Assembly: GCA_964626465.1 (NCBI GenBank)
Contig: CAZVFP010000001.1
Coordinates: 24,932 to 88,931 of the forward strand
Length of the DNA stretch: 64,000 bases
Direction: 5' to 3'
Source of the DNA: an uncultured Bacteriovoracaceae bacterium
GTDB lineage: Bacteria; Bdellovibrionota; UBA2394
How positions within the stretch are numbered: position 1 is the first letter of the stretch; the number at the start of each line of letters is the position of its first letter. The translations under genes were made by a program, and so were the position numbers. This document shows positions 1 through 64,000 of the stretch, one piece after another. A model generated the notes under the pieces. The model worked only from the letters and a program-made list of their open reading frames with translations, made no database searches and had not been told where the DNA came from.

Positions 1-1088
1 CTTGGAGACTCGAGTTCAAAGCGAACGCTGAGATTTATCGATCCATCAAAAAGAGGAATGCTGAGCCGAGTGTTGATGTTTGAGAACTGATCCAGGGCCG
101 GAAACCTATCGGCATATATGGCTGAGCTTTGATCTGTGTAGTGCATTTGAGTCGCCAGATATTCTTTGGCGTTTGCTTTTCCAAAGATTATTTTCCTCGA
201 GGTCAGCCAGCTCACGAGATCGTTAAAAGGAATCTCAGCTCGTACACCGGCAGGGAGTTGACTTGGCCAAAGCTGGAGATTCAAGAAATTCTCATTGGCT
301 GTCCTATAGAACATTTCTTGCAAGCCTGAGTCCACATTGTCGGTCTTCATGCCAAATGGACGAAGTTTGTTTTTTAGTCGACGAATCACTTCAGAGAGAG
401 ATAGAGGGTCGACGCCTGCAACCAAATGCGAATACCGACCGGGGTATTGAAACACGGGTTTTGGTGCGTTCCTCCAGACTCGTGGATGCCAAAACCTTCT
501 GCCTACGCCGAAAACAACATCGCGCAGACTTTCGTCCTTGAAATTGCCGTCTCCAACGAGCAGGGCAATCGCCCCTGTTGGGAGTTTTCGTATATAAATG
601 GATTTCTTGACGGGATAATAAAGCAAATCGCCTAACTCGCTTAATAGTAAAGGGGTCTCTGTCAGTTGCAAAAAATCATCGTTATCAGCAGGGAGTTTCT
701 CAATCGACTGTCGCAGGGCTTCTAATGTCGTTTCAGACTGCCTTGAGATGTGGTCGGCTGGAACTATTCCTATTTTTAGACTTATGCGTTCGATCTCAGG
801 AATGACGATATCTCGAACAGGCTGCAGAGTGGTGGCAGCATACATGAGATCGATTGCAACACTATTCGCTAATTCTTGAACATCTGAGCGCCGAGGTCTT
901 TCACCTAAGTTCCAGAGCAAGGGGCCGCTTGAGAGTTGAAACGCTGACGACGGAGGGTGCTTGAACGGAATGAAACGATCGAGTAGACGTCCAAGACCTC
1001 TGGCGCATTCAATTTGTGGCAACCGAGGAGTTTCAGCGGATGCTCCCGCTTCGCTGATCATGACAACACTATAAAGAAAGAAAAACAT
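1..1088 (-). CDS. Secreted hypothetical protein, partial. The C-terminus runs off the window start. Begins MFFFLYSVVMISEAGASAETP. It is absent from the ORF track because no stop codon falls inside the window.
   Basis: The reverse-strand reading frame is open from 1088 down to position 1 (hand-translated). N-terminal hydrophobic signal-like segment. No recognisable catalytic motifs. Confidence 0.55.
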   Translation of the reverse strand, partial: MFFFLYSVVMISEAGASAETPRLPQIECARGLGRLLDRFIPFKHPPSSAFQLSSGPLLWNLGERPRRSDVQELANSVAIDLMYAATTLQPVRDIVIPEIERISLKIGIVPADHISRQSETTLEALRQSIEKLPADNDDFLQLTETPLLLSELGDLLYYPVKKSIYIRKLPTGAIALLVGDGNFKDESLRDVVFGVGRRFWHPRVWRNAPKPVFQYPGRYSHLVAGVDPLSLSEVIRRLKNKLRPFGMKTDNVDSGLQEMFYRTANENFLNLQLWPSQLPAGVRAEIPFNDLVSWLTSRKIIFGKANAKEYLATQMHYTDQSSAIYADRFPALDQFSNINTRLSIPLFDGSINLSVRFELESP

Positions 1089-1251
1089 TAGAGTGTCATC
1101 CTGCAGGTAGTGTCTGACTGGGCCAGAGCTATTTTCATCATCACCGCGATAACATTTCCATGTGGACCATGCAAGGAGGCTCTCTGACCCCCAGCGGCAT
1201 TTCTCCCCTTAACTTGACGGGGCCGGAGCGATCATTGATCCTGGATATATA

Positions 1252-1713
1252 ATGATCTTGGATATTTGGAAGAGTTTGTCGAGAGTTCCGTTTGGTCAGT
1301 GGCTTTTTAATTTGTTCATTTCTTGGAAAATTCCCTATACGGGGTCTGTATCGCCTAAAGTCGTAGAGTTTGAAGCAGGGCGATCTCGAGTGAAGATGCG
1401 TGATCGGCGCAGAATCCGCAATCATCTTGATTGTATTCATGCCATTGCATTGATGAATCTTGGAGAATTTACAACCGGACTTGCGGTAGTCTCTACCCTT
1501 TCAGAAAAATTTAGATATATTCTTGTGCATCTAGAAATTGATTTTCTCAAAAAAGCACGGGGCACAGTGGAAGCAAACGCAGTCTTCTCGAGAGCTGAGC
1601 CCTTCACTGAACAGAAGACCTATGTTGTAGAATCTCAAATAAAAAATGGGGCCGGCGAATGCGTCGCGAAAGTTCGCGCTCATTGGTTGGTGGGGCCGAA
1701 AGACATCGCATGA
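1252..1713 (+). CDS. DUF4442 / YiiD C-terminal-like hotdog-fold thioesterase family protein.
   Basis: The stretch IRNHLDCIHAIALMNLGEFTTGLA...LKKARGTVEA matches the YiiD C-terminal hotdog pattern. It overlaps the next gene by 4 bp (ATGA). Confidence 0.7.
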   Translation: MILDIWKSLSRVPFGQWLFNLFISWKIPYTGSVSPKVVEFEAGRSRVKMRDRRRIRNHLDCIHAIALMNLGEFTTGLAVVSTLSEKFRYILVHLEIDFLKKARGTVEANAVFSRAEPFTEQKTYVVESQIKNGAGECVAKVRAHWLVGPKDIA

Positions 1714-2699
1714 GCACGGCACTGACTGAAAAATTAAAAATTGAAGTGCCCATTATTTGTGGGGCGATGTACCCCTGCAGCAATCCAGAGCTTGTTGCCG
1801 CGGTTTCCGAAGCTGGAGCGATCGGCGTTATTCAGCCCCTCTCGCTGACATATGTTTGGGGATATGATTTTCGTGCGGGTGTGAAGAAGATAAAAGGGCT
1901 CACAAAAAAACCATTTGGAATGAATGTTCTGCTCGAAAAAACATCGAGATCTTATGAAAAAAGAATGCGTGAATGGGTTGATATCGCACTTGAAGAAGGA
2001 TGTCGATTTTTTGTGACGGCGCTTGGAAATCCTCGCGAGTTGTGTGGTCAAGTGAAGCCCCTGGGTGCTGTGGTTTTTCACAATGTGACCGAAAGAAAAT
2101 GGGCGCTTAAAGCATTAGAGAATGGAGTTGATGGATTAATCTGCGTGAACAATCGTGCAGGCGGACATGCGGGCACAGAATCTCCAGAAAATTTATTGCG
2201 AGATTTAAGTGACTTAAATGTTCCTCTTGTTTGTGCGGGAGGGATCGGCTCTGAAGATGAATTTCTGTCGGCGCTTCATAAAGGCTATTGTGGGGTTCAG
2301 ATGGGGACTCGTTTCATCGCAACAGTCGAATGCCAGGCCCACGATGATTATAAGCAAGCCATCGTTCGAGCGCACGAGAGTGATATCGTACTGACAGAGC
2401 GTGTTACGGGAATTCCTTTGTCGGTTATTCGAACTCCCTATGTGGATCAGGTTGGCACAAAGGCTGGTTCAGTGGCGCGGTTTTTGCTGAAGCATCGTCG
2501 GACAAAGGAGTGGATGAGATTATTCTATAACTTGCGCGCGCTATTTCAGATGAAGCAGAGCGCGCGCAAGGGGCTTTCAACAAAGGATTATTGGCAGGCC
2601 GGCAAAAGTGTTGAACATATCGAGCGTATTGAAACTGTAAAAGAGATTGTGGCGCGATTCGCAAAAACTGCGGACCCTACTTTTCAGCCCCGTTCTTAG
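1710..2699 (+). CDS. NMO-family flavin oxidoreductase (nitronate monooxygenase / FabK-like enoyl reductase).
   Basis: MSTALTEKLKIEVPIICGAMY, GGIGSEDEF and GVQMGTRF are typical NMO/2-nitropropane dioxygenase TIM-barrel motifs. The internal Met start at 1710 is chosen because it gives a 4-bp overlap with the upstream gene. Confidence 0.8.
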   Translation: MSTALTEKLKIEVPIICGAMYPCSNPELVAAVSEAGAIGVIQPLSLTYVWGYDFRAGVKKIKGLTKKPFGMNVLLEKTSRSYEKRMREWVDIALEEGCRFFVTALGNPRELCGQVKPLGAVVFHNVTERKWALKALENGVDGLICVNNRAGGHAGTESPENLLRDLSDLNVPLVCAGGIGSEDEFLSALHKGYCGVQMGTRFIATVECQAHDDYKQAIVRAHESDIVLTERVTGIPLSVIRTPYVDQVGTKAGSVARFLLKHRRTKEWMRLFYNLRALFQMKQSARKGLSTKDYWQAGKSVEHIERIETVKEIVARFAKTADPTFQPRS

Positions 2700-3751
2700 T
2701 GAGTCTTTATTTCCGTTTCGAGCTGTGCAATCCATTGGTTCAGAAGCGCAAGTACTTCTGAATTTGTTGCGACTCGAGACTCCCGACTGTCAATGAAACG
2801 AAAAAGCAATTCCTTCGTTTCTTTTTCGAGCCTTGGATTTTGAAAGAGGACGGTCTCCGAAACGAGCTCCTTCATCCGCGCAAGACTTGGCACAATTTCT
2901 TTTATTGATTCAAATCCGGAATAGATTTCTGGCCGACGAGCGCTCATGACACAGGCCTCAAATAACATTATTCCGATCGCGTAGTAATCAAAACTCGAAG
3001 TGATTCCCAAATCTGCGTAGTCTTGAAGTGGATAATACGGGCTGGTCAAAATCAAGTCGGTGTCGCCCCACTTCTTCCACATTTTAGAAATCATCTTGGG
3101 CGATCGAATTCCTGTAGGGTCAATGACCACCACTTTTTTCAGAGAGCTTCCGGAAATATCCTCAAGCATAATATTGGGCGGAGCTAAGTCCATGGCGACA
3201 AGGCCATTGTGATGTAGCGCATCTAAGAATTCGAGCACGACTTTCATGTATCCGATGTATCGAATCAAAAAATTTAGGCGTGCCATTTCAGTTTGAGATG
3301 GATCCATGTGGATACTGTAAAAGTCATCTAATTCTACTCGAAGGGTTTTGCCTCGTACCAGGTCCATTGAGATTCCATGAGTTAATCGATTCTCAGCAGA
3401 TCCTCCGCGTGGAAGAGACAGAGCGAGGGTTCCTCGAAATTGCACAAGATGGGGAGGTCTAATCGTCGCAAGACTGCGATAGATGCGTTCTTCTTGTGCA
3501 AGAGTGCTCGATCTTTCATCGAGGGGAACCTTGAAGGCTCTCACGTTATCTGGATTCTTTCGATCTGAAATTTTGTAGACCCGGCCAAAACCGCCAGTAC
3601 CAATTAAAGGTCCAACGCTCCACAATTGGTCATCTGATTGCAGGCCGAATTTTGCTCTTTCGACGACGCGACCTGTGAAACGACGCAAGTCAGCCCAACA
3701 AGTAAAATTTCCTGTAAGCAATAAGAAACTGATCGTTAACTGGGTCAGCAT
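2696..3751 (-). CDS. Hanks-type (eukaryotic-like) protein kinase domain protein with N-terminal signal-peptide-like segment.
   Basis: Kinase subdomains read in order: Gly-loop IGTGGFGRVYK; VAIK-like RAFKV; conserved Glu in EERIYRSL; catalytic loop HNGLVAMDLAPPN (D and N retained; Lys of HRDLKPEN replaced by Ala, DLAxxN-like); DFG-like DPTG; DxxxxG as DYYAIG. N-terminus MLTQLTISFLLLTGNFTCWA is hydrophobic. Confidence 0.7.
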   Translation of the reverse strand: MLTQLTISFLLLTGNFTCWADLRRFTGRVVERAKFGLQSDDQLWSVGPLIGTGGFGRVYKISDRKNPDNVRAFKVPLDERSSTLAQEERIYRSLATIRPPHLVQFRGTLALSLPRGGSAENRLTHGISMDLVRGKTLRVELDDFYSIHMDPSQTEMARLNFLIRYIGYMKVVLEFLDALHHNGLVAMDLAPPNIMLEDISGSSLKKVVVIDPTGIRSPKMISKMWKKWGDTDLILTSPYYPLQDYADLGITSSFDYYAIGIMLFEACVMSARRPEIYSGFESIKEIVPSLARMKELVSETVLFQNPRLEKETKELLFRFIDSRESRVATNSEVLALLNQWIAQLETEIKTH

Positions 3752-3885
3752 CGTGAAACTCGAGCTTTTATAACAGAAGCGGAAACTTTTGTATTCTCAA
3801 ATGCTAAGTTGTTGATTCGATTTGATTTATCACAGCCTCAACTGGCTACTGTTTAATCAAGGACCCTCTGATATATTGGCTTTGA

Positions 3886-4677
3886 GTGCGGTATCTCTCC
3901 TATTTACATTTTCTTCGGGTTTCTTTGCTGGTGATTGGACTGTCTGTTTTCTTTGGGAGCGTCCGCCTGGTTTTTGGCGCGTCGAAGCGAGAGTGTTCAA
4001 TATCTTTAGGGAGGCTCATCGTCGAGTCCGATGCGTCTTTCAGTGACCCATTCGATTTTGCGATAAGAAAAACTTCGAAGGGCTTTTTTATTCCTGCTCG
4101 TGTTTCTCTGAAATCCCTTGCCGATGGCGATGAAATGGAGACTGCAAAGATATATCAATTTTTTCTTGAGCAGACTCGAGCCCAATCTCTGCTTCTTTTG
4201 CCGAGTTGGAAAGGCATTGCGATTCCAGCATTCGATGGAGTCGTGTTCGATGCTGATGGAAAAGTTCGCTATAATATTCAAATTAAATATATTTCGATAG
4301 GGGGCATTGAGTCTGCTCTCCGTTCAATAATGAATAAGGTAAACAAGTGGTCCGCAAAGGATGAAACCTGGCGGAAGCACTTGAATCATCTGAAATCGTC
4401 TGTGCAGACACAGTGGCTGAAAAATATTCTGCCGGTTTTTGGAGTCGGATCTAAGCCACTTCGAAAAACCCAGATCGTTATCCGAATTAAGGGCAATCCA
4501 GCGGAGTCAGATGTTAAAAGCCTTGTTGAAGAAATTCGTTCTAAGTGGAAAGTCTGGCCGTTGAGGCTGGATTCGGTGGTTTTATTGACCTCGACACAAG
4601 CGATTTCAGTCACTGAGCATGATGTGCATAAGAAGGATTGGGATTCGATTGGTCTTTTACCTGCAGATCGTCGCTGA
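3886..4677 (+). CDS. Hypothetical protein with N-terminal hydrophobic segment.
   Basis: 263-aa ORF. N-terminal LLVIGLSVFFGSV segment. No recognisable motif. Confidence 0.5.
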   Translation: MRYLSYLHFLRVSLLVIGLSVFFGSVRLVFGASKRECSISLGRLIVESDASFSDPFDFAIRKTSKGFFIPARVSLKSLADGDEMETAKIYQFFLEQTRAQSLLLLPSWKGIAIPAFDGVVFDADGKVRYNIQIKYISIGGIESALRSIMNKVNKWSAKDETWRKHLNHLKSSVQTQWLKNILPVFGVGSKPLRKTQIVIRIKGNPAESDVKSLVEEIRSKWKVWPLRLDSVVLLTSTQAISVTEHDVHKKDWDSIGLLPADRR

Positions 4678-4681
4678 GAGG

Positions 4682-5311
4682 TTATCGCCAAATCTCGACG
4701 GGCGGATGCGTTAGGAATGTTTTAAGAATATCAGTCGACGTTACAATACCAACGATCGCGTGTGTTGAATCAATTACGGGCAGACAAGGCAACTTTTCAT
4801 GCAGCATCAATGCGACCACCTCTCGGAGGGGGGCCTTTGGATCGACGGTGATAACTTTTTTTGTCATGACCTCGGAAATGCGACTTTCCGAATTTAAGCA
4901 TAAATCTCTATCAGAGACGATACCAACTAGGCTTCCCTCCGCAGACATGACCGGAAAATGACGGTATTGAGTTTTTCTCATGAGATTTTTGATATCGTCT
5001 GATGTCGCATTTTCGAGAACCGTCATTGGTGACCGGCTCATGATCGCTTCAACGACAAGTGGGTGCGAAAGAGCAGAGTCTTCAATCTGATCTTCGTAAC
5101 CTTTTGGAAGATGCCTCTTTGGTGATCCTTCCCTCTTTGAATTTTTCAAATCCGCTTTGGGTTGTTCCAATTCCGATGCACCAAAAGTTGGAATAGCTTG
5201 CTTCTCTATGGCATGATTTGCCGAAATTCTCTCGAGCGCTGAAACTCTGTCGAAAATATGCGACGGTTTATAGGGCTCGAGAGTTCGTCTTTCGTTGAGA
5301 ACATAAAACAC
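4682..5311 (-). CDS. CBS domain pair protein.
   Basis: Two CBS-like repeats: HFPVMSAEGSLVGIVSDRDL and LPCLPVIDSTHAIVGIVTSTDILK. Confidence 0.7.
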   Translation of the reverse strand: MFYVLNERRTLEPYKPSHIFDRVSALERISANHAIEKQAIPTFGASELEQPKADLKNSKREGSPKRHLPKGYEDQIEDSALSHPLVVEAIMSRSPMTVLENATSDDIKNLMRKTQYRHFPVMSAEGSLVGIVSDRDLCLNSESRISEVMTKKVITVDPKAPLREVVALMLHEKLPCLPVIDSTHAIVGIVTSTDILKTFLTHPPVEIWR

Positions 5312-5358
5312 CCTCCATTTTATGGAGCTTTGTCTCTGTTCGCAATCAAACTTGCAAA

Positions 5359-6108
5359 TTAGCGATGCGCGACGGCCGGCAAATCGATTTCGGTTTCTTT
5401 ATTGCCGCATGTGGGATGTTTAAAGCCATTCGCTTCCTCACTTGCTTTTAGATAAATGATATTATCATCCTTGTTGGGGCTGACGCCGGCAGGAACATAA
5501 TCCAAACCTAAGTTTTTGCGCATTTTCCAGGCAATATTGTGGTCTGCACATGAGGTGTCACCGCTGACGCCCAAAGCTCCGAGCAATTGGCCTTTCGCAT
5601 TATAAAGAGCAAGGCCACCACCAAATACATTCACGCCGCCAATGCGTTTTCCGACAAGAGGATCGGCCGCCTGACCAAATTTTTCTGCTTTTCCGGCGTA
5701 TGCAGCTTCAGTGTTGACGGGATTGCTGAGTTGAAGGCCATAGAGGCTGCCACCAGGTTGCACTGCTGAAAATAGATTTGCCGTCGAGAGTGCAAGTTTG
5801 GGGAGACTGAATGCATTCGCAGTATTCGCTTTCTGGGCAGAGATAACACGGCTCCCAGGCCATTGGTCGCCACGGTCGCTTCCGGTAAATACAACAGAAC
5901 AAACAATTCCGTCTCGGTTCACAATGCTCGCCCACATGTCTAGATTTAGACCGCCGTTATTTTCAGCTCGCGCTTTGGAGAGCGCTGCTTTCACCTGTTT
6001 CCAGCCAGGAAGTGTTGAGCAATCACCGGCTTCAGTGCTGGCATTCGAAATAATTGACAAAGTAAGACATAACGCAAAAATAATATTTTTTCTCATGTGA
6101 CGAAACAT
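5359..6108 (-). CDS. Secreted GlcG/HbpS-like (DUF336) putative heme-binding protein.
   Basis: Signal peptide, then GGVNVFGGGLALY...GALGVSGDTSCADHNIA, which resembles the DUF336 GxxGVSG core. Confidence 0.65.
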   Translation of the reverse strand: MFRHMRKNIIFALCLTLSIISNASTEAGDCSTLPGWKQVKAALSKARAENNGGLNLDMWASIVNRDGIVCSVVFTGSDRGDQWPGSRVISAQKANTANAFSLPKLALSTANLFSAVQPGGSLYGLQLSNPVNTEAAYAGKAEKFGQAADPLVGKRIGGVNVFGGGLALYNAKGQLLGALGVSGDTSCADHNIAWKMRKNLGLDYVPAGVSPNKDDNIIYLKASEEANGFKHPTCGNKETEIDLPAVAHR

Positions 6109-6311
6109 GCGCGAACAGCAAAAAAATGAAAAGCTCTAATCTTTGATTTTTTGCTTTTGAAATACGTCTCTCAACGGCTGAGTTAAATAATTCTCTCCAG
6201 TCTTCTGTCTCTGTTACTTTTTCAGCGTCAGTGAGTGCTCGTGTCTCTGCTGGCTGATCTGGATTTTTGGTTCCAGTTTGCAAGACTTTTAAAATCTGCT
6301 TCGATAAATGC

Positions 6312-7142
6312 ATGAACTTTAAATTGCGAATGCTGTTGCCTTTGTTTCTGGTGGTGATCTCTTTTATTCAAGTGGGCTGCGCTGTCTCTCCTCTTGGACG
6401 GAGGCAAATCAAACTGATGCCTGCGGGTCAAATGGATGCAATGGGTATTCAGGCATTTAATGAGATGAAGTTGAAGGCACCACAAGATAAAAATCCTCAG
6501 ATGAATTCATATATCCGATGTGTGGCAAATGCGCTCTTAGATGTATTGCCGGAAGAGACTGGCGCCATTTCTGCGGAGGGTTGGGAAATCGTGGTCTTCG
6601 ATGATAAGACGGCCAATGCTTTTGCTCTGCCTGGAAAAAAAATAGGAGTGCATTCTGGAATTTTGCCTGTTGCGCATACTCCGGACGCGCTGGCCGCTGT
6701 GATTGGGCATGAGATCGGCCATGTCATCGCCGGGCATGGTAATGAACGTGTTTCGGAGGCATTTATTGCACAGGGCGGGCTCGCGGTTGTGGGCTCGATT
6801 CTGAAAGATAAGGAAAGCCCTCGTTATAATTTGCTGATGGGTGCTCTTGGTCTTGGCGCTCAGTTCGGTGTCTTGCTTCCGCATAGCAGAACCCAAGAGT
6901 CAGAAGCCGATATCATCGGTTTAAGATTGATGGCGAGAGCTGGGTTTAATCCTGATGATAGTGTGACTTTGTGGCAGAATATGGAGAAGACGTCTGGCAC
7001 CTCGGGTCCGGAATTTTTGTCGACCCATCCGGCGCACGGAACTCGGATTGAAAATCTGAGAAAAAATATTCCGCTTGTTTCTTCATTTTATCTTGAGCGC
7101 AAAGCAAAAAATACGTTGCCTCACTGTAGTTATCGAAATTGA
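6312..7142 (+). CDS. M48-family zinc metallopeptidase, probable lipoprotein.
   Basis: HEIGH zinc motif in IGHEIGHVIAGH. Downstream ESEAD Glu. N-terminal signal ending VGC (lipobox-like). Start chosen at MNFKLRMLLPLFLVV. Confidence 0.85.
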   Translation: MNFKLRMLLPLFLVVISFIQVGCAVSPLGRRQIKLMPAGQMDAMGIQAFNEMKLKAPQDKNPQMNSYIRCVANALLDVLPEETGAISAEGWEIVVFDDKTANAFALPGKKIGVHSGILPVAHTPDALAAVIGHEIGHVIAGHGNERVSEAFIAQGGLAVVGSILKDKESPRYNLLMGALGLGAQFGVLLPHSRTQESEADIIGLRLMARAGFNPDDSVTLWQNMEKTSGTSGPEFLSTHPAHGTRIENLRKNIPLVSSFYLERKAKNTLPHCSYRN

Positions 7143-7274
7143 TTTGTTTTAATTCTCAACATATGGCCGAGCGAACCTTTGGGTCTGTCGCAGCGAGGCT
7201 TTTCCGTCCGGAAGGGCCTTCGCTATGTGTTTTTGAAGCGCTTGGCTGCATGGCGCCCGTATTCACTAGACAAA

Positions 7275-8552
7275 ATGAAATTCATTGGCTTGAAGTTCTC
7301 CATGATAAGGCCCGTTTTACTCGCTTTGATTCTTTCTTTCGCGTCGACGACTGCGCAGCCGCTCAGAGACGTGCGAGGGTGTCCATCACTTTTGAAAGAC
7401 TTGGCGCTATCGGACCTGAACGTTTCTTTAGGGGATTTTCCGGTTCCGCAGTTTTCGTTTGCACGTGCTTCGGGCGATTTTGTCTCTCCAGAATCTATGG
7501 CTGCAAGAATAGAAGAAATAAAAAAACTTCATCCAGGCATCGAGGATTTGTCGCAATTGGTGACGTTTTCGCCAGATTCTATAGAGGATGCGGAATTATA
7601 TTCCAGTCGGGATCGCCTGCAGCGGCTTCTCACCGATCCACAAAATGGCACCAGGCAATTGGTGGGTTTGAGCGTGGTGCGAGGTGAAGATTTGCAAAAG
7701 TATTGGAAGCTTATCTCAACGAGACAGAAAGAATCGCCTTTCGTGTTCGGGCAAAAGACTTCTATCTTTCATCCCTTTTTAGTCGCCGCTATAACATCGT
7801 ATATGATGATGGGCTACGATATGTTAAACAATGGCGGAGAGAAGACCATCCCGAGATCGATATTCCTCAGTTTGCTGCCTACTTTTGTTTTTCAATTTAT
7901 CTTTTTGCGAGGGGATTTGAATTATCTGAAACTTGCTCGGAATTGGGAGACGACGAAATCGAGAACTCTTTCAATTCTTGAAGCCGTCCAGATGGGGGCC
8001 GTCAGCATTGGATTAATGCGGTACGCCTGGCAGCATGATCCCCACTTGTATCATCCTGCAGCTTTGTTTCTTTTTGGATCCTTGATGTCTGGAATAGGAA
8101 CGACGAAGCAGACTCGCTTGATTTCAAATCTGTTGCATTGTGCATCATTCATCGCGGCCGGAGCTTGGTGGCTGAGCCTTCATCACGTACCGGATGCTTG
8201 GTCGATTGCGGCAGGCTTGCTGACAGGGGTAGCCGTAGACAAAGTTGCATCGTCATTGAGGAAACCAACTGATCTTGAGGATCTTTCTCAACTTCCCATG
8301 ACAGATCCAAAGGAACTTGAACCAATGCACTTGATTCGCAGATTTGAAATGCGAAGAGTGCGCGACAAGCCCGCAATCGACTTTCTTTTCGAGGAGGTTG
8401 GACGGACTCATCCGAATGTCATGTACGCGTCTGGTACTCGCGAAATGACACCGGTTCTAGTGATGCATCAGTTGCTTTTGCCGCAACAAGGCGGCCAAAG
8501 GTCACGTGACTGGAACCTTCTGCAGTTTTTTGAGATTGAATTCAAAAAGTAG
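7275..8552 (+). CDS. Hypothetical polytopic membrane protein.
   Basis: Signal/TM-like N-terminus MKFIGLKFSMIRPVLLALILSFA. Several hydrophobic helices. Start uncertain; the ORF opens at 7179. Confidence 0.5.
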   Translation: MKFIGLKFSMIRPVLLALILSFASTTAQPLRDVRGCPSLLKDLALSDLNVSLGDFPVPQFSFARASGDFVSPESMAARIEEIKKLHPGIEDLSQLVTFSPDSIEDAELYSSRDRLQRLLTDPQNGTRQLVGLSVVRGEDLQKYWKLISTRQKESPFVFGQKTSIFHPFLVAAITSYMMMGYDMLNNGGEKTIPRSIFLSLLPTFVFQFIFLRGDLNYLKLARNWETTKSRTLSILEAVQMGAVSIGLMRYAWQHDPHLYHPAALFLFGSLMSGIGTTKQTRLISNLLHCASFIAAGAWWLSLHHVPDAWSIAAGLLTGVAVDKVASSLRKPTDLEDLSQLPMTDPKELEPMHLIRRFEMRRVRDKPAIDFLFEEVGRTHPNVMYASGTREMTPVLVMHQLLLPQQGGQRSRDWNLLQFFEIEFKK

Positions 8553-8570
8553 ACCTTTTGAAATAGCAGA

Positions 8571-9017
8571 TTGTGTGAGGCTAATCCCTCAGATAAAATC
8601 AAAGTCGTGATAGCAATATCCATTCACGATAATCATTTGTTGAGTTATACAGTTGATTCAGAGAAGCATGAGATTGTTCTGCGGACAGTTTCTCGGGAAC
8701 ATGAACCTCCGGAGTATGCGAATATATTATTTTCAGGAGTCATCGCTTACGACTTTAAATTTGATTCTTTCGGGACAATTCTTTTTGAGGTCAGCGAGAG
8801 CTCACCTGCTGATATTTTTCGCAAAAACCAAAGCCTGTTTAAAGAGGGAAAATTGCGAAGTTGGCCGATTTTCTTGCGCTATGATTCAGACGCGGATTTT
8901 GAGAAGTATCTTCTCGACAATCATATCAAAGGATTTTTTCTGAGCTCGAGTTGTGGAATGGAAGGTTGGATAATGGCGAACTCTGTAGGTGTTCGCGCTT
9001 GTGGTCTCACTGGTTAA
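8571..9017 (+). CDS. Hypothetical protein.
   Basis: 148-aa ORF. No motif recognised. Start uncertain. Confidence 0.35.
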   Translation: MCEANPSDKIKVVIAISIHDNHLLSYTVDSEKHEIVLRTVSREHEPPEYANILFSGVIAYDFKFDSFGTILFEVSESSPADIFRKNQSLFKEGKLRSWPIFLRYDSDADFEKYLLDNHIKGFFLSSSCGMEGWIMANSVGVRACGLTG

Positions 9018-9124
9018 TTTTTCTTTCTTGGAAAGCACGCTGCTGCTTCGTCGAATTGATCGCGCGGCTGAGTCGGCTGAACTAAGTCGGCTCTTGCAGA
9101 AATTGCCCCCATCCAGATCCGGAT

Positions 9125-9901
9125 TTGCCAGGAGCTGAGGAATTCTACAGTGATAAGATTCCTCAGATTCTTAGGACAAAAATCACTGACCTTCGGACAT
9201 TTTTAGGTTTTGGTCTGTGGCTCAATGGCCTCACGTCTAACGACTGGCCAATGGATGATGGTGATGCCAATAATAGAACTATTGCGCCACTGATTGAAGG
9301 GCTTATCAATCATGCGGCAGCCCATAACTATTTCGGACTAGAAGAGGTAGATCGCAATCCATTATATTTGCGCGTCGTTCCTTTTTACCATCTGGCAAGA
9401 AAATATCAGTTGATCAGAGGTGTCGTCGTTTCTGAAGAAACTGCATTATCTGCTATATCAAAGATAGATGATACAGAGAATGAGAGAGATATAGTCCGTT
9501 TGATTGCAGATTTGCCGAGGGGAAATCGATTTTTGGTCAAGGACGGGGGACCGCAGAGCGTGACTTTTGGCCGATCATACTACACTGATTTAATTCCGAA
9601 CCTCATTGCAAGAAAGCTTACGAGCCTTCCTATATTGTCGGCGTTCTATCGTTGGGCATGGTCGATTGATCATTGGTTGCCCTCAACCTTGTGGCCGAGT
9701 TCTCCGAAAGATCGTCAGGAACAATGGGGGATTTTAATGGCAGCATTTCACGGCGCAGCAGTTAGACATAAGTTGCAAATCGACAGTGCAGATGCCGCGG
9801 TTTTGGTAGCGCCGTATACGCCGAAATTGGGTGAATCGGCATATTTCCTGGCAACGAAGTATGACGGATGCCAGAGAGGTTTGGCGAGATTCGCTCACTG
9901 A
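9125..9901 (+). CDS. Hypothetical protein.
   Basis: 258-aa ORF without a signal peptide. No recognisable motif. Confidence 0.5.
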   Translation: MPGAEEFYSDKIPQILRTKITDLRTFLGFGLWLNGLTSNDWPMDDGDANNRTIAPLIEGLINHAAAHNYFGLEEVDRNPLYLRVVPFYHLARKYQLIRGVVVSEETALSAISKIDDTENERDIVRLIADLPRGNRFLVKDGGPQSVTFGRSYYTDLIPNLIARKLTSLPILSAFYRWAWSIDHWLPSTLWPSSPKDRQEQWGILMAAFHGAAVRHKLQIDSADAAVLVAPYTPKLGESAYFLATKYDGCQRGLARFAH

Positions 9902-10047
9902 CCTCATTCCCGAGATGCGAATTGAATTTGTTTGGCTCGCACCTATTTTTTTTGGTCGCTTATTTTTCTTGGCTCGGCGTGAGAATGGTCTTGTGTCTTA
10001 AAAGTCCTGTATTTTAAAAATGGCAAGGACAAAAAAATACAGGCAAT

Positions 10048-10959
10048 CTATCTCACGTCCACAATTCTATCTCGATCAATACGTCTTACGGCCGCCGAGC
10101 CAGCGCCTGACCAGTAAATTGTGATATCAACGAATGGCCATCGACCTTTTCTCTTTTCTTCAAAGATTTGCTGAGCGACGCGATTGGCCATCGGACTATC
10201 ATCGTCGGAGAATCCAAACTGATGATTTCTCCAGCTGGGGATTGACTGAATCAAATCAAGCAATTCGGATAAAATCAAAAATTTTCGATCGGGCACATCA
10301 ATATTCGCGAGCTCGTCAAATTCGGGTGCTGTCACTGGAAAAATCAAAGGGAGTTGAGGCGTATTTTGAATGAACCTTCCCTCTTTTATTAAGCCAAAGC
10401 CTTTGAAGATATCGAGAGCGGGATGACCTCGTGATGTGACTAAGGCAATCTGTTCCGCAAGTGTGGGATCCTTTGCGGCCAATTCGTATTCGTGCATGAC
10501 GAAGCCATACCATTCGGTATCATTATGATCCTTCAACATCTTTCGAACTTGATTTTCAAACTGAGTGCCACGGTAAAGTGAAAATGCGATTTGTGGTGGC
10601 GCTTTGGAATAAGGAGAATCTGGTTTGCCAAGTTGGTCTCGGTACTTCGCAAACTCTCCATTGCTGATAATGACCGTCTTGCCAGATGAATTTTCAATGA
10701 CATAAACACCAGCGAGACATTTGAGCAAATTTCCATCGATATCGAAGGCTCTAAATTGAATGGGTCGCGGAATCCACAGTGGTCGATCCTGAGCATCTAT
10801 TTTTACTCCCCAACTTTGCAAAAGATCATGACGTTTTGCTGGAGTTAGAAATTGGTATTTAGCTTCAGGAGGATGAAATGTGCCGAAAACGAGTGGAAGA
10901 AATAGACTTATTTTTTTGGTCAACAATGTTAAGGACGTAACGCAATTCTGAAGGATCAT
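10048..10959 (-). CDS. Secreted hypothetical protein.
   Basis: 303-aa ORF. N-terminal signal LTLLTKKISLFLPLVFG. Confidence 0.55.
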   Translation of the reverse strand: MILQNCVTSLTLLTKKISLFLPLVFGTFHPPEAKYQFLTPAKRHDLLQSWGVKIDAQDRPLWIPRPIQFRAFDIDGNLLKCLAGVYVIENSSGKTVIISNGEFAKYRDQLGKPDSPYSKAPPQIAFSLYRGTQFENQVRKMLKDHNDTEWYGFVMHEYELAAKDPTLAEQIALVTSRGHPALDIFKGFGLIKEGRFIQNTPQLPLIFPVTAPEFDELANIDVPDRKFLILSELLDLIQSIPSWRNHQFGFSDDDSPMANRVAQQIFEEKRKGRWPFVDITIYWSGAGSAAVRRIDRDRIVDVR

Positions 10960-11072
10960 TTCTTGGTTCCTTGTCTTATTTCTTGGGAGGAAAGCATGAA
11001 TGTATCACTCCGTCTACAGGAAGATCTTTGAGAAGGCTTGCTGTTTGAATTTTCATCGTTCAGAATTTGAGA

Positions 11073-11771
11073 ATGATAGAGCTCTTTCAGTTTCCCGGTT
11101 TGAACAAGTCTTTGAGTATGAGTCCATTTTGTACGAAGGTTGAACTTTATCTTAAGATGACGGGTTTGCCGTACAAGAATCATTTTATTATGGATCCTCG
11201 TCCCGGGCCGAAGGGAAAAGCTCCGTATATCGTCGATGGTGATTTAAGAATCGGTGATTCACATTTGATCATTCAGTACTTGAAGAAAAAATATGGAGAT
11301 TCTTTAGATGCACATCTTTCGCCTGTCGAGCGTGCGACGGCTCTCGCGTTTCAGCGCTTGATGGAAGAAGATCTATATTGGGCGCTACTCTACGCGCGGT
11401 GGGGCGACGAGAACGGATATGCAAAAATGAAAGAGATCATTGGAAAGAATCTTCCGTTTTTTTTGCGTTCCTTCATCATGGGTAAGATTCGCAAAAACTT
11501 ATTGAGACAGGGATATGGTCACGGAATGATGAGGCATTCCGCTGATGAGATTTATGCTCGCGGCATCGAAAATTTAACGGCGGTTCGAGATTTTTTGGGG
11601 ACTAAGAAATATATGATGGGTGATCGGCCCTGCTCGCTTGATGCGACGGCTTTTGGATTTCTGCAGGCGATCAAGGACAGTCTCGTGCCAAATGTTTATC
11701 AGACATTCGTTTCATCTCATGGGAACCTGTCTGCCTATTGCGACCGTTTAAAGGCTGACTACTTTTCTTAA
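11073..11771 (+). CDS. Glutathione S-transferase-like (thioredoxin-fold N-terminal domain) protein.
   Basis: N-terminus MIELFQFPGLNKSLSMSPFCTKVELYLKMTGLPY resembles the GST_N/metaxin-like SPF motif. C-terminal helical domain. Confidence 0.65.
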   Translation: MIELFQFPGLNKSLSMSPFCTKVELYLKMTGLPYKNHFIMDPRPGPKGKAPYIVDGDLRIGDSHLIIQYLKKKYGDSLDAHLSPVERATALAFQRLMEEDLYWALLYARWGDENGYAKMKEIIGKNLPFFLRSFIMGKIRKNLLRQGYGHGMMRHSADEIYARGIENLTAVRDFLGTKKYMMGDRPCSLDATAFGFLQAIKDSLVPNVYQTFVSSHGNLSAYCDRLKADYFS

Positions 11772-11818
11772 GTCATGCGACTTGGAAAAACTGGCGAGTG
11801 TGATATAGAGGGCAGCAT

Positions 11819-14800
11819 ATGTTGTCGTCATTGGTTTTTTCCCCGCTTAATCGAGTTAAATCCGTAGTTTATGCCTCCACGTTGGTTCTAGGACTCTGCC
11901 AGTCCGCCATTGGTGGAACCCTGACATATGATGTCAGTGGTCCAAATGGTGAGAATGGGCGCAATGGGCGCAACTATTCAGGTTCTAGTGCGGGGCACGG
12001 CAGAGATGGCGGTAATGCCGGTCCGGCAAGCAATGGTTCTGATGCTGGATCTGTTGATCTCTCGATGCAGGATCATTTCAATGAGGGGCAGGCTGGCCCA
12101 GCATCCGTCGTGATTCGATCCCGGATTCTTCCTTCAAATGGCGTTCTTCAGGAGTCGTCCGTGACTGAAAGGCTCTCGCCTGCAAGTCCACGAATTCGAA
12201 TTATTGCCCGCGGTGGAAAAGGTGGAGATGGTGGCCATGGTGGAAATGGTGAAGACGGAGGCCGAGGTCGCGACGGCACTGATGCAACTCGCTCCTCTCG
12301 TGGCACTGATGGAGGCCGTGGATATGATGGAGGAGATGGCGGAAATGGCACGCCCGGTGGAGATGGTGGCCGAGGCGGTCGCGTTGTTGTTCGGTTAGCT
12401 GCGACTGATTTGCATCTGGGATTTCTGCTCGAGACAATTGATGTCAACGGCGGACGAGGCGGTGCTGAGGGTGAAAATGGATCTGCAGGAAGCGGTGGCG
12501 CCGGGGGCTCTGGGGGAAGCTCGACGAGCTGGCAAGAAAAGACGGGTGAAAGAAGTATTTCTGTTTCTAACGGTGATGGATCTTTCAGTCACAGACGAGA
12601 GGATGTTTTTTCAACGAGATCGAATCCTGGCGGCAGTTCCGGGGCAAGTGGATCTGACGGTCGAAGTGGCCGTGGTGAAACTCATGCAGGAATGCCTGGA
12701 CCTGATGGATCTTTTGAATTTTTGGTGACGGAGAATAATGGACGAGTATCGAAGTATCATTCTGTCTCAGACCTTCGACTGATTTCCTACGAACTAATAG
12801 AGACTGACGAAGTGTCGAGAGATGGCATCATTGAGCCGAGTGAAAATTTGACCATTAGAAATATTGTCATTCAAAATACTGGAGAGATGCCAAGTCCCGC
12901 AGGCAAGGCTGCTGTTCTCATTGGGTTGCCCCAAGCGGATTGGCTCAAATTGCCAGCGCGAATTTCTATTCCGAGTCTAAAACATAATCAGACATTCACG
13001 ATTGTCGAAGATTATAAAATTCAAATAGCGCCTCTGACCGCCTTCCAACAAAATCGTCGGTGGGCACGTTCTGAAAGGATTGATCCGCAAGCATCAGTCA
13101 CAAGAGTTTATTACGATTATAAAAATTTTTCTCGTCAGCAGACAATTACGATCACTCTTCCCATCGAAATCTCAGAAATTAAGGTGCCAGAGACCTTGGC
13201 ACCAGGTGAACGTTCGGCCATTTCATTTCGAGTGAAAAATATTTCATCGAAACCTCTTGGATCGAGCACGGACGGAAAACGCGCTGTTGAAGTTCTTTTG
13301 GCGCAAAAATCTCAAACAGAACTTCCATTCCAATTTGAAGGTCTCAACGGTGAGGTTCAATTGACAAATGGTTTTGTGGAAAAGATTTTGTCTCTTAATC
13401 CAAACGACGAAACAGTGGTTGAAGGATATTTGCGAGTTCCTGAATCCATAGAACCCTATTCCTCGGTCGATTTTTCGGCGAGTTTGAAATTTCCGCAGCT
13501 TGGCAGTTTGGATGAGGCCCGCATTGTTCAAGAAAATACGACCCGGTTGCGCATTGGTCAGAAATATCGGTATACCCCCGGTGCGGATATTTTAATGATT
13601 GTGAACCACAATACTGAGCGAAATGAGATTCTTGCGTGGACCAATTTATTCAAGAAGCTGGGTTTGAAATTCGATATTTGGGATACCAATTACTATGGTT
13701 ATCTCAATCTAAAGAGAGCGCTGGATGATGATGGTTCGACGCTGATGAAACTTTATGCGCATAAAACCGTGATTCTTTTGAATAATAAATCAGATCGAGA
13801 GAAGTCGAAGATGGGATCCGATGCTCTTGACGCCGAAGAATTTGTCGAGGCGGCCTCGAAACGTCTCATGAACTTCTATGTGATTGGAGGGCAAGGTGGT
13901 GTCGATTTTCTGAAATGGCTGATGACGACGGATCCTGATTCGCAGGGACTTATCGAAAATCCATCAGATCTCGGTCAGTTGAAATCGACGCCGGCCTCTT
14001 TTGTTCGACACATCGATGTGAAGAAACCAAATGAGAAACGCTGGCTGAAGCGAAGCACGACGCTTTCTTCAAGCCTCTATGAGGCTTATCCGGATCAGCG
14101 CTTCGTTTTTGAAGGCCTGACGAATCGTGTCAACCATGCCTACGATCAGGTTGTGATCCGGACAACGATTGCTCCGGCCCGGGGACGTGCCTCATATCTG
14201 TCTCAGCCCGATGAAGAAGTCCATACGGAGGCGTTCGTCAATAGTGAAGCCAATATCAGGGCACTTCTCTTGAATTTGCCGATGAAGAAAAAGCTAAATT
14301 TGTTGGGCAAACTTAATGCCGTGCATCTGGAATCTGTGCCGCATGTCAGTGAATACCTTTATCAGGCTGTTTTGCACGATATAGTTGAAGAGATCGATCT
14401 TTGGCGAAGAGCTCCAAAGGCCTTTCATAAGACGAATCGTGTCGCAATGAATATGCAATATTTTTTGTCGTATGTTGATTCGCGATTTCGCTTTGCTCAA
14501 AATGATGTGAGCGATCAGATGAAGCTCTTGATCGCGTCTTTAGCGGCTATCGATTGTTATTTAGATGCCATACCCGATTCCGTACTCGAAGATTATCTTC
14601 GCGCAGATTTCGATCTTTGGATGGACACTCAGTGGCCAAAGATTTTTGAAGGTAATCATGGAACTGCAAAAAAACTTTTTGATGCCAAGAAAATGGCTCT
14701 GCGAAAAAGTATAAAAGCTCGTGGAAAGGTTCTCGTTGGGCTTGACGATGTCGAGGTGCTCAGACATTTGCTGGTGTTCCCAGCAAAACGAGAGTTGAAG

Positions 14801-14848
14801 ACGACGGACGAAATCTTGAAATACGGTAATTTGGTGGATAAGCCATGA
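11819..14848 (+). CDS. Large secreted protein (1009 aa) with N-terminal Gly/Asp-rich nonapeptide repeat block and an unknown ~700-aa C-terminal region.
   Basis: Signal peptide VYASTLVLGLCQSAIG. Period-9 repeats GGKGGDGGH / GGNGEDGGR / GYDGGDGGN / GTPGGDGGR. A second Gly/Ser-rich tract follows. Confidence 0.8.
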   Translation: MLSSLVFSPLNRVKSVVYASTLVLGLCQSAIGGTLTYDVSGPNGENGRNGRNYSGSSAGHGRDGGNAGPASNGSDAGSVDLSMQDHFNEGQAGPASVVIRSRILPSNGVLQESSVTERLSPASPRIRIIARGGKGGDGGHGGNGEDGGRGRDGTDATRSSRGTDGGRGYDGGDGGNGTPGGDGGRGGRVVVRLAATDLHLGFLLETIDVNGGRGGAEGENGSAGSGGAGGSGGSSTSWQEKTGERSISVSNGDGSFSHRREDVFSTRSNPGGSSGASGSDGRSGRGETHAGMPGPDGSFEFLVTENNGRVSKYHSVSDLRLISYELIETDEVSRDGIIEPSENLTIRNIVIQNTGEMPSPAGKAAVLIGLPQADWLKLPARISIPSLKHNQTFTIVEDYKIQIAPLTAFQQNRRWARSERIDPQASVTRVYYDYKNFSRQQTITITLPIEISEIKVPETLAPGERSAISFRVKNISSKPLGSSTDGKRAVEVLLAQKSQTELPFQFEGLNGEVQLTNGFVEKILSLNPNDETVVEGYLRVPESIEPYSSVDFSASLKFPQLGSLDEARIVQENTTRLRIGQKYRYTPGADILMIVNHNTERNEILAWTNLFKKLGLKFDIWDTNYYGYLNLKRALDDDGSTLMKLYAHKTVILLNNKSDREKSKMGSDALDAEEFVEAASKRLMNFYVIGGQGGVDFLKWLMTTDPDSQGLIENPSDLGQLKSTPASFVRHIDVKKPNEKRWLKRSTTLSSSLYEAYPDQRFVFEGLTNRVNHAYDQVVIRTTIAPARGRASYLSQPDEEVHTEAFVNSEANIRALLLNLPMKKKLNLLGKLNAVHLESVPHVSEYLYQAVLHDIVEEIDLWRRAPKAFHKTNRVAMNMQYFLSYVDSRFRFAQNDVSDQMKLLIASLAAIDCYLDAIPDSVLEDYLRADFDLWMDTQWPKIFEGNHGTAKKLFDAKKMALRKSIKARGKVLVGLDDVEVLRHLLVFPAKRELKTTDEILKYGNLVDKP
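12200..12560 (+). repeat. Coding low-complexity repeat: period-27-nt (nonapeptide) Gly/Asp-rich repeats followed by a Gly/Ser tract, inside the 1009-aa gene.
   Basis: Repeated ggtggagatggtggcc... units. They generate spurious antisense ORFs. Confidence 0.6.
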
Positions 14849-15807
14849 AAAAAAATCTCTTAAAAATATTTTCGTTGTTAACACTGTCACTTTTGATTTC
14901 ATCTGGTCTGGATTATTTGATGGCAGCAAATGCTGATTCAGAGAACGTTCCATGTCGTTCGGTATTGATTGGGGTTGGTCAGAGCTACTGGGGGCAATAT
15001 TTCTGCCATCAATGTAATCAACTTTATTCGGCCAGGCCAAATGTTCAGGGTCGTCAGCAATGTCCCACTTGCGGTAAAGCTCATGAAAGGCCAAGAGATG
15101 GATCGGATGATGCCATTAACTTACCGCATGATGAAGTCATTGTTGACGGAAAGCCATACTTAAGAATTTGGGTTCCAGAGGCGGCTATTGTTGTAGGTGA
15201 TCCTACGGCAAAGTTTGCTGGTAAGGGGGCGCTTCAGTCTTGTTTATTCTGTGGATCCAGCGGCTTTGCTATTGATAAAGCCTGCGGAGGTTGTGGTGCG
15301 CAGTTTGAGAAAGGCGCCGCGCGGTCAAAGGCTGTAAGAGTTCCTCAAGTTGTTCAGGCGTCGAGTCGTCCAACTTCTCAGGCAAAACCTGCGAGTGGCG
15401 CGAGCCGTGGCGTTAACCTCGCTGAGAAAAGAATGTCGGCCCCGGCTCCTTCACCGAACCTGCCGCATGAATTTAGGCCTATCCGCTCCAACAGCGGCTT
15501 GGCCGCTTTGAGATCCGTCTTAATTGGATCGAGCATTGGAGCGACCGCCCTTTCAGTAGCTGTTGGTCTCACTCTTTTTGGTCGCAGTCCTTATATCGCT
15601 GAAGGGCATGTGGTTGATGTTTCTGGGCCAGCGATCACGGTGACTTATACGGCGCGAAGAGGGCAACAACAGCAGCTGACATTTATAGCAGAGAATGTCG
15701 GCGTTCGAGTCGGCGATTCAGTGGAGTTACACGGGCGACGTTGGGGCAGCATCAAGGGCGGCGAAACGTCTGCCGGAATTATTTTGTCTCTCAAGCCGAA
15801 AGACTGA
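14845..15807 (+). CDS. Membrane protein with signal/anchor, two CxxC...CxxC zinc-ribbon-like motifs and one internal TM helix.
   Basis: CHQC...CPTC and CLFC...CGGC pairs. TM helix AALRSVLIGSSIGATALSVAVGLTLFG. ATGA overlap with the upstream giant gene. Confidence 0.65.
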   Translation: MKKNLLKIFSLLTLSLLISSGLDYLMAANADSENVPCRSVLIGVGQSYWGQYFCHQCNQLYSARPNVQGRQQCPTCGKAHERPRDGSDDAINLPHDEVIVDGKPYLRIWVPEAAIVVGDPTAKFAGKGALQSCLFCGSSGFAIDKACGGCGAQFEKGAARSKAVRVPQVVQASSRPTSQAKPASGASRGVNLAEKRMSAPAPSPNLPHEFRPIRSNSGLAALRSVLIGSSIGATALSVAVGLTLFGRSPYIAEGHVVDVSGPAITVTYTARRGQQQQLTFIAENVGVRVGDSVELHGRRWGSIKGGETSAGIILSLKPKD

Positions 15808-15915
15808 TTTTTTTTCGAACATTCGATAATCATTGCCAAAGAAACGGCCTTTTCGTTAACGCTGAGTGATAGGGTTTTGAATTTTAAATTCAAATAATCG
15901 TTCAGGGAGCCGGAT

Positions 15916-17538
15916 ATGCGTCAGTTTCTTTTTTCAGTGATCTTCTTATTTTCTGTATCAGCCTTTGGTGCTGAGATTCCATCAGGAAAACCCGCCAACT
16001 TCTGTCGCTTTTTTCTTGGATCTCTGAATGTGGAAAATGCGCATCCTCCGTATATGACGATTCCAGATCGGGTTGCTGAATATACGCCGATCAAGCACCT
16101 GGGATCAATTCGTGCGCGGGGATTGGCTGGCTCTCCGAATCGTCGTCTGCCCAATTGGACGCGAGAAAAAGTAGAGCTCAAGCTTGGGCAGTTACAGACT
16201 CTTTTGGGGCTCTGGCCTGAGAGGCCTGCGGTGCTTGGAATTGTGGAAGTGCGAGATGCGAGTATCACTGGCAAAATTGCAACTGCTCTTGGTTACAAGG
16301 AGCCGATCGTGAGTGCGAGCAGCAATGAGCGCGGAATGGATGTAGGATTGCTTCTTAATCCATCGCCGGAGCTGGAAATCGTGAGCACGCAAGAGGTGCC
16401 GCTGACTGGCCCAGAGTTTGCCAACTACAGAACAAGGAATTTGTTGGTCGTAAGTGTCTCCGTCGCACAACGTTTTTTACTTCACTTTGTTGTGGCTCAC
16501 TGGCCGTCGCAGGGAGGGCCGACCGAAGCTCGTGTTGAGGCGGCTCGTCAGACTCGAGCGCTGGTGGGCAAACTGAAGTCTGATTATCCTGGATCCGAAG
16601 CCATCGTCATGGGAGATTTTAATACTTTGGATTCTGAAAAAGATATTCTTGGTCGTCACCCTTTTCGAGATATTTTGCTTGAAGCAAATGGGGCTGCAAC
16701 TCTGGTGGATGCGTTTACGTTGGAATCAATGAGAGCTCCAGGAGCCCATCCAGAGGGAACTTACTACTACGCGCCGAATGATGAGTGGAATCGCCTTGAT
16801 CGATTTTTCGTGACGGATGGATTGCTTCGAAATCGCCCTAACGGACTTCGGCTTGTGAGCAAGACTTATCGCGTGAATGCTCCCGAGGCGGTGACTCACG
16901 AAGTGAAGCGCCGAGACGGATCAACAATTCGCGTACCTTTGAGATACGATCCAGAGGCAACAACGGCAGCGCGTGCAGGCTTTACGGATCATTTTGGAAT
17001 TTCTGTTGGAATTGAAGCGCATTGGCAGGATTCTGGCTTGGAGCGTGTGCGATTTCTTTTAGATCAAGACATTTTGCTGGCCAGATCGGTTATCCTCTTT
17101 CCGAAATCGCCAAAGGGGGCTCGTCGCTTCATCTCGTGGTCTGAGTATGTGGCAGAAAAAGATAAAATCGGCGTGGACGGTGCCAAGTTTGGAGCATTTG
17201 AGATTCGTGAGGGCGAGAGTTTCGTCCGATTGCGAGACGGAGATGATGGAAAAAATTGGTACTTCAATGATTTGAGATACGATAGCGAAGGCGGCGATAT
17301 TGAAAAAATCCGCGGTCCAAGGTGGGACGAATTTGTGGCTGCACTTGCAACGCCGGAATCCGCAAGGCGCGTTCTTCTGCATATTCCCGACTACAGAACA
17401 CATCGACCTGAGTCAGTCTATCAACTGCTGCTGGATTTGCGTGAAAAAGGAATCATTGCCGAATTGCCGCTTCTCGAAAATATAGAGCAGGCGCCTTCGA
17501 CAATGCCGGTCGATTTAGCTGAAACGAAGGCGAAATAG
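15916..17538 (+). CDS. Secreted endonuclease/exonuclease/phosphatase (EEP) family protein with extra C-terminal domain.
   Basis: Signal peptide. EEP motifs NVEN, GIVEV, VVAHW, MGDFN, DHFGI. A ~180-aa C-terminal extension follows. Confidence 0.8.
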   Translation: MRQFLFSVIFLFSVSAFGAEIPSGKPANFCRFFLGSLNVENAHPPYMTIPDRVAEYTPIKHLGSIRARGLAGSPNRRLPNWTREKVELKLGQLQTLLGLWPERPAVLGIVEVRDASITGKIATALGYKEPIVSASSNERGMDVGLLLNPSPELEIVSTQEVPLTGPEFANYRTRNLLVVSVSVAQRFLLHFVVAHWPSQGGPTEARVEAARQTRALVGKLKSDYPGSEAIVMGDFNTLDSEKDILGRHPFRDILLEANGAATLVDAFTLESMRAPGAHPEGTYYYAPNDEWNRLDRFFVTDGLLRNRPNGLRLVSKTYRVNAPEAVTHEVKRRDGSTIRVPLRYDPEATTAARAGFTDHFGISVGIEAHWQDSGLERVRFLLDQDILLARSVILFPKSPKGARRFISWSEYVAEKDKIGVDGAKFGAFEIREGESFVRLRDGDDGKNWYFNDLRYDSEGGDIEKIRGPRWDEFVAALATPESARRVLLHIPDYRTHRPESVYQLLLDLREKGIIAELPLLENIEQAPSTMPVDLAETKAK

Positions 17539-17569
17539 TTGCTAAACTTGGCACGCAACTTGCTTTAAA

Positions 17570-18661
17570 TTGAGGACGATGCTCGCGTATTTATCGGCCG
17601 TGTATTTTTCAGTTGTGTCTCAGACAAATGTTTTGGCTGAGACGCTTCCGACCTGCTCAACAAATGCGTCGATCGTTCAGCAAACCAACAAAATTTTTGA
17701 GAAATCGGCAAAGAAACTGGAAAATCGGCGAGTGTTTCTTCCGCTGAGCCAGATGCCTTTGTCCCTTAATTCATTGGATGCCGTAGCGTTCAATCCCAGC
17801 GATCGCTCTCGCTTGACTCAGATCTCTCTCATTCTGCAGATTTCGGTCATCCACGTGAGTGGAGAAGGTTCAAGAAGTCTCAGTGACGTGACGATTTCGC
17901 GCCAACGTTCTGATTTTATGACGTCGGTATCGCAAGAGATGAAGCAAAAAAAATTTTCAGTGAATTCGAATTTGCCACCCATTTTACCGCACCAACTTTT
18001 TCCTCTTGAGGCAGCGTTTAGCTCGACCAATCAAGCAGCTTATGCGAGTGCTTTTGTTGCCCCGGGCCGGGTGCTCGGCGAGGGGCGATTTACTTCCCTC
18101 ACTCCCCTCCTTCTGTTCAAAGATTTTTCGGATAAAACAGGTATCTTAAAAGAGATGATCAATGCTCTCATTTGGAAGCAGAGAGCTCAGAAGGGTTTGA
18201 TGGATCCATGGTCTGTGACTTTTCATTTTCAAAATCCTGACGATTATGAATTCTTGAGAGAGAATGAGCAGGAAGAGTTTTTGCTGCGGCCGACGCATTA
18301 TGTGCCAAAACTCTTCGAGAGAAGCCAACGATTTTATGATCAACTGGCGATTCAGTTTGATGCGCAGTGGCTGCTCTTTGAGAACTCCGAGTATTGGGGA
18401 CTCTCTGGGACTGTTCGAAGGGAGGCCCTTGAGAATCTGCGTGCAATTTTGGGAAGTCCTTATGAGGGTGGCGTGGATGGATCAGTGGGACTCGTCAAGC
18501 TGGTCGGAGATATTTCATCTCGAATTGGAGCATTGGCGTCTAGGCCTGATGGATTCAAAGATCCTCGTCTCGATGGCCAGCTTCGTGAGTTCGAAAGCTG
18601 GCTCCGCCAGCGAAAGGCATCTGTAGATGCCGCTTATGCGTGGCTTCAAAAACAGAATTAA
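17570..18661 (+). CDS. Secreted hypothetical protein.
   Basis: 363-aa ORF. Signal peptide ending VLAETLP. Confidence 0.6.
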   Translation: MRTMLAYLSAVYFSVVSQTNVLAETLPTCSTNASIVQQTNKIFEKSAKKLENRRVFLPLSQMPLSLNSLDAVAFNPSDRSRLTQISLILQISVIHVSGEGSRSLSDVTISRQRSDFMTSVSQEMKQKKFSVNSNLPPILPHQLFPLEAAFSSTNQAAYASAFVAPGRVLGEGRFTSLTPLLLFKDFSDKTGILKEMINALIWKQRAQKGLMDPWSVTFHFQNPDDYEFLRENEQEEFLLRPTHYVPKLFERSQRFYDQLAIQFDAQWLLFENSEYWGLSGTVRREALENLRAILGSPYEGGVDGSVGLVKLVGDISSRIGALASRPDGFKDPRLDGQLREFESWLRQRKASVDAAYAWLQKQN

Positions 18662-18734
18662 TTCATAGGCTTTGCTCGCCGACTTGTGTTCCTTCGGGCT
18701 TAGTGTTGCAATGGTAGTCTTGGGGGAACAGTTT

Positions 18735-19406
18735 ATGAGGTTATATGCGCTTATTTTGTCGTTTTTTTTATCCTGTCTCGGGCTCTTCAGAAACGAATTT
18801 GACGTTCTAGCCAGCGTGAATCCGAAGGAATCAAAACGCAATTTTAAGCCTGTGAATTCTCCCTCTCCTTCGCCTGAGGCGAGTGATAAGCCGTCGTCGG
18901 GTGGGGTGACAAAAACAGAGACCGGACTCCCCGGCACTAAATCTACTTTTAATTTTGTGGATGGTGGCGATCGTCGGGCTTTGGAATATTCGGTTCAGGT
19001 GGGTTGCCAAACCGTGACTGGAAGTAGTTTGGCCAATCGTTATGAACTGGAAGTTTGTATTAGCCCAGATTTCAAGACACGAGTTTTTTCTTTGAAAGTT
19101 TCTGTTCAGTGTGATGACGAGAAAGATCCGTCGAAGGTGATTGCAGCAATGGGTCTTTTGTCGCGTCGAGCAGAACATTATTGTGTGACTGAAAAGGCTC
19201 ACAACTTAAGCTATAAAGAATCCTGCGGGTATGAGCCCATGGCAGCCTGTGGGGGTGATTGGTACAGCACTAAAGGAACGAATTGCCAGCGAGAGAATAT
19301 CAAATATTGTTGTAGTCCTGGTGTCGATTGTAGTCGCTATCAGAAGGAGTTCGATCTGAATCGAATTATTAAGTATTCGGAAGAACCCATATGGCCATCG
19401 TTTTAG
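18735..19406 (+). CDS. Cys-rich small secreted protein/lipoprotein, hypothetical.
   Basis: Start chosen at MRLYALILSFFLSCLG, which is preceded by a GGGGGA Shine-Dalgarno-like run. About 12 Cys in the mature part. Confidence 0.5.
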   Translation: MRLYALILSFFLSCLGLFRNEFDVLASVNPKESKRNFKPVNSPSPSPEASDKPSSGGVTKTETGLPGTKSTFNFVDGGDRRALEYSVQVGCQTVTGSSLANRYELEVCISPDFKTRVFSLKVSVQCDDEKDPSKVIAAMGLLSRRAEHYCVTEKAHNLSYKESCGYEPMAACGGDWYSTKGTNCQRENIKYCCSPGVDCSRYQKEFDLNRIIKYSEEPIWPSF

Positions 19407-20827
19407 GTTCTAGAAATATCAGACGAGCTCTGGCGATTTTTGCGCTATCTTTTTTGACCTGTGGATGTAAGGCGATTCCTGACGTCGCGTTGGAAGAGAA
19501 TATCGATAAGACAAAAAATCCGGCGAGTTCTTTACCTCAACCGACGAGTCTTGATCAGGCAAATCAGAAGACTCAAAACCAGCCCGAGACCTCTCCTTCT
19601 CCGTCTCCATCTCCGGCAAAGCCGCCTGTGGCGGCTTCTCCTGCGAAACCGGCCCCCGTACCTGCCGCCCCGGTTATTCCTCCTATGCCGCCACCGGTAC
19701 CGGCGCCAGTTCCTCCTCCTGTAAATCCTCCACCAGCGACGCCGACGGCACCCCCGCCAGCTGCGCCAACTCCAACAGCTCCAGTGAATGCGCCGATCGA
19801 TCCGTCATGGCCAGATCCAGCAAAGGATTTGCTCATTGTTTATAATTCAAAGTCCAAAGACAGTGTAGATCTGCTCAATTACTATAGAACGCAGAGAGCT
19901 GCAGGCATTGAGAAGGCCCCCACATTTGCGATAGCGTTTCCAACGTGGTGTGAAGTTGGATCTGATGGCTGCTATTCACCAGATTCCGAGTTAGTTCCCG
20001 GATGGCCAGTTGACTATGCTCAGATTGAAGTTGTTAAGCCAATTCTCGATCATCTGAAAACTCGCCCTACTATAAAACATGTTTTACTCCTCTATGGAAT
20101 CCCCACGAGAAGTGTTAATTTTTCGGAATCGATTTCAAGCCGAATCAGTGGCCCCTCCAATACGAAAGTAACAACGATCAATATGGGTTCCGCAGAATCT
20201 ACGAAAGCCTATATTGACAAGCTCGTGCGGATGAAAAATTCGATGCCACAAACGATGGGGCCGATCATTTCGTCCAAGTCGAGCCCTTTGCGGGGCGTTG
20301 TCTATGGATTCGAAGATGCGGGGTCGAGGTATGGTGGAATTCCTTGGAACGGGCAACAGGGAGAGCTTCGTCGTGATGCGGTTCTCAGTGTTAATCCATC
20401 GGCGATTATTGATTTTAGACCTTTTGGAGCTCAACGAATCAGCACCCTCAAAGATGTTGCAGGTTTTGTCACCTGGGGAGCAAATGGAGGCCGAGAACCG
20501 ACTTACTCAGGCGATGGATCAATTAAGTTTTCCGGAAATTCATCTTGGTGGGTGTTGAACACGATTGAGTCTTTCAATGGTCAGCAACGTGTTGCTTGGC
20601 AGGGCTCATATGAGCGCTGGTTTGCAAAGAATGCATTTGGCTCTGTGAATTATGAGAATACGCCCGTTGCTGCGACGGCGCATACCACCGAGCCTAGCCT
20701 TCTTGGTGTTGCGGACGCGAGTCTCTATGCATGTTGGGAATCTGGAAAACTTTGGATTGATTGCGCAGCATCAGCCACGCGTACGCCAAGCTACTTAAAT
20801 CTGGGTGACCCTTATATCTCTCGATAG
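19391..20827 (+). CDS. Lipoprotein with Pro/Ala-rich linker and a ~330-aa C-terminal domain of unknown function.
   Basis: N-terminus LAIFALSFLTCGC (lipobox-like). The PSPSPSPAKPPVAASPAKPAPVP... tract is about 70 aa. Confidence 0.65.
   Translation: MAIVLGSRNIRRALAIFALSFLTCGCKAIPDVALEENIDKTKNPASSLPQPTSLDQANQKTQNQPETSPSPSPSPAKPPVAASPAKPAPVPAAPVIPPMPPPVPAPVPPPVNPPPATPTAPPPAAPTPTAPVNAPIDPSWPDPAKDLLIVYNSKSKDSVDLLNYYRTQRAAGIEKAPTFAIAFPTWCEVGSDGCYSPDSELVPGWPVDYAQIEVVKPILDHLKTRPTIKHVLLLYGIPTRSVNFSESISSRISGPSNTKVTTINMGSAESTKAYIDKLVRMKNSMPQTMGPIISSKSSPLRGVVYGFEDAGSRYGGIPWNGQQGELRRDAVLSVNPSAIIDFRPFGAQRISTLKDVAGFVTWGANGGREPTYSGDGSIKFSGNSSWWVLNTIESFNGQQRVAWQGSYERWFAKNAFGSVNYENTPVAATAHTTEPSLLGVADASLYACWESGKLWIDCAASATRTPSYLNLGDPYISR
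19590..19800 (+). repeat. Coding Pro/Ala-rich low-complexity linker.
   Basis: ccg/cct/gcg-rich tract encoding PSPSPSPAKPP... Confidence 0.5.
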
Positions 20828-22260
20828 GTGTTGTTGATCTCGAGAGCTTCAAAGAAAATATCTTGAGTCACAATCGAGTCTGCATCGAGCGAAAGCGCAA
20901 GAGTCTGTGGCCGATAACCCGGCGCAGCAAAGTTAAATTCATAGCTTCCAGCGATGAGGGGTTTAAAGAAAATTCCATTTTTGCTGGCTCTTGGTTTTTC
21001 ATCTTTGTATGCCAACCCGTTAATCGAAACGAATCCGTCGATTGGCTGACCCGTCTTTGCGTCTAACATTCGTCCTCTAAGCTGAGGCCCCGCGACCATA
21101 CGATTGAGAAGATAATTCCATCCGGCTCGTTGCCCGATCACTGTTTTGTCTCGCCATTCGTCATAAGACGGCTGGAATCCTTGATCCGAGCCATTTACTT
21201 CGATGACATAAGCAAGCGTATTCACTTCATTGTACATCCACGAAATATCATCTCCGTCGACCGGATATAAAATTTCCCATCCAGTTCCGTAACGATAGGT
21301 TCCTCTGCCATCATCTGTTTTTAGTTTTTTCGCGAGCGACGCGCCGATTTCTCTCACGATCATATTTTCAGGAGTTAAATGATCCTGGCAACCATAGGGA
21401 GCGATCACCAGCTCGCTATAGGAATGATAAGAAATATCCATTGCGAAGTTTTTATCTTTCACGAATTTCATCATTGAAATCGTCTCGGGTTCACTGGCGG
21501 CCTTTTCGCCACGATAGGTTTGATTTCTTTGACTTCCGCTGCTTCCACCGCAGGTTCCCCATTCATAGGGATAGTTTCGATTAAGATCGACGCCCCATGT
21601 CGATTCAGAATCTCCCCGAGCATTCTTTCGCCACCAATTATCCTTTGTCCAAGCAATATCATTTCCATCAGGATTGAATTGCGGGAGTATCCAGATGGCC
21701 AGATTTTTGAGCCAGACATTCACCCAGGGTGTTTCTGGATTGTCGTAGTTTGTGACGAGATAGTTCATGATGTCAGTAGTGATTTCCGTTGTCATGATTT
21801 CGCGAGCGTGATGCATGCCATTGAAGAGGATGGTTGGCTTATAGTCGATATTGTCGGGTGTCGAAATGCGAACTGCAAAAATCGGTTTGCCACGCAGACT
21901 ATTTCCAATTGATTCAACGTGGACTAATTCCGGATACTTCTCTTGCAAGGCTCGAATATTGGAGACAATTTTAGCATATGTCTGGTAGCGGGGATCGATG
22001 CCGCCAATCTGTTCACGGATGATTTCGACACTGTAACCACTGTCTTTCAATAGTTCGAAATATTCGGGGGATCCAACAATATCGAGTGTATTTTTTTCAA
22101 GATCTTGGCCTGCAATATCAATAGAACCAGGAATGCTTTGGATGCGCATTTCAGAATCTCTCAGGTTCAGGCGGATCAACACTTTAGGGTCTTCGATTTC
22201 ACTCTGAGCGACGGTGATTTGCGAGACGAACAGCAAAGCGATAGCATAAATATATTTCAT
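20812..22260 (-). CDS. Secreted M14-family zinc carboxypeptidase with C-terminal carboxypeptidase-regulatory-like domain.
   Basis: Signal peptide. NGMHHAREIMT (HxxE zinc ligand). DLNRNYPYEWG, SYHSYSELV. Confidence 0.9.
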   Translation of the reverse strand: MKYIYAIALLFVSQITVAQSEIEDPKVLIRLNLRDSEMRIQSIPGSIDIAGQDLEKNTLDIVGSPEYFELLKDSGYSVEIIREQIGGIDPRYQTYAKIVSNIRALQEKYPELVHVESIGNSLRGKPIFAVRISTPDNIDYKPTILFNGMHHAREIMTTEITTDIMNYLVTNYDNPETPWVNVWLKNLAIWILPQFNPDGNDIAWTKDNWWRKNARGDSESTWGVDLNRNYPYEWGTCGGSSGSQRNQTYRGEKAASEPETISMMKFVKDKNFAMDISYHSYSELVIAPYGCQDHLTPENMIVREIGASLAKKLKTDDGRGTYRYGTGWEILYPVDGDDISWMYNEVNTLAYVIEVNGSDQGFQPSYDEWRDKTVIGQRAGWNYLLNRMVAGPQLRGRMLDAKTGQPIDGFVSINGLAYKDEKPRASKNGIFFKPLIAGSYEFNFAAPGYRPQTLALSLDADSIVTQDIFFEALEINNTYREI

Positions 22261-22418
22261 TTATCTTTCCTCCCTCCAAGGATCTGATGATTCAGATATC
22301 ACTATTCTACCGACACAGACGTTCTTATCCCACAAATTTGGAGGGCGGCTTCAAGGTAAATCTGAATGCAGAGAGACTGCGCTATGCGCCACAATGAAAT
22401 GCGTTGATGAAATGTGGT

Positions 22419-23591
22419 TTATTTTGCAGCAGGATCTTTTTGCTTGGGAGGATCATAAAAAATTTTCTCAAGTCCCTTCCAGTAGCCCTTCATGAGTTCC
22501 GATAGTCGATTCTGCTCCGCGGGCCCAATAGTAAAATTTGTTTTGATTTCTTTTTCACGCTTCTGCATGACTTCAATAGTTTTAATTCCGAGAGCTGTGA
22601 ATTCTGGATCGTCGTCAAAAAGATCTCGAGTGAATTGAGAGTTCAACGCTTTTGCTGCTTCAACGGCCGCTTGTGGGCTTGATACCTTATCGACTGTATC
22701 TACAAGTGTTTGAGCAACTGAGAGCTGAGCTTCATCTTCAACTAGAATCTGAATTTTTGAAATCATGTCAACGAACGGTTTTATCGGGTCTTCAGCTTTG
22801 TGGTCCGTAAAATATTCAAGACGTTTTTTAAAAAAAACCATCGCCAATTCCGTGGCTTCGATATCATCAATTCCAAAAAGCAAATCCATGCGGTCATGAT
22901 TTTGCGCATACCAGGTGATATAGGAAATGGTTTCGCTGTCTGATGTCCGTCTTGCAATTTGCACAACGAGATCAACTTTTTCATGCGAGACTAAATAATC
23001 CATAATATCTGGGCTGAAGGTTGAATGATGTTTTTCAACAAATGTTTCAAGCGCCAGCTCGCCGAGATACGACGTCTTGCCGTCAAGAATTTCCACGATA
23101 TCTGAGCTTACAAAATTGACTGCGCCAAGCAGACCGATGAGTTCCGCGGCCAATCTTCTGACAGGACCATCAAGAGGTGTTAGCTCTGTGGCGGGCAATT
23201 TGAGTACATCGACGATCGATTCGACGAGTTCTGGGTAGTTCACAAGGTTGATGTTTTCAGGTAGCTTCTTGATTTCTTCGAGGCCCATTTTCACTACAGC
23301 GAGACTCTTGGTATATTTGATGCGCCTTAATGCAAGTTCAACGATTGAGCGCTGCTCTGGTGTTCCAAGAAATGGTTTTTTCGGAACATGCATTCTCCAC
23401 TTAAATACCGGCGTAACAACAGGTGCATTGGTACCGGGGGTACCAGGTGTACCGGGGGCACCGGGAATCTCAATGGGTGAAGTCGTTGGAGGGCTGTTTG
23501 TGTCCGAGGTTTGAGCCGCGAGTGGGTATGCAGTAAAAGACATTGTGCATACAAATATGGCTGTCGAAACTTCCCTCATCCCAACTACCAA
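22419..23591 (-). CDS. Secreted hypothetical protein.
   Basis: Signal peptide FVCTMSFTAYPLAAQ, then a GAPGTPGTPGT low-complexity segment. The rest is predicted alpha-rich. Confidence 0.6.
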   Translation of the reverse strand: MVVGMREVSTAIFVCTMSFTAYPLAAQTSDTNSPPTTSPIEIPGAPGTPGTPGTNAPVVTPVFKWRMHVPKKPFLGTPEQRSIVELALRRIKYTKSLAVVKMGLEEIKKLPENINLVNYPELVESIVDVLKLPATELTPLDGPVRRLAAELIGLLGAVNFVSSDIVEILDGKTSYLGELALETFVEKHHSTFSPDIMDYLVSHEKVDLVVQIARRTSDSETISYITWYAQNHDRMDLLFGIDDIEATELAMVFFKKRLEYFTDHKAEDPIKPFVDMISKIQILVEDEAQLSVAQTLVDTVDKVSSPQAAVEAAKALNSQFTRDLFDDDPEFTALGIKTIEVMQKREKEIKTNFTIGPAEQNRLSELMKGYWKGLEKIFYDPPKQKDPAAK

Positions 23592-23705
23592 TTTAGTCGC
23601 GACAGTTTCGAATAGACAAGTATTATCAGTCGGTTGACTGTGCGTTGTAAGCTCGAATTGGTGCGTGCAGGAATTCTCGAATCGAGCTAGTAGTAAAACA
23701 CCCTT

Positions 23706-25649
23706 ATGGTAAAGCCCGCCCCGATTCCATTCGATTCAAAGACTCTTTATCGCGAGGCCTGTCGCTTTTTTCTGCCGACGTCGCGTGAAGAAATGCAGTG
23801 GAAGGGTTGGTCCGAACTTGATGTGCTTCTTGTTTCAGGCGATGCATATGTCGACCATCCGACTTTTGGCATTCCCTGTCTCGGCCGGTTTTTGGAAAGC
23901 CTTGGACTGAGAGTCGGAATTATTCCTCAGCCGCGCTGGGAGTCCATCGACGATTTTTTAGTCATGGGGCGCCCTCGATTGTTTGTGGGGGTCTCTTCTG
24001 GAACTGTTGACAGCATGATCAATAACTATACGGCGAATAAAAAATTTCGTTCTGACGACATGTATTCTGAGGACGGAAAAGGCGGAAACAGGCCGGACTA
24101 TGCGAGTCTCGTGTATTCAAAATTGGCGCGACAAGCTTTTCCAGAGACGCCAGTCATCGTCGGCGGTGTGGAGGCCAGCTTGCGACGCTTGGCACATTAC
24201 GACTATTGGCAAAACAGAATTCGACCCTCGATTCTATTAGAGCTCGAGGCAGACCTGATGGTTTTTGGCATGGGTGAAAGACAGTGCCGCGCATTGGTGA
24301 AAGAACTGCAAAAAGTTGAAACTCAAACTGGCTGTGCAGTGAATATTGGCGACCCACTTGCGCAAGCAGCCATTGCGAAGATGAAGCGTGAGCGAGGTTT
24401 TGCTTATTTGACGACCAAAGAAATTGCGCGTGAGCTTGAACCAAGACTCACTCTTCCCTCTTTTGAAGAAGTTCGTGATGACAAGAAAAAATTTGCAAAG
24501 GCTTCACTGTTTATCGAAAAAGAAGCGAGCCCTTATAATGGGCGTCGTTTGGTTCAGTATCATGGCAATAAGGCGGCAGTGATCAATCCCCCAGCATTGC
24601 CATTGACCACGGCTGAACTAGATGCCGTTTATGAGTTGCCTTATACAAAACAGAAACATCCCCGATATACGAAGCGCATTCCCGCCGCCGAGATGATTCA
24701 ATTTTCAATCAATTCGACTCGTGGATGCTTTGGCGGATGTTCGTTTTGTGCCATCACATTGCACCAAGGACGTATTGTTCAATCTCGATCGGAAGAAAGT
24801 CTCTTGAAAGAATTAGAGGGATTAAATCAGGTGAATGGATTTAAGGGTATCGTCAGCGATATCGGAGGCCCCACAGCCAATATGTATAAGCTCCGATGCA
24901 AGAGCGAAGATATTCAGAGTAAGTGCCGAAAACTGTCGTGCGTACATCCTGGGGTTTGCCCACATTTGCATACGGATCATACTCCGCAGGTAGGATTGCT
25001 GAAAAAAGCGCGGAAGATTCCTGGAATCAGAAAAATTTCGATCGCCTCGGGGCTTCGGTACGATATCGCGCTTGCCGATAAGAAAGCTGGCCACGAATAC
25101 TTGAAAGAGTTGATTCAAAATCACGTCGGCGGACACTTGAAGGTTGCGCCAGAGCATTTAGATTCTGAAGTCCTGCATTTGATGAAAAAGCCAGGCCTGA
25201 AAGACTTTGATGAATTCGTGAGCTATTTCGAAAGAGTTTCACAGGAAGCTGGAAAAGAGCAATATATCGTCCCTTATTTCATCAGTGGTTTTCCTGGAAC
25301 TACTCACGAGAAAATGGAAGGGATCTACGAATACTTGAGATCCAAAGGATGGAACTTGCAGCAAGTTCAGGCTTTTATTCCTACTCCTATGACTTTGGCC
25401 ACGGCTATGTACTGGACCGGTTTGGATCCTCAAACGAGAAAGCCCTTGTTTGTTGCGAAAACATTTGAAGATCGAAAGCTGCAGCAGGCCCTTCTGCAGC
25501 CGCACAAAGAGCAAAACCACGAATCGGTGCGACGCTATTTTCAAAAGAAACAAAGAACGCCTGCAAAGACGAGTCAGAATCCGCGAGCTGTTATTGGTCG
25601 AGTTCCCCGCAAAAACATGGGGCCTCATTTGCTTCTTGATCAGCGCTGA
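23706..25649 (+). CDS. ygiQ: YgiQ-family (UPF0313) radical SAM protein.
   Basis: CFGGCSFC (CxxxCxxC radical-SAM cluster). YgiQ-like N-terminal LLVSGDAYVDHPTFG. Length 647 aa. Confidence 0.9.
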   Translation: MVKPAPIPFDSKTLYREACRFFLPTSREEMQWKGWSELDVLLVSGDAYVDHPTFGIPCLGRFLESLGLRVGIIPQPRWESIDDFLVMGRPRLFVGVSSGTVDSMINNYTANKKFRSDDMYSEDGKGGNRPDYASLVYSKLARQAFPETPVIVGGVEASLRRLAHYDYWQNRIRPSILLELEADLMVFGMGERQCRALVKELQKVETQTGCAVNIGDPLAQAAIAKMKRERGFAYLTTKEIARELEPRLTLPSFEEVRDDKKKFAKASLFIEKEASPYNGRRLVQYHGNKAAVINPPALPLTTAELDAVYELPYTKQKHPRYTKRIPAAEMIQFSINSTRGCFGGCSFCAITLHQGRIVQSRSEESLLKELEGLNQVNGFKGIVSDIGGPTANMYKLRCKSEDIQSKCRKLSCVHPGVCPHLHTDHTPQVGLLKKARKIPGIRKISIASGLRYDIALADKKAGHEYLKELIQNHVGGHLKVAPEHLDSEVLHLMKKPGLKDFDEFVSYFERVSQEAGKEQYIVPYFISGFPGTTHEKMEGIYEYLRSKGWNLQQVQAFIPTPMTLATAMYWTGLDPQTRKPLFVAKTFEDRKLQQALLQPHKEQNHESVRRYFQKKQRTPAKTSQNPRAVIGRVPRKNMGPHLLLDQR

Positions 25650-25951
25650 GGCGCCGTCATATTCATTTTTAGCGGGATATTTTGCTGTCGCTCTAAGATA
25701 TCGAGAGTTTCATGCGCTCTAAAATTTTTTTCTCTATCGTCTATATCTAGTTCTTCCGGATTTGACTTATCCGGCGTTAGGCTGCCCACGATGAAGGTGC
25801 CGATAATTGTGCTGAGAATCAGGCTGGTCAATGCCATCACTTCAGGATCATGAATTTTTGTTTCCGCGTGAATATTATTTCTTGATGTCGACATGAGAAG
25901 CAACAGCGAGATAAGTAGTGACCGACCGACAAAACAAATATTTTTTCTCAC
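25640..25951 (-). CDS. Small hypothetical protein with signal/TM segments.
   Basis: 103-aa ORF. Convergent 10-bp overlap with ygiQ. Weak support. Confidence 0.3.
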   Translation of the reverse strand: MRKNICFVGRSLLISLLLLMSTSRNNIHAETKIHDPEVMALTSLILSTIIGTFIVGSLTPDKSNPEELDIDDREKNFRAHETLDILERQQNIPLKMNMTAPQR

Positions 25952-26050
25952 TAGTGCTTTCTGACATCTTGATCGATTCTTGTGAAGATCTTTATGTGCG
26001 TGATTGCCAGCTGACTTGCAGCGAGGTTACATAGCTTACCGAGAAGGGAT

Positions 26051-27604
26051 TTGATATTGCCTCAAAAAATACTTCAGCTGTTCATTTCATTTTCATTCAG
26101 CGTGATGTTGCTGCTGTTGCAGAATCTCGGCGCCCAAAGCTTGATGTGGACGTCTCATCGATATTTTCTTGATCAGCGCGAAAATTTATTTGTGTCAAAT
26201 AGTTCGCCGTCCCAGTTATTGGGAAATTATCCGTCACTGTTCGAACGTCGTTCTATGGTTTTCAGGAATTTAACTGCGGATACATTTTTTCGACCCACAC
26301 GGGAGCGTTTTTCGATTCAGTGGAATGCGCAAGTGGCGGGTCTTTATCAGCAGCCCTATCGTGAGCCTCTCATGGGCTCAGACCGCTGGCCTGTGCATTA
26401 TTCGGACGTTGTACACGATTCTGAGGGCCTTCTTTCGCATCAACCCATCGAAGGAGCTCATTCTTGGACGGGTCTAGAAGCGCAGTGGATGCCGAGTAGT
26501 TGGCTTGGTTTGAGTGGCAAGATTTCGTCTGGAAAAAATTGGCGAAAGGACGATTTATGGTGGCAAGTTGACGAGCTTTATACCGATATTCGCATAAACA
26601 AATTGATTCTCTCTGTAGGACGAAAGCCTCTGTTTTGGGGACAAAATGGAACTGGATCATTTCTACAGTCATTGAACGCGAAAAATCTCGACCTTATTGA
26701 ACTGACGAATTTGCCGCTCATCCTTCCCTCTTTTTTTCGCCATTTGGGGCCAGTGAAAGCTGACTTTTTCTTCTCTCGTCTCGATGCTGAAAGACTTCCA
26801 TCGAATGATTTTTTCTCGGGCTGGCGACTTGGTTTTAAGCCAACGAAAAAATTCGAGATGAATATTTCTGGAGTGTATCAATGGGGAGGAGACTCGATTG
26901 CTTCAGAATCTTGGTATCATGCACTTGTAGAATATTTTGGGGGGCGGGTTCAGACAGGTTCCACCAACCTGGATACATCGAATTTCTTTAATCGTGCGGG
27001 CTTGCTCGATTGGCGGTTGACGTTTAGCGACTGGAAATATCCAACCTCATTCTACAGCGAGAATCATTTGGAAGATTGCTGTGGAAATCCATTTTTTCTT
27101 CTCAAGAAGGCTGTCTCATACTCTTATGGAGCCCATGTACTGTCGAGTCATGAACCAGATGCATGGCGATTCAGACTCGAGTATTTAAAGACGGGAAACG
27201 CCATTTATTATCATCAGACTTGGCCCTCTGCTGCATCAAACGCAGGGCGTTTGATGGGTCACGATATGGGGCGAGATGCTCAAGAAATTTATGTCGAGGT
27301 TGCAAAAAACTTAAGTCCTTTGAGAATCGACTGTCGTCTCTATGGATTCTGGAGGGAACGACTTAGAACTGGCCGATTATCAACGGTCTCGGAGGTTCCG
27401 GACGTCGACGCACATGGTTTGATTCCCTATTTCACGGAAAGTGAAAAAACTTCAGCCATCGGTTTCAATATGAAATGGGCATGGTCGAAGTTTCTTGTTT
27501 TTGATGCCGGGGGTCTGATTGATTATGTTTTTAACAAAGAAGGCCGAGGGGGTGTAAATAGGCTCGAAGGTGGCTTCCAAATGGGGTTTTCGGCCTTGTT
27601 TTAG
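26051..27604 (+). CDS. Putative outer-membrane beta-barrel protein (possibly Wzi-like capsule/glycan-associated).
   Basis: Signal peptide. Amphipathic beta-rich composition. C-terminal ...GFSALF ends in an aromatic residue, which is typical of OMP barrels. Confidence 0.55.
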   Translation: MILPQKILQLFISFSFSVMLLLLQNLGAQSLMWTSHRYFLDQRENLFVSNSSPSQLLGNYPSLFERRSMVFRNLTADTFFRPTRERFSIQWNAQVAGLYQQPYREPLMGSDRWPVHYSDVVHDSEGLLSHQPIEGAHSWTGLEAQWMPSSWLGLSGKISSGKNWRKDDLWWQVDELYTDIRINKLILSVGRKPLFWGQNGTGSFLQSLNAKNLDLIELTNLPLILPSFFRHLGPVKADFFFSRLDAERLPSNDFFSGWRLGFKPTKKFEMNISGVYQWGGDSIASESWYHALVEYFGGRVQTGSTNLDTSNFFNRAGLLDWRLTFSDWKYPTSFYSENHLEDCCGNPFFLLKKAVSYSYGAHVLSSHEPDAWRFRLEYLKTGNAIYYHQTWPSAASNAGRLMGHDMGRDAQEIYVEVAKNLSPLRIDCRLYGFWRERLRTGRLSTVSEVPDVDAHGLIPYFTESEKTSAIGFNMKWAWSKFLVFDAGGLIDYVFNKEGRGGVNRLEGGFQMGFSALF

Positions 27605-27651
27605 GCCTCGTCCTCGATAGACACGGGCCTTAAATTGTAATTATCTACGTC

Positions 27652-29433
27652 ATGCTCGCGGTCGTTCCACGACGGATTAAAATTCGTGTCAGCGTTTTGT
27701 CAGTTGTCGCCGCAGCCATCATCTTTGCGCCGTGGTCGTTTTCTCAGTCGATCGTTTTCAATCTTGTGTGGACTTTATTGAGTGTCTTGTTTGGGCTCTA
27801 TATGCTCTGGTGTTATTGGCCAAAACTCAATTGGGGAATCGGTCGTGAAATATCAGGATCCCTCGCGATTGTGGCTGGCCAGAAATTCTCATTAACTTTT
27901 GATGATGGCCCTACACCGGGGCTCACTGAAAAAATTTTGGATATTCTTACTGCCACAAATATAAGGGCTTCGTTCTTTGTCTTGCTTCCAAAAGCGAGAG
28001 AGAATCCTGACCTTATTCGACGCATCGTCAACGAGGGTCATGAGCTCGGCCTGCACGGTGAAGATCATCGTTCTCCATTCTTTAGAACGCCTCAAGATCT
28101 CTTTTTGTCTCTGTCGCGCGCGAAGGCTGAGCTAGAAAATATAGCCGGTCGATCCGTAGATCTGTATCGACCGAGTCATGGTTGGAAAAATATAGCTCTG
28201 CTGATCGCTGTGAGACGTGCTTCTCTAAAAATCGTGCAATGGGATTTGGGCGTTTGGGATACAGCCAATCCGGATCTCAATACTTTATTTGATCGATTGA
28301 AACTCTCTTCTTCCGCTTCACATGAAAACAATAGAAAGACAATTTTACTCCATGATGGTAAAAATGATGACCCTCAGATGCCCGCTCATGGTGTCGTTCT
28401 CTTAAGTGCTCTCGAGAAGTGGTTGCGTTTTGAGAATTCTCATCGCAGTGATCAATCTAATTCGACTACTCGCGTTGCATTTGGGGGATGGCTTGGTTTC
28501 TTCGTCGTGGTGGCCCTTTCAATCTTGGCGGTTCGTCACATTAACTTTCAAGCTTTTTTAATTTCGCTTAAATCACAATCGTTATTAGCTCTTTTTTGTG
28601 TTTGTGCTGGAAATCTAGTCGCGACTTTCTTCCAAGGGTTGCGTTTTTTTTGGCTTTTACCAAATTCAAATATTTCAGCGTTGCGACAGGTGGGGCTCCA
28701 ATTCGTTGTGAATTCAGGAAATATCTTGCTTCCCTTTCGGGCGAGCGAAGTCATTCGACCTCTATTCTTAAAAAAATGGGAAGATAGAATTTCAATTAAG
28801 GAGCTGATCCTCTGGACCGTGGTCGATAAATTCCTAGAGGCTCTGAGCTTTTTACCATTTCTGCTTGTAGCTTCAGAAATGTTTTCAATTTCTAGGATAT
28901 GGCTTTTCGTCGCCATTGCTCTCGGTGGAGCGGGAATTTTCTTCTGGCGCAGGAGGTGGCCGCATATTCAGCCTCGTTCTTTAATTCTTGCAACGCTGGC
29001 GTCTTGCGCTATGTGGACAGCCTATGTTTTTTCGTTTGGAGTTCTGTTTTCTTCTTGGAAGTTGGGTTTTGGGGCAACCATTGCGACCACTCTTGGATCT
29101 GTGATTCCTGCGGGCCCTGCGAGTATTGGAACGTTTGAAGCGGCGCTTACCTGGTTTCTTGAAAGCTTTAAGCAGATGCCTGCCTCTGAAGCTTTGGCAG
29201 TGGCCGTTGCGGCGCATGGAAGTCTGATCTTTTCAAGTTTAATGGTTGGGGTGCCGCTGATCATGACTTGGGGCTGGCCGAAGCGACATGGTGAGATGAT
29301 TTCAAAAGTTCGAGTGCCACTTCGTTATAAGTTCACCAATACTTTGGTCTATATCTGCGCGTTTATTATGATTGTTTTTTCGTTTGCCATTTGGATTCCA
29401 GAATCGCGAATGCCCAAGGTGAATAGGAATTAA
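27652..29433 (+). CDS. Polysaccharide deacetylase (NodB homology domain) fused to a C-terminal lysyl-PG-synthase-like (MprF/UPF0104-type) transmembrane domain.
   Basis: NodB motifs TFDDGP and HELGLHGEDH, LYRPSHGW. N-terminal TM helices and about 8 C-terminal TM helices. Confidence 0.75.
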   Translation: MLAVVPRRIKIRVSVLSVVAAAIIFAPWSFSQSIVFNLVWTLLSVLFGLYMLWCYWPKLNWGIGREISGSLAIVAGQKFSLTFDDGPTPGLTEKILDILTATNIRASFFVLLPKARENPDLIRRIVNEGHELGLHGEDHRSPFFRTPQDLFLSLSRAKAELENIAGRSVDLYRPSHGWKNIALLIAVRRASLKIVQWDLGVWDTANPDLNTLFDRLKLSSSASHENNRKTILLHDGKNDDPQMPAHGVVLLSALEKWLRFENSHRSDQSNSTTRVAFGGWLGFFVVVALSILAVRHINFQAFLISLKSQSLLALFCVCAGNLVATFFQGLRFFWLLPNSNISALRQVGLQFVVNSGNILLPFRASEVIRPLFLKKWEDRISIKELILWTVVDKFLEALSFLPFLLVASEMFSISRIWLFVAIALGGAGIFFWRRRWPHIQPRSLILATLASCAMWTAYVFSFGVLFSSWKLGFGATIATTLGSVIPAGPASIGTFEAALTWFLESFKQMPASEALAVAVAAHGSLIFSSLMVGVPLIMTWGWPKRHGEMISKVRVPLRYKFTNTLVYICAFIMIVFSFAIWIPESRMPKVNRN

Positions 29434-29451
29434 GATGAATAGGAACCTGCG

Positions 29452-30639
29452 ATGAAAATCGGAATTGTCACAGAATTTTTTTATCCGACTCTTGGGGGTA
29501 TCCAGGAACATGTCTATTTCTTTGCGCGCGAACTTTTAAAAAGAGGTCACCAGCCTAAAATTATTACACCTCAGATCCCGGTTTCTGGAGATATTGAGAA
29601 ATGGTGGCCAGAGGATTTGCCACGAGAAATTTATTGTCCGATTGGAATCAGTCTTCCATTTTTTATTAATGGCTCAGTGGGAAGGACTTGCGTCGGGTTT
29701 CGCATGGGATCAAAGCTGAAGAATCTTCTGACCCCAGAGAATTTCGACATTGTGCATATTCATTCACCGATGTTGGGGGTTTTAGCGCTTTTATCTAATC
29801 ATTTTGCGACGGCACCTGTTGTAGGAACATTTCATACATCCTTCGGTGATTCGCTTAATTTAAGATTTTATAAATTTCTTTTGCGGCGGCATTTGCGACG
29901 CTTGAATAGCACGATCTGTGTCTCTCCGATATCTCGTGCATCGATTCAGAATATTTTCTCTGACTTTGACGCCCATATTATTCCAAATGGAATTGATACA
30001 AATATCTTTCGTCCTCTCGATCTTCGTGATGATGATCGTTTCCAAAAGTTCGTTGATGGAAAACTGAATATTTTATTCATGGGCCGTGCTGATCCACGCA
30101 ATGGACTCGGAACTTTGATTAAGGCTTTCCATGAAGCAAAAAAAGTCATTCCGGAAATGAGACTCTTGGTTGCAGGCGGAGGCGATCTGATGTCGACCTA
30201 TCAATCAATGGTCGCGGACCTTAGCACATCCGATGTCGAATTTTTGGGCCCTGTGCGAGATGAAAGACCTCAGCTTTATCGCACAGCTGATATTCAGTTT
30301 TTTGGAGTCGAAAGAGCGGCGTTTGCTTTGACTCTACTTGAAGGGATGGCCACAGCTTTGCCGATCATCACGACGGATTTTGAAGGGCATGAGTTTACGG
30401 GACGAGCTGGAGAACACTTTGTGACTTCGCCTTTTGGCAATGTTCCTCTATTGGTGGAACGTCTAGTGGAGCTTGCGCAAGATCCAAAGAAAAGAAGAGA
30501 AATCGGCGTGGCGGCTCGCGAACGTGTGAAGCTGTTTACTTGGACAAAGATTACAGATGAGATTCTTAAAGTTTATGATGGGGTACTTTCTTCCTCTGGT
30601 GCCTTGCGTGCAAATGATAAAGCTGTATGTAATCAGTAG
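29452..30639 (+). CDS. GT4-family (GT-B) glycosyltransferase.
   Basis: N-terminal FYPTLGGIQEHVYFFARELLKRGH (MshA/BshA/PimA-like). C-terminal LTLLEGMATALPIITTD (the E-x7-E region). Confidence 0.85.
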   Translation: MKIGIVTEFFYPTLGGIQEHVYFFARELLKRGHQPKIITPQIPVSGDIEKWWPEDLPREIYCPIGISLPFFINGSVGRTCVGFRMGSKLKNLLTPENFDIVHIHSPMLGVLALLSNHFATAPVVGTFHTSFGDSLNLRFYKFLLRRHLRRLNSTICVSPISRASIQNIFSDFDAHIIPNGIDTNIFRPLDLRDDDRFQKFVDGKLNILFMGRADPRNGLGTLIKAFHEAKKVIPEMRLLVAGGGDLMSTYQSMVADLSTSDVEFLGPVRDERPQLYRTADIQFFGVERAAFALTLLEGMATALPIITTDFEGHEFTGRAGEHFVTSPFGNVPLLVERLVELAQDPKKRREIGVAARERVKLFTWTKITDEILKVYDGVLSSSGALRANDKAVCNQ

Positions 30640-30684
30640 TTTGAAGCGGCTTGGCAGATAAGAAATTTCGGACTATGTAGGGGC

Positions 30685-31494
30685 ATGGGTTTTTTGGGTC
30701 GATTCAGGGTTGTGCTCTGCGCTATTCTCATTTTCACTTCAGTTCGTGAGGTTGATGCTGGATGTAAATCTCGGCTGAAAAGTATCGTTCTTCCTGCCTA
30801 TTCTGTCGTTCTTGGGGCCGTGATTCTCACAACGAATTGGTGGCTTCCACGTCTGTTGAAATTTCATGATGAGCGAGTTCGCCAGGCAGGCATTCAGCGA
30901 GAGGTTAATTTGTGGGCATCGGCTAAAACTCCGGCGGAGGTTTTTCGGATTATTTCAAATCGATATATACGCTTTCAGTCCGTGCCATCACTTGATGCAA
31001 TTCCTGCAGATATTTTAAAACTTGGATCCGCGGATTCTTGGGCTTTGGTTTTTAGGCAGGAAGTCAGCAGATACTTGGTCGAAGTCAACCAACCTGACGG
31101 GAGCTCAGAAATTCAAATTCATTTAGACAGAGAAATTTCGGAGCCGTATGAAATTATTCGGTCTTTGGATGTGCTTTCTCATTTGGCCAATATGATCATC
31201 GAAACAAAACCCTGGGGGTCGGTTTCTGAAAGTGGGATCGAAGGATTCCGACAACCGCTTTACGTTGTTCAGCAGTTTTGTACGGAATTTCCTGAGTTTG
31301 TGAGAAAGTCGCCACCTCCTGAGAATGCTGCGAGTCAACAGCTTGAGCGACAGGTTCGTGAAATGCTTTACATGGTTTCTCTTTTGATGAAGCCACCTGC
31401 CCCGATGCTGGGCATTGAAGATCGTTCGAGGGCCCGATCTTTCGGGCGGCTTTGGTCGTGGCTTGATTCGCTTCCCAAGTCAGCTGAGAAGTGA
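30685..31494 (+). CDS. Hypothetical protein with N-terminal hydrophobic anchor.
   Basis: 269-aa ORF. N-terminal TM/signal. Confidence 0.5.
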   Translation: MGFLGRFRVVLCAILIFTSVREVDAGCKSRLKSIVLPAYSVVLGAVILTTNWWLPRLLKFHDERVRQAGIQREVNLWASAKTPAEVFRIISNRYIRFQSVPSLDAIPADILKLGSADSWALVFRQEVSRYLVEVNQPDGSSEIQIHLDREISEPYEIIRSLDVLSHLANMIIETKPWGSVSESGIEGFRQPLYVVQQFCTEFPEFVRKSPPPENAASQQLERQVREMLYMVSLLMKPPAPMLGIEDRSRARSFGRLWSWLDSLPKSAEK

Positions 31495-32787
31495 TTTACG
31501 TTTGAGCAGCTTCTTCGCCGTGAAATAGCTTGAGATCAATAGAAATATACCAAATAGACTCAGGGCCAAATTCTCCTTGATCTGAATGGCGAGCACGACC
31601 CCCGCCAATAAAATAAATGATATTGGTTTATAGTTCAGCTTATACTTCAGCCACGGATTTTTAGTTGATATTTTTTGTTCAATCAGAATGAAGCCTATGG
31701 CCACAAGAATATAGAAGCACCAACTAATGGCAATGAAACAGGTAATCAGTGATTCGAAATTTCCAAGAAGTGCAAAAACAGAAGAGATGAAACACTGTAA
31801 GATAAGAGCAACTGATGGCGAAGTAAATTTTGGATGAAGAGTTCCTAATCTTTTCGGCAGCCATCCTTCTTTTGCCATCTGCTCTGTGACTCTAGGCCCA
31901 ATCATGATGGCCGGAACGGCAGTCATAAATACAGCGACGATCATCATCAATAATGTTAGATTCTCTCCGCCGGCTCCAAATGCTTTGGACGAAAGCGCCA
32001 CCGCAATATTGGGCATCATGACAAGATCTTGAGGTTGAATATAGCTGATCGCGAGGTAGTTGAGAAGAAAGTAGAGAATCATCACAACACCACAGCCAGT
32101 CAAAATATATTTTGTGAGATTCTTGCTGCTCTCATGGATCTCATGGGCAACAAAGGATAGAGAATTAAATCCTTCGTAACTCCAGAGGATGCCCACGATC
32201 GCCATGGCGAAATTAGAAAAATTCTTATCCGAAACATGATTCGCTATTGCGGGATCAATTTTTTCAATTGTAAATGCGAGAACACTGAAGAGCGCGAGAA
32301 TAAGGCAGATTTGAGTAGATACAACGATCTTTTCAAATGTGCCCGTCGCTCGCATTCCCAGATAGTTGATTGTTGTAATCAGAGAAATAAACGCGACTGC
32401 GATACATGAAACTGCAGCTGCAGAAAGTTGAGGAAAAAACGCTTTTGCTTGTTCAGCAAAAAACATTGAGTAACCGGCAATCATCGACGGAGAAATCACA
32501 AGTAGGCACATCCATCCGTAAACAAGCGCAATATCTTTTCCCAAAGTTTTCTCGAGATAAATATATTGACCTCCACCAGACGGAAATCTCTGTCCTAATT
32601 TTCCGTAGATTTCTCCACCGACAGCACACATGAATCCACCGATGGCCCAGAGCGCAAAGGTCAGCCAAAGGTCTGTTGAGAACCTCGCAACCATAGCCGG
32701 CGTGACGAAAATGCCTGTTCCTACGATGCTGCCAATGACGATTCCGATTGAAGCAATTGCTCCGATTTTTTGAAGATGAATAGTCAT
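31480..32787 (-). CDS. APC-family amino acid permease.
   Basis: 12-TM pattern. N-terminal GSIVGTGIFVTP motif typical of amino acid/polyamine transporters. Confidence 0.85.
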   Translation of the reverse strand: MTIHLQKIGAIASIGIVIGSIVGTGIFVTPAMVARFSTDLWLTFALWAIGGFMCAVGGEIYGKLGQRFPSGGGQYIYLEKTLGKDIALVYGWMCLLVISPSMIAGYSMFFAEQAKAFFPQLSAAAVSCIAVAFISLITTINYLGMRATGTFEKIVVSTQICLILALFSVLAFTIEKIDPAIANHVSDKNFSNFAMAIVGILWSYEGFNSLSFVAHEIHESSKNLTKYILTGCGVVMILYFLLNYLAISYIQPQDLVMMPNIAVALSSKAFGAGGENLTLLMMIVAVFMTAVPAIMIGPRVTEQMAKEGWLPKRLGTLHPKFTSPSVALILQCFISSVFALLGNFESLITCFIAISWCFYILVAIGFILIEQKISTKNPWLKYKLNYKPISFILLAGVVLAIQIKENLALSLFGIFLLISSYFTAKKLLKRKSLLS

Positions 32788-33003
32788 ATTTCTCCAGTTT
32801 TCTTGTTCTGACCATACCCTAATCTATTAAAAATCTACGGCATTTCGGTGTCGTTGCCAAAAATCCATTCATGACGGCGCTTGGGACTGACTCTGCCGTT
32901 AGGGCCATTTGCTAACAGCCCACCGGCTTTATGACAAGTTTTTGATCTTCCGGCCAAGAAGTGTTGCCTGACCTAGAGACATCAAAGCCTCTTCAAATTG
33001 ATC

Positions 33004-33609
33004 TCACTCTTTTTTGAATTGATGAACTGTCGAACCCGTCTCGGCTGCATTTTCTGTCTGGTGCGTAGAAGTTTGTTTTCCTGGCTGCTCTGTTGATAGG
33101 CCACTCTTCTGAAGATTCGAGGCGTTTAAATTCTCTAACTTTTTCAAAAGTTGCTGAAGCACTTCTGCCAAAGCAGAGTCACCTTCTCGTTTTAGGCTGA
33201 TTTGAAATTCATGCTCTTTTTCTCTTATCAAACGTGCCTTCTCGTCCTTCAAAGCATCAACTTTCTCTGAAAGCTGAACCAAGTTTTTTGTAACGATTTC
33301 TCTCAGTTCTGAGGCATTCACAGGCTCAGAATTGCCTTTGCCACCGAAGTGTCGATGATAGCGTTCATATAAACCGGCGTCAGTGTTCGGAAATATTTGG
33401 GTCTTCAATGAACCCAGCGTAGGCTCCTTGGTCAAACGTATGACAACCTGTATATCGATCTCTGCAAATTTCAGTTCGCTACTTACGCGCTTGAGTTCGA
33501 TTGAGACTCTAGATAACTGCTGATCGAGCGATTCGGCAGACAGCGATTGAATGGAGATTAGTCGCGATAAGGTTGCTAGGAATAATAAGATCACTCGTTT
33601 GCTGTTCAT
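33004..33609 (-). CDS. Secreted coiled-coil hypothetical protein.
   Basis: Signal peptide. Heptad-rich sequence. Confidence 0.55.
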   Translation of the reverse strand: MNSKRVILLFLATLSRLISIQSLSAESLDQQLSRVSIELKRVSSELKFAEIDIQVVIRLTKEPTLGSLKTQIFPNTDAGLYERYHRHFGGKGNSEPVNASELREIVTKNLVQLSEKVDALKDEKARLIREKEHEFQISLKREGDSALAEVLQQLLKKLENLNASNLQKSGLSTEQPGKQTSTHQTENAAETGSTVHQFKKE

Positions 33610-34036
33610 TTCTTCACTCCTTCGTATGTATCCAGACTATTTCCTCAGAATTTAATCAAACATAAGGCTTTGATAAGGATGCAAATTGCATACCAAGGTC
33701 CCACGGCCGAGAGAGGATACGCCTGTAGGGGGAATCCGCGGATAAGATGAAATTTGAAAGAGACCTCAAGCGCCTGAAATCTTTGGGTTTAATGCTAAAT
33801 GAAACTGAAGAGAAAGAAGGAGGTCGCAAGTGAAGGTAATCAAAGGTAGGAAGGCACGGCAATGGAAAAAAGAGCAAGGAGTCAGCCGTCAGTGGGAGCT
33901 GATGTCGCAGTTGATACCCATTGGTCTTGAAGACATTGAGGGCGGGTTCCAAAAAGAAGTTCAAGTGATGTAGGCCAGCTCAATTTCAACTAAAAAAGGG
34001 ATTGCCCCCGCCCTGGCCCCCCAATCAGGGCCCTCA

Positions 34037-35449
34037 GTGTTGGCATCAGTCTTGCAGATTTATTCTGTAATGCTCAATACTTGGCAGTCTCAAGTGAAGG
34101 CTTTTGCTGGCGTTATTGTCAGTTTGATATTTTTTCTCTCATCGAGTCTCTGCTTTGAGGGAGTTCTGTATGCGAAGAGAGAAGATGTTTCAGCGTCAGA
34201 GCCTGGCCTCAATCATCAGTGCTCGTCCGTTCTTAAAGAATTAGCGCAGCGTCTCGCGGAGAGTTTTAGGCGGCAAGATCGAGTTGATTATCCTCATTTC
34301 AGTTGGGAAAAGATAGATGCCGAAACTAGATCTCGTTCTCGTGTCTTCAATTTCAGCGCGCATAACTACCGCACCGTTTGGCGGCAATATCTTGCGGATG
34401 ATTCGCCTTTACAAGAGTTCATGGATCAAACGATCGAATATCTTCAGTCAAGTCACATTGATCGTTGTGTCATTCGACTTCAAACGGGAGCGGAACGCCG
34501 TTTGGCTCGAGGTGAAAAAATAGTTTATCCCAGATCTTATCAGGCCTGCAAAGAGGCGAATGTACTCAATCCCGGCACTTTCAATTTGGATTCCCCGAAT
34601 CTTCGTAACGAGTGGGCAGCAAATAGCGCCTTTCGTAGGTACGGGCTCAAAGCGAAGGATTATTTTAAATGGAGCTCCCGTATCAAGAGCGCTGCCATTC
34701 GTGTGGCCCTGGAGGGCAATCTTAGAATTGTTAAAATCAAAAACATCCGAGAAAAAAAACAGAGGGCCTTAGAGCAGCGATGGAAAGAAAATCTCGAGTT
34801 TGGATTGAAATACTTAAACGATCGAGAAGCGATCAGCGATGGTGAACCTCTGCCCCAAGGCCCAATCTCAGATGATGTGGCACGTGAAACTTTAGATTTT
34901 TTTCGCTCCTTTGATGTCGGCGATTGGGCGTATTTTGAGGAAATTCCTCTTGTAAGTTCGTCTCATGCAACAAAGGACCGAATATCTAAACAATGGAAGG
35001 CCAGAAGTTGGAATATAGAAAACTACTCTGATCGTTGGAGAAGGTTTTTTGATTCTTCTCCTGCCGATCAAGAATTTATGGATGATGTCATAGGCTACCT
35101 TGAGTTAGATTCCGACGAGCGGTTGATTTTTCGATTGAATCGCGGCTTATTAGCACAGCTATCCAGATCTGACGTGATTCGTATTCCTCGCAGAAACACG
35201 CTCATTCCAGACGCAGAAAAAGTGAGAAATCCGCGAGAAACAAGCTTGGAAGGGTCGCCGGCTCAGCGACTGCAAAGCCTAGGAATTTCGATTACATACA
35301 GAAATGCTCTGGAAGATGAACTTGTGCCAACAATCCTTAAAGACGCGATTCACTGGAGTGAAGATCTTACCGAGTCTGAGCGGGAAAAAATTCGTGAAAT
35401 TTACAGAAATAGTCAGTCAGAGGGGCTAGCCAGAGGTATCCGTCAATGA
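34037..35449 (+). CDS. Hypothetical secreted protein.
   Basis: 470-aa ORF. Hydrophobic N-terminal region. ATGA-coupled to the downstream gene. Confidence 0.55.
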   Translation: MLASVLQIYSVMLNTWQSQVKAFAGVIVSLIFFLSSSLCFEGVLYAKREDVSASEPGLNHQCSSVLKELAQRLAESFRRQDRVDYPHFSWEKIDAETRSRSRVFNFSAHNYRTVWRQYLADDSPLQEFMDQTIEYLQSSHIDRCVIRLQTGAERRLARGEKIVYPRSYQACKEANVLNPGTFNLDSPNLRNEWAANSAFRRYGLKAKDYFKWSSRIKSAAIRVALEGNLRIVKIKNIREKKQRALEQRWKENLEFGLKYLNDREAISDGEPLPQGPISDDVARETLDFFRSFDVGDWAYFEEIPLVSSSHATKDRISKQWKARSWNIENYSDRWRRFFDSSPADQEFMDDVIGYLELDSDERLIFRLNRGLLAQLSRSDVIRIPRRNTLIPDAEKVRNPRETSLEGSPAQRLQSLGISITYRNALEDELVPTILKDAIHWSEDLTESEREKIREIYRNSQSEGLARGIRQ

Positions 35450-35991
35450 TAAATGGCGATCAAATGATGGCGAGGATTCTGCTCTCAATCACTCTCTTAA
35501 CCGCTGTGCCGGCATTTGCCGAAGGTCCTAGTGGCCCTCGATCTTGTGCGGAAGTGCTTCGTAAGCTGCAATATGAGTTGCAAACGATTTCTGGACGGTT
35601 GAAGACAGAGCTTCCTTTCGTAGATACGAATTTTCTTGGGCATCCTGTGAATTTGGATTTCACGGTGTTCTGGGATCATTCTCAGAGCCACGCTTCTGTT
35701 TTGATATCTGCTGTGAGCGCTGATCGCGATGGGCGGAGCCGACGGAGCAACCCGCGGACGATTGCATTATATCCTCTTGCGGATCAATCTGGTTTTGAAA
35801 GTAAAAATTCTTTTCAGTTTGACTTCGGGTCCCCCGCATTACATCCACGCTTCGACGATCATCGCCATTTATATTTTGAGTTTAGGTTCAGTGATGATGG
35901 GTCGAGAGGCTTGCTCTATGTCTTCAAAGGGTCAGCTACGGATCCGAGGGTGCGAGGCGAACTTATTCATCTTCATCAATTTCAGCTTTGA
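35446..35991 (+). CDS. Secreted hypothetical protein.
   Basis: Signal peptide ARILLSITLLTAVPAFAEG. ATGA overlap with the upstream gene. Confidence 0.55.
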   Translation: MINGDQMMARILLSITLLTAVPAFAEGPSGPRSCAEVLRKLQYELQTISGRLKTELPFVDTNFLGHPVNLDFTVFWDHSQSHASVLISAVSADRDGRSRRSNPRTIALYPLADQSGFESKNSFQFDFGSPALHPRFDDHRHLYFEFRFSDDGSRGLLYVFKGSATDPRVRGELIHLHQFQL

Positions 35992-36134
35992 TCCATTTCC
36001 ATTTTTCTCATCAGAATTCCTTACTTAGCCTGATCTCTTAATCGGCGGGGTTCTCCTCGCCAACGCCAAATGCTGCGGCGTGTTTATGCAAGATGTCAGA
36101 TCGGCGCGACAATAGTCTTTGGGGGGAGACTATC

Positions 36135-37742
36135 ATGGCAAAGTGGCTTGCTGTCACGGTTCTAGCGACGTGCGATATTTCATGGGCATCATCATTTCAG
36201 AACCTGCAATGTATGAATGAATTAACGAGAACTTTTTCAAATGCGCAGATGAATTTTTGTGACAACGGATATTTTTTTTCGAGCGATTCATCTGGCTTCA
36301 ATGCTTATGATAAAGCGACCTGTCATTTGATCAATGATCTGACGTTGCATATCTATCAAGAAAATAATCGGATGATTGTGGAAGTGGCGGGTCTTCACTC
36401 TGGTTTTTTTTCGACGGCTGATGCCTCGAGAAACGGTATGGAGACATACTCCCGGTGTAAGGATGTTACTGCGGCTGTAAAGAAATGGGCAACGCTCCGT
36501 AAGATTGCTGTACTTCCGGCAAATTCAAAATCGCCGGAAAACATTGATAGTGTTGCAGTTGTCGCATCAAAAAGAAATTGTAGTGGCCTTAAAAATGTTA
36601 TCGATGATTGGATTGAAGCGTTAACAAGCGAAGGAAAGAGTGGTTCGGCCCTCATCTGTGTTCCTGATGAAATCGTTGGCACGAATAATCCAGCACTCGT
36701 CAGACAGTATATTTTCGAAAATATTAGTCGCCAGAAAGGACTCATTCTTGTTGGCAGCGACCTGCCACCATTTGAGATCTATTCGAAGACAGGTTTTTCG
36801 CCCGGCTATGCACAGTTTGATTATGGGTCAAGCGATCTGCCTTATGGGGAAATCAGCTCTGTGTTCTGGAATCAGCCGATTTCAAAGCTAAGTGATTCAC
36901 TACGAAATATCGTATATCATGATGAAAATAATATTCATCTGACCCGTCAACCCACTTCATGGGCCTATGATTTAGACTTGTGGCGAGCCTCTGTTATGCG
37001 CGGATCAGAGACTTTCGAGGCGCAGAATAATCTTTGGGTCAGTCGATGGGTTGCAGATGAATCATATTTGAAGCATTCCCTGAGAAATTTTGTTGAGCGT
37101 CGAAGTCAGTTCCGGCCTTTTCTAAATCACCGATATCTACATGCGCGTGGCAGTTCTGGTGTGATGTTTACTCCGCATGATCCAGATTTGGAGCTGAGAA
37201 CTCAAAATATGCTAAGACCGTTTTTTGACAACCTGCCGCCACAGAGTCGGTCATATATTATGACAGGAACGCAGCTGTTTGGTTTGACTCGTCATATCGA
37301 TACCGAAACAACCATGATGACCTATGATGAACATGGAACCTCAGTTGGAATTGGGGATCTGAAGGCCTTTCGTCTTGTTCAGATGGATTTTTATCCGCCT
37401 ATACTTAACTTAGATAGTTGTCAGGTCGGCGAATGGTATGAAGAAGAATCATCGCAGACTTTTATAGCGCAGTTGTTTTCAGCCGATCGACCTCCGCTTG
37501 TTGTTCTTGCAAGCCAAGGCACCAAATGGATGCCAACTATTGGTAGTGTTGATTCAATAACGGGGGATGTATTTTTTGATGGGCTGGCAAGTGGGCAAAC
37601 ATTTGGAAACCGACAATTGGAGACGTTTCAGAATAATATGCGGCATTGGTTTCAAAATTATCCAAACGATCCGACGACGAGTTTTCCTATGCAGCTCTAT
37701 CATTCACTTTCTCTATTTGGCGATGGAAGTATTGAATTTTAA
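36135..37742 (+). CDS. Secreted hypothetical protein (~535 aa).
   Basis: Start at MAKWLAVTVLATC, preceded by a GGGGGGA Shine-Dalgarno-like run. Signal peptide. Confidence 0.6.
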   Translation: MAKWLAVTVLATCDISWASSFQNLQCMNELTRTFSNAQMNFCDNGYFFSSDSSGFNAYDKATCHLINDLTLHIYQENNRMIVEVAGLHSGFFSTADASRNGMETYSRCKDVTAAVKKWATLRKIAVLPANSKSPENIDSVAVVASKRNCSGLKNVIDDWIEALTSEGKSGSALICVPDEIVGTNNPALVRQYIFENISRQKGLILVGSDLPPFEIYSKTGFSPGYAQFDYGSSDLPYGEISSVFWNQPISKLSDSLRNIVYHDENNIHLTRQPTSWAYDLDLWRASVMRGSETFEAQNNLWVSRWVADESYLKHSLRNFVERRSQFRPFLNHRYLHARGSSGVMFTPHDPDLELRTQNMLRPFFDNLPPQSRSYIMTGTQLFGLTRHIDTETTMMTYDEHGTSVGIGDLKAFRLVQMDFYPPILNLDSCQVGEWYEEESSQTFIAQLFSADRPPLVVLASQGTKWMPTIGSVDSITGDVFFDGLASGQTFGNRQLETFQNNMRHWFQNYPNDPTTSFPMQLYHSLSLFGDGSIEF

Positions 37743-37791
37743 ATTTCGGGGGTTTGAGTTCTGAAAAAAGTGCCTTTACACTAGTCTGTTC

Positions 37792-38670
37792 GTGTCTGAT
37801 TCTATTTGTATGGGACTTTTTCGGCTTAGATATTTTTTTTCATTTTTACGCGATGTGGCTCGACAATCGTCTCAGCATCGTGTCACACGAATGTCGGCAG
37901 CTCTTTCTTATTATGCGATGTTTTCGCTCGCACCGTTTTTGCTGCTGGCGGTCACAATTATAAGAATTCTTTTCAATCGAGAGACAGCACGCTCGCAAAT
38001 AGTCATTCAATTGCAAAACCTATGTGGCCCTCAGCTTGGGCAAGCCATTGAATCAATCCTCGAAATTAGTTCCCATCAAAGAGCCGGGAGTTTAACGACA
38101 TTTCTGGGAATCTTTGCCATCAGTCTTGGGGCTATGAGTGCGCTCAATGAACTTCAAGATTCGTTGAATACTATTTGGAATACTCCAAAGGAACGAATCT
38201 CTGGATGGAGAGCATATTTAGTGAAGCAGTTTATTTCACTAGTTTCTGGACTAGGGATTGGAGCCGTTCTTTTGTTGATCATTATTTCTAATTTGGTCCT
38301 TTCAATGGCAAGTCATTGGCTCTCTTCGGAGCATCTTCTCTCGAGGCGAAGTGATCTCTGGCTGTGGGCAAATGGTTTGATTTCATTTGTATTATTGGCC
38401 TCTGTTTTTGCAGCCATTTATAAATATGTGCCTCGCGTTAAAATTTCGTTTCGACATATATGGCTTGGGTCAATTTTTTCGGCGGCCTTTTTTATTTTTG
38501 GTAAGTTTTTTCTGGGCTTTTATTTAAGTCATGCAGCCATTCGTTCAACTTATGGGGCTGCGGGCTCGCTGGTCGTTATTTTGATTTGGGTCTACTACGC
38601 GGCCCAAGTATTTCTGATGGGAGCCGAGATAAATCGGGCTGTCGCGAATCGGTTGGGCACTTCCAGTTAA
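37792..38670 (+). CDS. YihY/BrkB-family inner membrane protein.
   Basis: AALSYYAMFSLAPFLLL hallmark. Six TM helices. Confidence 0.8.
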   Translation: MSDSICMGLFRLRYFFSFLRDVARQSSQHRVTRMSAALSYYAMFSLAPFLLLAVTIIRILFNRETARSQIVIQLQNLCGPQLGQAIESILEISSHQRAGSLTTFLGIFAISLGAMSALNELQDSLNTIWNTPKERISGWRAYLVKQFISLVSGLGIGAVLLLIIISNLVLSMASHWLSSEHLLSRRSDLWLWANGLISFVLLASVFAAIYKYVPRVKISFRHIWLGSIFSAAFFIFGKFFLGFYLSHAAIRSTYGAAGSLVVILIWVYYAAQVFLMGAEINRAVANRLGTSS

Positions 38671-38739
38671 AATCATTGATGAGCTAGATCCACCCACTTC
38701 ATTCTTCTATTGTGGGCTCTAGTATGAGATGTTGACTCG

Positions 38740-39111
38740 ATGACCAAAATGAAATTTGCGTTGATTGCGCATGATCGTCAGAAACCGATGCTCCTGAAAT
38801 GGGTAAAAGGGCATCTGCGATTTTTTCGACAGCATAATTTATGTGCGACGGGTACGACTGGTGCACTGCTTGAAAAAAAACTGAGTTTAAAGATCGAAAA
38901 ATTTATGAGTGGTCCTTTAGGGGGCGATTTGCAGATTGGAGCTCAAATTGTTGAGGGGTCGATCGATGGGGTTTTCTTTTTTTGGGATCCGTTAGCTCCT
39001 CAGCCCCATGATGTTGATGTCAAAGCTTTGCTACGAATTGCGGTGGTCAAGAATATTCCTATTGCTTGTAATCCGGCTTCGGCTGATTTGATTCTGAGGG
39101 GCTTGCATTGA
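38740..39111 (+). CDS. mgsA: Methylglyoxal synthase.
   Basis: GTTG...SGPLGGDLQIGA...DPL..QPHDVDVKALLR matches the MgsA signature. Confidence 0.9.
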   Translation: MTKMKFALIAHDRQKPMLLKWVKGHLRFFRQHNLCATGTTGALLEKKLSLKIEKFMSGPLGGDLQIGAQIVEGSIDGVFFFWDPLAPQPHDVDVKALLRIAVVKNIPIACNPASADLILRGLH

Positions 39112-40648
39112 GATATTGGACGATTTCCATTTTTTTATTTTGGTAGAGGACTTTTGCTGAGCCTGTTCCATGCAGGCTCTTATTTGAGGAGTGGCTAAGG
39201 TCTCGGATATAAATATTAATATTGAAACTATTAATAAATCTTTCGATTGCGGAGTCTGAAAAATAGGGATGATTTTCGATAAACTCCGAATGATCAAGGC
39301 CTGCAATGGTTTCTTGCGATGGATAATAAATCACGAAGCTCCAATTAGTATTGAGCAGTGTGTAGATCCAGTTTTGATTGTTGCAGATCATTCTTATATT
39401 TGGGTCTGTGGTGCGAGATTTTTCGATGATATCGGTGATCTCGATTAAGTCCTCTTTCGTGAGTCCATTGAATTCGCTTCGTTTATGCACTACAAATGAA
39501 TAGAATACTTGTAATGCTGTGATGAGAGCTGAGTAGATCAGCAGAGCGATGAAGGGGTACTCCCCCGTTTTTTGTTCCGAAATTGATACTGAGACCAGCG
39601 CAATAAATGCAAATGGCGTTACCAATTCAATATATCTTTCTGGCTCTCCTAAGAATCTTGTTTTTCGAAATGAAGTCGCAAAAAAAATGAGGCATCCCAA
39701 GACAAAGATATGCCAACTGAAGAGCGCAAAACCCGTGAGGTTCTTGTCGTAGACAGTGAGAAGTGTCATAACCGCAATGGGATTTAATATTAAAACCACA
39801 AGCACTGCGTTTTGATAGGCGTAGAGAAGTGCGCTCTTTGGACTTTTAATCAAGAGAACCCAAATGTCTAAAATCAGATCTTTCCAAATGCTCGGTCTAA
39901 ATTTGAGGATGAATACTTTTGCAAGTTTTGTGGCATATACTTTTGAGTGCATGAATCTTTGACGCATATAATTGAATGCATATGAGGGATGTAAGGCAAT
40001 AAAGAAGCCTAGCCCGAAAGCCGCTGACCGAAAGAGATCTGCTTCTCTAAAGGTGATCATCAGGCCAACCGAAATGAAAAGCATCGCCTGCATCGCGAAG
40101 ATATTTGTTCCCCAAATTAAAAATGCCACAAATATAGGGATCGCTTGATAAACGAAGGGTTCCTCTCTGACGAGATATTGGGAGAGAATGAGGGATGCAA
40201 ATAGAAAAATCCCAAGAGCTCTTGAAGAGATCCCTAAGCTTCGCGCGTTGGTCCATACATAGTATTGAGGAGTCAGTGATAAGGCTGTGACTAGAATCAA
40301 CGACTGAATCGTATCGAGACTCGGAATGAGTGTTTTCTGGGTGATAATGGAGATCCCAACGAATTGAAGGACCATCACGATCGAGTTGAAAAAACGTGAT
40401 ACCTGCTCAACTTGGTTTTTACTGAGATAAGAGAGCGCCAGATGCATATAGAGCGGGTCGCAAATGAATACCTGGTTCAAAACATTTGGAAGGCGTATGG
40501 GTAGCCTGTGGCCGCGTTCGCGAATCACATCAATATAATATCGATGTACAGCATTATCTGAGGTCGCCATGCGCTTGACGCTTAGTCTCAATAACTGCGT
40601 TAAGATCAGAACGATAAACGCGGGGGTGATGAGAGTCAGAAACGACAT
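39059..40648 (-). CDS. Polytopic membrane protein with ~150-aa C-terminal soluble domain (possible glycan polymerase/ligase-like).
   Basis: About 12 predicted TM helices. 1-nt overlap with the upstream ABC exporter gene. Confidence 0.55.
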   Translation of the reverse strand: MSFLTLITPAFIVLILTQLLRLSVKRMATSDNAVHRYYIDVIRERGHRLPIRLPNVLNQVFICDPLYMHLALSYLSKNQVEQVSRFFNSIVMVLQFVGISIITQKTLIPSLDTIQSLILVTALSLTPQYYVWTNARSLGISSRALGIFLFASLILSQYLVREEPFVYQAIPIFVAFLIWGTNIFAMQAMLFISVGLMITFREADLFRSAAFGLGFFIALHPSYAFNYMRQRFMHSKVYATKLAKVFILKFRPSIWKDLILDIWVLLIKSPKSALLYAYQNAVLVVLILNPIAVMTLLTVYDKNLTGFALFSWHIFVLGCLIFFATSFRKTRFLGEPERYIELVTPFAFIALVSVSISEQKTGEYPFIALLIYSALITALQVFYSFVVHKRSEFNGLTKEDLIEITDIIEKSRTTDPNIRMICNNQNWIYTLLNTNWSFVIYYPSQETIAGLDHSEFIENHPYFSDSAIERFINSFNINIYIRDLSHSSNKSLHGTGSAKVLYQNKKMEIVQYLNASPSESNQPKPDYKQ

Positions 40649-42396
40649 TAGGGTCCCTTATAAGTCACAAGTGGATTTCCATTTGGTTCAGTGGCGAGCT
40701 CAAGAGTTGCGCCTCCGAATTTGAGAACGCTTTCACGATGAGAAACGATGACAGTAGTGATTTTGCCATCCCATTGGCTCAGGTTTTCAAGTAGATGCGA
40801 CTCTGTTTCTATGTCTAAATTTGCAGTGGCTTCGTCCAAAATAAGTGCGCGAGGTTTTCGAAGAAGGGCGCGCGCCAAACAGATACGCTGCTTCTGCCCG
40901 GAGGAGAGACCCTCCCCTTGTTCTGAAATAATGTGATGAAGCTGTTTTCCTAGATCGAAAACAAATTGAGCTCCCGCAGCGATGAGAGCCCGATTCATTT
41001 CATCTGAAGAAACTTCGCGGTCGACTCCAAACTGCAGGTTTTCTGAAATTGAACCATCAATCAAATAACTTTCTGGTCCGACGTAACCAATTTCAGGCAG
41101 GATAAGCTCAGACACGTCTTTCAATGCCCAAGTTTCTTTTCCACAACTGGCAAAGATCTGTCCGTTTGTGGGTTCAATCTGACCAAGCATTAGATTGAGA
41201 AGTGAGCTTTTACCTATTCCTGAAGGCCCGCGAATGACTAATCTAGTTCCCGGCTTTAGATCGAGGTTCAGATTTTTAAAAATCTCTCTTGATCCATCTG
41301 GGTAGGCAAAAGAAATATTCTTGAATGTCCACCCAATAGGTCCATCGCTCAGCTGAGTTCCTTCTAATGGCTTGGAAGATAGACCGTTGTTAGTGTGTGG
41401 GGCTTTGTTCTGGGAATAGAGATCGTCCCAGCTCTTCACGGTCTTCAATGTGGGCCAGTAGAACATTATGCTCGACAGTCCAAATGCCAGCATGCCAGAA
41501 GTCTGCATCAAGCGTAGCCATAAATAAAAATATGTGAGCAGAAGCGCGGGTGAAAGTGCTTCTATGCGGGTCGTAATAAAGATAATGCCTACGATAACAA
41601 AGAGGCCGAGAAGCTGGGGATAAGCAAATAAAATTGCCGAGAATCGAGCATTTTCCAGAGATAATTTTTGATAGCGATCAATATTTGTTTTACACCAGTC
41701 GTGTTGCCGGTTTTGTCCACCGGTGATTTTGAGAAATAAAATATTTTTCAGAGAAATGGAGAGCCTTTGGTTTAACCGATCCCATTCTTGGCTTAGCTCT
41801 TCGCCGAAACTTTGAACATGTCTTTGAAATAATCTCAGCGGAAACAATAGAGCTGGAATGAGAAAAAGAGCAATAAAGCCGAGCGTTGTAGATTGCAAAA
41901 ATAAGGCAGTGATCAAGCAGAGACAGAGAGAGCTTTGCACCACCAACGATTGAAGATTGCCCAAAGTAAACGAAGTCCAATTGACGCCTTCTCCGAATAG
42001 CGAAGTGAATTCACCAGTATTCACAGATTTGGCAGAAAATACCCAATCTAACATCTTTTGCCTTTGATGCTTTTTGTATTCTTGGCTTACAGCTGACGCG
42101 GAATAGGTTTGAGCCCACGATAGAACAGATCTGAGAACAGCAAGTAAAATAAGACCTGCGAAGAGCTCATAGCTATCGAGATTGTCAAACCAATGCGGCG
42201 CGGTACCCATTTCTTTTTTTGGGACGACGACCAGAAAGAAAGACTGAATGCCGTGAGTGAAAGCAAACTCGGTGACGAATAAAGCAATTCCAGTAATGGC
42301 ACCTATGATGAAAAAAAAAGCCGTTTTAGATCCGACAAAATAAATCCAGCTTTTCGGACGTGACTGATTTGGCATCAGCTGACGAGTGAGGTTCAT
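40648..42396 (-). CDS. ABC transporter, fused permease + ATP-binding protein (type I exporter).
   Basis: N-terminal 6-TM domain. Walker A GPSGIGKSS. Signature LSSGQKQRICLARAL. Walker B ILDEATANLD. Confidence 0.85.
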   Translation of the reverse strand: MNLTRQLMPNQSRPKSWIYFVGSKTAFFFIIGAITGIALFVTEFAFTHGIQSFFLVVVPKKEMGTAPHWFDNLDSYELFAGLILLAVLRSVLSWAQTYSASAVSQEYKKHQRQKMLDWVFSAKSVNTGEFTSLFGEGVNWTSFTLGNLQSLVVQSSLCLCLITALFLQSTTLGFIALFLIPALLFPLRLFQRHVQSFGEELSQEWDRLNQRLSISLKNILFLKITGGQNRQHDWCKTNIDRYQKLSLENARFSAILFAYPQLLGLFVIVGIIFITTRIEALSPALLLTYFYLWLRLMQTSGMLAFGLSSIMFYWPTLKTVKSWDDLYSQNKAPHTNNGLSSKPLEGTQLSDGPIGWTFKNISFAYPDGSREIFKNLNLDLKPGTRLVIRGPSGIGKSSLLNLMLGQIEPTNGQIFASCGKETWALKDVSELILPEIGYVGPESYLIDGSISENLQFGVDREVSSDEMNRALIAAGAQFVFDLGKQLHHIISEQGEGLSSGQKQRICLARALLRKPRALILDEATANLDIETESHLLENLSQWDGKITTVIVSHRESVLKFGGATLELATEPNGNPLVTYKGP

Positions 42397-42501
42397 GTTT
42401 TAGTTGATTCTCCGGTATGCTTAAGTCGAATTTGATTTACTGTTTGGCAATATAGATCCATCTCTATAAAGTATTCTTGCGTAAAGAAACGGAGTAAACA
42501 A

Positions 42502-43344
42502 ATGTTGTTGCCGAACGCACATTTTTCCGATGCCACAAATTCTAGGTTTGACCTGAACAGCCTGTTTATCAAAGAAGAGTCTCTGAAATCGCTGAGGCAG
42601 CAAATCTATGGCTCCCAATCCCCTGGCTATTTTATTATAAGGAATTTTCTGACTCCAGAACAGTTAAGGCATATTCAAGAGATCTGGACAGAGGCAGAAG
42701 CTCCTAAATTTCACCAGTGCTTTCGTGATAAGCGAGATTTTTATTTCGGCTGCCCAAACTATTATAGCGAGCAAAATGGATCTCGAACTTTCTACAATTT
42801 TCTATGGGAAAAACCGTTGGACGAACTGACGTATTCGATCGCGATTCATTTTCATATGCTCCGCAATCGTATCGAGGCAAAAACCATTTCTGACGATTTA
42901 TTTCCATATCAAAGACGATCATGTAGCTATCGTGTCATTGTTTCGGATTTTCCCGAGTATGAAGTGAAGCCACACCGAGACTATTATTTTCCGGACGACC
43001 CCACAAATAAGCTGCACGACCTGACGCGAGTTCAAGGAACATTGTTTTTGTCAGAGTATGGGCGGGACTATACTGGAGGTGGCTTTGTATTTCGGACGAA
43101 TCAAGGGACGGATATTCAGTTCGGCAAAGATATTCAATTGGCAGCAGGCGATTTCGTGATTTGGCGCTATTCGAATCTTCACTCCGTCACTTTGACAAAG
43201 AGGATGGATAATGGAATGGGTTTTGTCCGGATTCTGTTTCCACCAGAATATATTTATGAACGCAGAAGAGGTTTCTTGGACTTTGGGTATCGAATTGCGC
43301 GAGTTGCTTGTGATCGCTTAGCGAAGTTCGTGGCTCTTCGGTAA
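42502..43344 (+). CDS. Hypothetical protein, possibly 2OG-Fe(II) oxygenase-like.
   Basis: HRD...(~57 aa)...H then R spacing resembles the HxD...H facial triad. Weak. Confidence 0.45.
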   Translation: MLLPNAHFSDATNSRFDLNSLFIKEESLKSLRQQIYGSQSPGYFIIRNFLTPEQLRHIQEIWTEAEAPKFHQCFRDKRDFYFGCPNYYSEQNGSRTFYNFLWEKPLDELTYSIAIHFHMLRNRIEAKTISDDLFPYQRRSCSYRVIVSDFPEYEVKPHRDYYFPDDPTNKLHDLTRVQGTLFLSEYGRDYTGGGFVFRTNQGTDIQFGKDIQLAAGDFVIWRYSNLHSVTLTKRMDNGMGFVRILFPPEYIYERRRGFLDFGYRIARVACDRLAKFVALR

Positions 43345-43359
43345 TTTTGAGGGAAGCAC

Positions 43360-44007
43360 ATGAGATTTACTCCATATAAAGTTGACTATGACTTGTTGGT
43401 CGACACGGGACTTGAAAATAACTTAGTTCCAGATAATTATTTTACGCTTTGGGATCTCATTGCAGAGTGGCAGGTGATGGTACTGAGTGAAAGAGGTATT
43501 CGCACCTCAAGCTATCTTCTTGATATTGGTTGCGGTGCAATGCGATTGGGATTTAGCGCTGTAAATTATTTGGACTCTGGACATTATTTTGGAATGGACC
43601 CCTACTCTCCCTATGTGGAGACTGCAAAAGCAATGGCAGCCAAATTGAAGATTCAGAAAGAATTTCATTTGTCAAATCGGTCTGATTTTGGATTTGGACT
43701 TTTTAATCACAAATTTGATTATGCAATGGCTCAATCCGTTGTCACTCACTTGTCGTGGGCTCAGTTTAGAGCCTGTCTGCTTGAGTTGAAAAAGGTGATG
43801 AACTCTGGAGCCCAATTTATTTTTACTTATTCAATTGGTTACTATCCGACTGTTGGCTTTATGTACGGAGGTAGCCATGTCATGAAACGTCCTTGGATTC
43901 GTGATATTCAGCAGATCAAGAATTTGGCAGCCGAATTGAAAATAGATTTTCAAACCTTGGAGTTTAAGCATCCGACAGGTCAGTTGGTTGGCATATTTCG
44001 TTTCTGA
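43360..44007 (+). CDS. Class I SAM-dependent methyltransferase.
   Basis: Motif I LLDIGCGAMRLG. Confidence 0.7.
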   Translation: MRFTPYKVDYDLLVDTGLENNLVPDNYFTLWDLIAEWQVMVLSERGIRTSSYLLDIGCGAMRLGFSAVNYLDSGHYFGMDPYSPYVETAKAMAAKLKIQKEFHLSNRSDFGFGLFNHKFDYAMAQSVVTHLSWAQFRACLLELKKVMNSGAQFIFTYSIGYYPTVGFMYGGSHVMKRPWIRDIQQIKNLAAELKIDFQTLEFKHPTGQLVGIFRF

Positions 44008-44163
44008 TATTGCGACCCATTTAATGGGCACCCGTGTCCCTCAATCTGCGACATTTACATCTCAGAGCCATCTTTTAAATAGGTTTTAAGCTGTTTATAG
44101 CCTATTTGGGGGCGGCACATATTCTGCATTTTATCTCTGTAGAAGCAAAAAGCTTCAGAGGAG

Positions 44164-44517
44164 ATGGATATGCGAATGACACTGAAAAATCGATGGCGCG
44201 GGTTGGCCCTGCTTGGCCTGATTTGTATATCTCTTCTCAGTGGGTCGCGAACTGAGGCTTCAAGCTTGATTGCCTCTGACAAAGGAATGCATTTCGGTGT
44301 TTCTGCAGCCTCGCATATGGCCTGCTCGATGATTACTCAGGCGCTGACGAATTCTAAATGGGGAAGCAAAATTGGATGCTGGATGGCTGTGAATGCGGCA
44401 GGTGTGATCAAAGAGATGACCGATCCGCTTCATCATGGAACCCGAGATGTTGAGGATGTATATGCCAATATGGCGGGATCCGGTATTTCATTTGCGACTC
44501 TTTCTATAGCATTTTGA
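44164..44517 (+). CDS. Small secreted/membrane hypothetical protein.
   Basis: Signal peptide. Hydrophobic C-terminus. Confidence 0.45.
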   Translation: MDMRMTLKNRWRGLALLGLICISLLSGSRTEASSLIASDKGMHFGVSAASHMACSMITQALTNSKWGSKIGCWMAVNAAGVIKEMTDPLHHGTRDVEDVYANMAGSGISFATLSIAF

Positions 44518-44547
44518 GCTTGCTGAAACCGGCTGCGATTTGCTCTA

Positions 44548-45969
44548 GTGTCAGACGTGGGCAGGGATTTTCTCATATCATTGTTTGTTTTCTCGTTTTT
44601 ATCTTTCGAATTATTGGGCCAAAAGGCTTCTGTTCCCCCGAGTATTTGGATCACCAAAGAGCAGCGAGCTGTTTTCAGTGACTTTCGTGCGGCAGAGTAT
44701 CGAATTACATACGATACGATTCACGAAAAGGTGCATGTAAAAACGCAAATTGAATTTGATACCTTTCAAGAGGGAAAACTGCTTTTTGATTTGGTCGAAG
44801 AGCCTGCAAAAATACTTCTAGATGGCGAAGACGTAAAATCGAGCGTTGTTGAGATCGGCGAAAAAACGACCAAGATGAGAATGCTCGAAAAATCATGTTT
44901 TTCAGGGAGACATATTCTTTTGATCGAGCATGAAATTTCGGAAAAGGTTCGTTTTCAAAACGGTGGGGCCGCTAGCGCCTTTTGGACAGACGATCGTTTG
45001 GATCGTCATCTTCTCGAGCAGTATTTGCCAACAAATTTGGAATACGATCAATACGCAATGACTGCTTATATCAATTTTGAAGGGAGTGGGCCCGATCAAG
45101 TGTTGTGGACAAATGGTGAAGTGACGAAGACAGATGGTCGGCAGTTCAAAATTGTTTGGCCGCGTACTTCCACTTCGGCTTCCATTTATTTTCATCTTGG
45201 TCTTGAGGACGAATTCATTTCAACTAATGGTGAATTTATAAGAACTGACGGAAAAATTATTCCCATCACTGTGTATTCTAAACGTGAAGGGAATTTGAAA
45301 ATTGATTCGTATATCGATCAAGTCAAAGTGGAATTGAAGAAACTGGAAGACACTTTTGGAATTTTTCCTCACTCTCGCCTCTTAATCTATATGGCCCCAG
45401 ATTTCTTGGGTGAATCCGACTACCCTGGTGCGGTGATGGCTGGCGAAAAGTCGCTGATCCATGGGCTAGCGCATCAATACTTTGGACATGCGCTGCAGGC
45501 CGCTGGCGGTAATTCGCGCTGGATTTTTGAAGGAATCGTCGCTTGGAAAGAAAAAGAATATCCGAAACTTAATCGACTCATCTTTGATTCGGAAAATTTT
45601 GTCTCGGAATGGGCTTTTCGTCGTCAGATGGTCTCTTCGGGATATGATCGTGGCGGAGACTTAATGGCTTACTTTGATTCTCTCGTTTTTACACAAACCG
45701 GAGGAACAAAAGGATTAGCGGATGTGATTCGTCATTCTTTAAAGCTGCGTTTATTTAAACCCATGACCGTTGAACAATTTCGTGAAGATCTTGAAAAAGT
45801 ATCTGGGAAATCCTTTGAGAAGGAATTTAAGAAATGGGTCTATAAGGGCGAAGTTTCTAAGAATCAGAATATTTTTGGTGGATCAATCGAGCGAAGGGTG
45901 AAGAGCGTTCACCATCCGGTGAGGCAGAAAACGAAGGATGATGAAGATTTCTTCGGTAAGTATCTATAG
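44548..45969 (+). CDS. M1-like gluzincin-fold protein with HExxH replaced by HGxxH (possible pseudo-peptidase).
   Basis: YPGAVMAGE...IHGLAHQYFGH resembles GAMEN...HELAHQWFG, but the motifs are unusually close together and the catalytic Glu is replaced by Gly. Confidence 0.5.
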   Translation: MSDVGRDFLISLFVFSFLSFELLGQKASVPPSIWITKEQRAVFSDFRAAEYRITYDTIHEKVHVKTQIEFDTFQEGKLLFDLVEEPAKILLDGEDVKSSVVEIGEKTTKMRMLEKSCFSGRHILLIEHEISEKVRFQNGGAASAFWTDDRLDRHLLEQYLPTNLEYDQYAMTAYINFEGSGPDQVLWTNGEVTKTDGRQFKIVWPRTSTSASIYFHLGLEDEFISTNGEFIRTDGKIIPITVYSKREGNLKIDSYIDQVKVELKKLEDTFGIFPHSRLLIYMAPDFLGESDYPGAVMAGEKSLIHGLAHQYFGHALQAAGGNSRWIFEGIVAWKEKEYPKLNRLIFDSENFVSEWAFRRQMVSSGYDRGGDLMAYFDSLVFTQTGGTKGLADVIRHSLKLRLFKPMTVEQFREDLEKVSGKSFEKEFKKWVYKGEVSKNQNIFGGSIERRVKSVHHPVRQKTKDDEDFFGKYL

Positions 45970-45982
45970 GTCTCGCACGAAT

Positions 45983-46945
45983 CTAGAAATGACTTGCTCC
46001 GACGGATAGAGCTCTTAAAACTTCTTGGTTAATATTTTCTTGATCCTGAAATCTGAGGCGAGAGAAGAGAATGCCCTTCTTTGAATTCGGCAGTTGGTAA
46101 GCGAGGCTTCCTATCCCTTGAATACTGCCATGTGGTGATCCGAGGTCTAACGTAAATGCAAAAGTTTCTGGGAGTTGTGGGGCTTCAATCAGACAGCCGC
46201 CTGCGGACAATGAGAGTGTGTGAAACTTCTGTGCAATACCAACAGAGGGATCAGTGATCATAAATGCTTTTCGCATGGTGACTCGCTTCCATGTGCGTTC
46301 AGCCTTCCATGGATTTTCTTGCCCTTCTTTCATTCGACTCTCAATGACCTTGAGATATTTAAAAATTGTCGACGAGTCGGGTTTAGCTTTTGCGGCTTTT
46401 ACAATGAGCGAATATGCCGCATCAATGTGGTTGAGCGAGAGTTCCGCCAATGCTTTGAGCGTTAAGGCTTGTGCGTCATTTGGAAATTTCTTGAGCAATA
46501 GATCGGAGTAGTAAATCGCTCGATCAAATGCCTCTGAATAAAGAGCCGCCGTACCAGCACACATAAGAACATCTGGCTCTGCTTGAATATGTGGCAAGGC
46601 TTCTTCAAACAACTTCAGAGCTTCAGAATAATTTTTTTCTTGGAGGAGGTTTTTTGCTGTGCGAATGGTGTCAGTTGCTCGGCCAATCGCTTTGTCTTCC
46701 ATTCGTAATACTTGCCTGAGCTGAATGAGCTGAGAGAAAGCGTCATCAATTCGTCCCGCTTTCAGTTGCCTCTCACTAGCAGAGGACATTGAATTGATGC
46801 GTCGTTGAATTTCACTGCGAAGTTTGTCACACGCTTTTTGGCAGTCTTCCTCCGAAGCGTTGATAAATAGATGCAAGGCTTGGTAGATTCTGAGCTCCCT
46901 CAGGGATAAGTCTTGTTTCTTTTCGGGTTCCTTTCTTTTTATCAC
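45983..46945 (-). CDS. TPR-repeat protein with C-terminal PilZ-like domain.
   Basis: TPR-like helices. C-terminal RTWKR (RxxxR) and LSLSAGG (a degenerate D/NxSxxG). Confidence 0.55.
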   Translation of the reverse strand: MIKRKEPEKKQDLSLRELRIYQALHLFINASEEDCQKACDKLRSEIQRRINSMSSASERQLKAGRIDDAFSQLIQLRQVLRMEDKAIGRATDTIRTAKNLLQEKNYSEALKLFEEALPHIQAEPDVLMCAGTAALYSEAFDRAIYYSDLLLKKFPNDAQALTLKALAELSLNHIDAAYSLIVKAAKAKPDSSTIFKYLKVIESRMKEGQENPWKAERTWKRVTMRKAFMITDPSVGIAQKFHTLSLSAGGCLIEAPQLPETFAFTLDLGSPHGSIQGIGSLAYQLPNSKKGILFSRLRFQDQENINQEVLRALSVGASHF

Positions 46946-47122
46946 ACCGTCAGAAAATGCAAAATGAGCGCCCAGCGGCCTGCAACGAAAAATGCCTATT
47001 ATTTCAATATCTTGTGTATTTCAGCAAAAAATGCGGATCGTTAAAAGCGGCAAAAGTCGTCGTCAATTTTGAGCTGAGGCCACTACATTTTTCGGACGAG
47101 GGGGTTCACTCAGCACAACGCC

Positions 47123-48109
47123 CTAGAGATTGATAAAGCTGCTGCCAATGTCTGGTGGATTCTTCAGAATGCCGAGATCAATCAGCTGCGCACCGAGACT
47201 CTCCCATCGTTCTTTCGACATAAATCCAAGCAGATGATTTTCTGGATCGTCGTCGCGAGGAATAATAAATGGCATTTGCCTTTTTGAGATATCATTGAAT
47301 GTCGTAAGCGGCATTGATTTGTTGAGCTCAGACATATGCACATTTGTCGGAGCTGGATTCTTGATATAGAGATCCCAGCCAGCACGGGTCGCGGTCACAA
47401 ATTTATCGACAATTTCCTTGTTGTTCTTCAAGTAATCAGCCTTCATCGCAACAACTTCGATATATGGATTATAACCTGAGTCTGCGATTAAAAATGTTTT
47501 CGTCGGTACATTTTCTTTTTCAGCGTGAAGAGGTTCAGAGAATACGAAACACTGTTGGGCAAGATTTGTATCATGCAGAAATGGGCCAATACTTCCTGTG
47601 TATGGGACGACCTGTATTTTGGAGAATCCATATTTTTTTTCTAAGAACAGTGAGAACGCTTGGCCTTTCTGGATAGCGAGAGTTCCAGATTTAAATACGT
47701 CTGCTAATTCGCCTAGTTTTCTAGAGTCATGAACCATAATGGCCATTGGTGATGTGTGATAAACGGCATATGCTGAAATAACATCTGCGCCTCTATCGCG
47801 CGCGGTTAAAACTTCAGATGCACTCGAAATGGCGAGCTCCACCTGTCCGGCGGCAACCATCTGAATCGTTGGACTTCCAGCGCCACCGGGAACAATTTCC
47901 ACATCAAGCCCGGCAGAATCATAGAGCCCCATCATCTTTGCGGCATAGAATCCTCCAAACTCAGGCTCAGCCACCCAGTTTAAAGCCAGTCGAATTTTTG
48001 GTTTCGAGGATGATATTAGAGAATGTTTCTCCATTTTCTTTTCAAGGACAAAGAAAAGAGCCGCGCCCAGTAATGGTAAAACAAAAAATGTGAATCGAGA
48101 GATTTTCAT
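47123..48109 (-). CDS. ABC transporter substrate-binding protein, NMT1/THI5-like (NitT/TauT family).
   Basis: Signal peptide. SsuA/ThiY-like fold signature. Confidence 0.75.
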   Translation of the reverse strand: MKISRFTFFVLPLLGAALFFVLEKKMEKHSLISSSKPKIRLALNWVAEPEFGGFYAAKMMGLYDSAGLDVEIVPGGAGSPTIQMVAAGQVELAISSASEVLTARDRGADVISAYAVYHTSPMAIMVHDSRKLGELADVFKSGTLAIQKGQAFSLFLEKKYGFSKIQVVPYTGSIGPFLHDTNLAQQCFVFSEPLHAEKENVPTKTFLIADSGYNPYIEVVAMKADYLKNNKEIVDKFVTATRAGWDLYIKNPAPTNVHMSELNKSMPLTTFNDISKRQMPFIIPRDDDPENHLLGFMSKERWESLGAQLIDLGILKNPPDIGSSFINL

Positions 48110-48116
48110 CGAACGA

Positions 48117-48848
48117 TCATCGTTCTGAAGGGTGCCAGGAGTGAAGTATTATTTTTGAGATTTTCGAGACAATTTTGAGAAAGGCTAAACCGATAAAGGA
48201 GGCTGAGATCACGCTCGCACCAATCATCTCGATGCGTTGTTGAGTTCTCGAAGTATCAATAAGGCCACCAAGCCCTCCTCCCGCAATAAATTCGCCGACA
48301 ATTGCGCCAATGACCGCAAGTCCCGCAGAAATTTCGGCGCCGATGAAAATCTGCGGCAATGCGTGGGGTAATCTCAGTTTAGTAATCGTGTCCCATTCTG
48401 AAGCCTTGTGGATTCTGAAAAGATCAACGAGTGGCAGATCTGTTGAAAGAAAGCCTTTAAGAGTACTCGCGATCATTGGAAATACCGAAACGATGAAACT
48501 TGAAATGGCGACCGTATTGAATCCATACCCAAACCAGATGACGAGAAGCGGAGCTATGGCAATGATGGGAACCGTCTGAAAAAAAGAGATATAAGGATAA
48601 AACATTTTCTGAAGAATTTTTCTCGATGAAAGAAAAATTCCAATCCCAATTCCAACAATGACGGAAAGAAGAAATCCTGTTGTCGCGGCTGTTAATGTTG
48701 AGAGGGCTGCCTGAAAAAGAGTGGAAGGTTCATTGATAAATATGGAGAGAATTTCTGTTGGCGCTGGAAAGAGAAATGAAGGGATCACTTTCTGTCTGAC
48801 GAGAATTTCGAGTACAGTCACTATAACCACCAGCGGAATAATTGCCAT
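48117..48848 (-). CDS. ABC transporter permease (NitT/TauT family).
   Basis: Six-TM permease. Adjacent to the ATPase and substrate-binding genes. Confidence 0.85.
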   Translation of the reverse strand: MAIIPLVVIVTVLEILVRQKVIPSFLFPAPTEILSIFINEPSTLFQAALSTLTAATTGFLLSVIVGIGIGIFLSSRKILQKMFYPYISFFQTVPIIAIAPLLVIWFGYGFNTVAISSFIVSVFPMIASTLKGFLSTDLPLVDLFRIHKASEWDTITKLRLPHALPQIFIGAEISAGLAVIGAIVGEFIAGGGLGGLIDTSRTQQRIEMIGASVISASFIGLAFLKIVSKISKIILHSWHPSER

Positions 48849-49567
48849 TAAGATTGACTCCTCAATATTTCAGAAAAACGAGAGACCTCAGCGCCGAATT
48901 GTGGACTCCATCTTATTTCTGTTGGCCGATCTAAGGGAAGCTCGATGCTTCTGACCAGACTAGGTTCCGTCATCGTCAAAATTTTTGAGCTGAGGAATAT
49001 AGCTTCCATGATGGAATGAGTGACAAATATGACGGTTAAGTTTTGTTCACGCCAGATCTGGCGCAGATCTTTGTCAAGGCGCTCTCGTGTCAACTCATCC
49101 AGAGCAGCAAATGGTTCATCGAGCAGAAGAAGTTTTGGCTTTGTGATCAAAGCTCGAGCGAGGGACACTCTCATTTTTATTCCGCCAGAAAGCTGATGTG
49201 GCTTGAGTGATGAAAACCTTTCAAGTCCGAGCCACTGCAAATGTTGTCGAATCACTTGTTCGTCGACAGTTAATCCCTTCAGTTCAAGCGGAAGTCGGAT
49301 ATTTTCAACAACGTTTCGCCACGGCAGTAACTGCGCTTCTTGAAAAACAATCGATGTTTTATGTATCCATTCAGTATTCTGCCAGTCGACATTCCCCGAG
49401 TATTCAGAATCGAGTTCTGCAATGATTCTGAGTAACGTGGATTTTCCACAACCCGAAGGTCCTAGAATCGAAAGAAAATCTCCTTCATGAATTGCAAGAT
49501 TGAGGTTCCTAAAAACATTTAGTTCCCCATACTGTTTCGAAAGATTTGACAGGCGAAGAATTTCCAC
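48848..49567 (-). CDS. ABC transporter ATP-binding protein.
   Basis: Walker A GPSGCGKST. Signature LSGGIKMRVSLARAL. Walker B LLLLDEPF. Confidence 0.9.
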   Translation of the reverse strand: MEILRLSNLSKQYGELNVFRNLNLAIHEGDFLSILGPSGCGKSTLLRIIAELDSEYSGNVDWQNTEWIHKTSIVFQEAQLLPWRNVVENIRLPLELKGLTVDEQVIRQHLQWLGLERFSSLKPHQLSGGIKMRVSLARALITKPKLLLLDEPFAALDELTRERLDKDLRQIWREQNLTVIFVTHSIMEAIFLSSKILTMTEPSLVRSIELPLDRPTEIRWSPQFGAEVSRFSEILRSQS

Positions 49568-49586
49568 CTGTCAAATCTTAGCAGTT

Positions 49587-50882
49587 TTATTGAAATTGGT
49601 CTTTGTTTGGTTGGGAATCTTGTTGCTTTTTCTGTTCCGGATGAACGGGCGTCTGGGCTCCAGATGCAGGAGTCTTTGGGCCTTCAAGAGCATCGAGAAT
49701 GTCCTGGTCGGTCTGGCCTGGCTCAGGTTTTTTATCAGCCGCGTCGTTATCATCGTCTGCATGGTCTTCGTCATCGCTCGCATAAGCCTGTTTAAATGTG
49801 AGCTTGTCTAATACGGCTACATCTTTTCCGAAAGTTTTCGCAATCTCGAGTGTTTTTTTGTCAAGAACTAGAACTTCTTTTGATCCACTTGTGGTGGATT
49901 TCATAAAGACAAGTCCCCCATCCTTAAAGGAATAAGTAATTCCACTGCTGTCACTTTTTGGAAAATTTCCGGGTTTGGCTGGCTTTATCATTTGCGCAAT
50001 TTTTTTTGAGAAATCCCCCAACGAATCCGTCTCAGATATTTCACTCACTTTTTTTTCAAGAGATTTTACTTCAGAAATTTGTTGATCTACAAACTCCCGT
50101 AATTTCTTCATTTCGTCTGGTGAATTCAATATTTGACTATTTTCAGCCAATTCGTGTTGAGCCATTCTTATTTCGTCGAATAAGTCGTTCTGGCTCAGCA
50201 TAATGCTGGAAATTCTGAGGGGCGAAGGAATATAACTATTCTTGGGCAGATCAAGTGCGATAATTTCTTGAGTTTTTTTATCCAAGTCTTTTTGCTGCTT
50301 CTCGATTTTTTGGGTTGTGGCCTTGATTTCTTTTGGCAGATTTTCAATCTTTTGCTCTGCAGAAGCGATTTGGGTGTTGATGAGCTTAGAAATATTCTCT
50401 TGGGTTTCTTTCTTTAATAAATCTTCTGATTCCCGAGTCATCCCAGGTTGTGCATTGCTGGAGAGCCTCATCGGAAGCGCAAGAATAGAATCGTGATCTT
50501 CTTCCTTTTGAATGAAGAAGATAAACGGTGATTTTTCTGGAGAGTATCCGTGAAATATCTCAAGAGATGACTTTCCATCGACAGATTTAACCGTTGTAGA
50601 AAAAAAGTGGTCGAAATCAAACCCAACATATACAGGATTTCCTTGTCGATCTTTTCCGGCAACAAGTTGAACCCCGCCACGCTCAGCTTTAAGCATTTTC
50701 TCTATTTCTGCAGAACTGTCTTCCGTGGCACTCTCATCGTCATCGGAATTTTCATCGAGCTCAGCCTCGGGCTCCTGGCCAAATGTTTGTTGTAATGTTT
50801 CATGCGTTTCAGCCCGCAAAACCAATGGGTTTATCAAAAGACCAGCATTTACAAGAACAGAAAAAATATTTCTCATTTTCAT
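49587..50882 (-). CDS. Secreted acidic coiled-coil hypothetical protein.
   Basis: Start at MKMRNIF with an AGGAG Shine-Dalgarno about 7 nt upstream. Signal peptide. Asp/Glu-rich termini. 19-bp gap to the ABC ATPase gene. Confidence 0.6.
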   Translation of the reverse strand: MKMRNIFSVLVNAGLLINPLVLRAETHETLQQTFGQEPEAELDENSDDDESATEDSSAEIEKMLKAERGGVQLVAGKDRQGNPVYVGFDFDHFFSTTVKSVDGKSSLEIFHGYSPEKSPFIFFIQKEEDHDSILALPMRLSSNAQPGMTRESEDLLKKETQENISKLINTQIASAEQKIENLPKEIKATTQKIEKQQKDLDKKTQEIIALDLPKNSYIPSPLRISSIMLSQNDLFDEIRMAQHELAENSQILNSPDEMKKLREFVDQQISEVKSLEKKVSEISETDSLGDFSKKIAQMIKPAKPGNFPKSDSSGITYSFKDGGLVFMKSTTSGSKEVLVLDKKTLEIAKTFGKDVAVLDKLTFKQAYASDDEDHADDDNDAADKKPEPGQTDQDILDALEGPKTPASGAQTPVHPEQKKQQDSQPNKDQFQ

Positions 50883-51058
50883 GAAGCATCTCCTCACTTT
50901 TGTCGTTACTACCAGCGAGCTGAAAGTTCATCCAGCACCACATCAAGTCAATTCTGCAAATCTTATACCAGGCCTAGGTCATTGAAATGATTTGAGAATA
51001 TAGCCTGCTACCCGAGACCGGGAAGTCCCATCTGTGGTATCTTGTTCGCAGTTGAGCG

Positions 51059-51973
51059 TTAATCAAAAATCAGGGTCTGAGTAATCGTGACATCTTGAGC
51101 GAGTTCTAAGGTGGTGATTTGGCCAAGCGTATTCCTTAGACAGCTGGCGAAGTCTGTATAATCAGAGCTGCTGACACCATCGAATAAGATATTTTGAATT
51201 GTGCCCTTTCTGCTGATCAGAAATGATGCCGACAGGTATTTTTCATTGGGATGATGATTTTTCAGGTCTGCCATGCACGCCTGGATGAGGCGTTTTTTTG
51301 TGGATAATCGCTCGGACAGTTGTGAAGTCACTACGCTTTGCCCCTCGCCGGATAAGGTCGTTTGGGAACGGATTCTATCTTCCGATTGTTTGACGATTTG
51401 TCTGTGAGTCTGAAATTTCCATTTTTTAAGGATTGCGGATTCATTTTCATTCAATGATGCCGCTGAGGGCGAGATTCGACCTATCGACTCTCTCGGACCC
51501 TTCGCCTGTTTGAAATAAGTATGTTGAAGTCCAACTGCCTCAATGATTTTAGGGCTTGAAGCAATCGCAAGGGGTCTACGAGCGTGAATCTGAAATTTGA
51601 GTGCAAACACGCAAGCGATATGAGCCAAAATAACTGCGCTGATAAGGCCGAAGCGACTATTGAAAGGATTCCATTTTTTTTGAATCACTTCTAGAGATAA
51701 GCTAAACCTGTTTTGGAATCTGATCTTGAGCGGTTTGTTAAGGTTGTTCCAGGATATTGTTATCTCTCGTTGGCCGAGATCCTGGGGGATAAGCATCTCA
51801 TGGCCGGCACTTTCGATTGAGTGAGCGCTCGACAGGGTCAATGATAGCCGTCGTCCTCGTGAATAACCGGCGACGATATTCATGAATCTGAATTTTCCTG
51901 AATACTGGCCAGTCTGCTGAAGTGACCCGTTTGGGTCTTGGAGCTTTAAAAGAAGACAGGAATGGCGAAGCAT
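51059..51973 (-). CDS. Membrane-anchored protein with TonB C-terminal-like domain.
   Basis: TM helix LISAVILAHIACVFAL. C-terminal ISRKGTIQNILFDGVSSSDYTDFASCL resembles the TonB_C I..GxV.NV.IVKSSG..xLDxAA pattern. Confidence 0.45.
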   Translation of the reverse strand: MLRHSCLLLKLQDPNGSLQQTGQYSGKFRFMNIVAGYSRGRRLSLTLSSAHSIESAGHEMLIPQDLGQREITISWNNLNKPLKIRFQNRFSLSLEVIQKKWNPFNSRFGLISAVILAHIACVFALKFQIHARRPLAIASSPKIIEAVGLQHTYFKQAKGPRESIGRISPSAASLNENESAILKKWKFQTHRQIVKQSEDRIRSQTTLSGEGQSVVTSQLSERLSTKKRLIQACMADLKNHHPNEKYLSASFLISRKGTIQNILFDGVSSSDYTDFASCLRNTLGQITTLELAQDVTITQTLIFD

Positions 51974-52023
51974 TTGGCCCTCTGTCTACATCAAATGATT
52001 GTAAAATCAACAAGCGCCGAGGC

Positions 52024-52395
52024 TTAAGGAACGACGACGTCTACTTCAGGATAGGACGTTTCAGAATCGCCGACAGGTCGACCCAGTGTCTGACCTCCGG
52101 CTGTGCAGTTTGAGCGTCCCGTATAGGTATAGCCGCACGAATATCCACATCCAGAATATCCTGAGCCGCCCGACGTATTGCCGGAGCTCATAAAGAAGGT
52201 ATCGGTACCTCCTGCGGAGTTCAGTAATGTACAGTCATAATTTGTTTTGTTGGTGACCGTCACTTCCGCCCAGCCTTTGAGGGAGGCGGTCTTGTAGTAG
52301 CACATGCAGTTTGTCTCAGCATTCGCGCCGCTTTGCCAAAGTCCTAAAATCCATGTCAAAAACGTCCATAAAAGTGACTGACTTTTAATTTTCAT
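52024..52395 (-). CDS. Small secreted Cys/Gly/Tyr-rich protein.
   Basis: Signal peptide. Mature region of about 100 aa with 8 Cys and GGSGYSGCGYSCGYTYTG. Confidence 0.5.
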   Translation of the reverse strand: MKIKSQSLLWTFLTWILGLWQSGANAETNCMCYYKTASLKGWAEVTVTNKTNYDCTLLNSAGGTDTFFMSSGNTSGGSGYSGCGYSCGYTYTGRSNCTAGGQTLGRPVGDSETSYPEVDVVVP

Positions 52396-52512
52396 ACCGC
52401 ACCTACTTAATGTCTATTATCTCAGTCTAAGCCGCATAACGTCAATACGGGCAGAATTGAGCGAAAGTTTGCATATATCAGGGCATACTCTGTAAACTAT
52501 GCATAGGAAATC

Positions 52513-54402
52513 ATGCCAGAAGAGCGCTGTTGGAGATCAAGTTCGCTTATTTTTCATTCGGGAAGTTATGAAAGGCTACTCTTTCAAGAGGGGGATCGTC
52601 CTTCGGCGGTTTCTCTTCCACTTGCCGATTTGTTGGAATCCTGTCGTGATTTTGAATCGTTAGAAACTCATGCTGCTGGTTGGTGGAAGAGTCTGACTTT
52701 TGGCCAAAAGAGAATGGCCTTGAAAGACATGATTGGGTTTTTGAGGCAGAGATCAGAGACAATTCATCTGTCAACGAGATTGGGCACTTCTCTTGCAGTG
52801 CAGGTTTTGGGTCTGTTAAAACAGCAAAATTATCTCTGTTCAAAAGCAGACCTTCTCCAGTTTTGGTCCCAATCGTCTTCGCGAGTGCAAGCAAACTCTA
52901 TTTCTAGACTCGCCGTCGTGACGAAGGATCGACAAGATTTTCTCTCGCGATGTTTAAATTCATATGCAGAGAACGCTTCGTTCTTTGATGATCGATTGAA
53001 TTTCGTGATCTTCGATGATTCTATGTCGCAAGACTCAGAAGCTCTCATTACCAAATGGGCAGAGGATTTTTACGCTAGATGGGGGCAGTCCATCTCCTAT
53101 TGTGGAAAAAAGCAGAAGTCAGAATTCCGCAACGCTCTTGTTTCTGCAGGTATTGACGCCACTCTTTTGGATTTCTGCTTTTGGGGCGGATCAGACGAAT
53201 CAGAAAATTATCTCACTTATGGCGCTAATCGTAATGCCTTTCTCTTGGATGGTATCGGAGAGCTTTCTCTTTCGGTTGATGACGATACGTTTTGCCGCAT
53301 TGGAACTTCTGAAAAAAATACCTCCGCACGATTGGCAGACCCCAACGATCATACGCATTTTCGATTTTTTTCATCGCGAGATGAGGCCTTGAAATCGGTG
53401 AGCTTATATTCTGGAAGTTTCAAGAAGATGCATGAAAGAGGATTAGGACGATCACTTCCCGATTTGCTCAATCAATTGCTTGATTGGGAAAAGCTGAAGT
53501 TCTCTGAACTGGGTCCATTGCTTCACCAGCTGATGCATTTAGGAAAAGGGCATATTGTTTCGACTTTTCAGGGGCTGGCGGGTGACTCTGCATCAACAGA
53601 TCCACTTCATGTGCTCGGCTATATGGCGCGACGGTTTGAGCCACAATTTGAAAACGAAAATGTGTTTAGAGATTCGCTGAGCCATCGAGAAATTCTTCGT
53701 ACGCTTGATCAGCCTTATATTTATCCGCTGCGCAAATGTATGATGACGGCATTTGGCCTCGATCAGAGAGATGTCCTGGCGCCATTTTTTCCTCTCTTCA
53801 GACAGGAAGATTCCATATTTGGAGATGTCATGAGTTTTATCGATCGGGAATCTCTCATGATGCATTTGCCGTACACATTGGATCATTTGCCAGAAACCGG
53901 CAGGCAATACTCCACGATTTATTTTGAAGGAAAGAGTGAATTTTGGCCGGTCCATGCTTTCGAAGAAGCCTTCAGATCCTTGCCTCTCCCATCATTGATC
54001 GTGGATCGAGAACGAGCCTTGAAAATAATGGGTTTTCATTTAGAGGCCGTTGGCGAAGGTTCGTTTCGAGACTATCAAATGAAAATGAGAGCAGCGCATT
54101 GGAATCGGATTGCACAGAGTATCAGTTATTATGAATACCTGCTCGATACTTACAAGAAAATGCCCGTACATTGGAGAAAATTTGTTTTTGAGTTAAGGCA
54201 AAAGACTCGCCAAAATTTAAGTTACCCAGCGTTTTTAGCCCCGCCTTGGCTGGTGATGTCTTTAGGACAAGAGGCTGCCGAGAGAAAAGTGAAAAGCTGG
54301 ATATCACAATACGGCAGACTTCTTCAGGCTTGGCCAGATATTTGGGAGGCAGCATTGTGCCTGAAAAAAAAGGGTCAGACTCTTTCGAAAAAAATAAAAT
54401 AA
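52513..54402 (+). CDS. Cytoplasmic hypothetical protein with GT-A (GT2-like) glycosyltransferase-like N-terminal region.
   Basis: LAVVTKDRQDFLSRCLNSYAENA...VIFDDS and VDDDTF (a DxD-like motif). Confidence 0.5.
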   Translation: MPEERCWRSSSLIFHSGSYERLLFQEGDRPSAVSLPLADLLESCRDFESLETHAAGWWKSLTFGQKRMALKDMIGFLRQRSETIHLSTRLGTSLAVQVLGLLKQQNYLCSKADLLQFWSQSSSRVQANSISRLAVVTKDRQDFLSRCLNSYAENASFFDDRLNFVIFDDSMSQDSEALITKWAEDFYARWGQSISYCGKKQKSEFRNALVSAGIDATLLDFCFWGGSDESENYLTYGANRNAFLLDGIGELSLSVDDDTFCRIGTSEKNTSARLADPNDHTHFRFFSSRDEALKSVSLYSGSFKKMHERGLGRSLPDLLNQLLDWEKLKFSELGPLLHQLMHLGKGHIVSTFQGLAGDSASTDPLHVLGYMARRFEPQFENENVFRDSLSHREILRTLDQPYIYPLRKCMMTAFGLDQRDVLAPFFPLFRQEDSIFGDVMSFIDRESLMMHLPYTLDHLPETGRQYSTIYFEGKSEFWPVHAFEEAFRSLPLPSLIVDRERALKIMGFHLEAVGEGSFRDYQMKMRAAHWNRIAQSISYYEYLLDTYKKMPVHWRKFVFELRQKTRQNLSYPAFLAPPWLVMSLGQEAAERKVKSWISQYGRLLQAWPDIWEAALCLKKKGQTLSKKIK

Positions 54403-54408
54403 ATTATT

Positions 54409-56193
54409 TTATTCGAGATTTTTAATCGCTTCGCCGATATCCACCTTCACAAGTGAAGAGCTTGTCAGCGCTTGCATAAGTCCAATATTGACTGCAAAGG
54501 TAAGTCCTGGCGGCGGATTTTCCACAAGCCTATACTCCGGAATCATTGTCACATTTCTAAATCCGGTTGTGTATGTTGAACCATTTGAACCTGCCCAGGT
54601 TTTACTTGAAAACGTTGGTTGCGATTCTACAATCAAACCTTGAGTTTCAAGACGTCCAAATGCACGTGGCCCGACCGCGGGGTAATCAGGATTTGAATCC
54701 ATAAATGATTCAGGAATCTTAAAACTACCGGAGCTAGTTGTCATGGTTGCTTGAATTCGAAGGCCGGTATAGCCGTCTGAGATTGTGCGGGCCCCAGACT
54801 TGATTTCGAGTCCTGAGGCTAGACCTGCTGAACTACATTGATTGCAAACTCCACTTGCACAATAGTTAGAATTATTTGAACAAAGAACTGTAAAGTTCAC
54901 GGGCTCGAGAGTGATGTCTCCCGTGGAGAGAAGCCAAATATTATTTGTCGGGCCGCTTTTTACAATGGAACTTCCAATTTTTATTGAATCTGCCAGAAAT
55001 GTCTGGGGAGCGCACATAACGGCATCTTTATACGGAGCTTTGGGTGTTACAGCGGTCGATCCATGAAATAAGGCCGTTCCTTCAACATAATAGATTCTTC
55101 CGGCAACCTGGGGCACAGCGCCACTGTCACTCGTTGCACGCGGGCCTTCAATATATTGGCCCGTTGCCGATTTGTAGAATGATCTAGACGTCTCCACAAC
55201 TCGAATATCACAGCCAGGTAGAATCTCGTAGGCGGCATAATCAGGAACAGAAGTACATCCCGTATTGGGATGAGCCGCTATGCATGCCGCTAACGCTTGT
55301 TGCCGAGTGTTTGGTCGAACTGCAGCCTGGACTTTCAGCTCGGCAAAGACATCTTCAACCGCTTTACTGAAGACTTGAGGCTGACTAAAGGCCACGCGAC
55401 CAATATCACTTTGAGCTCCGGTTCGATGTACGAGTCCGGTCGCTGAGTCGACGCTAGTGAATAGAATATCTTTAAAAACTGTGCCTGATCCTAGACCTGC
55501 AAATACGATATTACCGGCGAACGGATTATTATTATTGTCTAGTGGAGAGAAGAAAAGACCGGTGGGGCCTTCAAATGTTGTGTTGCCCAAAACGATATCT
55601 TCTTTGGACGCTGTGATGATATATGAGAAGCGATTGATGGTCGCGCGATCAATCTTAAATTCTTGAGTCAATCGTAACGTGACGGATGACTGAGCGTCGT
55701 GTCTTTCCATGACCAACTGAAAAGTTTTTGGCATTCGATCTCTATGAAAACTGCATGGTTCTGCTGCTAAAGCAAGCGCATTGACAGGATCAGGTGCGAT
55801 TTGATTTAGACAAGTGAGGGAAAGTGACTGGCCAAGCGCGAGATTATCCGAGTTTGCATTAAAAACATTCACAACGTTTGCTGCAAGGAAATCGGAAAAA
55901 GCTGATGTTGCAAGTTCTGACGTTGTAGGGCTGATTGATAATCGATTGTTAAGTGTGTCGGCTACTGATTTTCGTACTGATTCTGAAGTGGCAATAAGCT
56001 CCTGTTCCTTCAGCCTTTGCGATGATTCGACGAAAGAAAATCCACTGAAGATTTGAGCTCGCTTCAAATAAATACCGGCACCAAGCGAGACGGCTAAAAT
56101 TCCTGCAATCGCCATGACGGCCGCGTAGCCTGCATGGTCAGCCTGTTTACAAAGGATATGCATTCGTTCAACATTTTTCATAAAACACCTCAT
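54409..56193 (-). CDS. Membrane-anchored Cys-rich extracytoplasmic protein, partner of the giant pilin-like protein.
   Basis: Start at MRCFMKNVERM, forming an ATGA overlap with the upstream gene stop. TM anchor AAVMAIAGILAVSLGAGIYL. Cys cluster CSNNSNYCASGVCNQC. Confidence 0.6.
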   Translation of the reverse strand: MRCFMKNVERMHILCKQADHAGYAAVMAIAGILAVSLGAGIYLKRAQIFSGFSFVESSQRLKEQELIATSESVRKSVADTLNNRLSISPTTSELATSAFSDFLAANVVNVFNANSDNLALGQSLSLTCLNQIAPDPVNALALAAEPCSFHRDRMPKTFQLVMERHDAQSSVTLRLTQEFKIDRATINRFSYIITASKEDIVLGNTTFEGPTGLFFSPLDNNNNPFAGNIVFAGLGSGTVFKDILFTSVDSATGLVHRTGAQSDIGRVAFSQPQVFSKAVEDVFAELKVQAAVRPNTRQQALAACIAAHPNTGCTSVPDYAAYEILPGCDIRVVETSRSFYKSATGQYIEGPRATSDSGAVPQVAGRIYYVEGTALFHGSTAVTPKAPYKDAVMCAPQTFLADSIKIGSSIVKSGPTNNIWLLSTGDITLEPVNFTVLCSNNSNYCASGVCNQCSSAGLASGLEIKSGARTISDGYTGLRIQATMTTSSGSFKIPESFMDSNPDYPAVGPRAFGRLETQGLIVESQPTFSSKTWAGSNGSTYTTGFRNVTMIPEYRLVENPPPGLTFAVNIGLMQALTSSSLVKVDIGEAIKNLE

Positions 56194-58880
56194 GGACTGC
56201 CCAAACTTTTTTCGCCTTGTGTAAATGTCGTTGTCCCACCATTTTGAGGCGGAGATACCTTCACTCCCTGGTCTCGGCATGCAGAAGGAGGAACTCCAAA
56301 CTGGATGAATTTCTTTCGGTAGTAATCACGCTCTTTTGACAGAGCGGTATGGCCGATATTGGCCCCTGCATAGGCATTTGGGTCCGCTCCCGTTCCGCAG
56401 TCGGCATCACAAAAGAATCTGTAAGGCCACAATGCCGAAGCTCCGGCTGCGGTAAGAGTTGCTTCCATATTAGCAGGGAATCCGACAGGAGCATTGATGA
56501 AATTGAGTTGTCCTTCGTTTGTGCAAAATGATGGTGAATCAAACCACGCCATGCCCTTCGTCTGTGTATCTCGACTGATGAACATTGACTCGGCAGATGG
56601 ACATGAATTTCCAGACAAGGAAGAGAGGGTCGCCGTGGTTGGATTCCACGCATTCAGAATAAATGTATTAGGCGCGTTTACCTGTCTTCCTGCGTCGACA
56701 GAGAAAGAAAGATTGCCTGGTCCAAGATCTCCAACCTCGGGAATTTCGAAACCAACGCTGTTACCACAAGTCCATGACGTTTCATTTCCTCCAGGAGGTG
56801 TGCAATTTGCACCAAGAGAACCGAGCCCAGCGTCGGTGGCGACAACCGCAGGTAGAGTCGTGAGATCGGCTGGAGCTGGTCCGCGAAAATCTCTCATGAA
56901 ATAAAGGTATTTGGGGCCATAGATATTATTTTCTTGGGTGCCAGATCGAGGCGCTGCTACGAGATTTGCACAAGAACACATTTTTGCCATACTGGGTGTT
57001 AAGCCTTGAGGATTGCCCGTTCCCTGCAAGAAATATCCTTCTTGTCCTCCAGTGCTATGCCAAGTGTTGGCGCATGTCGTGCCCGTGCTTGCGCAGATCT
57101 TCGCCCAATTAATGTCGTACGCATTTCGAATTCTGGTGGTGATCGCCCCTGAACCATCCCAAGTACGAATCTGGCAGCTGCAGACATCCGCAAAGGTATT
57201 TCCGATGCTTCCTCCAACCTGACTTGCAAACTGTGAATACATATCGTCGCAGGTCGTTATTCGGATATCCCACTCACCACATTTGATCTTCTGGTTACCT
57301 GATGCATTGGCATCATTTACATTCGACGCTTCAAGTAATGCTTTGAGATGCGCAAAATCGACTCCGCCTCCAACGAGCGTTTCATAGGACGAAGGCCGTG
57401 AATAAAACGAAGATAAGACTCCAGACATCGTGCTGTTGATACAACTTTTGACCAAATTGCATGCCGGATGTCTTGATCTGAGCCACGCATGCGCGCCATT
57501 TGAATCGCCCAAAATACAGTCATAATAAGAGGCGCAAGCATCCAGACGAACTTTATTTTGAATCGTCGCGCCTGCTGGAACTGTTGAGTCATATTGTTTA
57601 GGGATCTTTGAGCTGAATTTAACCGGATCAAAGAACTGACCCTCAACAGGATCCCAACCGCATTTACACAGATTGCTTGTATAGTGATACTGCTGTTCGT
57701 TTGAAGTATATTTGTAAGCGCAATCCGGATTACATCTCGCTTTTTCTGGGATATCGCAGACACTCAAAATAATTCCAGAATCCAGCTGGCTCATTCCTGT
57801 ATTGTCTCCAGGCTTCTGATCCAGAGTGCTTGCAAACGAAACAATATTGTTGGCAACTGAAAATCCATTCGCAGAACTGACATTAATTACTTTCAAATCA
57901 AGCCCTGGAATCTTTTGAGAGATATTAATTTCAACTCGATCCACATCACTGAAGGTGACAGCCTTGGCTACATTACTCGCGCCGAGCGCCGTGAGATAGG
58001 CGCTATCTTTTGGCGATCGTATTCGACGTGGCAAAGATGGATGGGCTGTTTGCAACTCAACGGTCGTAATATGGCTTGTTCCAACGGCGGGTTTAAAGTC
58101 ATAATTGACCCTGAACGAATCAATGTTTTTGAGAATTTGTTTCCATTTAGTTGAATCTGATTCTCCATCAATTCGTCGATACAAAGTGTTTTGATTGACG
58201 AAGTACTCAACTCTCTCAGCCACTCTAAGCTGGGAGCCAAATCTTCTCAGTTCTGCAAGGTTTGTGATGACTTGTGGAATCGATGTCGAGCCGGTCATCA
58301 CATGGATTCTGTAGCAATTCTGATTTCCGGCGGCCTGTGATGGACAATCTTCCGTAGTGGGTGCTCCACTGACCTTCTGAACAACATTTCTAAACTCTGT
58401 ACTGCTGAGGACAAAATAATTTTTGTTGGTTAACGCATTGAGAAAGAATGTGTCTTTAGCTGCACTAGCGCCCACTTTTTTGTAAAATAGATCGTAAGTA
58501 TTTACCCCTGTTTTTGTAATTTCAAAATTTCCTGAGATATCGCCGTAAAGCTCTTTCAGAATATAGATTGTGTCGTTTTGTGTGGAATCGTAGGCCAGTT
58601 CAAGGCCAGTCGTTTCGTCATATGGCCGTGAGACGGCCTTGAAAATCTTTGATGATGAACCAGTGATCTTGAGGGCTCCGCTGAGATCTTTGCTGATGAG
58701 TTGTTTGGCAATGGAAACCGTTTCGACCGTTTTGCTTTTCATCGATTCTTGCTGCTGGGACTTGTAAAGTTTTTTGATGGCATAGGCGGATCCTCCGACA
58801 ATTAGCGCTGAGAGACCCGCTGCAATCATAAGCTCCGGAACAGAAAACCCACGGTTTTTAAAATAAGATATTCTTCTCAT
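56190..58880 (-). CDS. Giant (~896 aa) type IV pilin-like protein with class III prepilin leader.
   Basis: MRRISYFKNRG|FSVPELMIAAGLSALIV matches the G|F(S/T)xxE prepilin peptidase site with Glu at +5. A GAGGGG Shine-Dalgarno sits before this Met. About 40 Cys in the C-terminal region. Confidence 0.7.
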   Translation of the reverse strand: MRRISYFKNRGFSVPELMIAAGLSALIVGGSAYAIKKLYKSQQQESMKSKTVETVSIAKQLISKDLSGALKITGSSSKIFKAVSRPYDETTGLELAYDSTQNDTIYILKELYGDISGNFEITKTGVNTYDLFYKKVGASAAKDTFFLNALTNKNYFVLSSTEFRNVVQKVSGAPTTEDCPSQAAGNQNCYRIHVMTGSTSIPQVITNLAELRRFGSQLRVAERVEYFVNQNTLYRRIDGESDSTKWKQILKNIDSFRVNYDFKPAVGTSHITTVELQTAHPSLPRRIRSPKDSAYLTALGASNVAKAVTFSDVDRVEINISQKIPGLDLKVINVSSANGFSVANNIVSFASTLDQKPGDNTGMSQLDSGIILSVCDIPEKARCNPDCAYKYTSNEQQYHYTSNLCKCGWDPVEGQFFDPVKFSSKIPKQYDSTVPAGATIQNKVRLDACASYYDCILGDSNGAHAWLRSRHPACNLVKSCINSTMSGVLSSFYSRPSSYETLVGGGVDFAHLKALLEASNVNDANASGNQKIKCGEWDIRITTCDDMYSQFASQVGGSIGNTFADVCSCQIRTWDGSGAITTRIRNAYDINWAKICASTGTTCANTWHSTGGQEGYFLQGTGNPQGLTPSMAKMCSCANLVAAPRSGTQENNIYGPKYLYFMRDFRGPAPADLTTLPAVVATDAGLGSLGANCTPPGGNETSWTCGNSVGFEIPEVGDLGPGNLSFSVDAGRQVNAPNTFILNAWNPTTATLSSLSGNSCPSAESMFISRDTQTKGMAWFDSPSFCTNEGQLNFINAPVGFPANMEATLTAAGASALWPYRFFCDADCGTGADPNAYAGANIGHTALSKERDYYRKKFIQFGVPPSACRDQGVKVSPPQNGGTTTFTQGEKSLGSP

Positions 58881-58933
58881 GCACCCCTCACTTTTTGACG
58901 CTCGGCGCGACGTCATTTAATTGTAGCACAGTT

Positions 58934-58953
58934 ACCGGCTTGACCAAGCCGGT
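58934..58953. promoter_or_regulatory. Perfect 9-2-9 inverted repeat ACCGGCTTG-AC-CAAGCCGGT in the divergent intergenic region upstream of the giant pilin operon.
   Basis: Read directly from the sequence. It lies between divergent genes, so a terminator role is unlikely. Confidence 0.3.
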
Positions 58954-59100
58954 CTGCTGACATTGACAACTTAAGTTGCCTGTAAATTGTATGTGGCTAC
59001 GGACTCTGCAACTCTTTTATAGGCCTAAAGTGTTTGAACTTTTTTCGAAGTATCTAATTTTGTTTTACAACTGCTTGAAATCAGTAGGACACTCTGAGTA

Positions 59101-59763
59101 ATGAAGAAAGAAAAAGCGTATCTCGCATGGGGTGGAGGCATTTCAAGTGCGGTGACACTTTATGAAATTAAAAGTCCAGAATATCGACTTACTGGGATTT
59201 TTTCTTCCGTGACTGCAGAGGATGATCTGTTGCTTGGCCATCGCATACCGCGTGCTCTTATTGAAAGTCAGGCCCTCGCGCTCGATGAAAAGATTAAGTT
59301 CATCACGGTCGCCAATCAGAAAACTCCCTTTCAGTCTCAGGAAGAAGAGACGGCGATGACCGAATGGGGTGCCGGTGTTGTCAAACGAATTGCAGTGGGA
59401 ACGAGTCATATGGGAACGAGTCACCAGGGCGCAGTGGCTGCATGTCAGAGTGGTGAAATGAGAGCGATTTTTCCTCTTTGGAACTGGCCGTCAAAGGAGG
59501 TTTCTCGTGTATTTTTGATGCTTGGTTTTCAAGCTCTTGTCATTGGAATCGATTCAAAACGTATACCAGCGAGCTTTTTGGGAAGAGTTTACGATAAATC
59601 ATTTGTTGATTCTCTTCCTGCAGGCGTCGATCCCATCGGAGATAATGGAGAATTTCAGACCTTCGTTGCGAATGGTCCATTTTTCCAATCAAAAGTGGAT
59701 TTTAAGAAGATGAACCGAGTTCAGGATGGAGACTGGGCTTATATCCCTTTGCTTCCATCCTAA
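59101..59763 (+). CDS. Dph6/MJ0570-related ATP pyrophosphatase-family protein.
   Basis: C-terminal GDNGEFQTFVANGPFF matches the GENGEFHTFV.DGP family motif. The N-terminal PP-loop is degenerate (WGGGISS in place of SGGKDS). Confidence 0.65.
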   Translation: MKKEKAYLAWGGGISSAVTLYEIKSPEYRLTGIFSSVTAEDDLLLGHRIPRALIESQALALDEKIKFITVANQKTPFQSQEEETAMTEWGAGVVKRIAVGTSHMGTSHQGAVAACQSGEMRAIFPLWNWPSKEVSRVFLMLGFQALVIGIDSKRIPASFLGRVYDKSFVDSLPAGVDPIGDNGEFQTFVANGPFFQSKVDFKKMNRVQDGDWAYIPLLPS

Positions 59764-59766
59764 GTT

Positions 59767-60342
59767 TTGATAGAAATTGAAACCATGAAAAATTTTCATA
59801 AAGTTGCTTTAGTTTCGATTTTTTCGATAATTGCGGTCGTTTTTCGACTGATTCCGCATCCTGAGAATATGACACCGTTGGTGGCATTAGCCTTGTTGAG
59901 TGGCCTTATTTTTGGTTCATCGTCAGTCATAGCCATTCTTTTTCCTGTGATCGTGATGTTGATGAGCGATTTCGTTTTAGGTTTTCATCCGGTGAGTATT
60001 TTCGTTTACGGTGCAATAGCCCTCACTCCCCTGTTCGCGAAATGGGTTCGCGAGAAAAATTTCTTCTCACTGGGATGCGCGAGTATTGGCTCTTCTCTGT
60101 CTTTCTTTGTGATTACAAATTTCGGGCATTGGATGCTGACAGAGATGTATCAAAAGACATGGGCTGGATTGATAGAGTGTTATGTCGCAGCCGTTCCTTT
60201 TTTGTTTAAGTCAGCCGCAGGTGATTTAATGTTTGTTTCTGGATTTGTCGGGATTCTCTGGATTCTGAGAGCAAGTACTTCGGTTAGCTGCTCTGGTGTT
60301 TCCGAAGGTCAAAAGCCTTTGGATACATATCGCTCAGTTTGA
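59767..60342 (+). CDS. Small polytopic membrane protein (ECF-S-component-like/DUF), hypothetical.
   Basis: Five to six TM helices. Convergent overlap with the cdd 3' end. Confidence 0.5.
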   Translation: MIEIETMKNFHKVALVSIFSIIAVVFRLIPHPENMTPLVALALLSGLIFGSSSVIAILFPVIVMLMSDFVLGFHPVSIFVYGAIALTPLFAKWVREKNFFSLGCASIGSSLSFFVITNFGHWMLTEMYQKTWAGLIECYVAAVPFLFKSAAGDLMFVSGFVGILWILRASTSVSCSGVSEGQKPLDTYRSV

Positions 60343-60694
60343 GAACATTAAAAATTTTCTTTTGATTGCCTACAATTACCTTCAGATCTGGTGAGCAAAA
60401 CTCAGTAAGTGTTTGGAGACAAATACCACACGGGTAAATAGCTGTCTTAGTGGGCGCAATAATACAGATGGCTTCAAATTTTCGTACGCCAGCTGAAACG
60501 GCGGAACAGATCGCCGAGCGTTCCGCACAAATCGATGCCCCATTCACACCATTTTCAACATTGACCCCAACAAATGTCTTGCCTCCTTTGGCGACCAAAA
60601 GGGCGCCTACTGGGAAATCAGAGTAAGGAGCGTAAGCGTTTTTGTAGCTAAAGCGAGCTTTTAGCCAGATTTTCTTGTCCGCCAATGTGATCAT
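60284..60694 (-). CDS. cdd: Cytidine deaminase.
   Basis: CAERSAI and PCGICLQTLTEF zinc-binding motifs. Confidence 0.9.
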   Translation of the reverse strand: MITLADKKIWLKARFSYKNAYAPYSDFPVGALLVAKGGKTFVGVNVENGVNGASICAERSAICSAVSAGVRKFEAICIIAPTKTAIYPCGICLQTLTEFCSPDLKVIVGNQKKIFNVLKLSDMYPKAFDLRKHQSS

Positions 60695-62121
60695 ACGAGA
60701 ATCTCCTTCAGGGCCCAGGATGAGCCATCCGGCCCGTCCATTAACTGAATATTTTGTTTTTCCAAATTAATTCGAATGGCATCCGCGGCATCAAATTGTT
60801 TCTGTGCTCTCAAACGTTCTCTCTCTTTTAGTTGAGATTCAATTTGATCACAAAATTCTCGGCTTAAGTTCCAGCGCTGTCTCTTTTTCATCTTGATCGC
60901 CTCAATGCCGTCACGACCGCTGTGTTCGAGAATGCCAAAGACTGAATGAAGGAACGAGATCGATGCGCCCCACTCTTTCCATGCTTGTGAATCTCCTGAT
61001 CTAAAAGCTTGTCTTGCAGCGGCAAGACAATGGCCCATTGCCTTAGCAGAATTAAAATCGTCAAAAATCGCATCATTGATTTGTTCAATCAATCGGGATG
61101 ATTGAATGTCAAACGTTCCAAGTTCCTCGACCTTCGATTTGCAGAGATAGAGTCTTTCGAGGAGCGCCTCAGTTCGTGCAATATTTTCTGGAGAAAAATC
61201 GAGGGGAGATCTGTAGTGATGGTTGAGCATCATCAAACGCAGAACCTCGCCTCCGTATTTTGAAACAAATTCACGAATCGTCACCAGATTTCCGAGTGAC
61301 TTCGACATTTTCGCATGCCCCATCTCTAATAGGCCATTGTGTATCCAATATCGCGCAAGTGTCGAATCGGTGAATCCCTCGCTCTGCGCAATTTCATTTT
61401 CGTGATGTGGAAAAAGCAGATCAATGCCTCCCATATGGATATCTAAACCTGTTTCAAAAAGGTCATAGATCATTGCAGAGCATTCTATATGCCATCCAGG
61501 ACGTCCTGGACCCCATGGGCTCGGCCATGCCGGCTCTCCTGGTTTAGCCGCCTTCCAGAGAACGAAGTCTGCAGAATCTTCTTTCGATGAGTCGGCTTCA
61601 ATCCGAAAACCAGCTTCCAATTCATCAAGTTTGCGACCTGAAAGGCATCCGTATCGCGGAAATTTTCTGACTCGAAAGAGGATATCCGTTCCGAATGATG
61701 TTTCTTTTGAATAGGCGAGTTCCCGCTTTTTCAAAGATTCAATAATGCGAATCATCCCTGGAATTGTCTCAGTGGCGCGAGGCTTGAAAGTGGGTTCTAA
61801 AATCGCCAGCGATCGCATATCTTCTTCAACGGCTTGTGTGTATTTCTTTGCGACTTCTTCGGCTGTTATTTTTTCGACAATAGATTTTTGGATAATTTTA
61901 TCATCAATATCGGTGTAGTTTCTTGCGTATTTGACATCGTATCCCGCGTATCTAAAAACTCTCACGATGAGATCCTGAGTCAAAAAGGCTCGCGCATTTC
62001 CGACGTGGCAGTAGTCCCATACGGTTGGCCCACATCCATAAAGTGTGACTGACGAGCCATTTTTAGGCTGAAAAGATACCTTCTTTCCGGTCATCGAATC
62101 GTGGAATTTGATTTCTTTCAC
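60691..62121 (-). CDS. cysS: Cysteinyl-tRNA synthetase.
   Basis: CHVGNARAF (the HIGH motif). KMSKSLGN. 4-bp overlap with cdd. Confidence 0.95.
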   Translation of the reverse strand: MKEIKFHDSMTGKKVSFQPKNGSSVTLYGCGPTVWDYCHVGNARAFLTQDLIVRVFRYAGYDVKYARNYTDIDDKIIQKSIVEKITAEEVAKKYTQAVEEDMRSLAILEPTFKPRATETIPGMIRIIESLKKRELAYSKETSFGTDILFRVRKFPRYGCLSGRKLDELEAGFRIEADSSKEDSADFVLWKAAKPGEPAWPSPWGPGRPGWHIECSAMIYDLFETGLDIHMGGIDLLFPHHENEIAQSEGFTDSTLARYWIHNGLLEMGHAKMSKSLGNLVTIREFVSKYGGEVLRLMMLNHHYRSPLDFSPENIARTEALLERLYLCKSKVEELGTFDIQSSRLIEQINDAIFDDFNSAKAMGHCLAAARQAFRSGDSQAWKEWGASISFLHSVFGILEHSGRDGIEAIKMKKRQRWNLSREFCDQIESQLKERERLRAQKQFDAADAIRINLEKQNIQLMDGPDGSSWALKEILV

Positions 62122-62146
62122 AATGCAAACTCTAAGCTAAACAGGC

Positions 62147-62959
62147 TTACATGTGAATCATTTGAATGCGTCGATTATCGCTGTCACAGACCCACAGGGA
62201 ATTCAGATTCATTCGCACGTCATAGGGCTTGAGAAAATCAGACCAGCTTTGGATTTTCTCAAAAGTTTTTGAGTTGAAGAGAGTGACAGTACTGTTTCCA
62301 ACATCGGAAATGACAAATAAATCGTTGCCACCATCGATGGCCACAGGAAGTTCAAAGCCTGTTTCGATATGGTCAATCTGAGATCTGTCGTTAGAAAATT
62401 TCTGTAGACGCGAATTCCATGTATCGACAACAATGAGCCCGCCATCCGGAAGGAAAAGAACGTCGTGAACTCGATCAAATTCGCCGGGGAGTTTTCCGCC
62501 CGCTGGAATACCCTCAGAATTTTTTCCCATAAATCCCAAGAAACTACCCTGCTCTGAAAAAATTTGAATACTGTTCGATCCATAATCACAAACATAATGG
62601 TGATTGTTGGCATCAATGCGTAGTGTCGCCGGCCCGGTCAAAAGCCAATGTGGCTTGATTGTTTCATGATCCAAAAATACAGAATGGAATTTTAGATCCG
62701 CAGTGAATTTTAATATTTTTTTTCCTAGATAGTCTGTGACAAAGATCCAGTGATGGTCGTTCGAATACGTGACACAGTGTGGACCAAGAACAGAGCCATT
62801 GCGGCCGTTTTGCGTGATGCTGACTTTCTCTTCCGATTGAAGATCGAGCAGCACTAACTCGCGCGCCAAATAATCGGCGACGAGCAGCTTTCCAGAATCT
62901 AATATAAGACTAGAGAAGGGCCGCTGGAATCCAAGAAAAGATTTTGGGACCACGATCAT
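62147..62959 (-). CDS. NHL-repeat beta-propeller protein.
   Basis: Repeated ~45-aa units with LxVxDxxNxRIQxF-like signatures (FVTDYLGKKILKF, YVCDYGSNSIQIF, VVDTWNSRLQKF, WVCDSDNRRIQMI). Confidence 0.7.
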   Translation of the reverse strand: MIVVPKSFLGFQRPFSSLILDSGKLLVADYLARELVLLDLQSEEKVSITQNGRNGSVLGPHCVTYSNDHHWIFVTDYLGKKILKFTADLKFHSVFLDHETIKPHWLLTGPATLRIDANNHHYVCDYGSNSIQIFSEQGSFLGFMGKNSEGIPAGGKLPGEFDRVHDVLFLPDGGLIVVDTWNSRLQKFSNDRSQIDHIETGFELPVAIDGGNDLFVISDVGNSTVTLFNSKTFEKIQSWSDFLKPYDVRMNLNSLWVCDSDNRRIQMIHM

Positions 62960-63065
62960 TAGTTTTGATGCTCAGCCGCATTATGTCAACTCATTAGATC
63001 TCTCGCATCGACCAAGCAAGATTTCTTCTTTTTAAAGACACCTGCCCACAATAGAATGCGAGCCA

Positions 63066-64000
63066 TGAATAAAAATACACCTAAAGGAATCCTTCTTATT
63101 CAGCTTGGAACTCCGGATTCTCCTAGTACCGCAGACTGCCGAAGATATTTGCACGAATTTTTGATGGATCCGAGGGTGATTGATATTCCCTGGATCCTCA
63201 GAGTGTTTCTGGTATACGGCATCATTGGAATTTTTCGATCTCCGAAAACAGCTGCTGCTTACAAGACGATCTGGACAAAAAATGGGAGCCCTCTTCGATT
63301 TTATACCGAGAGCTTGAAGGACAAATTACAGAATACTCTGGGAAATTCCTATTTTGTCGCGCTCGGAATGCGCTATGGAAATCCATCGATCTCGGCTGCA
63401 TTGGAACAGATGAAGAAACATCAGATCTCTGAGATATTGATGATTCCACTTTATCCACAATATGCTTCGGCGAGTTACGGTTCGTCTGTTGAAAAGGTCT
63501 TCAACCTATTGAGAAATGAAACAAATATTCCTGCAATTTCTTTGATGCCACCGTTTTATGGCGAGAATTTCTTCATCGATTCTCAAGCGGCCATTGCTCA
63601 ACAATTCGATTTAAAAAAGTACGATCATTTTTTAATGAGTTTTCACGGCTTGCCTGAGCGGCAAATATTGCGATCAGCTGATGGCAAAGAATGCCTGACA
63701 ACTCACTGCTGTCATAGCGACCGGGTCCATCCCTATTGCTATCGTGCCCAATGCTACAAAACTGCAGAGCTATTAAGCAAAAAGTTGGCTCTACAGAAAT
63801 CAGATGTGACAGTTTGTTTTCAATCTAGACTTGGAAGAACTCCTTGGATTCAACCCTTTACTGACCAGGTCATTGTCGACCTAGCAAATGCTGGGAAAAA
63901 AAATATTTTAGTTTTTTGTCCGTCATTTACTGCCGACTGCCTTGAAACACTCGAAGAAATCACCATACGAGGACAAGAACTGTTTCGACAGGCCGGAGGT
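63066..64000 (+). CDS. hemH: Ferrochelatase, 3' partial at window end.
   Basis: GILLIQLGTPDSP, MRYGNPSI, FHGLPER. Confidence 0.9.

Follow-up and report, generated by a model that had tools for sequence, protein, structure and literature searches.

Among kinases of solved structure, the closest relatives of the protein analysed here are the eIF2alpha kinases (PKR, PERK, HRI and GCN2), both by profile search (PKR, E=2.3e-11) and by Foldseek, and an insert between beta4 and beta5 is found in both. However, eIF2alpha kinases are eukaryotic RD kinases activated by dimerisation, with canonical HRDLKPxN and DFG motifs, and their similarity to the present protein was only marginally above that of many other kinases. 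Compared with the PknB-type Hanks kinases (PF00069; M. tuberculosis PknB, PDB 1mru), HRD is changed to AMD, the Lys two residues after the catalytic Asp (D+2) to Ala and DFG to DPT, and the Glu of APE is missing. Moreover, the protein lacks the C-terminal transmembrane segment and the PASTA or sensor domains of the PknB type and has a short N-terminal hydrophobic leader instead. Its score was approximately 46 bits, whereas ordinary Hanks kinases reached 280–340 bits on the same models, which makes it roughly 5–7 times lower. PknG of Mycobacterium and Corynebacterium (PDB 4y0x, 7mxk) differs in keeping the catalytic-loop Lys and DFG, in carrying rubredoxin and TPR domains and in having no hydrophobic leader.

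The kinase gene is located in a window of 64,000 nucleotides, the whole stretch of DNA that was analysed, from an uncultured Bacteriovoracaceae bacterium. The gene and the main parts of its product are as follows.

2696..3751, minus strand: complete kinase gene, 351 codons plus a stop codon, with the ATG at 3751
3692..3751, minus strand: hydrophobic leader, residues 1–20 (MLTQLTISFLLLTGNFTCWA), including the family-conserved Cys18
3632..3691, minus strand: basic linker and second helix, residues 21–40 (DLRRFTGRVVERAKFGLQSD)
2699..3631, minus strand: ePK-fold kinase domain, residues 41–351

The position given in the initial annotation agreed exactly with the list of open reading frames (minus strand, 351 aa, ATG start). 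An in-frame TGA lies 15 codons upstream of the ATG, and there is no alternative upstream start. Downstream TTG starts (codons 11, 22 and 43), which would remove the leader, were rejected, as the leader is kept at the protein level with approximately 30% identity and the starts of the kinase and of its homologue P0004 are fixed by upstream stop codons. In comparison with the orthologue in the closely related locus L001, dN/dS of the kinase was 0.26, and it was therefore concluded that the gene is real and under selection. A scan of 2500–4000 for sigma-70 promoters and terminators gave chance-level matches only, and Rfam and tRNA scans of the window gave none.

The family was found to be very small. 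Among approximately 15 billion proteins (1.84e9 cluster representatives, 5.8e9 clusters), it comprised three lineages, namely, the kinase with P0002, P0152 with P0006, and P0004. A public collection contained an identical protein (P0001), and no contig on record encoded it. No relatives were detected in the contigs of 185,579 species representatives or in a scan of viral contigs, while a family-profile scan of metagenome contigs returned the P0152 contig alone, which was already known. This contig has a GC content of 45.8% and shares no other gene with the window. The dN of the kinase was approximately six times that of the adjacent NMO gene. When the family loci were compared by tblastx, only the kinase itself was common to them, the exception being L001, where NMO and DUF4442 were also conserved. 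The neighbours of the kinase were metabolic genes or orphans, and neither an operon partner nor a phosphatase or FHA gene was detected at the family loci.

The initial annotation had assigned the protein to the Hanks-type kinases, and Pfam, AlphaFold2 and Foldseek all agreed with this assignment. The Pkinase profile (PF00069) matched at E=3.5e-9 over positions 3–249 of its 263, with 36.9 bits where the gathering score is 31.7, and the relatives P0004 (61 bits) and P0152 (34.5 bits) also exceeded the gathering score. AlphaFold2 modelled the kinase with a pLDDT of 90.3 and a pTM of 0.87, and P0004 with a pLDDT of 89.6. Foldseek matched the model to PKR and PknG with a probability of 1.00, with PknB, PknI and CaMKII also among the top structural matches, while none of the small-molecule kinase folds (APH, ChoK, RIO) was near the top. 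An APH/CotH-type or non-kinase fold, named at the outset as the finding that would speak against a Hanks kinase, was checked by structure prediction, and the predicted fold was that of an ePK. The model is bilobal and contains the F-helix Asp and the G-H-I helices that define membership. Because of the Pfam match, the AlphaFold2 confidence and the Foldseek probability, the active-site motifs go far beyond chance resemblance, and the protein is a Hanks/ePK-fold kinase, although a very divergent one.

The motifs quoted in the initial annotation were all present, in the form of GTGGFG, AFK with K74, VAMDLAPPN, DPTG and DYYAIG, and the subdomain-XI Arg, R326, was present as well. Their positions are given below.

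3584..3601, minus strand: Gly-rich ATP loop GTGGFG, residues 51–56; GxGGxG in all full-length family members and in generic kinases
3527..3538, minus strand: beta3 AFKV with the ATP-anchoring Lys74; the column is almost invariant, at 90% or more, in the 50-sequence alignment
3485..3496, minus strand: alphaC segment QEER, residues 86–89; E87 and, at +4, Y91 are invariant in the family alignment
3173..3199, minus strand: catalytic loop VAMDLAPPN, residues 185–193, aligned to VHRDLKPxN of generic kinases
3110..3121, minus strand: Mg-binding motif DPTG instead of DFG, residues 211–214, with the Asp conserved
3020..3046, minus strand: P+1/'APE' region TSPYYPLQD, residues 236–244, aligned to the bacterial Ser/Thr-kinase motif GTPxYMSPEQ
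2771..2989, minus strand: C-lobe ePK elements, from the F-helix DYYAIG (residues 255–260) through the G-H-I helices to SRESRV with Arg326 (residues 322–327)

The nucleotide and metal ligands (Gly-loop, Lys74, Asn193 and Asp211), the catalytic base Asp188 and, in the C-lobe, Asp255, Arg326 and the G–I helices are retained. The beta3 Lys motif reads RAFK, RVFK and RAFK in the family alignment, and P238, Y239 and D244 of the P+1 region are family-invariant. D255 is invariant in all 50 aligned kinases, and R326 aligns with the subdomain-XI Arg; the AlphaFold2 model places C-lobe helices at residues 253–271, 274–282, 290–299, 306–320 and 330–350. For the alphaC Glu, the register is ambiguous: the family-invariant E87 lies in alphaC, but the canonical column falls on I90 (phmmer, MAFFT) or on E88 (profile–PKR alignment).

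Every family member has lost three hallmarks: A-M-D or G-I-D stands in place of HRD, A, N or S in place of the catalytic-loop Lys, and D-P-[TSA] in place of DFG. In the kinase itself, Asp188 and Asn193 of the catalytic loop are kept, while HR is changed to AM and the D+2 Lys to Ala190. The loop reads DLAPPN in the kinase and P0002, VAMDMNPKN in P0004 and IGIDISPSN in P0152, so that a Lys occurs only in P0004, at D+4 (DMNPKN). At the DFG position, the four family sequences that cover the motif read DPT, DPS, DPA and DPA. By comparison, 142 of the 146 nearest generic kinases have K at D+2 and 126 have an exact DFG, while DP-x occurs in one; K or R is absent from the catalytic-loop position in only 4 of the 146, and none shows the triple substitution. 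This Lys or Arg (equivalent to PKA K168) is stated to be present in all ePKs and to be required for protein-kinase activity, and it is typically absent in small-molecule kinases (PMC4702295). It is also among the features expected of PF00069 and is lacking here, and the family is thus an atypical member of PF00069 rather than a non-member. A published motif table counts as pseudokinases those proteins in which the beta3 Lys, the catalytic Asp or the DFG Asp, or more than one of them, is missing (PMC7586955); by this definition the kinase is not a pseudokinase, since it retains K74, D188 and D211, which are also conserved in the family.

The explanation that we prefer, and to which we give an even chance when it is taken as a whole, is a stand-alone, single-domain Hanks/PknB-like kinase, probably a slow Ser/Thr kinase tethered to the membrane on the cytoplasmic side, belonging to a very small, fast-evolving lineage in Bdellovibrionota-type predatory bacteria. 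Judged from its residues, the kinase would bind Mg-ATP and transfer phosphate to a hydroxyl group. Glu87 probably pairs with Lys74, and as the kinase is non-RD (A-M-D for H-R-D), it would have no need of activation-loop phosphorylation. Because the catalytic loop has no Lys or Arg and a Pro occupies the DFG Phe position, it would probably act slowly as a protein Ser/Thr kinase, or the substrate might supply or replace the missing charge. Tyr91 is probably a bulky regulatory-spine residue that offsets the small side chains found where HRD has its His and DFG its Phe, and this invariant alphaC residue may compensate for the lost HRD His/Arg and DFG Phe. If the protein is active, its family would be a naturally occurring exception to the rule that a catalytic-loop Lys or Arg is indispensable in protein kinases of the ePK fold, and it would illustrate how an active site can work when Ala and Met take the places of the His and Arg of HRD, and Pro that of the Phe of DFG.

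The weakest step of this explanation is the localisation, according to which the conserved 13-residue hydrophobic helix, with no charge before it and a basic helix behind it, most likely tethers the protein to the cytoplasmic membrane, with the domain on the ATP-containing cytoplasmic side. The leader of the kinase aligns residue for residue with that of P0004 (MFASLVISLVVLAGDSSCFS) and with that of P0152 (MFATLTLQFLLLTQAMPCAR), the latter being read from an internal GTG (GTG-50), so that start codons are unambiguous in two of the three (the kinase and P0004). AlphaFold2 predicted a helix at residues 2–13 with a pLDDT of about 60 and, in both the kinase and P0004, a low-confidence helix at residues 16–33. 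The hydrophobic core (residues 2–13) falls within the length of a signal-peptide h-region (about 7–15 residues), with 11-residue Kyte–Doolittle means of 1.87, 2.86 and 1.99. The 19-residue means were 1.14 for the kinase, 1.84 for P0004 and 1.57 for P0152, where the usual threshold for a transmembrane helix is about 1.6. A polar residue (N15, D15 or Q14) interrupts the would-be membrane span, and the basic flank is on the C-terminal side only, which fits an N-out/C-in orientation. No K or R precedes the core in the kinase, P0004 or P0152 (from GTG-50), and the 18 residues that follow Cys18 carry a net charge of +3 in the kinase and +1 in each homologue.

Two special export routes were rejected. 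A lipoprotein (SPase II) reading of Cys18 fails because there is no lipobox ([LVI][ASTVI][GAS]-C), the residues at -3 to -1 being N-F-T, D-S-S and A-M-P. A Tat signal fails because the RR at residues 23–24 of the kinase is not followed by a hydrophobic region and is not positionally conserved.

The most serious rival is the model of the initial annotation, a Sec-exported effector kinase from which residues 1 to about 20 would be cleaved and whose domain would act on prey or host proteins in an ATP-containing compartment; we regard it as possible, though rather less probable than a cytoplasmic kinase. In its favour, the conserved core of 12–13 residues is closer in length to the h-region of a signal peptide than to a membrane span; a helix breaker, G14-N15, comes next in both models, candidate -3/-1 sites lie beyond it, and residues 1–40 are left unpacked against the domain in two independent AlphaFold2 models (pLDDT 58–73). 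The approximately six-fold faster evolution than that of the neighbouring gene, the stand-alone domain without sensor or partner genes conserved across loci, and a Bdellovibrionota-like genome with many exported hydrolases nearby also agree with an effector. The translocated effector kinases of cell-attacking bacteria (YpkA/YopO, OspG/NleH, LegK1-4/7, SteC, XopC2, HopBF1 and VopG) are likewise divergent and ePK-like, and they are often fast-evolving and lineage-restricted, as is the present family. However, no sequence relationship to them was found, and the known bacterial effector kinases are delivered into the eukaryotic cytosol by T3SS or T4SS and not by Sec leaders (PMC9950578). No recognisable secretion-system context was present in the window, and a literature search gave no report of a secreted Bdellovibrio kinase or of a Hanks kinase bearing a signal peptide.

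The leader itself also argues against Sec export. An absent positive n-region and basic residues near the cleavage site disfavour Sec export in general, and here no family member has a positive n-region, while RR or other basic residues stand only a few positions away from the putative site. The candidate sites, CWA/D in the kinase, CFS/Q in P0004 and TQA/M in P0152, are at different aligned positions; RR is at +3/+4 in the kinase, and the aligned position in P0152 has Arg at -1. Cleavage would also remove the conserved Cys18 along with the leader. The peak 10-residue Kyte–Doolittle value of the kinase was 1.99 versus 2.14–3.20 for the strongly hydrophobic N-termini of the window, which makes it the weakest among these leader-like N-termini. 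Almost all N-termini with a strong core had at least one K or R before it. The two exceptions with the charge pattern of the kinase (39059–40648 and 48117–48848) resemble the first transmembrane helix of an ABC-transporter subunit, an identity that we infer from the adjacent ABC genes. Finally, the periplasm is without ATP, and Sec alone would lead only there. The leader thus appears conserved but atypical for a Sec signal; judged on these sequence features, which are mixed, we lean slightly against a classical signal peptide, and a cytoplasmic, membrane-tethered kinase domain is slightly favoured.

A less probable alternative is an ePK-fold enzyme with a non-protein substrate or a non-kinase chemistry. 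It might, for example, phosphorylate small molecules, lipids or glycans, hydrolyse ATP, or serve as a scaffold with little activity left, and this reading is compatible with either localisation. It would follow from what the active site has lost, namely, the Lys/Arg of the catalytic loop, the His-Arg of HRD and the Phe-Gly of DFG: where the Lys/Arg is missing, the substrate may be non-protein or the protein nearly inactive, and ELKs (APH, choline kinase, MTRK, KdoK and RIO/Bud32-type loops) have in common with the kinase a D-x-x-x-x-N loop without Lys or Arg (PMC4702295). The rarity of this loss among the 146 neighbours, with the triple substitution in none, and a weak partial match to the YrbL atypical-kinase family point the same way. 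Nevertheless, the beta3 Lys, the catalytic Asp, the Mg-binding Asp and Asn193 are conserved under purifying selection, and the ePK-specific parts that bind protein substrates, namely, the activation segment and the G-H-I helices, are present. In contrast to ELKs, the kinase lacks both an insert ahead of the catalytic loop and a helical subdomain at the C-terminus, and APH, ChoK and RIO were absent from the top matches.

A further reading is a lineage-restricted family of ePK-fold kinases in predatory Bdellovibrionota, exported via an unusual, uncharged leader, delivered into prey and phosphorylating prey proteins or envelope molecules without the otherwise universal catalytic-loop Lys/Arg. This reading is improbable, but it would make the protein the first Hanks-fold kinase effector with a Sec-type leader in bacterium-on-bacterium predation. 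Any export would extend the known arsenal of bacterial predators, so far mainly hydrolases, to protein phosphorylation, while a protein that is neither active nor exported would be one further divergent orphan Hanks kinase.

A tyrosine-specific or tyrosine-kinase-like Hanks kinase, proposed in the initial annotation from the DLAxxN loop, is very unlikely. The loop of Src-type kinases is DLRAAN, and the P+1 loop of tyrosine kinases is P-[IV]-[KR]-W-[MT]-A-P-E. In the tyrosine-kinase signature HRDLAARN, the Arg hydrogen-bonds the tyrosine hydroxyl (PMC4771162). In DLAPPN, neither D+2 nor D+4 is an Arg or Lys, and the loop thus lacks the diagnostic Arg of the AAR motif that defines receptor and non-receptor tyrosine kinases (HRDLAARN/HRDLRAAN). 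Across the family, D+2 is A, A, N or S and D+4 is P, P, K or S, so nothing tyrosine-kinase-like is conserved, and the kinase keeps the D+3 Pro typical of Ser/Thr kinases (DLKPxN). Its P+1 region, [ST]-x-P-Y-[YF], resembles the bacterial Ser/Thr GTPxY and not P-[IV]-[KR]-W. No sequence-level affinity was found: Pkinase scored above PK_Tyr_Ser-Thr in all full-length members (Pfam), and the best 60 PDB sequence matches were mostly Ser/Thr kinases and several dual-specificity ones (DYRK2/3), with no classical tyrosine kinase. Structurally, PknB and PknG ranked above any tyrosine kinase. These motif tests largely refute the tyrosine-kinase reading, and DLAxxN alone is no sign of such character, as the Arg is the diagnostic residue.

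Least probable of all is a stand-alone anti-phage defence kinase of the PD-T4-6, Stk2 or MADS-Mad6 kind, which would suit a single-gene kinase whose best PADLOC match was PD-T4-6 (45.9 bits) and whose best NCBIfam match was MAD6 (35 bits), but which was rejected after a control with generic kinases: ordinary Hanks kinases score 170–340 bits on the same PD-T4-6 models against 40–50 bits for the family, so that this match is generic. In addition, the NCBIfam cut-off of MAD6 is 460 bits, no defence genes are adjacent and the scan of viral contigs gave no relatives.

As to the surroundings of the gene, exported hydrolases are abundant in the neighbourhood of the kinase. YgiQ, encoded in the same window, had its best matches in Bacteriovoracaceae/Bdellovibrionota MAGs, at an identity of at most 79%.

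The kinase gene occupies window positions 2696..3751 on the minus strand and encodes 351 aa from an ATG start, as confirmed in the ORF list. The reading frame is closed by a TGA 15 codons before this ATG, and as no other start codon lies in the interval, the N-terminus, MLTQLTISFLLLTGNFTCWADLRRF..., is fixed. The product is identical to P0001, an unnamed NCBI protein in the public collection that is encoded on a 457-kb contig. The motifs from which the initial annotation had proposed a Hanks-type kinase were all found, namely, GTGGFG (51-56), AFK with Lys74, and VAMDLAPPN (185-193), together with DPTG (211-214) and DYYAIG (255-260), as was SRESRV with Arg326. The match to Pfam Pkinase scored 36.9 bits against a gathering score of 31.7 and spanned profile positions 3-249 of 263; PK_Tyr_Ser-Thr reached 17.1 bits, under its threshold. 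The AlphaFold2 model, based on a 50-sequence alignment, had a mean pLDDT of 90.3 and a pTM of 0.87, with pLDDT of 83-98 in the kinase core (41-351) and only 58-66 in residues 1-40. Its best matches in the PDB by Foldseek were PKR, PknG, PknI, and CaMKII (probability 1.0). As APH, CotH, Fam20, and RIO-type structures were absent near the top of the Foldseek list, the predicted fold was that of a Hanks-type kinase and not the small-molecule-kinase or non-kinase fold that had been raised against this assignment.

When 1.84 billion cluster representatives were searched exhaustively with HMMER, only four family sequences were recovered, the query protein and the following relatives:
P0002: 68% identical to the query; fragment, cut by the contig end
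P0004: 31% identical, full length; E=3.7e-38
P0006: C-terminal fragment; near-identical counterpart of P0152
The next matches were generic kinases with E of 1e-9 or weaker. One extra full-length member, P0152, was obtained by a profile search, and scans of metagenome and viral contigs gave no additional members. Because P0006 is near-identical to P0152, three lineages of the family are known. When P0004 was modelled independently (pLDDT 89.6), the architecture was reproduced, including the low-confidence leader.

No gene neighbour was conserved across the three lineages, and the window contained no second kinase. Only the locus of the closest relative, L001, has the nitronate monooxygenase (NMO) and DUF4442 genes in common with the query locus. 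Against the L001 orthologue, the kinase showed dN 0.209, dS 0.80, and dN/dS 0.26, and the adjoining NMO gene showed dN 0.035 and dN/dS 0.06. The kinase is therefore under selection and evolves at about six times the rate of its NMO neighbour. Between L001 and window 1345-3451, protein identity was about 86-93% for DUF4442 and NMO but only 67% for the kinase; thus, evolutionary rates differ markedly inside one syntenic block. The best relatives of YgiQ, encoded in the same window, were in Bacteriovoracaceae and other Bdellovibrionota MAGs at identities of 79% or less, which places the window in a poorly sampled lineage of predatory bacteria. The query represents a Hanks kinase variant of predatory Bdellovibrionota that is new, evolves fast, and has very few members.

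The active site was evaluated by aligning the family with 44 generic kinases. The GxGGxG loop, Lys74, catalytic Asp188, Asn193, Mg-binding Asp211, and subdomain-XI Arg326 were retained, and the F-helix Asp255 was invariant (50/50 aligned sequences). Other positions were replaced family-wide: H-R-D by A-M-D (query, P0002, and P0004) or G-I-D (P0152), the Lys at D+2 (second residue past the catalytic Asp) by A, A, N, or S, and D-F-G by D-P-T, D-P-S, or D-P-A. The APE Glu was also lost throughout the family, with an invariant Asp244 close by. Among the 146 nearest generic kinases, the D+2 Lys was present in 142, the His before the catalytic Asp in about 98%, and an exact DFG in 126; D-P-x occurred in one, and the family's HRD, D+2, and DFG changes were combined in none. 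Judged from the alignment, all predicted ATP/Mg and catalytic ligands are kept, while the HRD His-Arg, the loop Lys/Arg, and the DFG Phe-Gly are lost. A pseudokinase was ruled out by the usual Lys/Asp/Asp criterion (motif table of PMC7586955), as all three residues are kept.

The alphaC Glu described in the initial annotation is less clear than assumed: phmmer and MAFFT place Ile90 in the canonical column, and the profile alignment to PKR places Glu88 there. The family-invariant alphaC residues are Glu87 and Tyr91, and their Glu/+4 spacing is that of Glu91/Leu95 in PKA. From this spacing, we infer that Glu87 is the partner of Lys74 and Tyr91 a bulky regulatory-spine residue; Tyr91 could make up for Ala186 and Pro212. 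An Arg or Lys is found in the catalytic loop of all eukaryotic-type protein kinases (ePKs), is generally missing from small-molecule 'eukaryotic-like kinases' (ELKs), and seems to be necessary for phosphorylating proteins (PMC4702295). The query shares with ePKs the fold, the ePK-specific activation segment, and the G-H-I helices, whereas its catalytic loop, with no Lys/Arg, resembles that of ELKs. This combination of an ePK fold with an ELK-like catalytic loop is its most unusual feature. For kinase specialists, the protein is moderately interesting: it may be a naturally occurring exception to the rule of a Lys/Arg in the catalytic loop.

The same loop had initially been read as a Tyr-kinase-like DLAxxN arrangement. 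The loop of Src-type kinases is DLRAAN. Tyrosine kinases are recognised by HRDLAARN, in which the Arg forms a hydrogen bond with the hydroxyl of the substrate tyrosine (PMC4771162). In DLAPPN, D+2 is Ala, Arg and Lys are absent from both D+2 and D+4, and D+3 is still the Pro typical of Ser/Thr kinases. Since D+2 (A/A/N/S) and D+4 (P/P/K/S) vary within the family, nothing Tyr-kinase-like is conserved. Moreover, the P+1 segment LTSPYYPLQD aligned to the bacterial Ser/Thr motif GTPxYMSPEQ and not to the Tyr-kinase P-[IV]-[KR]-W, Pkinase outscored PK_Tyr_Ser-Thr in every full-length family member, and the 60 best sequence matches in the PDB included no classical tyrosine kinase. The Tyr-kinase reading was thus not supported by the sequence features.

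The N-terminal leaders of the three full-length members were as follows:
Query: MLTQLTISFLLLTGNFTCWADL
P0004: MFASLVISLVVLAGDSSCFSQL
P0152, from the GTG at codon 50: MFATLTLQFLLLTQAMPCARDL
From Met1 on, the three can be aligned residue by residue, given the internal GTG start (codon 50) of P0152; its annotated start (400 aa, L082 8001-9203 on the P0152 contig) adds 49 non-conserved residues. The query and P0004 starts are pinned by upstream stop codons. The public gene call of P0152 is probably 49 codons too long, as the GTG start gives the exact family N-terminus. With these starts, an uncharged hydrophobic leader is conserved in the family. Cys18 is its one conserved polar residue, and no lipobox precedes it.

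We give about even chances to a membrane-associated or uncleaved leader that would keep the kinase domain on the side of the cytoplasm, where ATP is present. The leader is marginal as a membrane span, with 19-residue Kyte-Doolittle means of 1.14, 1.84, and 1.57 and polar residues within the would-be span. The cleaved Sec signal peptide proposed in the initial annotation would agree with a hydrophobic core about 12-13 residues long, as in signal peptides, with a helix breaker and then candidate small-residue cleavage sites after the core, and with a leader that is not packed against the domain in either AlphaFold2 model. However, no member has Lys/Arg before the core, and basic residues follow soon after it (RR at 23-24 in the query; the 18 residues that follow carry net charges of +3, +1, and +1 in the three members). 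The candidate cleavage site is also not positionally conserved, and the aligned P0152 site would put Arg at -1. Other N-termini in the window served as an internal reference, using the 10-residue hydrophobicity peak. Almost all of those with a strong hydrophobic core had at least one K/R before the core, with peaks of 2.14-3.20, compared with 0 K/R and a peak of 1.99 for the kinase leader, the lowest in the strong-core comparison. Two exceptions start uncharged and continue with basic residues, and each looks like the first transmembrane helix of an ABC-transporter subunit. A cleaved Sec signal is therefore considered less likely than the membrane-associated or uncleaved leader, and the remaining probability falls to other arrangements.

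Known translocated effector kinases are delivered by T3SS or T4SS (PMC9950578), and neither a secreted Bdellovibrio kinase nor a Hanks kinase with a signal peptide turned up in literature searches. The secreted-effector idea is unproven; export into prey, if demonstrated, would make the kinase considerably more interesting. An anti-phage defence kinase, suggested at first by the top PADLOC hit, PD-T4-6 (45.9 bits), and the top NCBIfam hit, MAD6 (35 bits; cut-off 460), was rejected: ordinary Hanks kinases scored 170-340 bits on the same PD-T4-6 models and all family members 40-50 bits, so the match is generic. This control shows the extent of the family's divergence from ordinary bacterial kinases.

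Many genes around the kinase encode orphan proteins or hydrolases with signal peptides. A cluster of leader-bearing hydrolases and orphans lies at window 5359-7142 and 15916-22260:
5359-6108: HbpS-like protein
6267-7142: M48 peptidase, lipoprotein-like VGC
15916-17538: endonuclease/exonuclease/phosphatase
20812-22260: M14 carboxypeptidase
This cluster fits a secretome-rich predatory genome. The kinase and the convergent NMO gene (1659-2699, +) share 4 nt where their stop codons meet (2696-2699), with no convincing terminator between them. On the other side, a divergent 263-aa orphan with a hydrophobic N-terminus (3886-4677, +) is separated from the kinase by a 134-bp intergenic region; neither Pfam nor PADLOC gave a match for it, and it did not appear beside the other family members. 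GTTATAAAA occurs just 5' of the start codons in the query (3767-3775, minus strand; about 16 nt away) and P0004 (5-13 on its contig, L084; about 5 nt away). If this is a -10-like box, as it may be, the mRNAs would be leaderless or have very short leaders; a strict sigma-70 scan found nothing at this site.

Further along, a 1009-aa ORF (11819-14848, +) has a DUF7932 domain (residues 319-445) as its only recognisable feature, and downstream of it several large ORFs at 52513-58916 had no family match whatever. One of these, a 908-aa orphan (56190-58916, -) without Pfam or NCBIfam matches, has an N-terminus (...NRGFSVPELMIAAGLSALIVGG...) resembling a prepilin/pseudopilin-type cleavage and methylation motif and may be a very large minor-pilin-like protein. 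In a predatory lineage such as this one, prey walls are the reported target of peptidoglycan deacetylases. A 593-aa ORF (27652-29433, +) fuses a polysaccharide deacetylase (78-192) to an LPG_synthase_TM-type membrane domain (280-531), an unusual combination for a predatory-lineage genome.

Follow-up and report, generated by a model that had tools for sequence, protein, structure and literature searches.

A conserved glycine-triplet protein encoded next to a Cys-rich membrane protein in one Bdellovibrionota clade

Two adjacent genes and their products

The window analysed here, a stretch of 64,000 nucleotides, carries two overlapping genes on its forward strand, which we call A and B. Protein A is divided as follows (residue numbers are those of the protein).

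11819 to 14848, forward strand: gene A (ORF), a 1009-aa multidomain protein of a DUF7932-containing family
11819 to 11911, forward strand: Sec-type signal peptide, about residues 1-31 (hydropathy, orthologues, AF2 model)
11912 to 12772, forward strand: glycine-triplet domain, residues 32-318, predicted as compact beta-sheets with non-alpha/non-beta Gly segments
11939 to 12049, forward strand: Gly block 0, residues 41-77, Gxx triplets
12212 to 12382, forward strand: Gly blocks 1-2, residues 132-188
12449 to 12523, forward strand: Gly block 3, residues 211-235, followed by a conserved SSYSW motif (W238)
12629 to 12709, forward strand: Gly block 4, residues 271-297, preceded by a conserved SNPGG motif
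12773 to 13159, forward strand: Ig-like beta-sandwich 1, Pfam DUF7932, residues 319-447
13160 to 13558, forward strand: Ig-like (CARDB/FW-like) beta-sandwich 2, residues 448-580
13559 to 13933, forward strand: flavodoxin-like alpha/beta domain, residues 581-705
14024 to 14845, forward strand: C-terminal alpha+beta subdomain (736-835) and helical bundle (836-1009) in the AF2 model

An earlier note on this DNA had described a 1009-aa protein with a signal peptide, and both the ORF and the leader were confirmed. The h-region lies at residues 16-27 (Kyte-Doolittle 12-residue maximum 2.09 at residue 16), and the AF2 model places a separate helix at residues 11-26 in a leader region of low pLDDT. 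The closest relatives of A, which are orthologues of the same clade, have textbook Sec leaders of a clear AxA type. No signal peptide was seen in the Myxococcota and Pirellulaceae members of the family. Homologues of gene A form at least 399 clusters, and PF25560 is present in all of those listed. No function has been assigned to this DUF7932-containing family, which is widespread among Myxococcota, Planctomycetota and Bdellovibrionota.

The full-length AF2 model of A has a pLDDT of 86.4 and a pTM of 0.70. About 700 aa had been called unannotatable, and this must be amended, since residues 319-445 match Pfam DUF7932 (PF25560) with 59.9 bits against a gathering threshold of 27. Residues E339-P340, N353, P358 and P360 of this first sandwich are invariant. 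The Pfam entry spans a single Ig-like sandwich and has no function attached to it. No curated family covers the Gly domain or the C-terminal 430 aa. Conserved residues of the flavodoxin-like domain are L592, N596, W607, W621 and D622. Residues 736-1009 are the least conserved region of A, and no family or fold match was found for them. Searches of Pfam, NCBIfam, PADLOC and PHROGs, and PDB sequence and fold searches, revealed no enzyme or toxin family in A. Neither outcome that the earlier note had named as refuting it was seen: the C-terminus matches no known enzyme family, the repeat block is predicted to be folded, and the pairing of the two genes is conserved. The search results are consistent with A being a non-enzymatic multidomain envelope protein.

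Gene B encodes a small Cys-rich protein with the following features (residue numbers are those of protein B).

14845 to 15807, forward strand: gene B, a predicted 320-aa type-I membrane protein (ORF, orthologue alignment)
14845 to 14931, forward strand: signal peptide, residues 1-29 (ANA|DS; hydropathy)
15004 to 15072, forward strand: Cys4 ribbon 1, C54xxC57 ... C73xxC76 (alignment; sub-threshold Zn_ribbon_19)
15241 to 15294, forward strand: Cys4 ribbon 2, C133xxC136 ... C147xxC150 (alignment; sub-threshold DZR_2)
15514 to 15579, forward strand: TM helix, residues 224-245 (Kyte-Doolittle 19-residue window 1.76)
15592 to 15804, forward strand: small C-terminal beta-rich domain, predicted cytoplasmic (orthologue alignment)

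All parts that had been ascribed to B were found, namely two CxxC...CxxC pairs (motifs starting at residues 54, 73, 133 and 147), one TM helix and a C-terminal domain. The hydrophobic leader segment spans residues 4-26, and AxA-type cleavage sites are present in 10/10 orthologues, in which 8/8 ribbon cysteines are also kept. In the orthologue alignment the position of the TM helix is conserved after a variable linker, and the C-terminal domain of about 75 aa has the conserved pattern RVGE.V.V...W..GA.R..G. The B family is tiny, with 32 representatives in 1.84 billion proteins. The two knuckle pairs and the TM helix of B resemble those of zinc-ribbon membrane proteins (FmdB-type, DZR), but its matches to Zn_ribbon_19, DZR_2 and FmdB are all weak, and no zinc-ribbon profile scored over its curated cut-off (Zn_ribbon_19, E 6e-4, 20.3 against 30.8; DZR_2, 13.6 against 27; TIGR02605, 13.8 against 31.3). 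Cys4 ribbons usually bind zinc in the cytoplasm. The ribbons of B are predicted to be periplasmic because they lie behind a cleavable signal peptide, and this exported location is therefore unusual; they may be disulfide-bonded instead of zinc-bound. In the predicted topology, B consists of a cleavable leader, a Cys8 ectodomain, one TM helix and a cytoplasmic C-terminal domain.

Coupling of A and B

The stop codon of A overlaps the start codon of B (...CCATGAAA, ATGA), as had been read from the sequence earlier. A homologue of B lies 3' of A on the same strand in 13/13 loci of one Bdellovibrionota clade. The two genes are -4 to +11 nt apart at 12 of these loci; at the thirteenth, L011, the start is ambiguous. 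The A proteins that are paired with B fall into a single clade of 15 leaves, which bears signal peptides. In the reciprocal direction, a look-up from a B homologue led to a DUF7932 gene that lies 5' of it and overlaps it by 4 nt, and a DUF7932 gene lies immediately 5' of B in 13/14 loci examined. The conserved, tight coupling that the earlier note proposed is thus supported, and A and B are best explained as an operon of two genes that is confined to a single Bdellovibrionota clade.

Most members of the A family, those of Myxococcota and Planctomycetota, lack both the signal peptide and B. This indicates that the core function of the family needs neither B nor export, and it may be cytoplasmic. 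With this distribution, and with no enzymatic or toxin domain detected, the label of effector that A had been given finds no support. Since Sec-type leaders are found on both A and B across orthologues, the other part of that proposal, a secreted protein with a membrane partner, is reasonable. Within this clade alone, the signal peptide was gained together with a coupled membrane partner, which points to a protein module relocated to the envelope and offers a clean natural experiment.

The glycine-triplet domain

The glycine-triplet domain is the best-conserved region of protein A. The earlier note had counted at least six period-9 repeats, which correspond to blocks 1-2. The dominant period is in fact 3: in residues 36-305, 43 Gly-Gly coincidences occur at lag 3 where 17.9 would be expected, and the count declines to 34 at lag 6, 31 at lag 9 and 23 at lag 12. 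What stands of the nonapeptide claim is a weak lag-9 superperiod in residues 132-188, where eight non-Gly identities occur at lag 9 (p about 0.003-0.009 by shuffling non-Gly residues). In the gene A repeat, TRF detected units of 27 nt (x1.9) and 9 nt (x4.4). Family-wide the superperiod is weak, with p<0.05 in 21/81 members.

Blocks 1-2 are built of four GGx triplets, four Gxx triplets, a conserved DATRYSSG-type loop and nine GGx/Gxx triplets, and their length is 57 aa in the 14 homologues compared. GGx runs in A are x4, x2, x3, x2 and x3, and Gxx runs are 4-9 triplets long. The register GG.GG.GG.GG.GG.G..G..G is near-invariant in 81 homologues of 25-41% identity from three phyla, and Gly 132, 133, 135, 138, 144, 147, 150, 153, 165 and 168 are invariant in these sequences. 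The segments once taken for a Gly/Ser tract (211-235 and 271-297) are more of the conserved triplet blocks and not a linker.

The AF2 model of the Gly domain has a pLDDT of 96 and a pTM of 0.83. AF2 models give about 150 Gly-block residues neither helix nor strand. DSSP analysis of two models (pLDDT 86 and 96) found no strand of three or more residues in 41-77, 130-187, 209-235 and 270-297, with at most isolated single-residue bridges within the blocks. On these models, the N-terminal 280 residues are a rigid folded module, in which the GGx/Gxx runs would be short polyglycine-II/PPII-type helices lying side by side and packed on beta-sheets. The 9-residue superperiod would then mirror one short helix plus a turn.

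Interpretation and comparison with known systems

We favour the reading that A is a non-enzymatic, exported envelope protein with a PPII-type Gly domain and docks to the clade-specific membrane partner B, and put the probability of this reading at roughly 45%. Points against it are the many family members that lack the leader and B, the unusual exported location of the Cys4 ribbons, and an unrecognised activity that the conserved flavodoxin-like domain could have. Translational coupling would give matched amounts of A and B. A would be exported by Sec, with the rigid Gly domain, two Ig-like spacers, the flavodoxin-like domain and the helical C-terminus in order; the ectodomain of B would bind A on the periplasmic side of the inner membrane and so anchor or position it. 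The analysis itself shows the anatomy, the conservation, the pairing and the predicted folds; the PPII geometry, the A-B contact, the topology and a binding or structural role are the parts of this scheme that we infer.

Alternatively, A and B might be a signalling pair: A would act as a sensor or bind a ligand in the periplasm, and B would pass the signal across the membrane by way of its small cytoplasmic domain. Residues 581-705 are predicted to adopt a flavodoxin-like fold, as in a CheY-like receiver. However, the identity of this domain to CheY-like receiver and TIR domains is 9-13%, no Pfam match was found in it, LNN occupies the phospho-acceptor position, beta1 ends in N..TT instead of DD, and no conserved TIR-type catalytic Glu is evident in the family alignment. 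Furthermore, the surroundings of the examined A-B loci conserve neither a sigma factor nor a kinase or regulator, and the C-terminus is the same in those members of the family that lack B. Thus, a signalling role is unlikely. For such a pair, the functional head would be the flavodoxin-like (receiver/TIR-like) domain together with the helical C-terminus of A.

The other alternatives concern the Gly domain. A Gly at each third residue, as in the bacterial collagen-like proteins Scl1/2 and BclA, would fit an inter-chain Gly-X-Y triple helix that makes A a trimeric fibre or stalk; collagen IX was the sole PDB sequence match (E 0.59), and some database entries for family fragments, one of them at NCBI, are titled 'collagen-like protein'. 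In contrast to Scl1/2 and BclA, the runs of A are short (4-9 triplets), interrupted by beta-strands, rich in GGx and low in Pro. None of 45 members had a match to Pfam Collagen, and the model at pLDDT 96 is a compact monomer. We regard a collagen triple helix as improbable enough to carry little weight.

A still poorer candidate is the one proposed earlier, a secreted effector whose nonapeptides would form a beta-roll similar to that of RTX proteins and possibly bind Ca2+, B being its partner or chaperone. With RTX beta-rolls (GGxGxDxUx), A shares a Gly/Asp-rich composition, strings of GGxGxD and, locally, a superperiod of 9 residues. The absence of the hydrophobic position U, already pointed out in that proposal, was verified with 0 matches to GGxGxDx[LIVFMYW]x, and no HemolysinCabind (PF00353) match at E<=0.1 was found in A or 45 relatives. 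The family conserves the triplet and not the nonapeptide, and the modelled Gly blocks are without the beta-strands of a beta-roll. In addition, the repeats of A are N-terminal, after a Sec leader, whereas RTX repeats are C-terminal and accompany a T1SS; no T1SS gene was found when eight ORFs nearby were scanned, which comprise a GST, gene B, an EEP hydrolase and proteins whose function is unknown. No effector domain was found.

Least probable of all, and negligible in our view, is a low-complexity or disordered Gly-rich region beside an incidental neighbour: residues 1-310 contain 24% Gly and 13.5% Ser, and Gly-rich noise swamps sequence searches with this region, but its pLDDT of 96, its top conservation in A and a Gly register held across three phyla contradict a disordered repeat, and the gene pair is kept in 13/13 clade loci at A identities of 29-41%. 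On our reading, the Gly domain is no RTX beta-roll, no collagen triple helix and no disordered linker, which corrects a tempting mis-annotation of the family as RTX or collagen-like.

Returning to the PPII-type domain, a bolder version of our preferred reading is tentative, and we hold it with less confidence: the N-terminal 280 residues may define an undescribed bacterial PPII/PGII bundle domain that was relocated to the predator envelope together with a receptor, B. It would comprise about 15 short helices on beta-sheets and occur in several hundred proteins of three phyla. In Bdellovibrio-like predators, B would be an acquired, dedicated Cys-rich type-I membrane receptor, possibly with a surface, periplasmic or prey-contact function. 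Folded Gly-rich PPII/PGII bundles are rare, the known ones being a few antifreeze proteins, phage adhesins and the ALK/LTK receptors, and the Gly domain would, to our knowledge, be among the largest natural families of them. These bundles are of interest in protein design and in efforts to understand Gly-rich 'low-complexity' sequence, and a bacterial family so deeply conserved, with a PPII domain of this size, would broaden the class and give many natural sequences to study.

Known Gly-rich PPII/polyglycine-II bundles are found in the snow-flea AFP (3BOG), the Granisotoma AFP (7JJV), phage S16 gp38 (6F45) and the Gly-rich domain of ALK/LTK (7LS0/7N00), and are predicted in PE_PGRS. Consecutive GGX/GXX motifs are a recognised sequence signature of such bundles (PMC13243192; PMC11364801), the motif rule being at least two consecutive GGX or GXX with conserved Gly (PMC13243192). 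Protein A follows this rule, with motifs conserved in 81 sequences. No structural similarity of the Gly domain to any solved PPII bundle was found. What A and the known bundles have in common are the GGX/GXX runs, strictly conserved Gly on helix-packing faces, and confident non-alpha/non-beta segments inside extracellular or exported proteins.

The A-B gene pair in the window

The exported glycine-triplet protein A and the Cys-rich membrane protein B are encoded by adjacent genes on the same strand, at the positions that the earlier note had read from the sequence. The features of the locus are as follows.

11067-11771, plus strand: glutathione S-transferase family protein (GST_N_4/GST_C_6, Tom37-like; E 4.6e-31), directly upstream of A
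11819-14848, plus strand: gene A, ORF of 1009 aa
12148-12447, minus strand: antisense ORF of 99 aa, Pro/Ser-rich (PPSPP...), opposite the Gly blocks of A
14845-15807, plus strand: gene B, ORF of 320 aa
15916-17538, plus strand: ORF of 540 aa that starts 108 nt after B; its N-terminal leader is hydrophobic
17570-18661, plus strand: ORF of 363 aa
18672-19406, plus strand: ORF of 244 aa

The junction sequence, CCATGAAA, confirmed that the ATG of B overlaps the TGA of A. The double CxxC motifs and the transmembrane helix ascribed to B were also found, with CxxC at residues 54, 73, 133 and 147 and the helix at 224-245. B begins with a leader (hydrophobic residues 4-26, with a site between ANA and DS), and its orthologues share with it the leader, all eight Cys, the transmembrane helix and a small C-terminal domain. 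The leader of A is of moderate hydrophobicity, and the nearest relatives of A have textbook Sec signal peptides. A lipoprotein reading of A was rejected, as the LGLC sequence puts Leu at -1 and the Cys is not kept in orthologue N-termini.

The GST gene is not kept beside A in the other loci examined. The 540-aa protein has an Exo_endo_phos_3 domain at residues 80-366 (E 1.4e-24), and the roughly 170 aa that extend it at the C-terminus gave no family match. Its gene is also found 3' of B in L071 (GCA_013565695.1, JACCDT011644356.1), a 17-kb contig that contains the window's B, the downstream genes and the 3' end of the upstream gene. It is absent after B in the other A-B loci, and so probably does not belong to the pair. 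The contig numbering of L071 points to millions of contigs, and so a large assembly, perhaps that of a eukaryote, may have included a bacterial sequence here. The 363-aa and 244-aa ORFs gave no Pfam or NCBIfam match and have hydrophobic N-termini by reading of the sequence; the region looks rich in uncharacterised exported proteins. The antisense ORF seems to be an incidental product of the GGN codons when these are read in reverse, and ORFs of a similar kind recur opposite A in most loci.

Conservation of the pair and the family of A

A homologue of B lies directly downstream of A, on the same strand, in the window and in the related loci L001, L004, L007-L014 and L070. The junction gaps range from -4 to +11 nt (ATGA, TAATG or a start that follows GGAG), the start of B in L011 being ambiguous. 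The paired A proteins are only 29-41% identical to that of the window. Neighbour-joining groups them in a single clade of 15 leaves, without any known unpaired member. A word-indexed search with B recovered B alone; its relatives, only 32, emerged when phmmer was run exhaustively against 1.84 billion representatives, and a match to P0131 (1329 aa) in that run was rejected as a spurious repeat match. Starting reciprocally from one B relative, P0124, we found a DUF7932 gene of 997 aa that lies upstream and overlaps by 4 nt. The fixed coupling supposed in the earlier note is thus borne out in the loci of one clade. A divergent 411-aa B-like protein (P0145; L075, 1003-2238) has the leader and double CxxC ectodomain of B, followed after the transmembrane helix by a much larger, unrelated C-terminal domain. 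No A gene lies near it, and therefore an ectodomain of this Cys-rich kind can exist without A.

A belongs to a catalogued yet uncharacterised family, DUF7932. At least 399 clusters of homologues, about 950-1200 aa long, were found; those with a named source come from Bdellovibrionota and Myxococcota (Labilithrix, Polyangiaceae, Kofleriaceae). All named members are "hypothetical", and all have PF25560/DUF7932 as the sole Pfam domain. A scan of genomes, run with 13 sequences, brought in about 50 species of Pirellulaceae; its single search pattern biases the sample toward that group. Gly-rich words dominated the search when the Gly domain was the database query, and fragments were recovered. A had no match in NCBIfam or PHROGs, and a weak PADLOC match (PDC-M58A, E 0.0076) was dismissed, as it was unreproduced in 44 relatives. 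No paper on DUF7932 was found in the literature.

The N-terminal leaders of A homologues vary with phylum (P0022-P0109; L016-L062). Bdellovibrionota members have Sec signal peptides. Members of the other two groups are without one: Myxococcota proteins start with M(V/P/S)xYR(Q/E/D) and some 20 aa of acidic linker, and Pirellulaceae proteins have a conserved (H/R)xxDAGCFASDGE motif near the start. Perhaps these polar motifs act as alternative signals for targeting or modification.

Outside the paired clade, B was found neither in the 1100-aa Bdellovibrionota members with signal peptides (L005, L068, L069) nor in Myxococcota (L002, L003, L006) or Pirellulaceae, and no other conserved functional neighbour of A was found in these loci. 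In two other phyla the family lacks both the leader and B; B and export are thus clade-specific additions and not the core of family function. Recurrent Planctomycetota/Myxococcota neighbours (sulfatase, Ser/Thr kinase, MotA/ExbB, DNA ligase and a thioesterase that we take to be 4HBT-type) look like lineage synteny and were rejected as one system with A. In five loci a MoxR ATPase is encoded 3-5 kb upstream of A; this was treated as a coincidence because unrelated or opposite-strand genes lie between. In one Myxococcales lineage only (a MAG; L002/L003, 9986-15330), the A homologue is followed by MukF-like, unknown and MukB-like genes, a trio that by our reading resembles Wadjet/JetABC.

The glycine-triplet domain and the predicted structure of A

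Gly-Gly autocorrelation over residues 36-305 of A has its maximum at lag 3 (43 coincidences versus 17.9 expected) and decays to 34, 31 and 23 at lags 6, 9 and 12. In an 81-sequence family alignment every third position is an invariant or near-invariant Gly, with the consensus GG.GG.GG.GG.GG.G..G..G-DATRYSSG-.DGG.GGDGGDGG.GTSG..GG.GG. The period of nine residues claimed in the earlier note survives in part, as a superperiod in block 132-188. There, non-Gly residues show 8 identities at lag 9 (p about 0.003-0.009) and fewer at lags 3 or 6, and TRF reported a 27-nt unit in the repeat DNA of A. This superperiod is weak across the family (p<0.05 in 21 of 81 members); the block is 57 residues long, without exception, in the 14 homologues for which it was listed.

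The AF2 model of full-length A has a pLDDT of 86.4 and a pTM of 0.70, and the Gly domain modelled separately reaches 96.0 and 0.83. The Gly blocks (about 150 residues) form neither DSSP helix nor strand at very high model confidence, and the Gly domain is the best conserved part of A. Together, this rules out disorder and argues against a beta-roll. The feature is real and conserved but had been mis-described in one key respect: its main period is 3, and the RTX-like reading is contradicted by this period, by the absence of strands and by the lack of any canonical RTX nonapeptide in A. A collagen-like reading was likewise contradicted by specific tests. Searches of the PDB with single sequence and profile returned only Gly/Ser linkers and collagen, with E-values that were not significant.

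The remainder of A is predicted to include an alpha+beta subdomain and a helical bundle. Family and fold searches recognised no enzyme family for the C-terminal 430 residues. The consensus reads N..TT at the receiver acidic pocket and LNN at the phospho-acceptor position, and no conserved TIR-type Glu is evident in it; that A and B are a signalling pair is unlikely. The best-supported reading is that A is an exported, non-enzymatic envelope protein that the ectodomain of co-produced B docks or positions. In the paired clade, A would be made together with B as a putative type-I membrane protein, the Gly-triplet domain would be a rigid folded module, and the Cys-rich ectodomain of B would contact A. 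Direct results of the analysis are the anatomy, the conservation, the pairing and the classes of fold; the contact with A, the topology of B and any binding role are putative.

The accepted signature of Gly-rich polyproline-II/polyglycine-II (PPII/PGII) bundles, known from sfAFP, GrAFP, S16 gp38 and ALK/LTK, is consecutive GGX/GXX motifs (PMC13243192, PMC11364801). Nothing was found in the literature on PPII bundles in the phyla carrying the A family. A has these motifs in common with the known bundles, and from them we infer PPII/PGII-type packing; the Gly domain is thus probably such a bundle. The interest of A is moderate and rests on this domain, with which the rare class of sfAFP, GrAFP, S16 gp38 and ALK/LTK plausibly gains a new bacterial variant.

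Follow-up and report, generated by a model that had tools for sequence, protein, structure and literature searches.

A run of genes for predicted exported proteins, including a DUF7932 gene pair, in an uncultured Bdellovibrionota genome

Gene content and export signals

The window, by which we mean the whole 64,000-nucleotide stretch of DNA that was analyzed, contains six consecutive plus-strand genes (g1 to g6) followed by a convergent gene for an M14 carboxypeptidase (g7). The features are listed in Table 1; the open reading frames agree in coordinates and strands with a preliminary description of this DNA. The nearest relatives are Bdellovibrionota/Bacteriovoracaceae MAGs. Cultured members of these groups are predatory. 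The start codon of g2 overlaps the stop codon of g1 (ATGA), while g2 and g3 are separated by 108 nt that include a T8 run. Within g3 to g6, gaps of 40 and 73 nt are followed by a 16-nt overlap between the end of g5 and the start of g6; the convergent 3′ ends of g6 and g7 likewise overlap by 16 nt. For g5, public gene calls take the ATG at 18735 and not the TTG at 18672. No convincing intrinsic terminator was found after g2, where the predicted fold is no better than that of shuffled sequence (z 0.48). Given this result and the short gaps between g3 and g6, one transcript across all six genes may exist.

Table 1. Positions of the genes and of their predicted features in the window.
Feature	Position	Strand	Length or residues	Description
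g1	11819-14848	+	1009 aa	Predicted exported DUF7932-family protein
g1 signal-peptide-like region			residues 1-31	
g1 Gly-rich segments			within residues 35-300	Period-3
g1 DUF7932 beta-sandwich			residues 319-445	Pfam PF25560
g1 second sandwich			residues ~449-580	CARDB-like (predicted)
g1 alpha/beta domain			residues ~590-700	Flavodoxin-like (predicted)
g1 alpha/beta plus helical domain			residues ~740-1002	Predicted
g2	14845-15807	+	320 aa	Predicted bitopic membrane partner of g1
g2 signal peptide or anchor			N-terminus	Hydrophobic segment
g2 Cys4 knuckle 1	15004-15072		C54/C57/C73/C76	
g2 Cys4 knuckle 2	15241-15294		C133/C136/C147/C150	
g2 Ser/Pro/Ala linker				Between knuckle 2 and TM helix
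g2 TM helix	15514-15582		residues ~224-246	Predicted from hydrophobicity
g2 C-terminal beta domain			~70 aa	After TM helix
g3	15916-17538	+	540 aa	Predicted exported EEP-fold enzyme
g3 EEP domain	16153-17013	+	residues 80-366	
g3 C-terminal extension	17023-17535	+	170 aa	Without assigned fold
g4	17570-18661	+	363 aa (360 aa from ATG at 17579)	Predicted exported, without detectable family
g5	18672-19406	+	244 aa from TTG at 18672 (longest ORF); 223 aa from ATG at 18735	
g6	19391-20827	+	478 aa	Predicted lipoprotein, gingipain-fold domain
g6 Pro/Ala linker	19556-19810	+	residues ~56-140	
g6 gingipain-fold domain	19808-20824	+	339 aa	TIGR03790-like (predicted)
g7	20812-22260	-	482 aa	Predicted exported M14 zinc carboxypeptidase, convergent

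Signal peptides were scored with a home-made heuristic, which looks for a charged n-region, a hydrophobic h-region free of charges, and a cleavage site with small residues. As judged by this heuristic, all six array products have n-, h-, and c-regions and a cleavage site, in agreement with the earlier claim that each carries a signal peptide. The N-terminus of g7 is likewise signal-peptide-like, giving seven of seven genes. The weakest case is g1; its homologues in L003 and L007-L012 have clear predicted signal peptides. Such N-termini are widespread in these genomes. About 20 of the 48 ORFs in the window are positive, and a stricter heuristic marks 79 of 235 ORFs (34%) across the window and 12 related loci, putting the overall share at 34-40%. 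With around a third of ORFs signal-peptide-like, we estimate that co-directional exported runs of six should arise roughly once or twice per 3500-gene genome, assuming independence and an assumed chance of 0.7 that the next gene lies on the same strand. The density of exported proteins had been read as consistent with an attack toolkit or a surface-remodelling locus; an excess over chance is not demonstrated against this baseline.

The g1 and g2 gene pair

The first gene had been described as encoding a giant repeat protein, and the sequence accords with this: residues 35-300 contain 26% Gly, which recurs with a period of three (z = 8 at lag 3). The protein matches DUF7932 with 59.9 bits (cut-off 27). 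All of its 399 homologues are annotated as ‘hypothetical’ and originate from Bdellovibrionota and Myxococcota, and the DUF7932 domain is carried by all 120 homologues among the matches listed. g1 aligns nearly full length with the ~1000-aa homologues of these phyla, in which Gly-rich, sandwich, and C-terminal regions follow one another as they do in g1. An AF2 model (pLDDT 82.6) predicts two CARDB-like sandwiches, the first of which is DUF7932, together with flavodoxin-like and helical domains. No solved structure matching the whole architecture was found. The DUF7932 family has neither a described function nor a solved structure, and is not mentioned in the literature searched. A defence system was considered and rejected, as a PADLOC search of the window returned a single weak match on g1 (E 0.0076) and nothing else.

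The product of g2 had been labelled a zinc-ribbon membrane protein. The membrane part of this label is corroborated by hydrophobic segments at the N-terminus and near the C-terminus, which accompany four CxxC motifs; the eight cysteines of these motifs are invariant in an alignment of eight g2-type sequences. The best zinc-ribbon model, Zn_ribbon_19, matches weakly (20.3 bits, cut-off 30.8). Given the predicted exported location, disulfides may be an alternative to zinc for these cysteines.

Of 14 related Bdellovibrionota loci, a small sample in which most relatives are 26-39% identical, 10 carry a g2-type partner immediately downstream of the g1 homologue. In these ten loci (L001, L002, L005, L006, L007, L009, L011, L012, L050, L051), the partner bears four CxxC motifs and a signal peptide, and in most of them the stop and start codons of the two genes overlap. 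Judged by gene order and overlap, g1 and g2 are a conserved and translationally coupled two-gene module. We propose that g1 would be a Sec-exported protein and g2 a membrane protein with a single pass and an exported part that holds the two Cys4 knuckles, and that g2 may anchor or assemble g1 at the cell envelope. The Cys4 membrane partner and the period-3 glycine domain of DUF7932 proteins are new relative to Pfam and the literature searched. As a side observation, and a counterpoint to the mosaic discussed below, the pair is followed by more co-directional exported genes in four independent lineages (the window, L001, L009, and L010), which may point to a looser functional link.

Products of g3 to g7

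The third gene had been read as an EEP-family enzyme with an extra C-terminal domain, and both parts of this reading hold. Its product scores 87.2 bits against Exo_endo_phos_3 (PF19580; cut-off 27) and 32 bits against PF03372 (cut-off 24.5), and the EEP domain is followed by a long extension. The GDFN (D234/N236) and DH (D358/H359) motifs are invariant in an alignment of its homologues, of which a word-indexed search found only eight. The EEP domain, both motifs, and the signal peptide are shared with secreted EEP nucleases and phosphodiesterases of the ExeM/NucH type. However, g3 differs from these in its extension, which is restricted to relatives of 89% and 52% identity, and it misses the cut-off of the ExeM/NucH endonuclease model (NF033681; 13 bits versus 300). 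One distant relative is labelled ‘predicted extracellular nuclease’ by its source. g3 would be a secreted EEP-fold phosphodiesterase or nuclease. A kinship between its extension and a 303-aa ORF at 10048-10959 on the minus strand (BLASTP E 0.006) was rejected as unsupported, the hhalign probability being 2%.

The next two genes are likely to encode near-orphan exported proteins. In line with its earlier listing as a 363-aa unknown, g4 has no match in Pfam, NCBIfam, PADLOC, or the PDB. Its sole homologue found is 76% identical and adjoins the 89%-identical EEP gene in L020; a metagenome scan found none. The g5 product, rightly called a Cys-rich small protein (11 Cys in 223 aa), is possibly a lipoprotein, with FFLSC as a plausible lipobox. 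It has no family or PDB match, and a homologue was found in L020 only.

The description of g6 as a Pro/Ala-linker lipoprotein is consistent with a linker that is 58% Pro+Ala and with a lipobox-like LTCGC that fits the PROSITE-type pattern. Its C-terminal domain is predicted to have a gingipain/caspase-type fold on the basis of an AF2 model (pLDDT 94.5). A word-indexed search with full-length g6 recovered two proteins only, a probable result of the Pro-rich linker dominating the word index; an exhaustive search with the domain alone recovered relatives in 391 representative clusters at E<=1e-3. When 36 relatives were aligned with the window domain, TIGR03790 was matched by 28 of the 37 sequences at E<=1e-3 (best E 4.5e-12). 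The window protein is among the non-matching sequences, with a weak match at the domain start (12.4 bits, cut-off 67). TIGR03790 is an uncharacterized family without known function, and no mention of it was found in the literature searched. Most of the related domains form the C-terminal part of a large protein and are joined there to PG_binding_1, SleB, fn3, Ig, RCC1, or Kelch domains, whereas g6 carries the domain on a short lipoprotein. The occasional fusion to peptidoglycan-binding or SleB domains suggests a cell-wall-directed role.

The resemblance of g6 to the gingipains RgpB and Kgp (C25, clan CD) is one of fold. Sequence identity is just 11-12%, and at E<=0.1 g6 has no match to any Pfam family, including C25. 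Unlike gingipains, g6 has no Ig-like or T9SS C-terminal domain and has a lipoprotein signal peptide. The two were compared by strand position and spacing, as opposed to residue-level superposition. Where clan CD has its Cys, after the strand at g6 residues 249-252, g6-type domains instead hold E254-S255, within an invariant E254-S255-x-N257-G258. Among 150 aligned domains, no Cys is conserved in the catalytic subdomain; the top Cys column (68%) is sited in a C-terminal helix. At the expected gingipain His site (G-x-H-G), 44% of relatives have His, and the window protein has Asn. From this mapping, the His-Cys dyad of C25/clan CD is apparently missing from g6, which would be a lipoprotein with a gingipain-fold domain in which the cysteine-protease dyad has been replaced.

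The convergent gene was correctly recognized as encoding a secreted M14 carboxypeptidase. In addition to its signal-peptide-like N-terminus, g7 scores 222.8 bits against Peptidase_M14 (PF00246; cut-off 21.6), shows an HxxE-type motif (HARE), and has a CarboxypepD_reg-like C-terminal domain. It is a clear member of the M14 zinc carboxypeptidases, with a regulatory-like tail and nothing unusual. It resembles MpaA-type murein peptide amidases only weakly (14 bits versus 157).

Gene order in relatives and interpretation of the run

The preliminary description treated the array as one 9-kb island. Comparison with relatives does not bear this out, as only g1 and g2 travel together. Homologues of g3 to g6 were absent from the 8-10 kb around all 14 g1 homologues, and none of g3 to g8 was found in the ten pair-bearing loci. 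Conversely, no homologues of g1, g2, g4, g5, or g6 were found near 29 metagenome EEP loci or in L017-L019, of which L017 holds a g3 orthologue of 52% identity. The order g3-g4-g5 is kept only in L020, a near-identical relative. In the loci compared, relatives do not share the content and order of g1 to g6 that would mark a conserved operon or island.

On this basis, it seems probable that this part of an uncultured Bdellovibrionota genome is a mosaic of genes for exported proteins: a conserved g1 and g2, a lineage-specific g3 to g6, and a convergent g7. These genes would lie together because genes for exported proteins are very frequent, at about one ORF in three, and often occur in clusters.

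The patchy distribution of g3 to g6 could also reflect horizontal acquisition of the block as a genomic island, and GC at 12-20 kb (0.47-0.49) is slightly above that of the flanks (0.44-0.46). However, this shift falls inside the normal range of the window (0.41-0.49), and GC is also raised by the Gly-rich (GGN codon) and Pro/Ala-rich segments. The window contains no tRNA gene, no Rfam element, and no integrase, transposase, or defence-system match. A mobile island was rejected on these grounds, and we consider acquisition of this kind extremely improbable.

The limited synteny also bears on the proposal that the six or seven genes together are a single co-regulated toolkit for extracellular or periplasmic attack or surface remodelling. 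While the genes of the array share one direction, are closely spaced, and encode exported products, g7 lies on the opposite strand, and an equally long run is expected by chance an estimated one to two times per genome. Hydrolase-type folds are predicted in g3 (EEP), g6 (gingipain-fold), and g7 (M14), but g6 is without the protease dyad. The host belongs to a phylum with predatory cultured members, yet synteny is limited to near-identical relatives. The elements of the earlier attack-toolkit reading that stand are the exported products, the hydrolase-type folds, and the Bdellovibrionota kinship; the single conserved unit does not. An extracellular or periplasmic attack toolkit is not demonstrated, and we rate the co-regulated version highly unlikely.

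The pair itself may head an operon. According to this explanation, which we regard as unlikely but credible, the pair is a display, assembly, or delivery platform, and the genes behind it encode exported cargo or accessory proteins that can be exchanged, with different lineages plugging in secreted enzymes of their own (here an EEP protein, two orphans, and a gingipain-fold lipoprotein). All of the tightly spaced co-directional genes that follow the pair are signal-peptide-like in the window (4/4), L001 (3/3), and L009 (2/2); in L010, three such genes precede three without a signal peptide. Altogether, 12 of 15 genes after the pair are signal-peptide-like against a baseline of ~34%, an enrichment that is inflated by the dependence among genes of one operon. 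These genes lack sequence similarity between loci. Against this, an opposite-strand gene directly follows the pair in L002, L005, L007, L050, and L051, and L003 and L011 have no nearby co-directional gene after it; in these seven loci, the pair would function alone. In addition, the 108-nt gap with its T8 run separates g2 from g3 in the window, and no component of secretion machinery, such as an ATPase or outer-membrane channel, was seen.

A bolder proposal, which we hold to be distinctly improbable, is that the DUF7932 giant and its double-Cys4 partner constitute an unrecognized two-component envelope apparatus, so far mainly of Bdellovibrionota and Myxococcota. Its period-3 glycine domain, possibly of polyglycine-II type, would be presented at the surface, and the pair, often heading operons of variable secreted enzymes, would provide a platform on which prey is contacted or cargo displayed. 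The g6 domain would then represent new hydrolase chemistry, with Ser/Glu replacing Cys on a caspase-gingipain fold.

Under the mosaic interpretation, the array is an ordinary gene cluster and has little importance as an island, given that genomes of this kind should contain such runs of exported-protein genes and that this run is not conserved. The uncharacterized g1 and g2 pair is the only part of the array worth pursuing. DUF7932 proteins comprise at least ~400 clusters and, with their dedicated, coupled eight-Cys membrane partner, provide a testable two-gene module. The TIGR03790-like domain, with ~390 representative clusters, offers a predicted gingipain fold without the His/Cys dyad. Together, the DUF7932 pair and this domain may help to annotate ‘hypothetical’ exported proteins of predatory bacteria.

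Layout and chance expectation of the array

The preliminary description had read a row of six plus-strand genes, with a convergent gene behind it, as a secretome island consistent with an extracellular or periplasmic attack toolkit or a cell-surface remodelling locus. Its sequence-level observation stands: the ORF list contains the six genes and their convergent neighbor, and the products of g1 to g7 are all predicted to be exported. This prediction uses a home-made heuristic that looks for a positive n-region, a hydrophobic h-region free of charges and a cleavage site with small residues, with alternative starts allowed. The N-terminus of g8 scores more weakly by the same heuristic. This product has a Pro/Thr-rich stretch, lacks a family match and lengthens the probable exported run to eight.

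Genes of the array and modelled regions of the g1 product
Feature	Position	Strand	Length or character	Source
g1 (DUF7932 protein)	11819-14848	+	1009 aa	ORF list
g2 (Cys4 membrane partner)	14845-15807	+	320 aa	ORF list
g3 (predicted EEP enzyme)	15916-17538	+	540 aa	ORF list
g4 (near-orphan)	17570-18661	+	363 aa	ORF list
g5 (near-orphan)	18672-19406	+	244 aa; 223 aa from ATG at 18735, the start used by public gene calls	
g6 (predicted gingipain-fold lipoprotein)	19391-20827	+	478 aa	ORF list
g7 (predicted M14 carboxypeptidase)	20812-22260	-	482 aa	ORF list
g8	22419-23591	-	390 aa; adjoins M14 gene	
g1 product	residues 1-31		signal-peptide region, disordered	AlphaFold2 model
g1 product	residues 39-77, 130-187, 209-235, 270-297		Gly-rich, high confidence, no DSSP helix or strand; short beta elements between	AlphaFold2 model
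g1 product	residues 319-445 and ~449-580		two beta-sandwiches	AlphaFold2 model
g1 product	residues ~590-700		flavodoxin-like alpha/beta domain	AlphaFold2 model
g1 product	residues ~740-1002		mixed, then helical region	AlphaFold2 model

The genes are closely packed, with overlaps of 4 nt (ATGA) between g1 and g2, 16 nt between g5 and g6, and 16 nt between the 3' ends of g6 and g7. The remaining gaps are 108 nt between g2 and g3 (with a T8 run at its start), 40 nt between g3 and g4, and 73 nt between g4 and g5. As consensus scans and folding revealed no convincing terminator or promoter in the array, its transcription units are not readable from sequence. A GST-like gene at 11067-11771 (+), co-directional with g1, stops 47 nt short of it. 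Its product contains GST_N_4 and GST_C_6 domains, scores 173 bits against the isoprene-epoxide glutathione S-transferase model (below the cut-off of 300) and lacks a signal peptide; the gene was not found beside g1 homologues elsewhere.

The interpretation as a single island or attack toolkit, in contrast, finds support in neither statistics nor synteny. Approximately 20 of the 48 window ORFs of at least 150 aa also pass the heuristic, as do 79 of 235 ORFs (34%) from the window and 12 related loci under a stricter version. With p at ~0.34-0.40 and an assumed chance of 0.7 that the next gene lies on the same strand, a co-directional run of six exported-type genes is expected ~1-2 times per 3500-gene genome, even under independence. 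Further runs of three or four such genes are visible within the window, for example at 33004-37742. The run is real, but its density is no evidence of a functional island.

A conserved pair and its neighbors

Synteny was assessed by searching 14 loci of g1 homologues, L001-L012, L050 and L051, by tblastn with all window proteins. Only g1 and g2 recur; homologues of g3 to g8 were found in none of these loci. At 10 of the 14 loci, the gene directly 3' of the g1 homologue encodes a signal-peptide protein containing four CxxC motifs, and its start usually overlaps the stop of that homologue. The partners form a short (~260-380 aa) and a long (~380-420 aa) subfamily. The converse test, centered on g3, agrees. 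Neighbors are unrelated around both an orthologue of 52% identity (L017) and a homologue of 30% identity (L018), and none of g1, g2, g4, g5 and g6 occurs in 29 metagenome loci with EEP homologues, one of which has an M14 gene ~4.5 kb away. The g3-g4-g5 order is kept only in L020, where the EEP protein is 89% identical, and a scan with g4 alone found no metagenomic homologue. Because only the pair recurs and the converse test agrees, the 9-kb array is best read as a two-gene module conserved among relatives, with lineage-specific genes behind it.

The main rival reading holds that the pair is followed by variable exported cargo. In four lineages, additional co-directional genes at tight spacing do follow it, and 12 of the 15 products look exported (4/4 in the window, 3/3 in L001, 2/2 in L009 and the first three in L010) against a baseline of ~34%, a suggestive figure, although genes of one operon are not independent. 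However, the three exported-looking followers in L010 are succeeded by three without this look, and at seven further loci the pair stands without them: the next gene lies on the opposite strand, or no co-directional gene is nearby. We regard a cargo arrangement as unlikely. The followers share no similarity between the window, L001, L009 and L010.

Some loci depart from the two-gene module. At L008 (13366-14880) and L010 (10360-11706), the gene overlapping or abutting the stop of the g1 homologue encodes a signal-peptide protein of 504 and 448 aa, respectively; as neither has a CxxC motif or similarity to the Cys4 partner, replacement of the partner is suggested. In L009 (8963-12121, a Bdellovibrionales MAG), the g1 homologue is apparently split between a 430-aa and a 598-aa ORF, which may reflect a frameshift or assembly error, and the 4xCxxC partner is intact 3' of them. 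The homologue in L004 (10001-13162, a Labilithrix MAG) has no signal-peptide-like N-terminus at its called start, and the Cys4 partner is missing 3' of it. A mis-called start in this GC-rich genome or a different organization of the Myxococcota branch would account for this.

The nearest g1 homologues belong to MAGs that carry the labels Bacteriovoracaceae, Bdellovibrionaceae, Bdellovibrionales, Oligoflexia and Pseudobdellovibrionaceae, and remoter ones from Myxococcota (e.g. Labilithrix, Polyangiaceae, Kofleriaceae). Since the top match among species-representative genomes is only 39% identical, the lineage is poorly sampled. Identical copies of the region occur in contig JACCDT011644356.1 (L013) of GCA_013565695.1 and in two Logan contigs. 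Contig numbering in that assembly exceeds 11 million, and its sister JACCDV holds a 778-kb contig (L040, JACCDV010533668.1) with a distant EEP homologue; this looks like bacterial sequence within an assembly of very large size that may be host-associated or environmental. Directly 3' of a radical-SAM gene lies a surface-polysaccharide-type cluster (26051-30639, +; L013 12179-16674), whose members, by the Pfam marks on the identical public contig, are a Wzi-like capsule assembly protein, a glycosyltransferase and a protein combining Polysacc_deac_1 with LPG_synthase_TM.

Lineage-specific exported proteins

The EEP-family assignment of g3 is borne out by an Exo_endo_phos_3 match (87 bits) and conserved GDFN and DH motifs, which clearly predict an EEP-fold enzyme; it differs from ExeM/NucH in falling below that model's threshold. 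Its C-terminal extension of 170 aa is present only in the two closest relatives and has no family match. A 303-aa ORF at 10048-10959 (-) may have a signal peptide if read from an internal start (MTKKISLFLPLVFG...), and its 'FDIDGNLL' motif is reminiscent of HAD-phosphatase motif I; it has no Pfam or NCBIfam match. Kinship between this ORF and the extension is unsupported (weak colinear BLASTP, E 0.006; hhalign probability 2%). Genes g4 and g5 are near-orphans, with no family, PDB or defence-model match; g5 carries a plausible lipobox (FFLSC), making its product a putative lipoprotein. A Pfam match upholds the earlier naming of g7, which is predicted to be an ordinary secreted M14 carboxypeptidase.

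The g6 product is a predicted lipoprotein (lipobox-like LTCGC). A full-length word-indexed search returned one relative only; exhaustive HMMER with residues 140-478 retrieved 391 representative clusters at E<=1e-3 and 81 at E<=1e-30. In these clusters the domain is mostly the C-terminal part of much larger proteins. An alignment of 37 sequences, made up of 36 relatives and the domain from the window, has 28 matches to NCBIfam TIGR03790, the window domain not being among them; some of the aligned sequences carry PG_binding_1 (6), SleB (4), fn3, Ig, RCC1 or Kelch domains. The AlphaFold2 model (pLDDT 94.5) predicts a C25/clan CD fold. Across 150 aligned family domains, mapped by strand position and spacing rather than residue-level superposition, the catalytic dyad is not conserved and the catalytic subdomain has no conserved Cys. 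An invariant E254-S255-x-N257-G258 lies just after strand 249-252, the clan CD nucleophile site, and the expected His site (G224-x-X226-G) is occupied by His in 44% and by Asn in 38% of the family, the window protein having Asn; E295 is invariant and H292 is conserved at 73%. With a dyad that is, by this mapping, not conserved, g6 would not be a canonical gingipain, and could act in binding or as a hydrolase of different chemistry.

Predicted roles of the pair

The sole Pfam match of g1 is DUF7932 (residues 319-445). At least 399 proteins of ~950-1200 aa belong to this family, none functionally named. The AlphaFold2 model, built from 34 sequences, has a mean pLDDT of 82.6. Residues 35-300 are 26% Gly with strong period-3 (autocorrelation z 8.0 at lag 3, 5.2 at lag 6 and 4.2 at lag 9), and their glycines make up most of the invariant columns of the family. 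This periodicity and the confident non-helix, non-strand geometry are as polyglycine-II or collagen-like packing would give. Foldseek returned only tandem Ig-like matches (TM <0.22), and sequence and profile searches found nothing meaningful in the PDB.

In an alignment of eight g2-type partners, eight Cys are invariant; the chain has a hydrophobic segment at its N-terminus and runs through a low-complexity linker and a TM helix to a small C-terminal beta domain. The positive N-terminus (MKK...) preceding the hydrophobic segment would place both Cys4 knuckles outside the cytoplasm, and the TM helix at residues ~224-246 would put the last ~70 residues inside. Zinc-ribbon models match under their cut-offs; in an oxidising compartment, the eight Cys might pair as disulfides rather than bind zinc.

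Given its predicted export, adhesin-type sandwiches and dedicated membrane partner, a structural or adhesive role of g1 at the envelope or surface fits best. The locus would comprise three adjacent parts: a conserved, uncharacterised module of DUF7932 protein and Cys4 partner; lineage-specific exported proteins, in which an EEP enzyme and a dyad-less gingipain-fold lipoprotein flank two orphans; and the M14 carboxypeptidase. Every component falls into a known family, even where this is listed just as a DUF or as a TIGRFAM without a name.

Follow-up and report, generated by a model that had tools for sequence, protein, structure and literature searches.

Two sets of genes are the closest described systems to the locus analyzed here. 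In P. aeruginosa, the gpgSDF genes encode a GT4 glycosyltransferase, a deacetylase, and a putative flippase of the UPF0104 type, which make GlcNAc-PG and convert it to GlcN-PG; the deacetylase GpgD is a soluble COG3233 protein, and the authors of that study argue that it is cytosolic (PMC12713373). In C. difficile, the hexSDF genes produce aminohexosyl-hexosyl-diradylglycerol by the same three functions, with HexF as the putative flippase, and the deacetylase mutant accumulates the N-acetylated lipid. In the published model, HexD is extracellular and acts after flipping (PMC10128005).

Amino-sugar lipids of this kind have only recently been recognized as a means by which bacteria make their surface less anionic and resist cationic antimicrobials. 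To our knowledge, genetic characterization of their formation is limited to P. aeruginosa (2025) and C. difficile (2023). We analyzed a locus that lies in a stretch of 64,000 nucleotides (hereafter, the window) of an uncultured Bacteriovoracaceae bacterium. The ORF listing contained three co-directional ORFs at 26051-27604, 27652-29433, and 29452-30639, with gaps of 47 and 18 nt, exactly where the initial annotation of this DNA had placed them, and Pfam gave Wzi, CE4, LPG_synthase_TM, and GT4 domains in the expected ORFs. The features are as follows.

26051..27604, + strand: Wzi-family outer-membrane beta-barrel gene, 517 aa, 47 nt upstream of D-F (PF14052)
27652..29433, + strand: D-F fusion gene, 593 aa; two-helix membrane hairpin, CE4/NodB domain, predicted MprF-type (PplT/UPF0104) flippase, and extra C-terminal TM helix (PF01522 and PF03706)
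27670..27816, + strand: N-terminal TM hairpin of D-F, aa 7-55, ending in a conserved YxxWCxWP(R/K) motif (AF2 helices 7-30 and 34-55)
27883..28440, + strand: CE4/NodB de-N-acetylase domain (D), aa 78-263 (Pfam, invariant columns, Foldseek, and motif alignment)
28468..29271, + strand: predicted MprF-type lipid flippase (PplT/UPF0104) domain (F), aa 273-540 (PF03706 and fold search)
29329..29385, + strand: additional TM helix at the C-terminus, aa 560-578, with a WIPExxMPK tail after it (AF2 helix at low pLDDT)
29452..30639, + strand: S, cytoplasmic GT4 (GT-B) of a PimA-like clade, 395 aa (Glyco_transf_4 and Glycos_transf_1)
30685..31494, + strand: downstream ORF, 269 aa, with two N-terminal hydrophobic segments (ORF listing and hydropathy)

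That is, two adjacent ORFs 18 nt apart encode the combination that defines an S-D-F module, namely a glycosyltransferase, a de-N-acetylase, and a UPF0104/MprF-like flippase. As in the case of gpgSDF, the GT4, the deacetylase, and the flippase are encoded together in a Gram-negative host; the likeness to hexSDF lies in the combination of a glycosyltransferase, a "polysaccharide deacetylase", and an MprF-like flippase. We therefore think it rather probable that the locus is an amino-glycolipid module of the gpgSDF/hexSDF kind, in which the lipid would be deacetylated and then flipped. Promoter and terminator scans yielded no more hits than expected from shuffled sequence, i.e., they were at chance level, so the limits of the operon are drawn from spacing alone. 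Rfam and tRNA scans of the whole window gave no matches.

The deacetylase part of the fusion matched Polysacc_deac_1 (PF01522) at aa 78-192 with E=1e-22 and 80.9 bits against a cutoff of 23.1 bits. All five catalytic/metal motifs are intact (D84 and D85; H135 and H139; R173 and P174; W202 and D203; H234). In an alignment of 11 family members, TFDDGP, HGEDH, YRPSHG, WD, and LLHDG were invariant, and the motifs align one by one with those of the solved CE4 enzymes 7y51, 7fbw, and Bc1960. All top 50 Foldseek matches of the D domain were CE4 enzymes (TM-score to target of at most 0.85), and the nearest structural neighbors were peptidoglycan, chitin, and xylan deacetylases. D is predicted from these motifs to be a catalytically competent CE4 deacetylase; the initial annotation had already noted intact motifs in its NodB domain. 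By the family descriptions, it would differ from GpgD, a soluble COG3233 protein, in being a TM-anchored CE4 (PF01522).

The anchor of D is the N-terminal hairpin. In the family alignment, W53 and W56 of the motif at its end are invariant, and Y50, C54, and P57 are nearly invariant. Over the family, K and R together number 0-5 in the K/R-rich N-tail, 0-1 in the hairpin loop, which is almost free of them, and 1-4 after TM2, and the K/R-rich loops of F agree with an N-in orientation, which is also the topology of MprF. On the basis of this charge bias (the positive-inside rule) and the analogy with MprF, the hairpin is predicted to tether D to the cytoplasmic face of the membrane. If D lies in the cytoplasm, deacetylation would precede flipping. 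S and D would then both be cytoplasmic, as in gpgSDF, and a less anionic membrane is expected in both systems, whereas HexD is modeled outside the cell. The initial annotation had suggested that a GlcNAc-lipid or a GlcNAc-glycan is de-N-acetylated and translocated. The core of that idea is retained, with the order of the steps now sharpened, but the glycan becomes less likely than the lipid because D is predicted to be cytoplasmic and membrane-tethered.

The same topology bears on the idea that the GT4 and the CE4 make and partly deacetylate a PNAG/Pel-like exopolysaccharide or a capsule, which would be displayed via the Wzi protein. Most CE4 enzymes do act on polysaccharides, including the top structural neighbors of D described above, and a member of the Wzi family adjoins D-F. 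However, a cytoplasmic, membrane-tethered D does not suit this route, the window contains no processive synthase, polymerase, or export machinery, and both the fusion with a phospholipid-type flippase and the association with MMPL transporters described below point to a lipid. We regard this route as very improbable, and a PNAG-like polysaccharide was rejected on the grounds of topology and missing partner genes.

The flippase part matched LPG_synthase_TM (PF03706) at aa 280-531 with E=3e-15 and 57.1 bits against a cutoff of 33.4 bits, over profile positions 2-300 of 302, and it carries an invariant LPxRxGExxRP motif (P361, R363, E366, R369). The AF2 model of F alone had a pLDDT of 85 and a pTM of 0.80. 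The sole significant PDB fold matches of this model were five MprF structures with TM values of 0.52-0.58, and the next match was at 0.19. A sequence profile of F domains gave no match among PDB sequences at E<=1, so that the fold search was needed to recognize the kinship with MprF. The D-F protein contains no aminoacyl-PG synthase domain and ends about 50 aa past the flippase domain. From the sequence and the model, F is predicted to be an MprF-type flippase, not MprF proper. The proposed fusion of a NodB domain with an MprF-like TM domain was thus confirmed by the Pfam match and by fold matches to MprF only.

F thus shares the flippase fold and the Pfam family with MprF and PplT/YbhN. MprF domains flip phospholipids. 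The fusion also resembles MprF in its design, since a lipid-modifying enzyme would be joined to the flippase of its own product and a charge-neutralizing headgroup would be exported. MprF proper carries a C-terminal aminoacyl-PG synthase domain, whereas in D-F the flippase is joined to a CE4 deacetylase on its N-terminal side. A CE4-flippase fusion of this type is not mentioned in the main text of the PplT survey.

The AF2 model of the whole D-F protein had a pLDDT of 76. The identical 593-aa protein is present in three independent assemblies, so the fusion did not arise from misassembly. Two related loci, L024 and L026, have separate D and F genes that are colinear with it at 45% and 35% identity. 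Further full-length D-F fusions form about 15 clusters at 50% identity, and fused and split forms interleave in a crude NJ tree that carries no support values. The extra C-terminal TM helix and the WIPExxMPK tail occur in the unfused F of Bdellovibrionales-type loci and are missing from the Myxococcota fusions; that is, F of the window shares them with split F proteins only. The interleaved tree and this shared tail indicate that the D-F fusion arose more than once, independently. That D has repeatedly become joined covalently to the flippase, at its cytoplasmic N-terminus, is evidence from nature for joint action of D and F, and it indicates that the substrate of the flippase is the deacetylated lipid. 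If this is true, the fusion would settle the order of steps that was left open for gpgSDF and hexSDF, namely deacetylation inside, followed by flipping.

The GT4 immediately downstream of D-F, as initially annotated, has full-length Glyco_transf_4 and Glycos_transf_1 domains. Its best PDB relative was PimA (E=4e-38, 134 bits, residues 1-381, about 33% identity), and all others gave at most 51 bits, with MshA and BshA at only 42-48 bits. The enzyme had been described as similar to MshA, BshA, and PimA, and of these PimA is by far the closest. The GpgS model NF053787 matched S with 27.6 bits and E=1.2e-6, far from its cutoff of 480 bits. HexS, in turn, is annotated as an MGDG-synthase type, not as a PimA-like GT4. 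Judged by these comparisons, S is neither a GpgS equivalog nor a true PimA ortholog.

Because a GT4 and a deacetylase also act in succession in the synthesis of mycothiol (MshA/MshB) and bacillithiol (BshA/BshB), we considered a soluble thiol or metabolite route. The BshA and MshA models did match S weakly at full length (66 and 52 bits), but these scores are far under the cutoffs of 274 and 462 bits, and PimA is much closer. In addition, MshB and BshB are LmbE-family enzymes, not CE4; D is anchored in the membrane and fused to a lipid flippase; and no cysteine ligase is encoded nearby. The chance that such a route explains the locus appears to be negligible, and a thiol-biosynthesis role of S was rejected from the similarity scores, the topology, and the missing partner genes.

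PimA (PDB 2gej/4n9w) is a peripheral enzyme that glycosylates a phospholipid headgroup, and its donor is GDP-mannose. Among the PimA donor residues, R196 and E282 are kept in S, K202 is replaced by Asn ("PRNG"), and Ala stands opposite E274. All 50 relatives examined show the same pattern, and tier-1 GT4s, a distinct tier of S orthologs with 48-67% identity, carry a VE[RK]A motif of their own. The partners also differ, being a deacetylase and a flippase here and a PI synthase and an acyltransferase in actinobacteria. Since K202 and E274 are not kept and the partner genes are different, the donor of S is unlikely to be simply GDP-mannose. We also tried to read the donor sugar from an alignment of the GT4s; key residues of the clade differ from those of PimA, yet this does not identify the donor. 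The earlier suggestion of UDP-GlcNAc, drawn from the likeness to MshA, BshA, and PimA, is thereby weakened, because the nearest enzyme uses GDP-mannose and the donor site differs even from that of PimA. An N-acetylated sugar is proposed solely because S partners a de-N-acetylase. Taken comprehensively, S is predicted to add an (N-acetyl)hexosamine to the headgroup of a membrane lipid. As this GT4 differs both from GpgS and from the donor site of PimA, neither precedent can be transferred directly.

We then consider the gene neighborhoods of relatives, for which the statistics rest on 26 loci, about 17 of them independent. Of the approximately 17 independent loci, which come from Bdellovibrionota and Myxococcota, 9 have D, F, and S side by side, fused or split and in four arrangements. 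All five tier-1 GT4s of known context adjoin D/F; that is, this tier is paired with D/F wherever the context is known. In at least eight related loci, D occurs without F or S within reach, and D may therefore have other partners. An MMPL transporter adjoins D/F/S-type genes in seven loci, and a START-like protein recurs. No MMPL gene was found in the window, and a tblastn search there gave no counterparts of the accessory neighbors (MMPL, START-like, metallophosphoesterase, C4, and C17). The three-gene synteny expected by the initial annotation is therefore kept across two phyla for D, F, and S, but the barrel gene is linked to them only in this genus.

From these results, the following mechanism can be envisaged. 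[quoted passage not shown] The simplest choice of sugar would be GlcNAc, donated by UDP-GlcNAc, and the likeliest acceptors would be phosphatidylglycerol and phosphatidylinositol. The hairpin-held CE4 domain would strip the N-acetyl group at the same face and leave a protonatable amine, and the fused MprF-type domain would shift the zwitterionic or cationic lipid to the periplasmic leaflet. In related lineages, the divergently transcribed MMPL (RND-type) transporter probably carries the lipid onward, toward the outer membrane. The envelope surface would become less negative, and lower binding of cationic peptides and similar agents would be expected. A lipid substrate is proposed because the closest characterized glycosyltransferase, PimA, acts on a phospholipid headgroup, because F is of the MprF type and D has a membrane hairpin with an invariant interfacial W-C-x-W-P motif, and because MMPL lipid transporters and the START-like protein accompany the module. 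Thus, the conversion of a HexNAc-lipid to a cationic amino-sugar lipid and its translocation, the central suggestion of the initial annotation, is supported by the gpgSDF/hexSDF logic, the MprF-like TM domain, and the D/F/S synteny in two phyla.

A carrier-lipid pathway of the Arn/Lgm/NaxD type would share the inner steps of this scheme. In such a pathway, an N-acetyl amino sugar linked to polyprenyl phosphate is deacetylated in the cytoplasm and flipped, and a distant periplasmic GT-C transfers it to lipid A or a surface glycan. ArnD, itself of the CE4/NodB type, deacylates a lipid-linked sugar on the cytoplasmic side, prior to flipping, and the ArnD model matched D, albeit weakly (E=0.009). 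One relative has a divergent GT-C gene (MptA_B family) beside D-F, and in two loci (L010 and L011) a protein with about nine TM helices and of no known family overlaps the stop codon of D. However, the GT-C neighbor occurs in just 1 of about 17 loci, and the window contains neither a GT2 polyprenyl-phosphate glycosyltransferase nor an ArnT-like GT-C. Moreover, the known pathways of this type pair GT2 enzymes (ArnC, LgmA, FlmF2) with small flippases of the EamA/SMR type, instead of a PimA-like GT4 with an MprF-type phospholipid flippase. We consider a carrier lipid unlikely.

Within the direct lipid modification preferred here, a more specific version is that S transfers GlcNAc to phosphatidylinositol and the module makes and flips GlcN-PI, which MMPL and occasionally GT-C proteins would export or extend in Bdellovibrionota and Myxococcota. 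The chemical logic is that of the GPI-core pathway, in which the GT4 PIG-A is followed by the deacetylase PIG-L and by flipping of GlcN-PI, and the GT-C neighbor in one relative resembles a mannosyltransferase; the parallel is no more than an analogy. PIG-L belongs to the LmbE family rather than to CE4, and S gave no PIGA-domain match. In contrast to the GPI-core pathway, no inositol-lipid genes accompany the module: CDP-alcohol phosphatidyltransferase, inositol-phosphate synthase, and acyltransferase genes were found neither in the window nor among the annotated neighbors of relatives. We know of GlcN-PI, the core of GPI anchors, only in eukaryotes and some archaea, and a literature search turned up no relevant work on GlcN-PI in bacteria, on glycolipids linked to MMPL in Bdellovibrio/Myxococcus, or on follow-ups of gpgSDF. 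This version is quite unlikely in our estimation; if true, it would represent a bacterial pathway for a GPI-like surface glycolipid.

This locus and its relatives represent a third, evolutionarily separate build of the same three-part logic, consisting of a PimA-like GT4, a membrane-tethered CE4, a PplT flippase, and often MMPL. In contrast to gpgSDF, the module has D fused to F, its genes run D-F-S instead of S-D-F, and relatives carry the MMPL partner. In contrast to hexSDF, whose genes are unfused, the host is not Gram-positive and the acceptor would not be a glycolipid. The module is found through predatory and social Bdellovibrionota and Myxococcota and hints that these phyla have an envelope lipid not yet described, for which the recurring MMPL gene suggests a route to the outer membrane.

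The gene upstream of D-F had been annotated as an outer-membrane barrel with a terminal Phe. This is correct and can be sharpened to the Wzi family, since the ORF has a signal-peptide-like N-terminus, a C-terminal ...GFSALF, and a match to Caps_assemb_Wzi (PF14052) with E=2e-38 and 132.6 bits against a cutoff of 30.1 bits. In E. coli K30, Wzi is an outer-membrane lectin that anchors the capsule to the cell surface. The window protein belongs to a very small divergent clade, with three relatives among 5.8 billion protein clusters, and no group-1 capsule genes (wza-wzb-wzc), Wzx, or Wzy were found among the 46 window ORFs scanned (those of at least 150 aa). It had no PDB sequence match at E<=1.

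The gene could belong to a four-part module, in which the barrel receives or anchors, on the outside of the cell, either the amino-glycolipid itself or a glycan assembled on it, as the capsule-attachment role of E. coli Wzi might suggest. It lies on the same strand 47 nt upstream of D-F and is possibly co-transcribed, the gene order is preserved in a relative with 86% nucleotide identity (L018-L021), and it occupies the position of the MMPL gene of other lineages. However, the Wzi-like gene adjoins D-F only in the lineage of the window and this relative, and conservation at the genus level says little on function. The other D/F/S loci surveyed contain no Wzi homolog, and the only two distant relatives (34-35%) adjoin the dTDP-rhamnose genes rmlA/rmlC/rmlB, with no D/F/S within 10 kb. 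The absence of Wza, Wzc, Wzx, and Wzy from the window also argues against it. We therefore hold the four-part module to be decidedly improbable, and the earlier assignment of the barrel as the outer-membrane component of the module is not sustained; most likely, it is an independent envelope gene outside the module.

On the other side of the module, the 269-aa ORF had no Pfam or NCBIfam match even at E<=1, and no homolog was found at the same position in L024 or L026. It starts 45 nt past the GT4 gene and is possibly the last gene of the operon.

We think that the locus is on balance best explained as a module producing an amino-glycolipid, consisting of a GT4 glycosyltransferase (S), a CE4/NodB deacetylase (D) and an MprF-type (PplT/UPF0104) flippase domain (F). 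The three co-directional open reading frames (ORFs) described in the initial annotation are present at exactly the coordinates it gave, with gaps of 47 nt between ORF1 and ORF2 and 18 nt between ORF2 and ORF3. The features are as follows.

Features of the locus
26051-27604, ORF1: Wzi capsule-assembly family, outer-membrane protein (Pfam, E=2e-38)
27652-29433, ORF2, aa 78-192: CE4/NodB deacetylase domain, D (Pfam, E=1e-22)
27652-29433, ORF2, aa 280-531: lysyl-PG-synthase TM domain PF03706, F (57 bits against a 33-bit cutoff, nearly the whole profile)
29452-30639, ORF3: GT4 glycosyltransferase, S (Pfam)
30685-31494, fourth ORF: 269 aa, family unassigned by Pfam, starting 45 nt past S

In an alignment of 11 proteins with the architecture of ORF2, all five CE4 motifs (D84-D85, H135/H139, R173-P174, W202-D203 and H234) were invariant, and so was the UPF0104 signature P361-x-R363-x-x-E366-x-x-R369. 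The CE4 motifs also align position by position with those of solved deacetylases. An identical 593-aa D-F protein is encoded by three independent assemblies; thus, the fusion is not an assembly artefact. Together with the Pfam assignments, these results confirm the earlier claim that a NodB domain with intact catalytic motifs is fused to the TM domain.

The AlphaFold2 model of the whole D-F protein had a pLDDT of 76, and all of its top 50 PDB matches were CE4 enzymes (TM-score to target up to 0.85). When the TM half was modelled alone (pLDDT 85, pTM 0.80), the five significant PDB matches were all MprF cryo-EM structures from P. aeruginosa and Rhizobium (TM 0.52-0.58), and the next match fell to TM 0.19. 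The sequence profile of F matched no PDB sequence, so that its relationship to MprF is seen solely through Pfam and the fold. On these two lines the MprF/UPF0104-like character proposed for the TM domain holds.

PimA is a phosphatidylinositol mannosyltransferase, and it is by a wide margin the closest solved relative of S (E=4e-38, 134 bits, about 33% identity over residues 1-381). The scores of S against PimB', BshA and MshA were 42-51 bits, and soluble thiol synthesis seems to us a scarcely credible role for the locus. Every NCBIfam equivalog model scored S far under its cutoff; the model of GpgS, the GlcNAc-PG synthase, gave 27.6 bits against a cutoff of 480 bits. A database search placed the orthologs of S in a separate tier of about 22 proteins (tier-1, 48-67% identity), below which identity drops sharply to a large PimA-like pool at 42% or less. 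Throughout the clade of S, the beta-phosphate-binding K202 of PimA is replaced by Asn ("PRNG") and no acidic residue aligns to E274 of PimA; a VE[RK]A motif is particular to the tier-1 proteins. That is, S is, as judged from sequence, PimA-like in fold but not a PimA ortholog, and it probably acts on a membrane-lipid headgroup as PimA does. The donor is not readable from sequence, and the sugar is presumed to be N-acetylated only because the constant partner of S is a de-N-acetylase. Automatic annotation routinely labels this clade (29452-30639 and about 50 relatives, P0125-P0199) phosphatidylinositol alpha-mannosyltransferase. Because of the Asn at K202 and the lack of an aligned E274, these annotations are probably wrong on the substrate.

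A two-helix hairpin (residues 7-30 and 34-55 in the AlphaFold2 model) precedes D; the motif at its end, Y-x-x-W-C-x-W-P-(R/K), is nearly invariant. Across the family, the number of Lys/Arg residues is 0-5 in the N-terminal tail, 0-1 in the hairpin loop and 1-4 after the second helix, and by the positive-inside rule the CE4 domain is therefore predicted to be cytoplasmic. This placement agrees with the K/R-rich loops of F (aa 541-559 and about aa 432-443). The cytoplasmic N-terminus of the MprF flippase domain, to which the C-terminus of D is joined, points the same way. Hydropathy analysis gave no convincing TM segment in S. From this predicted topology, S and D would both work at the inner face of the inner membrane, and F would export the deacetylated lipid.

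We therefore propose, from the predicted topology, the following order of steps. The cytoplasmic PimA-like S would add HexNAc to the headgroup of a membrane glycerolipid, PG or PI; the tethered CE4 domain would remove the N-acetyl group; and the fused MprF-type domain would flip the lipid to the periplasmic leaflet. The more specific idea that the product is GlcN-PI, a lipid resembling the GPI core, seems to us rather improbable. An Arn/Lgm-like pathway using a carrier-lipid donor is also unlikely, though a little less so; the types of GT4 and flippase do not fit it well, and the window has no GT2 or GT-C genes.

The logic of the proposed amino-glycolipid module is already known. In P. aeruginosa, gpgSDF encodes a GT4 enzyme (GpgS), a COG3233 deacetylase (GpgD) and a UPF0104 flippase (GpgF), forms GlcNAc-PG and then GlcN-PG, and suffices for this synthesis in E. 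coli; the authors favour the view that deacetylation takes place in the cytosol (PMC12713373). In C. difficile, hexSDF produces an aminohexosyl glycolipid required for daptomycin and bacitracin resistance, and the N-acetylated lipid builds up in the hexD mutant; HexD is extracellular in the published model, which leaves intracellular action possible (PMC10128005). Both operons share the same three functions with the window module. In contrast to them, the window-type module, whose product is a prediction, has another glycosyltransferase clade, another deacetylase family, a recurrent D-F fusion and a recurrent partner of the MMPL family (RND-type lipid transporters), and occurs in other phyla. 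A preprint that surveys the architectures of the MprF flippase ("PplT") reports it fused to aminoacyl-PG synthases, GT-A and GT-B glycosyltransferases, kinases and others; a deacetylase fusion is absent from its main text.

A word-indexed search gave about 11 full-length relatives of the D-F fusion (37-40% identity), and a scan of reference genomes, a collection without the window genome, found it only in Myxococcota/Polyangia MAGs. Gene-context look-ups and an HMM scan of 26 loci gave the following arrangements.

Gene order at related loci (L) and contigs (P)
Window lineage: Wzi, D-F, S
L004, P0005 contig: D-F then S, stop and start codons overlapping
P0008, P0011 contigs: D-F and S convergent
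L024/L025 (Bdellovibrionales MAG), L026: divergent MMPL, then separate D, F, S with 4-nt overlaps
L009, L013: D, START-like gene, S, F, then MMPL
L007, L008, L014: D only, MMPL adjoining
L006, L012, L016, L017: D adjoining Ser/Thr kinase
L010, L011: D then protein with about 9 TM helices
L001/L005: D-F alone

Of about 17 independent loci, 9 have D, F and S side by side, and all five tier-1 glycosyltransferases with visible context lie beside D/F. The D, F and S of L024/L025 and L026 are colinear with the window genes (45%, 35% and 52% identity). An MMPL gene adjoins D or D-F-S at seven independent loci in two phyla, usually divergently (L024:4917-7424, L026:5662-8160, L009:14152-16629, L013:9265-11742, L007:1584-4142, L008:5169-7700). 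The MMPLs of both phyla are full-length homologs (27-30% identity over about 820 aa), and in these related lineages the transporter probably carries the lipid onward; the 64-kb window holds no counterpart.

An exhaustive profile search of 1.84 billion representatives found about 15 further 50%-identity clusters of full-length D-F fusions; many 2-TM D proteins and F proteins encoded on their own came up as well. On the D-domain tree, a crude NJ tree with no support values, fused and split forms are intermingled. Like the unfused F proteins of L024 and L026, the window F carries one additional TM helix at its C-terminus and a "WIPE..MPK" tail, and both are absent from the Myxococcota fusions. 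The tree and the shared tail thus indicate that the fusion arose more than once. Such repeated fusion is strong comparative support for the view that D and F share one substrate molecule.

Several further features were seen at these loci. In a relative at 86% nucleotide identity (L018:742-2537, corresponding to window 27652-29433), a frameshift in the NodB domain at about aa 148-173 splits D-F into ORFs of 183 and 407 aa, with intact Wzi and GT4 flanks; this could be a pseudogene or an assembly error. In several Myxococcota, genes for large Ser/Thr kinases containing TPR repeats are found close to stand-alone D or D-F, or converge on them (L006:8978-12205, L012:8790-11963, L016:8631-11807, L017:3587-4627, and the P0008 and P0011 contigs). 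They may reflect a regulatory link or the mere abundance of kinases in these genomes; kinase-PplT fusions in Actinobacteria are reported in the PplT preprint. In the Myxococcota clusters, a protein of about 400 aa is repeatedly found between D and S (L009:8790-10043, L013:4105-5358, P0008 contig 5721-6908); its match to Polyketide_cyc (START/SRPBCC lipid-binding) is weak (E=0.006). At L010:4120-5631 and L011:4175-5689, the coding sequence for a protein of about 503 aa begins 4 nt before the stop of D; the protein, to which Pfam assigns no family, is predicted to have about 9 TM helices and could be a divergent transferase or transporter replacing F.

The initial annotation had also proposed the beta-barrel as the outer-membrane component of the module. 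Comparison among loci lends this no support: the scan of 26 loci found no Wzi homolog at other D/F/S loci, and the order Wzi, D-F, S was seen only in the window, near-identical contigs and the relative at 86% nucleotide identity. The 47-nt gap means that the Wzi-like gene may be co-transcribed with D-F, and we regard a Wzi-coupled four-part module as quite unlikely. A polysaccharide route is very unlikely. Wza, Wzc and other capsule genes are all absent from the window, as are MMPL and inositol-lipid genes. Among 5.8 billion protein clusters, the Wzi-like protein has three detectable relatives, one at 88% and two at 34-35% identity. The latter two adjoin or lie near the dTDP-rhamnose genes rmlA, rmlC and rmlB/D-like (L022:10001-21632, L023:558-4585), a setting that suggests an association of this small clade with a surface glycan that contains rhamnose; neither has any of the D, F and S genes within 10 kb.

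The Wzi-like gene has an ambiguous start (26051-26146). The gene call in a near-identical contig yields a 486-aa product, which fits a start at Met32 of the 517-aa ORF and would lose the signal peptide. A TTG start at 26051 (or 26057) restores a typical signal sequence ending in GAQS, and an RBS-like GAAGGGA lies just upstream. Promoter and terminator scans were uninformative. About 400 nt separate the Wzi gene from the end of a YgiQ-family radical SAM gene upstream (23706-25649, 782 bits). The stop codon of that gene is overlapped by a 103-aa minus-strand ORF (25640-25951) with two hydrophobic segments and no known family, which, if real, separates YgiQ from the Wzi/D-F/S transcription unit. 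Downstream, two hydrophobic segments lie at the N-terminus of the 30685-31494 product, which belongs to no known family. The last 15 nt of its gene overlap with a convergent gene for an amino-acid permease (31480-32787), and nothing similar is encoded at this position in L024 or L026. Elsewhere in the window, 11819-14848 encodes a 1009-aa protein whose sole recognisable part is DUF7932; the 320-aa protein encoded next matches a zinc ribbon only weakly, below threshold. Large ORFs without a Pfam family occupy 49587-58916 (436, 304, 629, 623 and 908 aa) and 34037-37742 (470, 181 and 549 aa); orphan proteins seem to be numerous in this genome, in keeping with a lineage that is poorly sampled.
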